DNA from: a virus
Lineage: Duplodnaviria; Caudoviricetes
DNA length: 32,231 nt
Virus record (IMG/VR): IMGVR_UViG_3300006879_000013
Span: 1 to 32,231 of that record
Direction: 5' to 3' (one strand)
Shown: piece by piece, positions 1 through 32,231 of the stretch
Layout of the letters: every line of letters starts with the position of its first letter
Numbering within the stretch: the stretch's first letter is position 1
Position numbers and translations under genes: made by a program
The notes under the pieces: generated by a model
Told to the model about the DNA's origin: nothing
Database searches by the model: none
What the model saw: the letters and a program-made list of their open reading frames with translations, nothing else

Positions 1-134
1 ACAAGCGCATCCGCGCCAAGCAGTTCCCGGAGCCGGTCAAGGACGGCGGTATGTCGTTCTGGCCGGAGCGCGAGGTCGACGCCTGGATCGAGCAGCGCGA
101 GCGCGCGCGTGGCGGGGAGGGAGAAGAGCAATGA
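1..134 (+). CDS. AlpA-family excisionase / transcriptional regulator, 5'-truncated by the window edge
   Basis: Not in the ORF track. The frame starting at base 3 reads KRIRAKQFPEPVKDGGMSFWPEREVDAWIEQRERARGGEGEEQ*, matching the FPxPVK...W...EVxxWI pattern of AlpA/Xis proteins. Its TGA (132-134) overlaps the next ATG (131). Confidence 0.8.
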   Translation, partial: KRIRAKQFPEPVKDGGMSFWPEREVDAWIEQRERARGGEGEEQ

Positions 135-478
135 ACGAGCACGACGCCGACTACGTGGACGCACTGGACCACATCATGCGCGTCGCCAGGGCCAGCCGGA
201 CGAAGACGCGCCGGCTGCGCTGGATCGAAGGCCGCGCCCGCTGCGCCCTGGGAGGCGGCGACTGGCGGGATCTTGACATGCCGAAGGATGTGGACCGCGA
301 GAACTTCCGGCTGAAAGGGACCGTCGCGCGGCTGCAGTTTGAGCGGCGGGAGCTGCGGGAAGCGCTGGAGCAAATTGCTGCCATACGCCTGGATCACTGC
401 ATAGGGCCGCACGGCATGGCGCTCCGCATGCAGGAGATCGCCAGCGCTGCCATCGCCCGCGCTAAGGAGGCCAACTAA
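131..478 (+). CDS. Hypothetical phage protein (115 aa) with a C-terminal coiled coil
   Basis: ATGA overlap with the upstream gene and a purine-rich RBS. The ELREALEQIA...IARA ending is typical of small phage early genes. Confidence 0.7.
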   Translation: MNEHDADYVDALDHIMRVARASRTKTRRLRWIEGRARCALGGGDWRDLDMPKDVDRENFRLKGTVARLQFERRELREALEQIAAIRLDHCIGPHGMALRMQEIASAAIARAKEAN

Positions 479-480
479 CC

Positions 481-747
481 ATGTCCTCCCAGCGCGTCAC
501 CCTGCCCCAGCACAAAGTCACCCGTCTGCGCGCGCTCGCCGGCCGGATGCGGGACACCGACATCGCCGCCGAGCTCGGCACTTCTCTCGCCGTCGTCAAG
601 AACAACGCCCGCGCGCTGCGCTTGAGTCTGCGCGTCACCGACCCGCAGCCGCGGCTGCGCCGGGTGCCGGCCATTGATCGGTTTTTGCAGCGGATGCTGG
701 TCGCGGCCAACTTCACCCATGAGAAGAAACGCGAGGAAGCAGCATGA
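481..747 (+). CDS. Small putative HTH DNA-binding protein (88 aa)
   Basis: AAGGAGG RBS upstream; the DTDIAAELGTSLAVVKNNA segment looks like an HTH; tightly packed with neighbours. Confidence 0.6.
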   Translation: MSSQRVTLPQHKVTRLRALAGRMRDTDIAAELGTSLAVVKNNARALRLSLRVTDPQPRLRRVPAIDRFLQRMLVAANFTHEKKREEAA

Positions 748-1118
748 CCACTGCCCTCCAATTCGATCTGTTCGAGCCCGCAGAACCTGAGCTGCCGATC
801 GCGCGCCTCAGCAAGCACAACCACCGCTGCCTGCACCACGAGGACTGCCATTGGGAGCGGCACCGCGTGGACCACCAAATGACCTGGCAAATCGGCATTG
901 GCCGGACAGAAGCCGGCTATTTCTCGACCTTCGGTTTTCAGCACGCAACGGGCGGGGCCATCGGCCCGGTGTTCATTCTGGACGCCCCGGCGCCCGATTT
1001 TTCCAGCGCCCGCCGGGCGGCGCTGGACCGCCTGCTGCAGGCCCTTGGCACGCACTCCGGCGCTGAAATGACGGCAAGCAAGCGGCGACTCGCGGCACAT
1101 GTAAGGAGGCACGCATGA
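744..1118 (+). CDS. Hypothetical phage protein (124 aa)
   Basis: ATGA overlaps at both ends and a GAGGA RBS. An N-terminal QFDLF resembles a beta-clamp-binding QLxLF motif. Confidence 0.65.
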   Translation: MTTALQFDLFEPAEPELPIARLSKHNHRCLHHEDCHWERHRVDHQMTWQIGIGRTEAGYFSTFGFQHATGGAIGPVFILDAPAPDFSSARRAALDRLLQALGTHSGAEMTASKRRLAAHVRRHA

Positions 1119-1792
1119 GCACTAAAGCAAGACCAATCCTCTTCAGCAGCCCGATGATCAACGCCCTGCTGGACGGCCGGAAAACGCAGACGCGGCGGAT
1201 CGTGAAGCCGCCGAGGCAATGGCCTGAGAATTCGCACCCCGATCCGTTCGCCATGCCTCCAGCGGTGTGGTGGTGGAATGGAAAACATCATCGTGTAGGC
1301 GTTAGGCAGGAGTGCCCCTACGGCTCAGTTGGCGACTTGATCTGGGTGCGGGAGGCGTTCGCTCCACTCATCGTGAACGACTGGCCCAATCCGGTTGGTC
1401 CTGTCATCTACCGCGCCGAAGGGACTCATGAGGAGTATCCAGGGCGCTGGATCCCCTCGATCCATATGGCCCGCCGCTTTTCTCGCCTGACCCTGCGCAT
1501 CACCGACGTGCGCGTGCAGCGGCTGCAGGAGATCAGCGAGGCGGATGCACAGGCGGAGGGCCTCGAGGCAATCGACTTTCCTTATGGCCGCTTTTGGCGG
1601 AACTACCTGCTTTCGGATTCGGAGGCACAGTGCTCCCCCATGCTGGAAACCCCGCGCGAGTCGTTCCTTTCGCTGTGGGACTCCATCAACGCCAGGCGCG
1701 GTTACGGCTGGGACGTAAACCCCTGGATCTGGGCGCTCAGCTTCGACGTGATCCACGCCAACGTGGACCAGGTGCCCCGGGAGCCAGCATGA
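1115..1792 (+). CDS. ASCH/PUA-like phage protein (225 aa)
   Basis: AAGGAGG RBS. Motifs RPILFSxPM..ALLDGRKTQTRR, CPYG..GD.IWVRE, W.PSIHM.R..SRLTL.ITDVRVQRLQEISE.DA.AEG and W..NPWIW define this common phage family. Confidence 0.85.
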   Translation: MSTKARPILFSSPMINALLDGRKTQTRRIVKPPRQWPENSHPDPFAMPPAVWWWNGKHHRVGVRQECPYGSVGDLIWVREAFAPLIVNDWPNPVGPVIYRAEGTHEEYPGRWIPSIHMARRFSRLTLRITDVRVQRLQEISEADAQAEGLEAIDFPYGRFWRNYLLSDSEAQCSPMLETPRESFLSLWDSINARRGYGWDVNPWIWALSFDVIHANVDQVPREPA

Positions 1793-1966
1793 TCACCCAC
1801 GATCACTGCGACCACTGCGGCTGGCCCGACCCAGAGTGCATATGCGCCCAGGAGGCGGTCCGCTCCCCCACCGCCCGCCTGCAGGCCCGTCTGTGGAACC
1901 TGGTCCCCGACCTGCCGATACCGGAGCGCGCCCGCGCCGAGAGCATCGCCAGCGCCCACGTGCTGA
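1789..1966 (+). pseudogene. N-terminal fragment of a small Cys/His-rich protein (MITHDHCDHCGWPDPECIC...), apparently truncated at a junction near 1965
   Basis: ATG at 1789 overlaps the upstream stop and has a GGAG RBS. The protein-like sequence degrades after ~1965 and the frame runs without a stop into the gene starting at 2209. Confidence 0.4.
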
Positions 1967-2209
1967 GGGGATCTTGGGCAGCACTGCCTGGCGGAGCGTT
2001 GCGCCGCAGTGAGCGGCTACCTGTGCGACTTCCCCGTCGCCGATGGGCGCACCTGCGACCTTCCGCTGTGCGCGAGCCACGCCTACGAAGTGGCGCCGGA
2101 CACTCACTACTGCCCGGGCCACCTGCTGCTGTGGAAGGAGTTTCGGGACAGCGGCGGCGTTCAACGGGAACTGGCGAATGTCGTTCCGTACAAGAAGGAG
2201 GACACCTGA
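1967..2209 (+). pseudogene. Cys-rich (zinc-finger-like) phage protein lacking its natural 5' end
   Basis: The frame reads *GDLGQHCLAERCAAVSGYLCDFPVADGRTCDLPLCASHAYEVAPDTHYCPGH... The Cys pattern extends upstream of the GTG at 2009 to an in-frame TGA at 1964-1966. The stop overlaps the next ATG (TGATG). Confidence 0.5.
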
Positions 2210-2679
2210 TGGCAAGGTACGCCGAGAACACAAGCGTCAGCTCAGAGCGATCGCGCGCTGAGATCGAGACGATCCTGCGCCGTTACGGTGCCACTGGATT
2301 TATGTACGGCTGGCAGCAGGACGCGGCTGTCGTCGCTTTCGAGATGGCGGGCCGGCGGGTCCGTTTCGACCTGCCCATGCCGGACCGCCACAGCCGGGAG
2401 TTTACGCAGACGCCCACCGGCAAGGAGCGCAGCGAACTGGCTGCCGAAAAGGCATGGGAGCAAGCCTGCCGGCAGCGCTGGCGCGCGCTCGCCCTTGTGA
2501 TCAAGGCCAAGCTCGAGGCGGTCGAGAGCGGGATCACCGAATTCGAATCCGAGTTTTTGGCGCATATCTGCCTGCCGGACGGCGGAACTGTCGGCCGCTG
2601 GATGCGGCCGCAGATCGCGCGCGCCTACGAAACCGGCCAAATGCCGCCGCTGATGCCGGCGCCGGGAGGTGATGCATGA
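2209..2679 (+). CDS. Conserved phage hypothetical protein (156 aa, MARYAENTSVSSERSRAEIE...)
   Basis: AGGAGG RBS at 2196-2201 and TGATG coupling fix the start at 2209 rather than 1594. The RQRWRAL.LVIKAKLEAVESGI..FE.EFLAHI motif is recognisable from phage early regions. Confidence 0.8.
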   Translation: MARYAENTSVSSERSRAEIETILRRYGATGFMYGWQQDAAVVAFEMAGRRVRFDLPMPDRHSREFTQTPTGKERSELAAEKAWEQACRQRWRALALVIKAKLEAVESGITEFESEFLAHICLPDGGTVGRWMRPQIARAYETGQMPPLMPAPGGDA

Positions 2680-3080
2680 GCATGAGTGATAGCGACTGGC
2701 GCGACATGGTCGTCAGGATGGAGCGCGATATCGAGACACTGCAGTGGCAGCTCGCCGCCGAAGAAGCCCACTCGCGCCGGATGTATGAGATCGCCCGTCG
2801 GCATCAAGGCGCGGCACGGGAGCTGCGGGCAGAGCTGGCGCGGGTGCGGAGGGCTGCCGAGCGCGTCAACGATGCGACGTTCTCCCATGTGGATGGGCGC
2901 GACCTGCTGGCTGAATTGCACCCCCGCAAGACGCTGGATATCAAGCGCCGCGTGGACGGTAAGGAGACGTGGTACGAAGGCGATTGGCTCTCCAGCCTCT
3001 ACGACGCGGTGAAGAAGCTCCGGGCCACCCTCTCCCAGCCCGCTGAGCAGTCCACAGCACAGGAGAGCGGCGATGCGTGA
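2676..3080 (+). CDS. Hypothetical phage protein (134 aa) with an N-terminal coiled coil
   Basis: GGAGGT RBS, ATGA overlap, helical heptad pattern. Confidence 0.7.
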   Translation: MSMSDSDWRDMVVRMERDIETLQWQLAAEEAHSRRMYEIARRHQGAARELRAELARVRRAAERVNDATFSHVDGRDLLAELHPRKTLDIKRRVDGKETWYEGDWLSSLYDAVKKLRATLSQPAEQSTAQESGDA

Positions 3081-3448
3081 CGACGAACCAATCGAGGCGA
3101 TGGGCGATGCAATCGAAATCGCCGCCGGCATCGACTGGAAAACGGCAGAGAACGCGGCCCACGCGGCCCTCGCCGCTGCCGAGGCGGCGGGATACCGGCT
3201 GGTGCCGGTGGAGCCGACAGCCGCGATGGTCACTGCCGGGGTCAGGCACGATGTGGTGCGCTGCGCTGACAGCAGCAGAGCCCGGCGACACGTACATCGA
3301 CGATGGGCTGCACTACCAAATGAGCGTGGTGCACGGCGTCATCGTTGCGCTACCGATGCCGGAGCATGTGGACCACCCGCAATGGTGGTGGACGGAGACT
3401 GCGCCGCCGGAGGCGGATAGGTGGGCGGTCAAGCCGAGGACCGCTTAA
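3073..3448 (+). pseudogene. Two-frame locus: N-terminal part in the 3073 frame, C-terminal part in the 3077 frame, switching near 3240
   Basis: The 3073 frame is protein-like up to GYRLVPVEPTAAMVTAG. The 3077 frame is protein-like only from SGTMWCAALTAAEPGDTYIDDGLHY onward. The switch falls at a GGGG run (3238-3241). Confidence 0.45.
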
Positions 3449-4649
3449 TCGGCACCACCTGGCCCGGCTCGCGCAGCCCATCAACAAAGTCTGCCCAGGC
3501 TTGCAGCATCGCCCGCCGCTCCGGCAGAAACTCGGCATGGTTGTAGGCCGCCGCCACTTTGTCGCGCGGCGCGTGGGCGAGCTGGCGCTCGATCACCAGC
3601 GGCGGGTAGCCGAGTTCGTGCAGGATGGTCGAGGCGGTGCCGCGGAAGCCGTGGCCGGATAGCCGCCCCGCATAGCCCATCCGCTCCAGCGCCCGGTTTA
3701 GCGTGGTGATGGTCATGCAGCGGGCCGGGTCGCGCAGGTTCGGGAACAGCAGCGGCCGGCCGCCGGTGAGGCTGTGCAGTTCGCGCAGCAGCGCCACTGC
3801 CTGGCGCGGCAGCGGCACCACGTGCAGCCGTCGCATCTTCATCCGTCCCGCCGGTATCCGCCACTCCGCACCGTCCAGGTCGAACTCTGCCCACTCGGCC
3901 TGGCGCAGCTCGCCCGGCCGCACGAACAGATATAGCAGCAGCCGCAGCGCGATCCGCGTGGTCGCATAGCCGCTGCTGTAGCCGTCCACCGCCGCAAGGA
4001 ACGCCGGGATCTCAGCACGGCTCAGCGTGCCATGGTGCACCACGGCCGGCCGCTCCAGTGCGCCCTTGAGCGCTGCCGCCGGGTCCGAGTCGGCGCGCAT
4101 GGTCGCCACCGCATAGCGGAAGATCGCCGAGCACCACTGGCGCAGGTTGAGCGCCACCACCTCGGCGCCCCGCTTGTGCACCTTCCTCAGCGCCTCCAGG
4201 AGCAGCCCGGCATTGCGCTCCACCTGCCGGATCGGCAGCGATCCGAGCTCCGGGAAGATGTCGGCCTCAAGCCCCCGCTCTACCTGTCGCTTGTAGTACG
4301 GCGTCCAGTTCTTTTCCTTCTCCGCGATCCACTCCCGCGCCACCGCTTCGAAGGTGGTGGCGTTGGCGTGCTGCTGCGCCAGCCGCTCAATCTTGCGCAC
4401 ATGAGCTGGATGCAACCCCTGCACCACCTGCGTGCGCGCCCACTCCCGCGCCTGGCGGGCATCGGCCAGCGACACCCGCGGGTACTCGCCCACCGCATAG
4501 ACGTTTTCCTTGCCGGCGATTCGATAGCGGTAGCGCCAGAGCCTAGCGCCGGAGGGCTGCACCTGCAGGTACAGGCCGCGGCCGTCGGTGAGCTTGACGG
4601 GCTTCGGGCCGGGCCTGGCTTGGCGGATCTTGGTATCGGTCAGGGCCAT
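3429..4649 (-). CDS. int: P4-family tyrosine integrase (406 aa)
   Basis: N-terminal arm-binding domain (MALTDTKIRQARPG..KLTDGRGLYLQV). Catalytic residues R (VRPGELR), K (RMKM), HxxR (HGFR), H (QLAH) and Y (AAYNHA). Start placed at ATG 4649 by family N-terminus. Confidence 0.95.
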   Translation of the reverse strand: MALTDTKIRQARPGPKPVKLTDGRGLYLQVQPSGARLWRYRYRIAGKENVYAVGEYPRVSLADARQAREWARTQVVQGLHPAHVRKIERLAQQHANATTFEAVAREWIAEKEKNWTPYYKRQVERGLEADIFPELGSLPIRQVERNAGLLLEALRKVHKRGAEVVALNLRQWCSAIFRYAVATMRADSDPAAALKGALERPAVVHHGTLSRAEIPAFLAAVDGYSSGYATTRIALRLLLYLFVRPGELRQAEWAEFDLDGAEWRIPAGRMKMRRLHVVPLPRQAVALLRELHSLTGGRPLLFPNLRDPARCMTITTLNRALERMGYAGRLSGHGFRGTASTILHELGYPPLVIERQLAHAPRDKVAAAYNHAEFLPERRAMLQAWADFVDGLREPGQVVPIKRSSA

Positions 4650-4840
4650 CAAAGCGGGTATCGGCCAGGGGAACCCCGCCAGGATGCCCGCTTTTTGCGG
4701 GGATGGCAACGCACGCCGATGGACGTAGGTGGATGCCTCGTGCTGCGTCGGGCCGCACCGGATAATACGGCGCGCTGTCCACTGCCGTGCGCGCCGATCC
4801 GCCGCGGTCCCCCATGCCGCTGATCGATCATCAGCAGCAT
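4649..4840 (-). CDS. Putative 63-aa leader ORF beginning with TrpG-like MLLMID, with its stop overlapping the integrase start
   Basis: GGAG RBS 6 nt before ATG 4840. TGA at 4651-4649 overlaps the int ATG at 4649-4647 (TGATG). Confidence 0.45.
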   Translation of the reverse strand: MLLMIDQRHGGPRRIGAHGSGQRAVLSGAARRSTRHPPTSIGVRCHPRKKRASWRGSPGRYPL

Positions 4841-4957
4841 ATAGCGCTCCAAAGCCGCGCCCTGCCTCGATTGGATACCTGGGTGCGCGGCGTGATGCCC
4901 GCTCTGATACCCGCTTTCGTTCAGACTGGAGGCGGACGCGGGCGCACAGCGGTGGAC
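4651..4957. other. attP site: core inverted repeat flanked by integrase arm-type sites
   Basis: Core ATGCCGCTGA (4814-4823) / 7-bp TCGATCA / TCAGCAGCAT (4831-4840) is a 9/10 inverted repeat. Arm-type repeats GATRCCCGCT occur at 4653-4662 (inverted), 4683-4692, 4894-4903 and 4906-4915. The region lies immediately 5' of int. Confidence 0.8.
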
Positions 4958-4966
4958 AGGCCGGAG

Positions 4967-4995
4967 ATTATCGAACGCCGTCGCCGTGGCGGCAA
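4967..4995 (-). promoter_or_regulatory. sigma70-like promoter pointing toward the att core and int
   Basis: Minus strand TTGCCG (4995-4990), 17-nt spacer, GATAAT (4972-4967). Confidence 0.6.
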
Positions 4996-5022
4996 TGGCG
5001 ACCTAGCGGCCCCCTGCGCGAG

Positions 5023-5445
5023 CTACTTGGCGACACCCCTGTTCTTCTCGTAGGTGCGCACGCCGGCATAGCCGAGATAGCCAGCAGTAAAGGTCCACCA
5101 CATTTCTTCCGGAATCGCCGCAAATCCCCGGCCGACATTGCCGAAAAACAGCTCCATCTGCGCCGGAAAGAACACGCCGATCAGTGGCGCGACGATCACC
5201 AGCGACAAGATCACGCCGTAGAAGACATACATGAACGACGGCCGGGCGCGGCTCGTCCAGGGGTCTGCGCTGCTGGCTTCGGCGAGTATCGCCGACATGC
5301 GCGTCTCCAGCTCCTTGAGCTCTCCCGTTTGCTGCATTGCCAGTAGCTCAAGCTCCGCCTTCGCCTGCTGCTCCGGATCTGGAAACAACCGACCGATAAG
5401 ACTCTTGCCGATCTCGAAGATACCGCCGATAAGTGCCGGATTCAT
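5023..5445 (-). CDS. Holin (3TM holin of the gene-transfer-agent-release type), 140 aa
   Basis: Start MNPALIGG at 5445 overlaps the endolysin stop. Motifs PDP..QAKA.LEL, AEA.S.D.WTSRARPSF.YV, hydrophobic segments and GYLGY.G.RT.EK. Confidence 0.85.
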   Translation of the reverse strand: MNPALIGGIFEIGKSLIGRLFPDPEQQAKAELELLAMQQTGELKELETRMSAILAEASSADPWTSRARPSFMYVFYGVILSLVIVAPLIGVFFPAQMELFFGNVGRGFAAIPEEMWWTFTAGYLGYAGVRTYEKNRGVAK

Positions 5446-5879
5446 GCTGCCTTCCCCCCTTGTTGAGACCACCAAGCCGCCACGTCGAAGCACGGGCAGG
5501 CCTTTTTCGGGTCGTAGTCGCGGTGGCCGCGGATCGCCGCACCCGGAAAGCGCCGGCTGTAGTAGCCGACCAGCGCCTCCAGTGCGGCCCACTGCGCGGC
5601 TGTGTAATTGCAGTCCGGTGTCTGCGCGCCGGCCCCGGCCAGCTCACCGCCCACCAGGCAGATACCGATGGAATCGTGGTTATGGCCGGCGACGTGGGCG
5701 CCTTGCTGCTCTATTGGCCGCCCCTCCTCGACCACGCCGTTGCGGCGAATGACGTGGTTGTAGCCGATGTCGGCCCAGCCGTTGCCGTCGACGTGCCAGC
5801 TGCGGATCTCGGCGGCGCCGATGTCCATGCCGGGCGGGGTGTAGGCCGCGTGGATGATGATTTTGTTGATGGTGCGCAT
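5442..5879 (-). CDS. Endolysin, T7-lysozyme-like N-acetylmuramoyl-L-alanine amidase (145 aa)
   Basis: IIIH, GW.DIGY..VIRR.G.VE.GR, GAHV.GHN..SIGICLVGG, GHRD and KACP.F carry the Zn ligands His/His/Cys and the catalytic Tyr. Confidence 0.93.
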   Translation of the reverse strand: MRTINKIIIHAAYTPPGMDIGAAEIRSWHVDGNGWADIGYNHVIRRNGVVEEGRPIEQQGAHVAGHNHDSIGICLVGGELAGAGAQTPDCNYTAAQWAALEALVGYYSRRFPGAAIRGHRDYDPKKACPCFDVAAWWSQQGGKAA

Positions 5880-5936
5880 TATCGCTCTCCAGGCACAAAG
5901 AAACCGGTGCGGGTCGGTGGTGGTTTCGTCCTGCCG

Positions 5937-6209
5937 CTACAGCTGCCAGCGCTTACGCAGGCCAAGCCAGAGCACGTTGTAGCCGCCGTGCTCGTCTTCG
6001 ACCTGCACATCGCTGAGGTGCTGGAGCTCGAGAAAGATACCGTCGTACTCGGCACCGAGCGTGAGCTGGCCCAGGGTGCGCTGGCCGCCGATGCCGGAAT
6101 CATCTCTGTGCTGGTCGATGCCGACCGCGCCCTCGATGTAGAGCGCCGGCCGCTCGGCCTGGGCCGGCAGGGCGAGCAGCAGCAGGGCAAAAAGCAGTAC
6201 GGGCTTCAT
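5937..6209 (-). CDS. Small secreted protein (90 aa) with amphipathic beta-strands; putative outer-membrane half-barrel
   Basis: ATGA overlap with the tail-fibre stop. Sec signal peptide MKPVLLFALLLLALPAQA. Alternating strands LYIEGAVGI, GQLTLGAEY, IFLELQHLS and YNVLWLGLRKRW. Confidence 0.7.
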   Translation of the reverse strand: MKPVLLFALLLLALPAQAERPALYIEGAVGIDQHRDDSGIGGQRTLGQLTLGAEYDGIFLELQHLSDVQVEDEHGGYNVLWLGLRKRWQL

Positions 6210-7741
6210 GGCGTCGGGCTCCGCGGGCCCTTCACGTGCGCCGCATCGTTGCCGGCGAGCCAAGTGATGTTGTCCTCGCCGCGGATGGCGTAGCCGGCTG
6301 GGCCGCCGTCGCCAAACGCCTTACCGCCGGGCTCACCGGGCTCACCGGGCTCGCCAAAGGCTCCACCATCGCCTGCTTTTTGGTCGCCCCTGCCCGGCGT
6401 CATTCGCATGGCGGGGCTCCCGAATCGGGGATCGTAGTAGCCGGCCCCAAAGCCGCCGGAGTCAAATTCAAAATCGCTGTAGCCGCCGCCACCACCACCT
6501 CCGCCTGCCAGCAGCCCGGTCAGGTCCAGCTTCAGCGGGGAGCGGGCAACCAGCGCCGTGCCGCCGGGAGTGCCCGGATCGGCCTGGGAACCATTGCCTA
6601 ACCCTCCCACCCCCGCCACCCCGGCCAGCAGTCCCGGAATAACCAGCGTCACGTCCGAGTCGGCAGGGTAAACGCCGGTGTCGAAAGCGGGCTCACCGAT
6701 GCTGCCGACAGGTACGCGGATATCACAGGAGATGTACAACTCCTCGGGAATCGTAATCACGCCGGCGACCCGCGATACCCCATCCCACCCCTGCGCAAGT
6801 AGCCAATCGGTCAGGACGAAATTGAACAGGTTCTCGGTCAGCGTCAGCTCGAACCCGAAGCCTGCGGGCCAGACAATCCGCCGCACCCCGCCCTGCACCA
6901 CACTGATCTTCGACAGCGCAATGCGCGGCTCGGAGTTGACCAGTACGCTGAGGCTGTGCAGCACCGGCGAGACAGTCGGGTCGTCCGTCGTCAGCGTCTG
7001 CCGCAGCAGGGCGGTGCCGAGCGCTTGGCCGGCAGTGAGGCCGGGTAGAGGCTGGCCGTTGGTGCAGGCGAGCCACGTGGCGCCGTCGTCGTGGCTGATC
7101 TCGACCGTGATCGCGGTACCGGCGGGCGCGTCGGCCTGCCATGTGAGCGTGCTGTCGGCGTAGCGGCCGGCAGAGCTGAGATTGAGCGCGGCGGTGCGGG
7201 TGCCGGTGGTGTGGAGCTGGCGGACGGAGATGTTGTCGTAGTATACGGTGGAGCTGTCGCGACTGTAGAAAGCCGGCGCCTGGGCGGGGTCGCTGGCCTG
7301 CCACATCTCCGCATGAGAGCCGGCGCCGGCCAGCGCGCTAGCCGGTCCTCCGAGCGTGATTATTAGCTGCCCATACCCAGACACGACTCGGTAATCACAG
7401 GCCGCGCGATACCACGCGCCAACGCTCAGCGACAGCGAGTAATCAGGGACGACGCTCGGGCCGTTCGGATTGCTGCCGTCGTCCACGATCTCCAGCTCGC
7501 CGCCGACGACGCGGGCCGTGCCACGATCCGGCGCCCTGAGCCGCCAGCCCGCCATCCCCGCGCTGAAATCACCATTCTCGATCAGCTCATGCCCCGACCC
7601 CAGCCGCAGCCCGCCATCCACCACCTCCACGCCATCGAGCGTGCCGGCGGCGAGGTCGGCGGGGTGGCGCAGCCCAACGCGCTGCACAGATGCCTTGCTG
7701 ATCTCCGTCCGCGCGCCACCTTGCGATACCGACAGCTTCAT
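6206..7741 (-). CDS. Tail fibre / receptor-binding adhesin (511 aa): CBM-like domain, beta-sandwich and glycine-rich C-terminal domain
   Basis: Start MKLSVSQGG at 7741 (GGAGGT RBS, ATGA overlap). LIENGDFS.G..GW...YYDNISV is a CBM-like signature. The C-terminal AGGGGGGGG and GG.AG.AI.G...ITW motifs resemble T-even gp38-type adhesins. Confidence 0.75.
   Translation of the reverse strand: MKLSVSQGGARTEISKASVQRVGLRHPADLAAGTLDGVEVVDGGLRLGSGHELIENGDFSAGMAGWRLRAPDRGTARVVGGELEIVDDGSNPNGPSVVPDYSLSLSVGAWYRAACDYRVVSGYGQLIITLGGPASALAGAGSHAEMWQASDPAQAPAFYSRDSSTVYYDNISVRQLHTTGTRTAALNLSSAGRYADSTLTWQADAPAGTAITVEISHDDGATWLACTNGQPLPGLTAGQALGTALLRQTLTTDDPTVSPVLHSLSVLVNSEPRIALSKISVVQGGVRRIVWPAGFGFELTLTENLFNFVLTDWLLAQGWDGVSRVAGVITIPEELYISCDIRVPVGSIGEPAFDTGVYPADSDVTLVIPGLLAGVAGVGGLGNGSQADPGTPGGTALVARSPLKLDLTGLLAGGGGGGGGYSDFEFDSGGFGAGYYDPRFGSPAMRMTPGRGDQKAGDGGAFGEPGEPGEPGGKAFGDGGPAGYAIRGEDNITWLAGNDAAHVKGPRSPTP
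6327..6355 (-). repeat. 9-bp tandem repeat x3 encoding collagen-like GEPGEPGEPG
   Basis: + strand CCGGGCTCA CCGGGCTCA CCGGGCTCG. Confidence 0.8.
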
Positions 7742-8631
7742 GGCCCCACCTCCGGGTCGAGGTAGATCACCAGCTCGTCGGTGTTCTCCAACAGGAACCG
7801 GGCGTGGTAGTAGGCGCTGGCGGCGGCGGCAGCTGCTTGCTTTGCCTCGGCCTTGGCATCCTGTGCGTGTTTCTTCGCACTGTACTCCCCACCCGCAACC
7901 GGGCCATCCGTTTTGCTCGCCCAGTCCTTCGCCGAGCCGTCCGGTGTGTCGCCGACCGCGTGCATTTTGGCGCTGTAGCCGCCATCCTCGACCGGGCCGC
8001 TGGTCTTCTGCGCCCACTGCCTCGCCGAGCCGTCCGGCACCGCCTCACCGATGGCGTGCTCCCGAGCACTGTACTGGCCCGAATCCACGCCACTATCGGT
8101 ATCCACTACCGTCGCCCCCAGCTGCGTCGCCCAGCGGCCGGCCGTGGTGCGGTGCTTGCCGGCGGTGTCGGCGCTGTTCGCCGCCGCCGCTTCGGATTCT
8201 TTGACACCCTCTATTAAGGTGTCCGGATGCTCGGTGCTGGAGGCGCGCACCTTGACCGCGCGGTTCAGCTCCTCTTGCTGCTGCTGCAGGGTCATCACGA
8301 CCCGGTCGAGCGAGGTCTCCACCACCTCCGGCGAGTAGCCGCCCTGGTTGCGCAGGTCGGTCGGCTGCGTGAGCCGCATGTCGCGCAGCAGGGTCAGGTG
8401 GTAGCCGGCCGGCAACGGGCCGGCGGTCAGCACGATCTCGCCGCCGCCGCTCGTGCCGACCCCGCGCACCGTGTAGTCGACGTCGACCGTCAGCGTGGTT
8501 TCGGCGCCGAAGCTGTCGGCCACCAGCACCCGCAGGTCCTGCTTGCGCAGGACCGGGAACGTGTACTGGAAGGTGTCGGCAGCTCCAGTGCCCTCGTAGT
8601 CGTTACGTCGGTTCTCGCTGGATACCGTCAT
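7738..8631 (-). CDS. Proximal tail fibre protein with a podovirus attachment domain and SAxxW/HA repeats (297 aa)
   Basis: N-terminus MTVSS...Y.G.G....F.Y.F.V....DL.V...TQPTDLRNQG.Y.PEVVE.SLDR.VM.LQQ is the virion-anchoring domain. ~31-aa repeats contain SAREHA, SARQWA, SAKMHA, SAKDWA and SAKKHA. Confidence 0.8.
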   Translation of the reverse strand: MTVSSENRRNDYEGTGAADTFQYTFPVLRKQDLRVLVADSFGAETTLTVDVDYTVRGVGTSGGGEIVLTAGPLPAGYHLTLLRDMRLTQPTDLRNQGGYSPEVVETSLDRVVMTLQQQQEELNRAVKVRASSTEHPDTLIEGVKESEAAAANSADTAGKHRTTAGRWATQLGATVVDTDSGVDSGQYSAREHAIGEAVPDGSARQWAQKTSGPVEDGGYSAKMHAVGDTPDGSAKDWASKTDGPVAGGEYSAKKHAQDAKAEAKQAAAAAASAYYHARFLLENTDELVIYLDPEVGP

Positions 8632-8649
8632 GGCAGCCCTCGTGTCTCG

Positions 8650-11600
8650 CTATTGTTCGTCGCGCGACCGCCGGTACAGCAGGCCGTGGACGATATCGCC
8701 CGGCCCCTCCGGCTCGGTCTCGCCGCTGGTCAGGTCCCACAGGTAGTCGAGCGTGATGCGCACCTGCCCGGTCGGCAGCCGCAGCAGGTAGCCGCTGGAC
8801 TCCAGCAGGTCGAAGACCTGCTCGTCGCTCAGGTCGTCCTCGTACACCGCCTCGCCGGCCTGGATAGTGGTGCGGGTAATGCGGTTGATGGCGTCCAGCA
8901 CCGGGCTGAAGCGGGCATCGCGCAGCGAGCCGTCCAGCGCGTACGCCTCCAGGCCGTGGGCGATGTCGCGCAGAATCGGCACCGGGGTAGCGAGGCTGGC
9001 CACCGAGGTCACCGCCAGCCACTTGGCCCAGCAATCGGTATCGCCCGGCTCGCACTCCGGCCCGCGCGCCGCCAGCAGCTCGGAGATGACCGCCGGCAAC
9101 ATGGTGATCAGCGCAGCGCTGATGACCAGCTCCGGCGCGTAGCGCGCACCGCGCTGGCCGACCAGGTCGCCGGCCGAGCGCAACCGGCCGTACTGCGCCG
9201 CGAACGGGGTCAGGAACATGGTCAGCATCCGCATCACCCCGCGCCGCCGCTGCAGGGCGTTGAGGTCCTTGGCACCGCCGGCGCCCTGGGTGCGGCGCAC
9301 GGCGGCATCGCCGGCATGGATCGCCTGCGCCTCGGTCGCGCCCTGCGCCAGGGCGCCACGGTAGGCGGCCAGCCAGGCCGGAATGCTGACCAGCTTCTCG
9401 GTCATGACGATGCCGAAAAAGGCACCGCGCTCGATCTTGCGCCGCAGAATGCCGACCTTGCCGGACTTGATGCGGCGCAGCTCGTCGCGGATGTCGCGGT
9501 CGATGGTCTGGAAGCGGTGGCGCATCTCGCCGGAGCGCGCCACCACGAACTGATGGGCGGCCAGCGGGTTGCGCGCCACGCGGTTGATGGCGTCGAGGTA
9601 GTAGCGGCTGCCGTAGTGGCTGCGGATGTATTCGATCACGTTCGGCGCACCGGCGAACTGCGCCAGCATGGTGGTCGCCTTGTAGCCGAGCGCCACCAGC
9701 GTCACCCGCGAGCGGGCGCCTTCGATGGCGCGGTCGTAGCCGGTCAGGCTGTCGCCGGCGCTGGCCACGCGGTCGTTGGCGATGCCCTTGAGCCAGGGCA
9801 TGAACAGCCGCTCGTAGCGGTCGCCCAAGTGGTCCTGCAGGGCGGCGCGGATCTGCGGTTGCTGCAGCAGCCAGTTGGCGTCGATCAGGAACTCGCGGTG
9901 GGTGAGATCCTTGATGACGCCGGCCAGGTGCTTCTGCAGCACGTGATTGAGGTCGAGCAGCAGCGGCGCGGCAAAGCGGGTCCGGCCCTTGCGGTGGCTG
10001 CTCGGGCTGGTGGCCCGCGCATAGCCTTCTTCCACCAGCCCGGCCAGCGGCCCGCTCTCCTGCTGCAGGCCCTGCGTCGAGTGGCGCGGGTCGTACACCA
10101 GCGGGTAGTAACCGCCGGCCAGCTCCACTGTCTCGCCGCTGCGCAGGGTAATGGTGACCGGCCGCCGCTCGACCTTGTCCAGCGGCACCCCGGCCACCCG
10201 CTGCTGCAACTCGTTGAGCGGCTGCCACAGCGTGTCGACGGCGTCCCACGCCTGCTGCACGAACTCCAGGTCGGCCGCATCGAGCCGGCCGATCAGCGCC
10301 AGCACCTCGGCCTCGCGGCCCTGCCAGCCGAAGCCGCGCAGCATCTTGTCCCAGTTCGATTCGTTGCCGATGTTGAGCGCCAGGCTGATCACCGCGAACC
10401 GCGAGAACGGCTGCTCCGGCCGCAGGCTCGACTGGAAGGTGTCGGTCATGCGCACGCTGTCGCGCGTGAGCAAGCCGTCGATCAGCTGGCCGACCCGTTC
10501 GCCGACCTGGGCATGCATATCCAGCTCGGCGGTCTGCGCCGCGCTGGCCAGGTTGAACAGGTAATCGTGCCAGGGGCCGGTAGCACCGCCGTCCAGCCAC
10601 TCGACCAGCGTCTCGACCGGGATCATGTCGGCGTCGAACTCGCCGAGGCGGTCGGCAGCACGATCCAGCCAGCCTTTGAGAATATCCTCCTTGGGCGGCT
10701 TGCGTCGCTTGCGGGCCTCGGCCGCTTGGCTCACCAGCTCGGCCACCACCTGCTCGCGCTCGACCAGCTTCTCGCCGGCGCGCAGTTGGCGGGAGCGGCG
10801 GGCCAGTGTCTCGATTGAGCGGGCGGCGTCGTAGATGCCAGTCAGCTCGTCCAGGGTCAGCTCGCGGTAGTTGCGGCGGCTGGCCTCGTTGAACAGCGCC
10901 GGGTCGATGGCCGGCTCGAAGCCGGCGGCCAGCTGCTCCTGGTACCAGGCCAGCAGACTCGCCCGCTCGTCCAGATCCTTGAGCGGCACGCTGGCGAACT
11001 CGAAGCGCTCCAGCAGGGCGTCCAGCTGCTCCAGGTAGGCGATCCCGCCCTTGCCGATGCGCTCGCGCGCGACCGGCCTGGCCAGACCCTTGAGGTGCTT
11101 GACCATCTTGTCGCGGCGCTCTTGCGCCCGCACCGCCGCCAGGTACAGCTCGGTGTTGACCAGCTCGCGCCGCTTGGCGATCGCCGCCGCCTGCCAGTCG
11201 CCACGCCCCACCGCCGTCAGCGCCTCGCGCCCCGAGCGGCGGGCGGCCTGCAGGTAGCGGTGCGGCTGGAGCTCGCGCAGCCGGATCTGGCCGATACGGC
11301 CGTCGGCCATCTGCCGCACCACCGCCAAGGAGGGCAGCGCCTCGCGGATCTGCGCCACCCCCTCGCGCCGCGCCTGGGTCTGCTGCTGGCGCTCGGCCCG
11401 CACGAATGGGCTCACCTCGCGCTGCTTGCGCCTGAGCGCGCGCAGCTCGGCCAGCACGATCCGGCTGCGCTGGTCGCCGTGCACCGCCTCGCGGGCGGCG
11501 TCGGCAATGGTGCCGTCAAAACGCAGGTCGCCGTGCTCCTGGACCACGCGGGCGTCGGTCTCGGCCTCCAGCACGGCCCGCTTCGGCTGCAGGCTGGCCA

Positions 11601-14600
11601 GGGCATCCAGCAGGGCGTCGCCGCTGGCAAAGCCCAGCCGCTCGGCGGCCAGGTCCGGATGGATACCGCCCTCGCGGGCGTACAGGTAGGCGCTGCGGTG
11701 CTCCTGGTTGCGCGGCCCCGGCAACTGCCGCAGGAAGCTCTCGCCGTGGCTGGCGACGATGGCCGCCTTGTCCAGCTTGAACGGCTCCAGCCCGCCCGGC
11801 AGCGCGTCGCCACCCGGCTCCTTGCCGGTGGCCAACCACGCCAGCGCCCGGTACTCCGGCTGGGCATTGAGCTCCTGCTCGACCTGGTCGCGGATGGCGG
11901 CGCGGGCCTCCTTCCACCACTGCGCGCGCTCGCGCTGGTACTGCGCCATCAGTCGCTGCTGCAGCGTCTGGCGCGCCTGCTGGCTCGCTTCCGCCACCGT
12001 CTTGCGGTAGGTGGCAAACTCGGCCTCGGACATGCCGGCCGCCTCGGCGTCGGTGAACAAGGCCGCCACTTCGCCCTCGGCCTCGGCGGCGGCGATCTCC
12101 TGCTCGGTGGCCAGCAGCCGGTCCATCACCGCCCGCACTTCCGGGGTCAGATTGACCCGCAGCTCGGCGAGCGACTGGTACAGCGCCACCAGCCAAGCGC
12201 GGAAGCGAGCGAAGGCGGCGCGCAGCTCACTCGACGGCGCGATGGCGAACTCGGCCGTGTCCTCGCCGCGGAGGTAAGCCTCAAAGCCACGCGCCCAATA
12301 CTCGTGCATCTCGGTGACGATGCGGCTCTCCAGCGGACCCTGCGGCGCGCGCCAGCGCGCGGCGACCTGCCGGATCAACTCGGCCCCGCCGGCGGCCTCG
12401 ACTTCGGCGCGCAGCTCGGGCGTCATCAGGCTGTGGATATGCCCGGCCTGCTGCTGCCACCACGCCTGCACGGTGGCCATGTCCTGCTGCACCGTCTCGG
12501 CGATACCGGGGATTTGCGCGTCTTCGGCCAGCTCCTCCAGAAACAGATGGCCGGACTCGTGCAGAAAGGTGGAGAGGTTGGCGTCCTGCAGCAGCCGGAT
12601 GGTGGTGGCGTCGGCGCCGAAGGTGATCGAGCCGCGGGCAACGCGGCGCTGGCGCTGGTCCAGGGCGCCGTCCGACTGGAACAATACCCGCTCCTGGTCG
12701 GCCCGCGCTGCCTCGCCGATCACCCGCGCCCGATCGGCGTCGTCCCCAGCCTTGTAGGTGTGGGTGCGGCTGGGCTCGATGTTCTGCGCCAGCGCCGCCC
12801 GCGCCTTCGGGCTCAGGTTGTCCGGCACCACGGCCGCGCGGAACTCAGCCAGCGCCACGTCGCGTAGGATCTTGGCTTCGAAATACTCGGTCGGCAGCTG
12901 ACGCAGCTTCGCCAGGAACTCGGCGACCTGGCGCTGGACAGCCTCCGGCACGCCCTCCATCCCGTGCTGGGGCAGCGCCGCCGGCACACCCATGGAGGCG
13001 CTGTCTTCCAGCACACCGATCACGGCGTCGGCAAAACCGAACGATTCGCCGCGGTCGCTGTAGGCGGCCAGCGCCTCGCGAATGGCGTCGAACTCGGCGT
13101 CGATCTCGGCCTTGACTGTCTCGAACTGCTCGCGGCTGACCAGCCGGCCCTTCTCGGCGCGGATCTGCTTGAGGCTCTTAAAGCGCGGCGTAAAGTGCGC
13201 GCGCAGGCTGCCGACCCCGTAGTTGAACGACTCGCCGCCGCGCAGCTCCTTCTTGAGAATGTTGACCACGTTCTGCAGCGTGTGCGTTTTGTATCGCCGG
13301 TTGCCGGCGTGGGTGAAGCCCATAAAGAGCTTTTCCTTGGCGTCCAGCGACTGCATCAGGCTATGCACATGCTCCTCGAATGCCGCCCCCAGGTCGGCCG
13401 CGGCCAGCTGCGCCTCCAGCGCCTGCTTGGTGGCCCAGGGATCGAGCGACGGCGGCTCACCGATCTGCTGCAGCTCGCCGAGGATGTCGTTGACCGCGCT
13501 GCGCCGGGCCACCTCGCCGGCCCGCCCCTCGGCCTGCAGTGCCGCCACCCACTTGGCTACCTCGGTATCGGCCTCCCAGCCGGGCAGGCTCTGCAGGTCC
13601 GCCAGGTACGAGGCCACTGCCCGCTCGACAAAAGCCGGGTCGTCCAGCGACACCTGCCGCCCCTCGGGACCGAACCAACGCTCCAGGCCGGCCTCGCGCT
13701 CCGACGGAACCCGCGGCGGTCGGTGCGCTAGATCGGGCGCAATGCCGTTGCGCTGCAGGAAGTCGGCCAGCACCGCGCGGCTGTTTGCCAGCAGATCGAG
13801 GCCCTTGTCCTCGATCTGGTCCTCGGTCAGCGAGTTGTCTTCGGTCAGCGCGATGGCGTCGGCCAGCTGCTCGCGCAGCGCGCGGAGCTTGGCGCCGCTC
13901 ACCTCGTACACCACGCCGGGGTAGCGCGGGCTGTAGATGTCGGCGCCGAACACCTGGGTGCGAGCGTAGCCGCTGGGGTCGGCCATCTCGACCGGACCGA
14001 GCAGCGTGATCTCGCCGAAATTGACAAGCGGCTGGTCGACCGTGGTGATGGCCAATGACGGTACCGCCAGCCCGCCCATGCGGTCGGCGTGCAACAGGTT
14101 GCCGGCAGTCAGGTTGTGCTGGGCGATCAGGTCGCGGGTGGTGCCGTCATTGGCCGGCCGGCTCGCCATCTCCTGGCCGTTGAAGACGACGATGGCCTCG
14201 GGCGGCGGGATGTCCTGGGTACCCTCCGGCGCCAGGCCGCGGCGCTCGCCCTCGGTCAGCGTCTGCCGGGCCTGCACGTTGCGGGCCTCGATCTCGCCGG
14301 CCAGTCGCCGATAGGCCTGGAACGCGCCTTCCGGGTCGGTCTCCTGGGTCGCCTCGATGGCCTCGCTGCGGGCATCAGCGATCTGCGCCCCCAGCTCGGC
14401 CAGCGCGGCCGCCAGGTCGTCGGGGCCGAGGTCTTGTGGCGGGCTCTCGGCCAGCTCGGTGAGCATGCGCTGCAGCGACTGCATGCGCTCCAGGGCGCTG
14501 TCGCGGACCTGGCTTGCCGCCCGCTGGATGCGATCGGGGCTGCCGCCGATGGCAAAGCCCTCAACGGTCTGGATAGCGTGCTGGATCTCGTGCAGCAGCA

Positions 14601-17538
14601 CGCCGAGATAACGCCCCTGGTCCTCGGCGCTCAGGCTGTACTGGTCGGGCAACGTGACCGTGCGCGAACGCGGCTGGTAACTGGCCTGCAGCCGGGTCGT
14701 GTCGGGATCGACGCGCACCCGGATGTGACTCAGCTGCGGGTAGGCGGCGAACAGCCTGGGGTGGTGCAGCACGTGGCCGAGCGGCACGCCGCGCACCTTG
14801 GCCTCCTCGGTCCAGTCTGTGAAATAGTCGGCGTTGGTGCTGGTGCTCTCCACTTGCTCGCTGGCTGGGTCCCAGCCGCGCAGCCGTGCCTGGCTGTCGT
14901 CGATCTCGAACCGCCACAGGCCGTCCATGCCCTGGAACCAGCCAGTGGTCTGCCGCACCTGCTCGGGGTCAGCGCCAGCTGCCAGGAACTCCTGCGCTGC
15001 CGCCAGCGCATATTGGTCGGCGGTCTCGGCGCTGGGGCCGGCGAACTGCTGAAAGGTCTGCGCCGCCTCCGATGCCGGCCGCTCCTCTGGCAGCGCGCCG
15101 GTGTCGAGCAGCTGCCGGATAGCGGCATTGTCGACATCGGCCAGGTTGATGCCCTGCTGGCCGAGGTAGCGCTCCAGTTCTTCCGCTGCCAGCCGCAGAT
15201 CGGCTTGCTGCTGGTTGGTAAGCTCCGGCGCAAACACCGGCTCGCCGCTCGCCTCGCGGTCGACGGCCTCCAGCAGCAGGTCGAGATTGCGCTCGGGCAG
15301 ATAGCCGGCCTCGTGGGCCAGCTCGGCGGCGTGGTCGAGGGTGAGGCCGCCCGGTCGCACGATGCGCTGCTGGCCGGGCTGCAGGCCCACGTCGAGGTCG
15401 CGCGCGGCCAGCTCGCCGCCGTCGTCCTGCAGGCCGTGCGCGCGCAGAAACTCCAGCAGGCTCGGACCGAACGCATCCTGCTGGCTGGGCAGGTCGCCGG
15501 CCCGCAGCCGGTCCAGCAGCCGGTCGAGCTGGTCACGGGTTTCGCGCCGCTGCAGGATCTCCGGCGCCGGTGCGCGGATGCGCAGCCGGTGCTGGCTGTA
15601 CAGCTCGAGCGGGTCCATGCCGCGCAGCAGGCCGCGGGTGCGGTAGCGGGCCGCCATCAGCGCGGCGTTCTGCTCGGCCTCGTCGCGCGGCATGATGCCG
15701 GCGAGCTGGCCGAGGATGTCCTGGCGCACCTGTTCGACGCTCTGCGCCAGCGCGGAATCGGCGCCGGCCGCCTCCTGGATGCCTTCGGCCAGGGTCTGCG
15801 CCCAGCCATCGGCGGCGGCGTTGGTGGGGTCGAGCGGGTCGAGCCGCGCCTGGTCGATGAACGCCTGGTGATCCGCAGTGGCGGCGATCTTGGCGACGTA
15901 GCTGCCCATCGGTACGGCCAAGTCGGCGCCGGTGGCCACCGCTTCGTCGTAGGCGAGCGCATCGCCCAGCACCTCGATGGCCTGCTCGCGCGGGTCCAGG
16001 CCCTGGGCGGCGTAGTGCTCCTGCCAGAAGCTGACCGGCACCAGCAGGTCGGCAATGCCGCCCTGCTCGCCCAGCCGCTGCACCAGTTCGCGCAGACGCG
16101 CCGGGTCGCGCTCGCCGAGTTTCACCTCGGGCGCGATCTCGCCCAGGGTCTGCATCACGGCGCGCGTGCGGCGGGCGCTGGCCAGCCGCGCCATGCGCCG
16201 GCGCAGCGGGGCTTGGGCGGCGCGCGAGCTCAGGATCTCTGGGCCGGAGCCGAACACCTCGGCCACGCCCTCCAGCAGCACCTCGGCGGCGTTGATCTCG
16301 CCGTGCGCCAACAGCTGACCAGCCGCCTCGCCGGCCGCGCCCAGAGTGCCCTGCGCCGGCAGCTGGGCGCCGATGTTAATCAGCTCGCGACTGGTGGCCG
16401 ACAGCTCGCGCCCACCCACCAGCCGTGGCGCCAGGATCTTGCCGGCGACACCGGCCGAGACGGTATCGAACAGCGCCACCGGCACGCCCTTGGCGATGGC
16501 CGTTTGCTGCAAGGCAGCGCGCTGCTCGGGGTCGCGCAGCACCGCCAGCACTGCCTCCTCGTCGGCGATGTCGACGCCCTGCTCGCTTAAGCCCTCCATG
16601 AGGGTGTTGCCGTACTCCAGCATCAGCGAGTTAAGCCCCAGCGCGCCGGGGCCGGCCAGCGGCATCGCCAGCAGGCCGGGAATCACCGCCACCGCGCTTT
16701 CGACGCCGGTCTGCCAGATGATGCTGGGCTCGTCGACCACGGTGCGCAGCATCTCCAGGGCACTGCCGGACTCCAGCGCCGCGGCCAGCCGCGGGTTCTG
16801 CGGCAGCGCCTGCTGACTGGCGGCCGCTTCGCCGGCCGAGGCCAGCAACTGCGCCAGCTGCTGCTCGTATTTCTGGCGGATATCGGCGCGCTTGGCCGGG
16901 TCCTCGGCGTAGGTGTTCCAGTACAGGTTGAACAGCGGGTCGGGGTCGCTCGGCGGCACCAGCGCCATCACCGCCTGCATGTCGCCGGCCGCGAGCAGCG
17001 GCTCCATGCGGTCGAGCAGGGCCATGCGGTCGAGCATGTTGGCGGCCGCACCCATCGACGCGCCGCCCTTGAGCAGGCTCGCGCCGCGCTTGGCCGGGGT
17101 CGCCACGTTGCGGGCCAGGAACCCCTGCTGGTCGTAGGCGCTGCCGACCGGCACTGCCTTGCCGGTGGTGAGCGCATCGTGCAGACGCTGCAGGCCGTCC
17201 AAGTCGTCCTGCGCCAGTGCGGCGTTGGTGGGGTCCTCGGTCAGCCACTGGCTCAGCTGCTGGTAGCGGTCGAGCAGGGCGTCGTAGTCGGTGTTCTCGC
17301 GCTGCTGGCGCTTGGCCACCAGCTCGTAATTGCGCTCCACCACCTCGACCGGCAGGCGGGATTGCTCGGCCAAGCGCGCCGCCTTGGCGCGCCGCTCGGG
17401 GTCGACCTCGGCCGCCACCTGCAGCGCGCTCTTGAGCCGCTGGCTGTCCTGCTGCTGCAGGTCGCCAAGCAGCGCGTCGTAGTCGTTGCCGGCAGCGGGC
17501 GCGTCGCCCAGCAGCAGCGCGTCGTACTCATTGGCCAT
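8650..17538 (-). CDS. Giant internal virion / DNA-ejection polyvalent protein (~2962 aa) with an LPD23-like domain and two HExxH motifs
   Basis: Start MANEYD at 17538 overlaps the upstream gene. It is the third ejection gene, before the tail fibres. TGWFQG.DG.WRFEIDDS...L.HP.LF.AYP.L...LLHEIQHAIQ..EGFA.GG (HEIQH at 14578-14592). ANLSTFLHESGH (12547-12561) is followed by HEYWARGFEAYL. Confidence 0.88.
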   Translation of the reverse strand: MANEYDALLLGDAPAAGNDYDALLGDLQQQDSQRLKSALQVAAEVDPERRAKAARLAEQSRLPVEVVERNYELVAKRQQRENTDYDALLDRYQQLSQWLTEDPTNAALAQDDLDGLQRLHDALTTGKAVPVGSAYDQQGFLARNVATPAKRGASLLKGGASMGAAANMLDRMALLDRMEPLLAAGDMQAVMALVPPSDPDPLFNLYWNTYAEDPAKRADIRQKYEQQLAQLLASAGEAAASQQALPQNPRLAAALESGSALEMLRTVVDEPSIIWQTGVESAVAVIPGLLAMPLAGPGALGLNSLMLEYGNTLMEGLSEQGVDIADEEAVLAVLRDPEQRAALQQTAIAKGVPVALFDTVSAGVAGKILAPRLVGGRELSATSRELINIGAQLPAQGTLGAAGEAAGQLLAHGEINAAEVLLEGVAEVFGSGPEILSSRAAQAPLRRRMARLASARRTRAVMQTLGEIAPEVKLGERDPARLRELVQRLGEQGGIADLLVPVSFWQEHYAAQGLDPREQAIEVLGDALAYDEAVATGADLAVPMGSYVAKIAATADHQAFIDQARLDPLDPTNAAADGWAQTLAEGIQEAAGADSALAQSVEQVRQDILGQLAGIMPRDEAEQNAALMAARYRTRGLLRGMDPLELYSQHRLRIRAPAPEILQRRETRDQLDRLLDRLRAGDLPSQQDAFGPSLLEFLRAHGLQDDGGELAARDLDVGLQPGQQRIVRPGGLTLDHAAELAHEAGYLPERNLDLLLEAVDREASGEPVFAPELTNQQQADLRLAAEELERYLGQQGINLADVDNAAIRQLLDTGALPEERPASEAAQTFQQFAGPSAETADQYALAAAQEFLAAGADPEQVRQTTGWFQGMDGLWRFEIDDSQARLRGWDPASEQVESTSTNADYFTDWTEEAKVRGVPLGHVLHHPRLFAAYPQLSHIRVRVDPDTTRLQASYQPRSRTVTLPDQYSLSAEDQGRYLGVLLHEIQHAIQTVEGFAIGGSPDRIQRAASQVRDSALERMQSLQRMLTELAESPPQDLGPDDLAAALAELGAQIADARSEAIEATQETDPEGAFQAYRRLAGEIEARNVQARQTLTEGERRGLAPEGTQDIPPPEAIVVFNGQEMASRPANDGTTRDLIAQHNLTAGNLLHADRMGGLAVPSLAITTVDQPLVNFGEITLLGPVEMADPSGYARTQVFGADIYSPRYPGVVYEVSGAKLRALREQLADAIALTEDNSLTEDQIEDKGLDLLANSRAVLADFLQRNGIAPDLAHRPPRVPSEREAGLERWFGPEGRQVSLDDPAFVERAVASYLADLQSLPGWEADTEVAKWVAALQAEGRAGEVARRSAVNDILGELQQIGEPPSLDPWATKQALEAQLAAADLGAAFEEHVHSLMQSLDAKEKLFMGFTHAGNRRYKTHTLQNVVNILKKELRGGESFNYGVGSLRAHFTPRFKSLKQIRAEKGRLVSREQFETVKAEIDAEFDAIREALAAYSDRGESFGFADAVIGVLEDSASMGVPAALPQHGMEGVPEAVQRQVAEFLAKLRQLPTEYFEAKILRDVALAEFRAAVVPDNLSPKARAALAQNIEPSRTHTYKAGDDADRARVIGEAARADQERVLFQSDGALDQRQRRVARGSITFGADATTIRLLQDANLSTFLHESGHLFLEELAEDAQIPGIAETVQQDMATVQAWWQQQAGHIHSLMTPELRAEVEAAGGAELIRQVAARWRAPQGPLESRIVTEMHEYWARGFEAYLRGEDTAEFAIAPSSELRAAFARFRAWLVALYQSLAELRVNLTPEVRAVMDRLLATEQEIAAAEAEGEVAALFTDAEAAGMSEAEFATYRKTVAEASQQARQTLQQRLMAQYQRERAQWWKEARAAIRDQVEQELNAQPEYRALAWLATGKEPGGDALPGGLEPFKLDKAAIVASHGESFLRQLPGPRNQEHRSAYLYAREGGIHPDLAAERLGFASGDALLDALASLQPKRAVLEAETDARVVQEHGDLRFDGTIADAAREAVHGDQRSRIVLAELRALRRKQREVSPFVRAERQQQTQARREGVAQIREALPSLAVVRQMADGRIGQIRLRELQPHRYLQAARRSGREALTAVGRGDWQAAAIAKRRELVNTELYLAAVRAQERRDKMVKHLKGLARPVARERIGKGGIAYLEQLDALLERFEFASVPLKDLDERASLLAWYQEQLAAGFEPAIDPALFNEASRRNYRELTLDELTGIYDAARSIETLARRSRQLRAGEKLVEREQVVAELVSQAAEARKRRKPPKEDILKGWLDRAADRLGEFDADMIPVETLVEWLDGGATGPWHDYLFNLASAAQTAELDMHAQVGERVGQLIDGLLTRDSVRMTDTFQSSLRPEQPFSRFAVISLALNIGNESNWDKMLRGFGWQGREAEVLALIGRLDAADLEFVQQAWDAVDTLWQPLNELQQRVAGVPLDKVERRPVTITLRSGETVELAGGYYPLVYDPRHSTQGLQQESGPLAGLVEEGYARATSPSSHRKGRTRFAAPLLLDLNHVLQKHLAGVIKDLTHREFLIDANWLLQQPQIRAALQDHLGDRYERLFMPWLKGIANDRVASAGDSLTGYDRAIEGARSRVTLVALGYKATTMLAQFAGAPNVIEYIRSHYGSRYYLDAINRVARNPLAAHQFVVARSGEMRHRFQTIDRDIRDELRRIKSGKVGILRRKIERGAFFGIVMTEKLVSIPAWLAAYRGALAQGATEAQAIHAGDAAVRRTQGAGGAKDLNALQRRRGVMRMLTMFLTPFAAQYGRLRSAGDLVGQRGARYAPELVISAALITMLPAVISELLAARGPECEPGDTDCWAKWLAVTSVASLATPVPILRDIAHGLEAYALDGSLRDARFSPVLDAINRITRTTIQAGEAVYEDDLSDEQVFDLLESSGYLLRLPTGQVRITLDYLWDLTSGETEPEGPGDIVHGLLYRRSRDEQ

Positions 17539-19225
17539 GCGGGCGCACCCTCTCCAGCTTGAGCCGGTACAGCTCGACAATGGCGGCGTCGGTGATCTCC
17601 CGGCCGTGGCGGGTCAGCGTGTCGCGGATCTTGCGCACCTCGGCGCTCGGGATGGCGGAGACATCGAGCGCCAGGTCTTCATCCGGCTGCAGCTGATAGA
17701 CCCGCTTGCGGTCGTCGAACAGCCAGCCGCTACCCGGCACCGTGCCCTGCACCAGCAGATGGTCGACGATCCCCTGCACCTCGTCGTTGCGCAGCGCCCG
17801 CCCCAGCTCCTCCTGCCGGCGCATGACCTGCTCGTCGACCTGGCGGCGGAAGCTGGCCACCTGCACGGCATCGGAGCTCTCGCGCTTGCTCGGCTTCGGC
17901 GTGGTGTCGACGCCGATGGCGGTCAGCGCTTCGTCGACGATCTGCCGGGTGGTGCGGTAGCCGTCGAGCGCCTTGTCGGCCTGGCTGCGGTTACCGCCGC
18001 GCAAGGTGGCCTGCAGCCCGGCCAGCTCCTTGAACTCGACGTCGGCCAGCTCGCCGCGGTACTGCAGCAGGTTGATGCGGGCAAAGTCGGCCTGCGTCTC
18101 GCGGCTGCTGGCCAGCTGCTTCAAGTCGTAATAGCGGGTCCAGTCGGTGACCGGCTCCACCCCTTCGCGCACGGCGCGGGCATGCGCCTTGAGCCCGGCC
18201 TGCAGGTTGGCCGGCAGGGTGCCGGCCTGTGCCGCCACGGCGTCGTAGTCGCCGCCGCTGTCGTTGAGCGCCTGCGTGAGCTGGTCGGTCAGCTGGTCCT
18301 GCTCGGCCGCCTCGGCCGCCTGCTGATCGCTGAAGAACTGGCGGATGCGGGTCTTGGTGGCATCGGCCACTTTGGTGTCTTCGATCTTGGCGGCCGCCGC
18401 CAGCGCCGCGCCCCGGTCGTCGGTGTGCTGGGCGAGGATAGCGTCGGCCTGGCGGCGGCTCTCGCCGGCCAGGCTGCCGGCCTCGACCGCCCGGTCCAGC
18501 TTGGCCAGCGCGGTGCCGTCGATGGCGGCGCGGGTATCGGTCAGGTATTCGCTGGCGGCGATGTCGTCGCCGCGGGCCAGCAGGCGGTCGATCACGCCCG
18601 CGTGCAACTCGCTCTGCACCTGCCCCAGCCGCTGCTCGACCCACTCGGCCGGCTTGCTGGTGCGGGCGGCATGGTCGCGCAGAATGGCCTGCTGGCGGGC
18701 CAGGCTGAGCGCAATCCGCTCCGGCTGGTCGATATTGGTCAGCGCCTCGCTGGTGGCGGTGGCCAGCGCGGCCTCGGTGCGCTCGTCGTCGAAGCGCAGC
18801 CGCTCGCGAGCGACGTGCAGCTGCAGCGCCCGGTCCATGGTCTGTCGGCGCTGGCTGGCCAGCCGGCGGAATGCCAGCTGCAGGTCGGGGTCGGACAGCT
18901 CCTGTGTGAGCTCCCCCACCTTCTCGTCGAACGCCGGCAGCACCTGCTCGGGCAGGCCGAAGGCGTTGCGGCCGCGCGATTCCTGGATGGCGACCTCGGT
19001 GTCGACCTGGAAGCGGGCCAGCTGCTCGTCGAGGTCCAGCAGCCGCAGCTGGTTGGCCTGGCGCCGCTCGTCGTCGGCCACGCGCGCCACCGCCTGGCCG
19101 ACCCGGCTCAGCCCTTCGCCGATGCCGGCGCCGGCCGCGGTCGGGCTGACCCGCGCACCGATGCGGGCGCTGGGCATGGCGGCCGGGTCGACGCGCCGGC
19201 CGGTGGTTAATGGCACGGTCGGCAT
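17528..19225 (-). CDS. Internal virion (ejection) protein, helical, 565 aa
   Basis: MPTVP N-terminus, Ala/Gln-rich helical composition, position between the small and giant ejection genes, coupled start and stop. Confidence 0.75.
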   Translation of the reverse strand: MPTVPLTTGRRVDPAAMPSARIGARVSPTAAGAGIGEGLSRVGQAVARVADDERRQANQLRLLDLDEQLARFQVDTEVAIQESRGRNAFGLPEQVLPAFDEKVGELTQELSDPDLQLAFRRLASQRRQTMDRALQLHVARERLRFDDERTEAALATATSEALTNIDQPERIALSLARQQAILRDHAARTSKPAEWVEQRLGQVQSELHAGVIDRLLARGDDIAASEYLTDTRAAIDGTALAKLDRAVEAGSLAGESRRQADAILAQHTDDRGAALAAAAKIEDTKVADATKTRIRQFFSDQQAAEAAEQDQLTDQLTQALNDSGGDYDAVAAQAGTLPANLQAGLKAHARAVREGVEPVTDWTRYYDLKQLASSRETQADFARINLLQYRGELADVEFKELAGLQATLRGGNRSQADKALDGYRTTRQIVDEALTAIGVDTTPKPSKRESSDAVQVASFRRQVDEQVMRRQEELGRALRNDEVQGIVDHLLVQGTVPGSGWLFDDRKRVYQLQPDEDLALDVSAIPSAEVRKIRDTLTRHGREITDAAIVELYRLKLERVRPHGQ

Positions 19226-19683
19226 CAGCCCTGCCCTCTCTTGAATACGGAGTAGGCCTGAGCGCCGCCGGTGAGGATGGTGCTGTACGCCTGGTTGCGG
19301 CCCTCCATGTAGGCCAGATCGCCGCGCAGCCAGGCATCGGCGCCCTGCACGCGGTAGCCGAACGCCTCCAGGGCGGCGTTGTTGCGCACGGTGAGCGCGT
19401 CCAGCTCGCCGAAGTAGGCGGTGTCCTCCTGAATCGCCGCGGCGGTGCCGTCGCCGATGTCGATGCCCTGCGCCGCTAGCGCCGCCCGCTGGGCGCCGAT
19501 GGTCTGCCGGGTCTGCACCCGCACCCGGCCCTCGGCGTCGCGGCCCCGCTCCTGCGCGTCCTCGGCCTGCAGCTCGGCGATGCGGGCGTTGTAGCGGTTG
19601 ATCGTCCGGTTGGCCGCGCCGGCCTGGTGTTGGCCGTAGGCGGACCCGGCCGTGCTGATCGCCAGAATCGCAGTGGCACCCAT
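19225..19683 (-). CDS. Small internal virion protein (T7 gp14-position type), 152 aa
   Basis: Hydrophobic Gly/Ala N-terminus. G.QRAALAAQGIDI..GTAA.IQ.DT...GELDALT.R.NA motif. Follows the tail nozzle gene. Confidence 0.8.
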   Translation of the reverse strand: MGATAILAISTAGSAYGQHQAGAANRTINRYNARIAELQAEDAQERGRDAEGRVRVQTRQTIGAQRAALAAQGIDIGDGTAAAIQEDTAYFGELDALTVRNNAALEAFGYRVQGADAWLRGDLAYMEGRNQAYSTILTGGAQAYSVFKRGQG

Positions 19684-19687
19684 AGCC

Positions 19688-22009
19688 CTATCCCCCCACT
19701 TCGCCAAACGGCACGACCGCCAGCACGGTCAGCGGCAGCGGGTCGCGCTGGCGGATCAGCACCCGGCCGTTGTCGTTCCAGTCGGCATGGACCGGCACCT
19801 CGATGTAGCCGGTGCGCAGCCGGGTCGGCTCGCCCCAGGCCTCGTCGGTGCGCTGGTAGTATTCCTGCAGGTGGTCGGCGTCCGGGCCGACGAACACCCC
19901 GCGGCTGGACTCCACCAGCAACGTCACCCGCGTCACCAGCTTCTTCTTGTCGGCCAGCGTCTCGCCGGCCGGATCGTCCAGGTTCAGCGTCTCCAGCGTC
20001 GCCTGGTAGGGCAGCCCGACATGGATCACCGCCGCCGGTTCGGCCAACGTGATCGCGCCGCCGCTGACCTGGTAGGCCGCATCGTCCAGCCCGTTGTCGA
20101 CCACGTTACCGTCGGCGAACACGGCCACCGTGCAGCCTTCCAGGTGGTCCAGCCCGCTCAGGTCGTCGACCGCCTTGGCCCACTCGGCGGTAGCGCTGGC
20201 GCGCAGGCTGGCGGGCACGGTCTTGTTGGCCAGCACCGTGATGGTTTCGGCGTCGGTGTAGCCGGTGCAGGTGACGGTCACCGTGTCGTCGCCGCGGGTC
20301 AGCTGCCAGGCGTTACCGATGTCGCCGGCGCTGAAATAGTCGGCCGCGCTGGAGCTGAGCGTCAGTTCCTCGTCGTAGCCCCAGCTGCTACCGCCGCTGA
20401 GGGTGAAGCTGTGGCCGGGGTCGGCGTTGCGGCCGTCGTAACTGAGCCCGGAGTCGACGAAGAACACGTCACAGATATCGGTGCGCGCGTCGACCTGCCG
20501 GCTGGTCAGCCGCTCGATGTAGCGCCTGGTCTGGCCGTTGATGGTGCGGCGAACGATGCAGTACAGCGCATCCTCGCTGCCCTCCGGCACCACCACCACC
20601 GACTCGAAAGCGCCGTCGGTGACGTGCCGGTGCCAGCCCCAGACGCGGTGGTCGCGCACGTAAGTGAGCCCCAGCAGGGTGCCGTCGTCGCGCACTGCCC
20701 ACACCACGCTGTTTGGCACCTGCGCGTAGTCCCATTCCTCGATCTGGTAGCCGTTGAATAGATGGGTGGCGAAGATGGTCAGGTCGTTGGAGCCGAGCCG
20801 GTCCAGCCCCTCCATCTGGTAGCCGAGATCGCGCACGATCGAGCCGCGCGCCTGCAGGTAGAGGGCGGTATCGCCCACCACCAGCGGCGGCAGCCAGCCG
20901 CTACCGTTGTAGGTCTGCGCCCGCGGCCAGTGATAACCGGGGCGGATCACGCCATCGGCATCGCCGTCGAGGAAGTACTCGACGCCGCTGGTGAACACCA
21001 CCATCCGGCCGAGGTCGACCAGGGCGCGAATCTCGTTGACCTGGCGGCCGGCAATGGTCACGGAGAGCGCATCGTCGGCCTGCAGCGGCCGGCGGGTCGA
21101 GTAGTTCTTGTAGCTGGCCGAGCGGCTGCCCCATAGCTTCTCGGGGTCGAGAAGGGTGTTGGCATAGAACTTGCGTTGCTGGAAGTAAGTGGTGACGCCG
21201 GGGTAGTCGCCGGGGCTGCTGAACAGGTCCTGCGGCTCCGGTATGCTTTGGCTGATGTCCGGCGTGATGTTGGTGTCGTCGAAGCTGGTGCCGACCGCCG
21301 TGCCGATGTAGCCGTAGACGCCATTCAGCTCCTTATAGATGGAATACTCGGCGGCCTCGGCAACGGCGTCCCAGGTGACGACGTTCGGGGTGCTGCTGCC
21401 CGGGGTGTCGGACGTGACGCTGGCCTCGACGGACGCCTCGCTCTCCTCGTAGGTGACATCCGCCAGCGCGGTGACTTTATAGCGGTAGGTCTTGCTGCCG
21501 CTCGCGCCGGCGCTGACGCTCACGCCAGTGGGCGCGGCGATGTTCGGCACGGTCGACACCTCGGTCAGCACCCAGTCCGTATGGCCGCGGCGGGACAGGT
21601 CGCGCGGGGCGTAGTTGCGGTGCACGATAGTCACCACGTCGCCGCTCTGTACGAACTGCAGCTGCGGCAGATCGGCGGCGGCATACGGGGTGGCGATCTC
21701 GTAGGGCGTGCCGGGCGGGTCTTGCAGCTGGCCGCCCAGGCGGACAAAGCGGAAGTATTTGTCGCCGGCCTCGATCACGTAGGTCTGCGCGTCGTTGAAC
21801 ACGAACTTGAGCAGCCGGCTGCGCACGCTGGAGTTCTTGGTCTCGGCAACGAACCGCAGGCCGGGCCGGTTGGCCGCGCCGCCGTGGCGCTGCACCAGGA
21901 AGTTCTCGCAGGCCTTCAAGCCGGAGGCGTACTTGGCCTGGTCGACCCGGCCGTACAGGGCCGGGGCGATCTCGCCGCCGGAAAAACTGCGCTGAATGAC
22001 GCTGGGCAT
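19688..22009 (-). CDS. Tail tubular protein B / nozzle (T7 gp12- or P22 gp10-like), 773 aa
   Basis: QRSFSGGEIAP.LYGR.D..KY N-terminus, YP...TYFQQR, WGWHRH.TDG.FESV, FFVDSGLSY, GL.HLEG..V.V.ADG and Q.DPLPLTVLAV. Confidence 0.92.
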   Translation of the reverse strand: MPSVIQRSFSGGEIAPALYGRVDQAKYASGLKACENFLVQRHGGAANRPGLRFVAETKNSSVRSRLLKFVFNDAQTYVIEAGDKYFRFVRLGGQLQDPPGTPYEIATPYAAADLPQLQFVQSGDVVTIVHRNYAPRDLSRRGHTDWVLTEVSTVPNIAAPTGVSVSAGASGSKTYRYKVTALADVTYEESEASVEASVTSDTPGSSTPNVVTWDAVAEAAEYSIYKELNGVYGYIGTAVGTSFDDTNITPDISQSIPEPQDLFSSPGDYPGVTTYFQQRKFYANTLLDPEKLWGSRSASYKNYSTRRPLQADDALSVTIAGRQVNEIRALVDLGRMVVFTSGVEYFLDGDADGVIRPGYHWPRAQTYNGSGWLPPLVVGDTALYLQARGSIVRDLGYQMEGLDRLGSNDLTIFATHLFNGYQIEEWDYAQVPNSVVWAVRDDGTLLGLTYVRDHRVWGWHRHVTDGAFESVVVVPEGSEDALYCIVRRTINGQTRRYIERLTSRQVDARTDICDVFFVDSGLSYDGRNADPGHSFTLSGGSSWGYDEELTLSSSAADYFSAGDIGNAWQLTRGDDTVTVTCTGYTDAETITVLANKTVPASLRASATAEWAKAVDDLSGLDHLEGCTVAVFADGNVVDNGLDDAAYQVSGGAITLAEPAAVIHVGLPYQATLETLNLDDPAGETLADKKKLVTRVTLLVESSRGVFVGPDADHLQEYYQRTDEAWGEPTRLRTGYIEVPVHADWNDNGRVLIRQRDPLPLTVLAVVPFGEVGG

Positions 22010-22015
22010 CGCGCG

Positions 22016-22153
22016 CTACCAGCCCGGCGTCCGCCGGCACAGCTGCCAGCCGAGCCACACCAGCGCCAGCAGCAGCGCCGAGGCCGCCACCGCCAGCACG
22101 CCAAACAGGCCGGCGAACAGGTACAGCAACCAGACTGGGATAGTGATGCTCAT
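22016..22153 (-). CDS. Small membrane protein (45 aa)
   Basis: MSITIPVWLLYLFAGLFGVLAVAASALLLALVWLGWQLCRRTPGW fills the gap between two tail genes, with a GAGGT RBS upstream. Confidence 0.6.
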   Translation of the reverse strand: MSITIPVWLLYLFAGLFGVLAVAASALLLALVWLGWQLCRRTPGW

Positions 22154-22155
22154 GC

Positions 22156-22767
22156 TCAGTACCTCGCGGTGATGAACTCTGCCTCGGGCGCCGGGTCCGG
22201 CTGCTGCTCGTTGCCGGCCGCCGCCTGGGCAATGGCGAGCGCCTGCGCGTACTCGCCCTGGATCTGCTGACGCAGGCTGGCGCCCAGCCCGCCCTTGGCC
22301 AGCGCCGGCCCGAACTCCAGCGCCAGCGCCAGCCGCAGCGTCTCGACGAACAGCGGGTCGAGCTGCACCGGATCGGTGATGCGGCGGGTGTACTCGAGCA
22401 CCGCCGCGGCCTGGTCGGTGTAGATCAGCTTGCCGCTGTCGTCGCTGGCGACCGTCCACGGCGGCGGCGGCATGGTGCGCATCGCCGGCCGCATGCCGGT
22501 GACCAGCCGCCGCGCCTGCAGGCAGTCGGTCGGGTAGCGGTAGGCGTAGGCCCAATCGTGGACCGGGCGCTCGGCGACCAGCGCCAGCGCCAGGCAGCGG
22601 GTCGCAAACGGCCAGTCGTGCAGCCGCAGCAGCCGCTCCAGGGTCGGCTGGTAGTGCAGCCGCGCCTGGTTGGCCAGCGGCGTGGTTTCGCTCTCGACGT
22701 CCTGCACCAGCTGCGAGACGCCGATACGGCTGGCGGCTCGGCTGACGATCTCGGCCTTGCTGGGCAC
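22156..22767 (-). CDS. Tail tubular protein A / head-tail adaptor (T7 gp11-like), 203 aa
   Basis: I...A...IG...Y......LLR.HDWPFA.R...LA, W.YAY.YP.DCL and DPLF.E.L.L.LA motifs. Confidence 0.88.
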   Translation of the reverse strand: MPSKAEIVSRAASRIGVSQLVQDVESETTPLANQARLHYQPTLERLLRLHDWPFATRCLALALVAERPVHDWAYAYRYPTDCLQARRLVTGMRPAMRTMPPPPWTVASDDSGKLIYTDQAAAVLEYTRRITDPVQLDPLFVETLRLALALEFGPALAKGGLGASLRQQIQGEYAQALAIAQAAAGNEQQPDPAPEAEFITARY

Positions 22768-22773
22768 GGCGCG

Positions 22774-23088
22774 CTACTCCCCGAACATCACATCGGCGCG
22801 GCTCGGCTTATCGGGATCGTCGCCCAGCGCCAGCGCGGTAACCTGCAGCGAGACATTGCGGTCCTTGCCGCTGCCCTCGCTCTCGTGCTCGCCGACCGAT
22901 GTCACGTTGACCCGTGCTTGCAGCTGCAGGCGGCTGCCCACGGCCGGCAGCGTGGTGAGCCCCAGCTTGGCCAGCACTTCGTCGTCGAGATGCAGGGACA
23001 AGCCCCAGGGATAGGCCGGCTTGTTGTCGCCGTCGGCCGGCACCGCACTGTCGTCGGTGCCGGTGTTCTTCATGTCGATCAGGTCCAT
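22774..23088 (-). CDS. Capsid staple-type minor head protein (epsilon15 gp10-like), 104 aa
   Basis: M.LIDMK...YPWGL.L.LDDE.LAKLGL..LP.VG....L.A.V.V.S......VSLQVT.L motif; located in the head module. Confidence 0.75.
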   Translation of the reverse strand: MDLIDMKNTGTDDSAVPADGDNKPAYPWGLSLHLDDEVLAKLGLTTLPAVGSRLQLQARVNVTSVGEHESEGSGKDRNVSLQVTALALGDDPDKPSRADVMFGE

Positions 23089-23443
23089 GGCTGCCTGTCG
23101 CCTCCGATACGGTTGGCCTGCACCACGATCTCGACGCCGAGCCGGCGCAGGATGAAGCGGGCCGAGAGGTTGATGCCGGACAGCAGCAACGCCCCACCGA
23201 AGCCGGTCAGCGCGCTGATGCCGAGCTGCCCCCCCAGGCTCGCCGGGGTAGCGATCACGTGCTGGGCCAGAAACGCCACCAGCCCGAAGAAGGCGCCGAT
23301 GCAGGCGTAGGCGGCGAACAGCCAGGCAGTGACCGCGCGGCCGCGCAGCAGGTGGTGCTGGCCACCGTGCAGCCGCCCAAGGCGCCGGAGACCAGCATCA
23401 AGACGACCAGTAATATTTCGGCGGCGCTGATGATGCGTTGCAT
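23079..23443 (-). pseudogene. Holin-like multi-pass membrane protein split by a 1-nt frameshift near 23358
   Basis: Frame A: MQRIISAAEILLVVLMLVSGALGGCTVAS. Frame B: HHLLRGRAVTAWLFAAYACIGAFFGLVAFLA...GISALTGFGGALLLSG. Adding one C (AGC CAC) joins them into a ~121-aa protein with three hydrophobic segments. Confidence 0.65.
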
Positions 23444-23470
23444 GTTGCCCCCCGTTGGTCGGGCCTCGTG

Positions 23471-23522
23471 AGAAAACGGCCGCCACCGGCCGGAGAGGAG
23501 GAGAGAGAAGCCGGTGGCGACC
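23471..23522 (-). terminator. Intrinsic terminator-like hairpin with a 13-bp stem and a 19-nt pyrimidine loop
   Basis: Minus strand GGTCGCCACCGGC-TTCTCTCTCCTCCTCTCCG-GCCGGTGGCGGCC-GTTTTCT, 10 nt after the stop of the upstream gene. Confidence 0.6.
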
Positions 23523-23532
23523 CAAGCGCCGG

Positions 23533-24048
23533 TCAGATGACCGACTGTTCGCCGGTTGGCCCCTTGCCTTCCGCGCCCGCCGGGGCGGTGTCGCCATCCG
23601 CCGCCGGCACGCCCGCCGAACTCTGCGCCGTGTCCAGTCGCTGCATCCAGCGGCCCAGCTCCTGCTCGGAGCGCACCGAAAAGGTCTCGCCGACCTCGCG
23701 CAGGTGGTCGTAGTAGCCCTGCCGGACCGCCCGGACCGGGATCGGGCCGCGGATAGCGGCGACCTCCTCGTCGGAGCGCACCAGCTCGGCGCGCTCGGCC
23801 GCGGTCAGCGGCTCGGGCGGCGTCGGCTCGCGCTCGGTGTCGGATGAGGAGGCGTTGCCGGCGGGCGAGTTGTCCTCGCGCTGCGGCGCCTCCGGTAGAA
23901 CCGTCGCCGTGCTCTCCGGCGTGGCCGACGGCTCGACTTCCGGGGGGGGCGCAGCAGCCGGCGCGTCCTCGCGCAGCGGATCTGCAACCGGCGCCGGCGC
24001 GGTGGCCTTGCCCCCGGTGCTCGGCTTGTTGGTGCGTTTTTTGCTCAT
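23533..24048 (-). CDS. Head-module protein (171 aa) with a long Pro/Ala/Glu-rich disordered region and a small conserved domain
   Basis: AGGGAG RBS. VRA.R.GYY..LR..GE.F.V......RWM is a small domain seen after cement genes in this phage type. Confidence 0.7.
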   Translation of the reverse strand: MSKKRTNKPSTGGKATAPAPVADPLREDAPAAAPPPEVEPSATPESTATVLPEAPQREDNSPAGNASSSDTEREPTPPEPLTAAERAELVRSDEEVAAIRGPIPVRAVRQGYYDHLREVGETFSVRSEQELGRWMQRLDTAQSSAGVPAADGDTAPAGAEGKGPTGEQSVI

Positions 24049-24075
24049 GCTGTTCTCCCTGTGTCGCGACCTTCA

Positions 24076-24100
24076 GCGAGGGGCGGCTACCGCCCCTCGC
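24076..24100. other. Perfect 11-bp hairpin between the cement gene and the next gene
   Basis: GCGAGGGGCGG-CTA-CCGCCCCTCGC with no U-tract on the coding strand; may be an mRNA stabiliser or pause element. Confidence 0.6.
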
Positions 24101-24116
24101 CTCGGGTCAGTCGGCC

Positions 24117-24539
24117 TCAGCGCCCGACGTTGGCCGGGTAGGCCCGCCAGGCCTGCCGGTCATGGGTCAGGAATGCCGCCACCTTGCCGGCGGTGGGCGC
24201 GGTGCCATCCACCGTGTAGCGCATGCCCAGGCGGCGGCCGTAGTCGGCGGACGGCACCGACTGACTCATCAGCACGGCGCCGGCGGTCAGGTCGGCCGCC
24301 GCCACCTCGCGGCTGGCGTGGACCGTGGCGCTGGTGAGCGCTGCTGCCGCCGCACTCTCCAGGCTGACCGTCAGGCTGGTCAGGTCGGTGAAGGTTTCGG
24401 TGCACAGCACCACCAGATACAGCGGTTCACCGCTGCCGATGTCGCCGGGCACGGCCCCCAGGTCGATGACCTGGTCCGAGATGGCGGTGGCGGTGATCGC
24501 CTGGTCGTCGGAAAACTCGTTGTCCTTGTCGACGTACAT
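24117..24539 (-). CDS. Capsid cement protein (Bbp16-like), 140 aa
   Basis: MYVDK..EFSD.QAITATA.S..VIDLG....DIG.GEPLYL...R.L.MRYTV.G...TAGKV.AFL; directly follows the capsid gene. Confidence 0.88.
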   Translation of the reverse strand: MYVDKDNEFSDDQAITATAISDQVIDLGAVPGDIGSGEPLYLVVLCTETFTDLTSLTVSLESAAAAALTSATVHASREVAAADLTAGAVLMSQSVPSADYGRRLGMRYTVDGTAPTAGKVAAFLTHDRQAWRAYPANVGR

Positions 24540-24583
24540 GGTCAGATCCTCGTAATCGGTCGAAGGAGAGAGGCGGAGCCGGC

Positions 24584-25573
24584 TTAGAAGCCGGTGACCG
24601 CCGCCTCCGTGTCGAGCAGCTTGTCGACCCGCTTGAGCGGGACCCCGTCGAAGGACAACACTTTCTTGCCAGCCACCTCGTCGAGGCTGAGCAGCACGTT
24701 GTCCTTGTTGAGCATCTGCCGGCGCAGGTAGGAACGGATGGTGCGCGAGCAGTAGAACACCGAGGTGACGCCGACCAGCCCCTGAATCCGCTCGAGCCCC
24801 TGCACCAGCAGGTCGACCAGATCGGCGCCGGCACTGGCGTTCTTGGTGAGCGCGGTGACGTCGACGTTGGCGATGCGGACCACGTAGCGCCAGTCCTTCA
24901 CCGACAGGCCCGCCTTCCACTGGTAGTGGGTGCGGTAGCCCTCGTAGCGGCCGCCGTCGGGGTCTTCCAGGGTGACCTGGCCCTTGTCCTCCATCTTGAG
25001 GCCGGCCTGGCTGCCCTTGGGGTAAATGCCGAAGGCGCCCTTCTCGCCCCAGCCCACCAGCCAGATGCTGGTGTTGTCGGAGCCGCTGCCGCCGCCGTCG
25101 ATCACGTTCTCGGCGGTGGCGGCCGAGGCGGTATCGCCGGTGTTGAAGCGCGGCGCAAGGCCCATGATGCGCTCAGCGTGGATGCTGGAGTCGCCGTAGA
25201 ACACCGCCTGCGCCAGCGCCTGGCTGATGCCCTCGATGTGGGCCAGGTTCTCGGAGAGGCGGAACGCCGAGGTGTTGCCGTTGAGGTCGGCCAGGTCCTT
25301 GTCGACCTCGGCGTAGTCCTCCAGCATGCCGGTGGCGTCGTCGACCTGGCGGCTGGTGCTCTTGGTCGGCTGCACGCCGTAGTTGAGCTTGCGCCAGGTC
25401 GGCTCAGGCAGGCCGGTGCGGATGGACAGCCGGTGCCCGGTGGGCAGGTTGCCCTCCACCCACGGCATATCGTCCAACACCTCGTTGGACTCGTTCAGGA
25501 CCTCGGCCAGGGCGGCGACCTTGCCGTCCGGGTCGAGCCGCTTGGTAACGTCGAGCAGAGTGGGGTTAGCCAT
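24584..25573 (-). CDS. Major capsid protein (BPP-1 Bbp17 / epsilon15 gp7-like, HK97 fold), 329 aa
   Basis: PTL.D..KR.DP.GK...E.L...NE.L.DM.W.EGNLPTGH....RTGLP..TWRKLN.GV.P.KS, GL...DWRYVVRIAN and F.GVP....D.LL.TEA.V. Confidence 0.95.
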   Translation of the reverse strand: MANPTLLDVTKRLDPDGKVAALAEVLNESNEVLDDMPWVEGNLPTGHRLSIRTGLPEPTWRKLNYGVQPTKSTSRQVDDATGMLEDYAEVDKDLADLNGNTSAFRLSENLAHIEGISQALAQAVFYGDSSIHAERIMGLAPRFNTGDTASAATAENVIDGGGSGSDNTSIWLVGWGEKGAFGIYPKGSQAGLKMEDKGQVTLEDPDGGRYEGYRTHYQWKAGLSVKDWRYVVRIANVDVTALTKNASAGADLVDLLVQGLERIQGLVGVTSVFYCSRTIRSYLRRQMLNKDNVLLSLDEVAGKKVLSFDGVPLKRVDKLLDTEAAVTGF

Positions 25574-25600
25574 GGTGGCCTCCGTTAGTTGAATGCGTTG

Positions 25601-26287
25601 TTATCCGAACAGGCGATCGGCCAGCGACCGCGAGCCGGTGCCGCCTTGGCCACCGCCCTCGAGCCGGTCATCGGCCAGCTCCTTACCGATGCGCGCAAAA
25701 GTCTTGACCAGCTCCGGGTGGTTCCCATAGCCGGTGTCCTTGAGCGCCTGCGACAGCGCTGGCGTACCGAACTTGGCCAGAGCGCGGCGGGCGTGTTCGG
25801 CCGTCTGGTCGAACTTCTCGCCGCCGTACTCCGGGTCGGCCTGCAGCTGCGTCGGCCACTCCTCGTATGCCAGCCGCTCTACCTCCGCGCGAAGGTGTGC
25901 GTCCCGTGCCTGCGCCTGGTCGTTGGCGTACTCGAGCGCGGCCTGTGCCTGCTCGTTGGAGAGTCCCCGCTCGCGTGCCCAGCTCGCGGTCTTCTCCAGC
26001 GCCGATTGATCCAGGGGCGACCCCTCCGGCAGTGTCAGCTCGTAGCTCTCCGGCACTTGGTCGGCGGCCTTGTCCGCGGGCTTGTCGCCCGCCGGGGTGT
26101 CGCCGTCGGTGCCGGTTGCTGCGGGCGTGCTGCCGCTCTCCGGGGTGGCCGGTGCTGCGGGTGCCGGGGTCGCGGGCGTGCTGCCGTCGGCGGGAGGGGT
26201 CCCGGTCGGCGTCTCGCTCGCGGGTGCCGGCGCGCTGTCTGCCGCTGGGGGGGTGCCCGGCGCGGTCATCAGGGTGTCAGCTAGCAT
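25601..26287 (-). CDS. Capsid scaffolding protein, 228 aa
   Basis: Pro/Ala/Thr-rich N-terminus, PE.YEL.LPEG, GLSNEQAQ, DPE.GG.KF, L..TG.GNHPELVK.F.RIGK...DD and a LA..LFG ending. Confidence 0.88.
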   Translation of the reverse strand: MLADTLMTAPGTPPAADSAPAPASETPTGTPPADGSTPATPAPAAPATPESGSTPAATGTDGDTPAGDKPADKAADQVPESYELTLPEGSPLDQSALEKTASWARERGLSNEQAQAALEYANDQAQARDAHLRAEVERLAYEEWPTQLQADPEYGGEKFDQTAEHARRALAKFGTPALSQALKDTGYGNHPELVKTFARIGKELADDRLEGGGQGGTGSRSLADRLFG

Positions 26288-26645
26288 CGCTGGAATCCTC
26301 GTGTCGTTGTTGCTTGGTGATGGCCTCGTAGGCCTCGGCCTCGGCCAGCAGCCACTGCTCGAAGCAGACGGCGGCGACCTGGTCGTAGACGGTGGCGCCG
26401 ACGAACCGCTGGCCCTCGTGGAACACCGGGTCAGAGCCGCGACCGCTGATGTTGTTGAGGTAGCTGGAGCGCTGCAGGCCGCAGACGTCGAGCACCAGAT
26501 GGCGGACGAAGCGGCGGCCGTGCGGGGTGGCCATGATCTCGCGCAGATCGGCGGTGCGCTGCTGGCGCTGCCGGCGCTCGGTGCGCTCGGCGGCCTTCAC
26601 CTGCTCGGCGTCGCCGGCGTTCTTGACCAGGCTACGCTTGCTCAT
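26277..26645 (-). CDS. Bbp19-like conserved phage protein, 122 aa
   Basis: DL..IM.T..GRRFV..L...CG......F.EGQR.VG motif; lies between portal and scaffold. Confidence 0.8.
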   Translation of the reverse strand: MSKRSLVKNAGDAEQVKAAERTERRQRQQRTADLREIMATPHGRRFVRHLVLDVCGLQRSSYLNNISGRGSDPVFHEGQRFVGATVYDQVAAVCFEQWLLAEAEAYEAITKQQRHEDSSDAS

Positions 26646-28378
26646 GTCGGCGCTCCGGCGCTGGCCAGCAGTCGGGTCAACGCGTTATCGCCGCTGGTGT
26701 CGGCCTCGGACAGCAGCTTGGCGCCCTGCGCCCCCTGCTGCAGGGCCGCCATCTGCTCGGCCTGCTGCTGCGCCTGCGCCCGCTGCTCGCGGATGGCGGC
26801 GGCCTCCTCGTCGGAGCGCACCAGCTCCGGGTCGACGCCGGTGATATCGGCGTAGACGTCGATGGCCTTGTCGATGTTGACCTTGTCGAGCGCGGTCGGG
26901 TCGACGCCGGCCAGGTTGCCGACGTAGCCGCTGAAGCGCTCAATGCCGCCGATCGCTACCAGCTTCTGCGCCTGCGCCATGATCGAGATGTACTCGACCC
27001 GCAGCTCGCGGCCCTCCAGCTCCTGCGGCGGCGGCGGCACCAGGTTGCCGTCGATGTCCTGCGCGAGCATGAGCCGGAACGCCAGGTCGATCAGCGGGTC
27101 CAGCAGCTCGTCGTTCAGCCGCTCCAGCACCGGGCCGAGCATCAAGAGCTTTTCCTCGTGCCGCTCATTGATCTCGCGGGCGGTGATCTGGCGGCGATCC
27201 GACATCGCCATCATCAGGAACAGGTCGGCGAAGTACGCGCGGTGGATGCGCTGCTCGTGCGCCTCGATGTCGAGCATCAGCTCCTGCACGCGCGGGTTGA
27301 CCTCGTAGATCGGCCGCAGCCCCTGCAGGCCCTCGCGCACGTCGACATAGGTAATGTCGTCGGGCAGGGTGCTGACCTTGGCGTTGCGCAGCGCGCCCGG
27401 GCCCATCAGGGGCGGCCGCACCATCTTCTCGATGGCCTGCGCCTTGCGCCGCTCCAGGGTCTGCAGGCTCATGGCGTCGCCCAGCGCCATCTCGCCGGGG
27501 TAGCGACTGCCGTGCACGTCCTCGCCGATCACTTCCCAGCGCGGCACCAGCACCGGGAACTCGTCGTAGCCGGAGCGGCGCAGCAGCTGCTGCGCGTCGT
27601 CGACGTTGGCGCGCTCGAAGTGGTAGCTGGCGTAGCGCTTGTGGCGGGCGTCGGCGCGGCGCGGGTCGAACTCGGGGTTCGGGCAGATGGCGTGCACCAC
27701 CTCGTGCAGAGCGGTGTAATTGCCGCTGTCGTACTGGTGGCGCACGGTCGTGCTGATGTTCGACCAGTCGGCGCGGCCGGTGCGCTCGTCGAGCCGGCCG
27801 TAGCGGTCGACGATCTGCCGCACGGTCAGCATGTGCGGGCGGATGAAGGTGTCGATCCGGCCGTCGCCGTTGGCCGCCACCCGGTAGCTGCCGACCGGGA
27901 AGTTGAACACCCGCAGCCCGTCGCGCAGATCCTCCTGCACCGCGACCGCGCCGATGCCGAAGTCGCCGATGTCGCCGTACAGGCTAGGCAGGCCGTTGTA
28001 GAGGTTGGAGCGCAGGAACAGCGTGCGCATGTTCTGCGCCACCACGTGCAGCCAGCGCTTGACCGGCGCGTAGGCGTCCAGCGTCGGGTCGCCGGTACCG
28101 AGCCGGAACCACGGCCGCGCCGGGCTGGTAATACCGGAGTGCATGCCGGCGCGGAAGATGCGACTGGCCACGGTGGCGCTGTTGTTGACGATCTTCTGCC
28201 GGCGCTTCTTGCCGCGGTTGTGCTCGCTCAGGCTGAAGCGGGCGGCGCCGGGCGCGATGAACTGCTCGACGTCCTGCCACTGGCCCCTCCAGTTCGCCAG
28301 GTCCAGGTCGAGCGACGCCAGCAGCGAGAGCATGCGCTGGCGCGGCGACTCGTCCGCTTGGCGGCGCTCAGCGGCCAT
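26642..28378 (-). CDS. Portal (head-tail connector) protein, 578 aa
   Basis: GITSPARPWFRL, SN.Y..L...Y.D...FG, VPRW.......G..PG..ALGD...LQ, TA.EI.ER.EEKL.MLGPVLERL..ELL.PLI and VEYIS.MAQAQK. Confidence 0.95.
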   Translation of the reverse strand: MAAERRQADESPRQRMLSLLASLDLDLANWRGQWQDVEQFIAPGAARFSLSEHNRGKKRRQKIVNNSATVASRIFRAGMHSGITSPARPWFRLGTGDPTLDAYAPVKRWLHVVAQNMRTLFLRSNLYNGLPSLYGDIGDFGIGAVAVQEDLRDGLRVFNFPVGSYRVAANGDGRIDTFIRPHMLTVRQIVDRYGRLDERTGRADWSNISTTVRHQYDSGNYTALHEVVHAICPNPEFDPRRADARHKRYASYHFERANVDDAQQLLRRSGYDEFPVLVPRWEVIGEDVHGSRYPGEMALGDAMSLQTLERRKAQAIEKMVRPPLMGPGALRNAKVSTLPDDITYVDVREGLQGLRPIYEVNPRVQELMLDIEAHEQRIHRAYFADLFLMMAMSDRRQITAREINERHEEKLLMLGPVLERLNDELLDPLIDLAFRLMLAQDIDGNLVPPPPQELEGRELRVEYISIMAQAQKLVAIGGIERFSGYVGNLAGVDPTALDKVNIDKAIDVYADITGVDPELVRSDEEAAAIREQRAQAQQQAEQMAALQQGAQGAKLLSEADTSGDNALTRLLASAGAPT

Positions 28379-28955
28379 CGGCGCCTCCGTCCAGGTTGCG
28401 CAGGGCGCGGTAGGTCGGCGCCACCGCGTCGACGATCAGGTGCAGCCGCGGCACGGCCGAGCCGTTGCGGACGGTGTGCTCGCGCTTGTGGTTGAACCAC
28501 CAGGCGCTGCCCGGCGCCATGTGTACGGTCTCAGCACCGACCGTGAACGCGTTACCGGGCTCACTGGCCAGCGCGATATGGAAGCGGTCGTAGTAATCGG
28601 CGTAGGCGCCTTCGTCGATGTGCGGCGTGATCTCGCCCTGCGGCTGCAGGTTGACCAGCAGCACGCGGCCCAGCGCCTCCGCGTCGACCGCTGCCAGCAG
28701 CGCGTCGATCAGCGGCTGCGCAGCGGGCAGCGCTGCCAGGGCCGGGTAGTCGACCGCCTCGGTGGAGAAGAACACCGCCGCCGGGTCGACCGCCTCGGTG
28801 CACCAGCGCAGAAAGATGCACTCGGTATCGCGGTGGGCGCTGCCCGGGAATGCCTGGCGGAACGTCAGCTCGCGCCACAGCGCCGGCTGCGCGGCCAGTT
28901 CGGCCAGCAGCGGGCCGGTATCCAGCCCGGCAGCGACTTGACGCAGATAGCGCAC
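28368..28955 (-). CDS. Aspartyl/asparaginyl beta-hydroxylase-like 2OG-Fe(II) oxygenase, ~195 aa
   Basis: Likely GTG start at 28955, just after the upstream stop. LGRVLLVNL.P.GEI.PHxD (PHID), RFHI.L, M.PG.AWWFN....H.V.N and R.HLIVD give the HxD...H triad plus the 2OG-binding Arg. Confidence 0.85.
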   Translation of the reverse strand: MRYLRQVAAGLDTGPLLAELAAQPALWRELTFRQAFPGSAHRDTECIFLRWCTEAVDPAAVFFSTEAVDYPALAALPAAQPLIDALLAAVDAEALGRVLLVNLQPQGEITPHIDEGAYADYYDRFHIALASEPGNAFTVGAETVHMAPGSAWWFNHKREHTVRNGSAVPRLHLIVDAVAPTYRALRNLDGGADGR

Positions 28956-28956
28956 C

Positions 28957-29256
28957 CTAGTCCCCCAGCAGGGTCTTGCGCGCAGTCGGCGCCGCACCCT
29001 GCGCGCCGAGCGGGCCAGTCAGGATGGTGTCGCTGCGGGAGACGCCGGCAGCACCACGCCGGCGCTGGCGGGCAGCCGCCGAGTCGGCATCGGTGGGCGC
29101 CTGCTCGCGCGCCTTGCGCTGCTCGGCGGCCTGCTGCTCGGCCAGCTCGGCCTGCCGCTTGGCTTCTTCCTCGGCGTTCTTGCGTGCCTCGCGGGTCTCG
29201 TACGCGCCATACCCCGCGACGGCACCCACCACCGCAATTGCTGCTGACGTTGCCAT
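28957..29256 (-). CDS. Small virion protein of the pre-portal type (T7 gp7.3-like position), 99 aa
   Basis: Hydrophobic N-terminus, charged helix and C-terminal TILTG..G......KTLLG motif; TAATG coupling to the GNAT gene. Confidence 0.75.
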   Translation of the reverse strand: MATSAAIAVVGAVAGYGAYETREARKNAEEEAKRQAELAEQQAAEQRKAREQAPTDADSAAARQRRRGAAGVSRSDTILTGPLGAQGAAPTARKTLLGD

Positions 29257-29711
29257 TAGTCGAGCCTCCGTCCCCAGATGGATTCAATGCGCTCGTACCC
29301 GAGCGCCGCCAGCAGCGGGCTCCAGTCGAGCGTGTCTTTGACGTGCTGGTAGACCACCTGCACGCCCTCGCTGCGCAGCTGCTCGTCGCACCAGGCGACC
29401 AGGCGGGCGCCGTCGCGGTGACCGCGGTAGTCCGGGTGCACGAACAGCACGTCCTGCACCGCCTGCAGGCTGGTGGCGTAATGCGCGTTGGTCTGCACGA
29501 AAAACACCGCATAGCCGACCAGTGCACCGGCATCGTCGCGGGCGGTGTAGAGGCGCAGCATGCCGTTGGCCTCGACCGCCTCGTAGCGCTCCCGGTCCGG
29601 GCACAGCGGGATGTCCTGGTAGTGCGCCACCTCGTGGTAATGCGCCTCCAGCAGCGGCAGCAGCTCGCCCCAGACGCGGGCGACGGGCTCGGCGCGGTAA
29701 TACAGGCTCAT
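29256..29711 (-). CDS. GNAT-family acetyltransferase, 151 aa
   Basis: Start MSLYYRAE at 29711 (GGAGGT RBS, ATGA overlap with terL). G.LVGY, DVLFVHPDYRG...G.RLV (acetyl-CoA motif A) and LL..LGY. Confidence 0.85.
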   Translation of the reverse strand: MSLYYRAEPVARVWGELLPLLEAHYHEVAHYQDIPLCPDRERYEAVEANGMLRLYTARDDAGALVGYAVFFVQTNAHYATSLQAVQDVLFVHPDYRGHRDGARLVAWCDEQLRSEGVQVVYQHVKDTLDWSPLLAALGYERIESIWGRRLD

Positions 29712-31174
29712 GCGTGCAGACCTCCAGCGTTGGCCCAGGGGTCGAAGTCGCCGCGGCTGCGGTCGGCCGCGGTGAGGGCGGCGAGTCCGCGCGGCTTCGG
29801 CTGCACCGGTTGGGCAAAGGTGAGCACCAGGGCGTCGGCCAGATCCGGCGAGCGGCCCAGGCGCGGTTTGAGCTTGTCCTTGGGCTCGATCAGGAACTGA
29901 CCGCCCTTGAACGAATAGGTCGGCTCGGTCAGCTCGGCCAGCAGCTGCATGTCGGTGCGCGGTAAGGCGCCGCCCTGCTTCACCCACTCGGCGGCCTCGA
30001 AATACATCTCGGCGCGGCGGTTAGCGTAGCGGGGATCCAGTGCCTTGCCGCTGAAGTTGACCGGGATGTAGGGAATGCCGGCGTCGTCCAGGCACTGCAT
30101 GACCCGGCCGGCCCAGCCGCCGGTGTCGTCGATCAGGATCGCGTCGGCGTCCCAGCGCTCCCAGGCGCGGGCGATGCGGGCGGCGACCTCCGAGCCCTTG
30201 GCCGAGCGCATCACCACCGGCGCGAAGGCGGCCGCCCCCTGGCGCGGGAACAGCACGGTGCGGTCAGCGCCCTCGTCAGCCACGTCGACGCCGATGATCT
30301 TGGCGCTGTGCTGGTAGACGTCGGCCGGGATGTGGCGGTCCATGGCCGTCTCGACCTGGTCCGGGCTCAGCAGCGCATTGAGGCCGCCGGGCGGGAACTG
30401 GCCGAGGATGTAGGCCATCACCCACGGATCGTCGCGGCCGTAGTTGGCGATCTGCTGTCGCGCCCACTCGATGTCGATGCGCGGCGAGCGCTTCGGGTCG
30501 TCCGGATCGCCGGTGATCTGGATCACGTTCCACTGGTGGCGCAGCTGGGTCGCCGCAGAGCGCAGCATGCCGGTGTGGCTGGTTGGGTTGCCGGCCTGTA
30601 GGATCTTGCCAAACGCCGTGTTGCCGATGCCCTGCTCGGCGGCCCGGAGCACCTGCGGCGGGATGTCGCCGGATTCGTCGATCAGGTACAGCATGTACTG
30701 CGAGTGCAGACCGGAGAGGGTGCGGCCCTGCTCCTCGGGCGAGGCCGTCTTGGCGAAGCTGCGCGCCGACAGCCACCACGTTTCCGGGTGGTGCTTGGCG
30801 CTGATCCGCTCCTTGGTCCACTCGAACAGCTCCAGCAGCAGCGGCGAGAGCTGCTGCCACTTGGAAAACTCGGCCCAGAGGTTGTCGCGCAGGTTGTCGC
30901 GAGTCACCGAGATGGCCGCGCCCTTGGGGTGCTCGCGGGTGTCGCCGTGGCAGAGCAGGAAGTTCCAGCCGCACCAGGCGAGGCCGGCGCTCTTGCCGGG
31001 GCCGGCGCAGGCTTGCATGGCGATGCGCCGATGCTCCGGCTCGGGCGAGGCGAAGGCGGTGAGCATGTCCAGCTGCCAGGCATCCGGCTCCACGCCGAAC
31101 AGGTCGTGCACCATCTGCGCCGGGTAGCGGCGCCAGGTGGCGATCTGGCTGGCAGCCTGGGCCAGCGCGCTCAT
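29708..31174 (-). CDS. terL: Terminase large subunit, 488 aa
   Basis: Walker A ACAGPGKS, Walker B LYLIDES, coupling motif GNPT, nuclease motifs GVDVA..G.D.TV and SPD.ADAL.LTFA. The start at 31174 overlaps the terS stop. Confidence 0.95.
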   Translation of the reverse strand: MSALAQAASQIATWRRYPAQMVHDLFGVEPDAWQLDMLTAFASPEPEHRRIAMQACAGPGKSAGLAWCGWNFLLCHGDTREHPKGAAISVTRDNLRDNLWAEFSKWQQLSPLLLELFEWTKERISAKHHPETWWLSARSFAKTASPEEQGRTLSGLHSQYMLYLIDESGDIPPQVLRAAEQGIGNTAFGKILQAGNPTSHTGMLRSAATQLRHQWNVIQITGDPDDPKRSPRIDIEWARQQIANYGRDDPWVMAYILGQFPPGGLNALLSPDQVETAMDRHIPADVYQHSAKIIGVDVADEGADRTVLFPRQGAAAFAPVVMRSAKGSEVAARIARAWERWDADAILIDDTGGWAGRVMQCLDDAGIPYIPVNFSGKALDPRYANRRAEMYFEAAEWVKQGGALPRTDMQLLAELTEPTYSFKGGQFLIEPKDKLKPRLGRSPDLADALVLTFAQPVQPKPRGLAALTAADRSRGDFDPWANAGGLHA

Positions 31175-31572
31175 GGCGTGCCCTCGTCGCTGCCGTTGCG
31201 GGAGGCGGTAACCAGCTCCTCCAGGGTGAGGTGGCCGTTGTGCGTGTGATCGTGGCGCTGCTTCCAGTCGTCCCGGAAGCGGTTGGTCATGTTGAAGATC
31301 CAGGTCGCCGGATTGATCGGGATCTGGCCGATCGCGCCCAGCCGGCCGTGCTTCTCCCACCAGGCCTGGCTGAGCAGCTGGCCGTAGGCGACCGCATCGG
31401 CAAAGGCGGGGTGGCGCTCCTGGTAGGCGAGGAAGGTGTGGAAGGCGATGCCGAGCTCGGCGCAGACCTCGACCTTGCTGGCGCCGTCGCGCATCAGCTC
31501 GACTACCCGCTCACACATGGCGGGGTCGTACTTGGTGGGCCGTCCGCCCTTGCGTTTCCCCGAATCGCCCAT
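31171..31572 (-). CDS. terS: Terminase small subunit, 133 aa
   Basis: GRPTKY.P..C..V.ELM..G.S..EV.AELGI HTH, then SQAWWE and WIFNM.NRF..DW; immediately upstream of terL. Confidence 0.88.
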   Translation of the reverse strand: MGDSGKRKGGRPTKYDPAMCERVVELMRDGASKVEVCAELGIAFHTFLAYQERHPAFADAVAYGQLLSQAWWEKHGRLGAIGQIPINPATWIFNMTNRFRDDWKQRHDHTHNGHLTLEELVTASRNGSDEGTP

Positions 31573-31614
31573 AGATCAACCCGGTTGTGCCGAGGGTTAG
31601 CGTTGTTCCGGGGA

Positions 31615-31647
31615 ACTGTAAGCCAGAGTGCCGTCCCGTTTTCGGGA
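31615..31647 (-). promoter_or_regulatory. Candidate late promoter: -10-like TACAGT with a dyad over the -35 region
   Basis: Minus strand TCCCG-AAAA-CGGGA (31647-31634), then 13 nt, then TACAGT (31620-31615), in the only gap upstream of terS. Confidence 0.4.
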
Positions 31648-31652
31648 TGATT

Positions 31653-31880
31653 TCAGGCGAAGGGCTGCGCGCTGCGTCGCTGCGGGGCCTCGTAGCGCTC
31701 CCGCCCCTGCACCTGGCACCAGAACGCCAGCAGCTGCTCGCCATCGGCGTGCCGTGGCTCGGCGCCGCAACGGTAACGCCCCAGCGTCGAGCGCGAGATG
31801 CCGGTCAGCTCCTGCAGCGTCGCCAGCGAGTAGCCGGCCCGCTGCAGGTCGGTCAGCACGCGGAACCAATCAACCCGCAA
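31653..31880 (-). CDS. Small HTH DNA-binding protein (75 aa), possible late-gene regulator
   Basis: VDWFRVL.DL.R.G.SL......TGISRSTL..Y..GAEP.HADGE.L...W is an XRE-like HTH; directly upstream of the terminase operon. Confidence 0.75.
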   Translation of the reverse strand: MRVDWFRVLTDLQRAGYSLATLQELTGISRSTLGRYRCGAEPRHADGEQLLAFWCQVQGRERYEAPQRRSAQPFA

Positions 31881-32231
31881 TGGCGTACCTCTGCGCGTCG
31901 GCGTAGGTGACTGCGACCGCCAGCGCCGCCCACATGTCCCGCTTGAACCCGTACAGCGGACCGGGCTGGGCCTTGATTCCTATCGCCTTCTCTCGACCAG
32001 GGCCGAAGCGGTCAATCAGGGCCTGGCGGATATTCGCGTCCTTAGCGCGCGCGCTGCCGCACAGGTGCAGCTTCACGTCCCGGCGGTAGACCAGCTCCGC
32101 GCCGCCGGCGGCCTGGATGAAGCGGCCGATCCACAGGCAGGTCTCGAACACCTCCCGCCCCACCGGCATGCCGTAACTGGCGATCATCTCGATCACCAGC
32201 TGCTCGCCCGGGAACGGCGGTAGTTGCTGCA
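31870..32231 (-). CDS. RuvC-like Holliday junction resolvase, 5'-truncated by the window edge
   Basis: The frame is open to the window end. LVIEMIASYGM.VG.EVFET..WIGRF, VKLHLCG...AKD.NIRQALIDRFG and D.WAALAVA. Confidence 0.8.
   Translation of the reverse strand, partial: QQLPPFPGEQLVIEMIASYGMPVGREVFETCLWIGRFIQAAGGAELVYRRDVKLHLCGSARAKDANIRQALIDRFGPGREKAIGIKAQPGPLYGFKRDMWAALAVAVTYADAQRYAIAG

What the first reader, a model, noticed from the sequence alone, without database searches (positions are those of the whole stretch)
4814..4995. attP carries a replacement 5' end (promoter, RBS, first six codons) for host trpG
Seen: the att core, read on the minus strand, is ATGCTGCTGATGATCGAT = M-L-L-M-I-D (4840-4823). 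It is preceded by GGAG-6nt-ATG and by a TTGCCG-17-GATAAT promoter (4995-4967). The same bases form a 9/10 inverted repeat around a 7-bp spacer, the standard tyrosine-recombinase core geometry, and sit between arm-type repeats. Known: anthranilate synthase component II (TrpG) of Pseudomonas and many beta/gamma-proteobacteria begins MLLMIDNYDSFTYN, often heading trpGDC; PabA begins similarly. P4-type integrases usually target tRNA/tmRNA or 3' gene ends. Inference: this phage integrates within codons 4-6 of trpG/pabA and rebuilds the gene under its own promoter and RBS, so lysogeny would rewire tryptophan (or folate) biosynthesis. I cannot tell from here whether this target has been reported.
Basis: partly seen in the sequence, partly recalled or inferred. 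Interest (0 to 1): 0.88.

Follow-up and report, generated by a model that had tools for sequence, protein, structure and literature searches.

The report
Phage docking site rebuilds trpG's start
This phage carries an attachment site that copies the first six codons of the bacterial tryptophan gene trpG behind its own ribosome-binding site and a likely promoter; relatives sit at exactly that spot in many bacteria, and Pseudomonas relatives also carry a tryptophan-sensing leader, which likely is where the trpG control region beside Pseudomonas tailocin clusters came from.

Summary
Observation confirmed to the base. The window is an unintegrated BPP-1-like temperate phage. 4814-4840 is the attP core of a P4-type integrase clade that targets the start of trpG (followed by trpD, so not pabA). 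Relatives show both junctions: 68 of 81 close integrases have a stranded trpG start upstream, 20 of 23 host trpG genes are led by the element's arm pair (0 of 37 controls), and the 7-bp overlap 4830-4824 is identical in 23 of 25 attL/attR pairs. No host or junction was found for this phage itself; its promoter is untested. 5'-end replacement is known (dusA islands); I found no paper naming trpG, but this scan noted that target before on other DNA. New here: Pseudomonas members carry a copy of the trpE attenuator leader inside attP, and the resident trpG leader in 14 of 14 sampled Pseudomonas genomes with split trpE/trpG, and in one P. aeruginosa record, resembles a decayed attR. That offers a testable answer to why tailocins sit between trpE and trpG. 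Against: no relic attL, and no trpG-type prophage with a pyocin-like tail was found.

The parts
4831..4840 (-). Left core-type half-site = replacement trpG codons 1-3 plus first base of codon 4
   Evidence: conserved in 68 distinct relative sites
4824..4830 (-). 7-bp overlap (strand-exchange) region, trpG nt 11-17, codons 4-6
   Evidence: identical between attL and attR in 23 of 25 pairs; wobble nt 15 identical in 24 of 25 against 15/25, 19/25 and 11/24 for wobble nt 6, 9, 18
4814..4823 (-). Right core-type half-site, 9/10 inverted repeat of the left half; departs from trpG
   Evidence: same inverted symmetry in the consensus of 68 relative sites; 8 of 10 identical to the G674/G804 attL half-site
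4847..4850 (-). Shine-Dalgarno GGAG, 6 nt before the replacement ATG
   Evidence: Relatives mostly carry the SD inside an IHF-like box at -21; the window lacks that box (5 mismatches)
4894..4914 (-). Left tandem arm-type sites at -74/-62 from the ATG (go to attR)
   Evidence: same pair at -72 to -84 before trpG in 20 of 23 integrase-bearing genomes, 0 of 37 controls
4967..4995 (-). Sigma-70-like promoter pointing through the core (-10 ends 126 nt before the ATG); function inferred
   Evidence: a site at 100-150 nt in 15 of 24 attP/attR leaders, shuffles 3.4 +/- 1.7 (max 8), other strand 1 of 24, random trpG leaders 5 of 37
4654..4691 (-). Right arm-type sites: tandem pair plus one inverted copy next to the int start (go to attL)
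   Evidence: same layout upstream of related integrases
3429..4649 (-). P4-type tyrosine integrase, 406 aa, intact; R244-K271-H333-R336-H359-Y369 motifs present
   Evidence: PF13356, PF22022, PF00589; phrog_1; 42.6% to P4 Int; motif positions (their catalytic role is family knowledge)
5023..5879 (-). Holin and amidase, the phage genes that would abut attR and trpG after integration
   Evidence: lysis-type genes also abut attR in G031, G032 and L152 by my reading of their translations

Best explanation
4650-5000 is the attachment site (attP) of an unintegrated temperate phage, and its P4-type integrase most likely recombines the 7-bp overlap at 4830-4824 with nucleotides 11-17 of the host trpG gene, as its relatives' junctions show. 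Integration would leave the host's own leader and six codons stranded in front of int (attL) and rebuild trpG at the far end (attR) from the phage's ATG, ribosome-binding site and a predicted promoter, so trpGD(C) would stay expressed although cut off from trpE. Shown: the anatomy in the window, the attL/attR/empty-site junctions in relatives, the target gene, the overlap. Inferred: that this phage does the same, that the promoter fires, that expression is unregulated by tryptophan in this phage. In Pseudomonas members the attP additionally carries a paralogue of the trpE attenuator leader peptide (shown as sequence), which would keep trpGDC tryptophan-responsive (inferred).
For: Stranded trpG start upstream of int in 68 of 81 loci at 53% identity or more, 3 of 67 below 50%. 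All 75 trpG-labelled rows including the window fall in one 101-row clade (SH 96) that excludes tRNA, tmRNA and ychF users. Intact trpG led by the arm pair in 20 of 23 genomes against 0 of 37 controls. Both ends on one contig in 14 elements of 7-210 kb. Natural trio: free attP L152 matches G876 attR on the left (196/200) and G876 attL on the right (192/200). Empty sites: G005 trpG has the same upstream as attL L006; G674 attL has the same 10-nt trpE-trpG spacer as uninterrupted relatives. trpD follows the target in 21 of 23.
Against: No prophage form, host or junction read for this phage; the one run holding it gave a single contig without joints. Nearest integrases are only 62-66% identical. 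13 of 81 close loci had no trpG start by my rule, some plainly at other sites, and surE and modB users are nested in the same clade. Two of 25 pairs differ inside the overlap. 3 of 23 genomes have a trpG without the arm pair. The window lacks the IHF-like box that 19 of 27 leaders have. 9 of 24 leaders lack the positioned promoter match, and many positives are close kin.
Confidence: 0.92

Rival explanations
1. The site is attP, but this phage's working target is another gene with a similar start (pabA or a secondary site); the trpG likeness is inherited from the clade.
For: Target switches exist inside the clade: surE in 4 of 4 and modB in 1 of 1 genomes examined; a few members sit at unrelated sequence. 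Host unknown.
Against: The window's first 17 nt equal the commonest trpG start (overlap found in 53 of 68 sites); switched members carry the new target's start in attP (YeP4); trpD follows the target in 21 of 23 loci.
Confidence: 0.05
2. Target and RBS are right, but 4995-4967 is a chance match; rebuilt trpG would be driven by another phage promoter or by read-through from lysis genes.
For: Only 9 of 12 consensus matches; 9 of 24 relative leaders and the Pseudomonas leaders lack a match at that distance; 5 of 37 random leaders pass the same test.
Against: The window's site has the same -10 hexamer and distance (126 nt) as 120-135 nt in related attR leaders; a similar -10-like word lies at about that distance in the surE and modB sisters by eye; late genes are silent in lysogens (family knowledge), so some dedicated promoter is needed.
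Confidence: 0.25
3. For the Pseudomonas extension: the resident trpG leader is a host invention (a duplicated trpE attenuator), and phages copied it from the host, so it is not a fossil attR and says nothing on tailocin placement.
For: Most of the alignment score between resident leaders and active attR comes from the attenuator, which is also present before trpE. Arm sites are not recognisable by profile in resident leaders (median -27.6 bits). No relic attL within 400 nt after trpE in 14 of 14. The 14 genomes are about two lineages, not 14 events. Leader types of elements track leader types of hosts, which fits exchange in either direction.
Against: The IHF-like box at -21/-22 is in 14 of 14 split genomes, has 0 mismatches in the P. 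aeruginosa record, is absent from 15 of 15 uninterrupted operons and 6 of 6 trpE leaders tested, and is a fixed attP feature from alpha- to gammaproteobacterial elements and in the surE/modB sisters. The proximal 100 nt alone beat all 100 shuffles in 8 of 11 resident leaders, 0 of 5 uninterrupted and 0 of 6 trpE leaders.
Confidence: 0.3
4. The match is chance or an assembly chimera with host DNA.
For: Single contig, mean word depth 8.85.
Against: Arms on both sides in the family's layout; one contig spans 4400-5300 without differences (possibly the source data); the sequence leaves trpG exactly at nt 18.
Confidence: 0.01

Closest known systems
dusA-associated integrase islands and prophages (Farrugia et al. 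2015, PMC4482086; passages read)
   Same: Integrate in the 5' end of a housekeeping gene, replace it with element sequence, strand the old 5' end at the outer boundary, putative -10/-35 supplied; carried by both islands and prophages.
   Different: Different target (trpG, 0 mentions in that paper's main text); here only six codons are replaced; the integrase here is P4-type with an Arm-DNA-bind_3 domain. I did not compare it directly with dusA integrases. The target is an internal operon gene, and some members bring an attenuator-type leader.
Phage P4 / IntS-type integrases with bipartite attP (PF13356, PF22022, PF00589; PRK09692)
   Same: Three-domain integrase, 42.6% to P4 Int; core flanked by tandem arm repeats; int next to attL.
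   Different: Neighbouring branches use tRNA, tmRNA or ychF 3' ends; this clade uses 5' ends of trpG, surE or modB. PRK09692 score 259.8 is below its cut-off of 434.
SXT/R391 ICEs at prfC (recalled, not looked up)
   Same: 5'-end replacement with new promoter and first codons.
   Different: Conjugative elements with another target; nothing tested here.
Bordetella phage BPP-1 and relatives
   Same: Virion genes: major capsid 59.5% identical; Bbp16, GP7 and head-tail families.
   Different: BPP-1 was not among the 25 best integrase matches listed; its own attachment site was not examined.
P. aeruginosa trpL1/trpL2 attenuators (PMC13434334; passages read)
   Same: Two leaders ending RWRWRA, before trpE and before trpGDC; trpL2 has Trp at 18 and 20, as in the 22-codon leader found here before trpG, and is functional in PA14.
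   Different: The paper's main text has no 'phage', 'pyocin' or 'duplicat'. Here a paralogue lies inside a free phage attP and in attR of active elements. The window's phage has none.

Membership tests
P4-type heterobivalent tyrosine integrase with bipartite attP | Arm-binding, core-binding and catalytic domains with R-K-H-R-H-Y motifs | tested here: met
P4-type heterobivalent tyrosine integrase with bipartite attP | Inverted core sites around a 7-bp overlap shared by attL and attR | tested here: met
   for the window; 23 of 25 pairs in relatives
P4-type heterobivalent tyrosine integrase with bipartite attP | Tandem arm-type repeats on both sides of the core | tested here: met
P4-type heterobivalent tyrosine integrase with bipartite attP | IHF site in the arm | tested here: inconclusive
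   at -21 in 19 of 27 leaders but 5 mismatches in the window; consensus recalled; binding not testable
P4-type heterobivalent tyrosine integrase with bipartite attP | Recombination directionality factor gene | tested here: inconclusive
   three ORFs converging on int had no Pfam or NCBIfam match and at most one weak PHROG match; shorter ORFs not scanned
P4-type heterobivalent tyrosine integrase with bipartite attP | tRNA/tmRNA 3' end as target | tested here: not met
   no tRNA in window; clade uses protein-gene 5' ends
5'-end replacing elements (dusA-type behaviour) | attR rebuilds an intact gene, attL keeps a stranded 5' stub | tested here: met
   in relatives; stub frame closes within 6-33 codons in 68 of 68. 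Not shown for this phage
5'-end replacing elements (dusA-type behaviour) | Element-supplied promoter drives the rebuilt gene | not testable with these tools
   only sequence support; no RNA holder listed
dusA-associated integrase family | Target is dusA/dusB | tested here: not met
   target is trpG followed by trpD
dusA-associated integrase family | Integrase falls in the dusA-integrase clade | not tested
   no dusA integrase was included in the tree
Pseudomonas trp attenuator (trpL) | Short leader ORF ending in RWRWR-type Trp codons upstream of trpE or trpG | tested here: met
   for Pseudomonas relatives (L152, G876, G674, G875, G719); absent from the window
Pseudomonas trp attenuator (trpL) | Alternative terminator/antiterminator folds and Trp-dependent termination | tested here: inconclusive
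   single folds of three leaders gave no clear shared terminator; no Rfam match at gathering score; function shown only for PA14 trpL2 in PMC13434334

The most novel reading that the evidence does not exclude
A trpG-targeting integrase clade, of which this phage is a member, wrote the 5' control region of trpGDC in several Pseudomonas lineages. Elements picked up a copy of the host trpE attenuator into attP; integration split the ancestral trpE-trpGDC operon; decay of the element left its attR (attenuator, IHF-like box with the SD, worn arm sites) as the permanent trpG leader, including in P. aeruginosa. The trpE-trpG gap is therefore a former and still reusable prophage attachment site, which would explain why unrelated tailocins were domesticated at the same place.
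Probability: 0.55. Interest if true: 0.82.

Novelty: new variant of a known kind. Interest (0 to 1): 0.64.

Why it matters
The trpG start is a conserved landing site used by prophages, defence islands and catabolic islands across alpha-, beta- and gammaproteobacteria, missed by tRNA-centred island finders, and a possible neutral integration site for engineering. If the Pseudomonas reading holds, a phage attachment site carries an amino-acid attenuator, a core metabolic leader of P. aeruginosa (trpL2 region) is phage-delivered, and a question left open by Hockett et al. 2015 (what favours integration between trpE and trpG, PMC4542187) becomes directly testable with one integrase and one reporter.

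Tried and rejected
Reads for a junction of this phage: one DNA run listed, possibly the source; one contig, no joints; no RNA holder listed. Named relatives of the attP: none in annotated phages. Translational coupling: the window's frame runs 63 codons from the attP ATG to a stop overlapping the int ATG, but the frame closes within 6-33 codons in 68 of 68 relatives, so I treat it as chance. Widespread domestication of attR across Gammaproteobacteria: rejected, 0 of 37 random trpG leaders have the arm pair and 1 of 37 the IHF-like box. Duplicate trpG-start matches as a census: of 11 double-hit genomes looked at (10 with both copies fetched), only G071 showed an attL arm and G310 a weak attR pair; most second copies were unrelated. 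Relic attL after trpE in split Pseudomonas genomes: none in 14 of 14. trpG-type prophage as direct ancestor of the R tailocin: G876 and G875 are head-bearing prophages without contractile-tail matches; G876 shares only a holin (39.7%), a 119-aa ORF (40.8%) and a fibre piece with the G711 tailocin. Rfam: no match. First attenuator pattern had a wrong gap and found 0 (corrected, 4 records). First surE pattern found 0 of 5; the family search then showed the arms. The L038 pair was mis-picked and dropped. The IQ-TREE-style tree did not finish; FastTree was used. Mageeney et al. 2020 (TIGER) is not held.

Full report
1. Observation. On the minus strand 4840-4823 reads MLLMID, preceded by GGAG and 6 nt, with TTGCCG-17-GATAAT at 4995-4967; 4840-4831 and 4823-4814 are a 9/10 inverted repeat around 4830-4824. 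The promoter-like site is the only one in 4600-5100 (shuffle mean 0.1). Arm-type repeats lie at 4914/4902, 4691/4679 and, inverted, 4662. The window is the whole record, a BPP-1-like phage (capsid 59.5% to BPP-1) without tRNA genes. The site lies between lysis genes and an intact P4-type integrase, with phage DNA on both sides, so this is the unintegrated attP form.

2. Where relatives sit. Integrase relatives came from genomes (best 80 of 213), viral contigs (41) and metagenomes (best 80 of 310). Among loci with at least 230 nt upstream, a trpG-like start lies 150-260 nt before int (about 930 nt in three) in 68 of 81 at 53% identity or more, 3 of 9 at 50-53% and 3 of 67 below 50%, where tRNA, tmRNA, ychF and surE take over. 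These counts include near-duplicates and one record (L152) found by a pattern. In a FastTree tree of 150 rows all 75 trpG rows, the window included, lie in one 101-row clade (SH 96) with surE and modB users nested inside and tRNA/tmRNA/ychF users outside (midpoint root). A trpE end lies within 3 kb upstream in 15 of 27 attL loci checked.

3. The other end. I searched 29 of the integrase-bearing genomes for TIGR00566; 24 had a match over the cut-off and 23 loci included the start. In 20 of 23 the intact gene is preceded by the element's arm pair at -72 to -84. The arm words were taken from these same sequences, so the control carries the weight: 0 of 37 intact trpG genes from a class-wide sample have the pair (40 single-match genomes fetched of the 196 that matched; three matches were not trpG). 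trpD follows in 21 of 23 (in the other two the ORF I picked had no match), so the target is trpG of trpGD(C), not pabA. One of these pairs (L011/L138) is from the unpublished genome G010; dropping it changes no conclusion. Both ends lie on one contig in G002, G009, G011, G017, G018, G019, G029, G031, G032, G674, G719, G804, G875 and G876. Cargo includes prophages (G875, G876), defence islands and a phenol-catabolic island.

4. The crossover. Over 25 attL/attR pairs (L038 dropped as mis-picked) nt 11-17 are identical in 23. Wobble nt 15, inside the overlap, is identical in 24 of 25, and rare variants co-occur at both ends in three pairs; wobble nt 6, 9 and 18 outside it are identical in 15/25, 19/25 and 11/24. 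Nt 10 differs in only one pair, so the left limit rests on that pair and on the 7-bp geometry. A natural trio confirms the logic: free attP L152 matches G876 attR over the left 200 nt (196) and G876 attL over the right 200 nt (192), and neither on the opposite side (50, 55). G674 attL keeps the same 10-nt trpE-trpG spacer as uninterrupted relatives. For the window's own phage no junction was found.

5. What the element supplies. A sigma-70-like site with its -10 ending 100-150 nt before the ATG is found in 15 of 24 leaders (shuffles 3.4 +/- 1.7, max 8; other strand 1) and 5 of 37 random trpG leaders; the window's lies at 126. Many positives are related betaproteobacterial elements. In 19 of 27 leaders an IHF-like box (consensus recalled) sits at -21/-22 with the SD in its spacer; the window lacks it and has a plain GGAG. 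The surE (4 of 4) and modB (1 of 1, plus phage YeP4) sisters show the same arm pair and replacement start.

6. Pseudomonas. A pattern for arm plus trpG start hit 17 of 251 Pseudomonadaceae genomes and 20 of 201 in the family of G001, about half of the latter convincing by profile score. I then took the first 30 genomes of 5.8 Mb or more from that list. In 15, trpE abuts trpG and there is no IHF-like box (4-6 mismatches). One (G674) holds an active element. In 14, trpG is split from trpE: by 16-18 kb in 10, each with a PF11112 gene beside trpE and, in the two annotated, headless contractile-tail clusters; by 0.9-2.5 kb in four. All 14 have the box at -21/-22 (2-3 mismatches). A short ORF ending RWRWR plus one residue precedes trpE in 28 of 30 (two not parsed), trpG in 15 of 15 non-abutting genomes, 16 of 17 hits, and lies inside the free attP L152; it is absent from the window and not enriched in non-Pseudomonas attR (3 of 24 against 7 of 37 background for any Trp pair). 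G876 and G674 inserted directly behind trpE and have the leader at attR, so the element brought it; G804 did not bring one; G875 and G719 have an old leader at attL and a new one at attR, showing that a resident leader is reusable as attB. Three more viral records show leader, arms and trpG. Record OQ658366.1 (host label P. aeruginosa; tail cluster, trpG, trpD) has a 22-codon leader with Trp at 18 and 20 and a zero-mismatch box at -21. PMC13434334 reports trpL2 with W18/W20 as functional in PA14 (passages).

7. How strong is the fossil reading. Resident leaders align to active attR leaders with z 21-36 over 220 nt (11 tested; abutting 0.6-2.6; random up to 6.2), but much of that is the attenuator. 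The proximal 100 nt alone beat all 100 shuffles in 8 of 11 (not in the P. aeruginosa record, z 3.7), 0 of 5 abutting and 0 of 6 trpE leaders; random leaders reach z 1.8 with one at 4.9. Against: arm sites are worn beyond profile recognition, no relic attL follows trpE in any of the 14, the 14 are about two lineages, four split genomes have no tailocin there, and no trpG-type prophage with a pyocin-like tail was found. So the leader's element origin is likely (about 0.7), and the link to tailocin placement, whether by the ancestor using this integrase or by later filling of a gap it opened, is less sure.

8. Mechanism. Int bound at arm and core sites would exchange strands across nt 11-17 (family knowledge). 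attL: host leader, six codons, early stop (6-33 codons in 68 of 68), right arm, int. attR: lysis genes, promoter, left arm, SD, ATG, trpG-trpD. For this phage the rebuilt operon would be cut from trpE and likely constitutive; TrpG also serving folate synthesis in some of these hosts is recalled, not tested.

9. What is known. An attP that carries a replacement piece of its target is the general rule (PMC10111431, passage), and 5'-end replacement with a putative promoter is described for dusA (PMC4482086, passages). Ten full-text searches and term look-ups in PMC13626063 and PMC12884075 (0 for trpG), PMC7344871, bioRxiv 2023.04.17.536465, PMC4686621, PMC6548840, PMC13624779, PMC4684702 and PMC4542187 (passages only) gave no trpG-targeting integrase. 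Hockett et al. state that it is unclear what favours integration between trpE and trpG. Mageeney et al. 2020 was not held, and no supplements or island databases were seen; they may list trpG.

10. Verdict. Real feature, correctly read; a new target for a known strategy, already met in this scan. The added value is the attenuator inside attP and the likely fossil attR in Pseudomonas. Interest 0.64.

Noticed in passing
window 4649-4840 (-): The frame from the attP ATG runs 63 codons and its stop overlaps the int ATG; not conserved in 68 of 68 relatives.
   Followed up: yes
window 4775-4803 and 4931-4959: 29-bp imperfect inverted repeat (79%) with one arm on each side of the core, not centred on it; unexplained, perhaps accessory-protein sites.
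   Followed up: no
L453-L456 with L029, L032, L034, L037; L457 with L030 and L153: Sister branches of the same clade replace the 5' end of surE (enterobacteria) and modB (Yersinia; phage YeP4 attP) with the same arm/box layout. The YeP4 paper's main text has no attB/attP mention.
   Followed up: partly
L122-L145, L160 (about 21 nt before trpG ATG): The Shine-Dalgarno sequence sits inside the 4-nt spacer of an IHF-like box: one stretch that may serve both recombination and translation.
   Followed up: partly
L012, L081, L082, L084, L424, L433 (upstream of attL): attL sites preceded by remains of an earlier element's arm or box: serial or tandem reuse of the site.
   Followed up: partly
G019:C55:17700-39540; G018:C11:2150-29620; G029:C1:2620080-2649050; G017:C1:70750-103160; G002:C31:5865-52460: Islands at trpG carry SMODS plus patatin, type I restriction, kinase/methylase defence-like genes, a three-integrase module with a reverse transcriptase, or phenol hydroxylase genes.
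   Followed up: partly
PMC4686621; loci L314-L333: The Xanthomonas hrp cluster, and a restriction island in a non-pathogenic strain, are bounded by trpG; attR-type leaders occur in the family of G001. A link was not tested.
   Followed up: no
G674:C1:590560-800910; G804:C1:595998-734112: attL and attR are 210 kb and 138 kb apart: very large elements or stacked insertions.
   Followed up: no
window 8650-17580 (-): 2976-aa polyvalent protein with LPD22, LPD23 and a PBECR5 nuclease-like domain.
   Followed up: no
window 28368-29987 (-): Asp/Asn beta-hydroxylase-like and GNAT acetyltransferase genes between terminase and portal.
   Followed up: no
L452 (OQ658366.1): Record deposited as a phage genome is a headless tail cluster with host trpG and trpD, which are mis-annotated as carbamoyl-phosphate synthase and nucleoside phosphorylase.
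   Followed up: yes
L133, 158 nt before trpG: A non-Pseudomonas attR (G013) also has a short ORF with RWRW near its end; may be a second attenuator capture.
   Followed up: no
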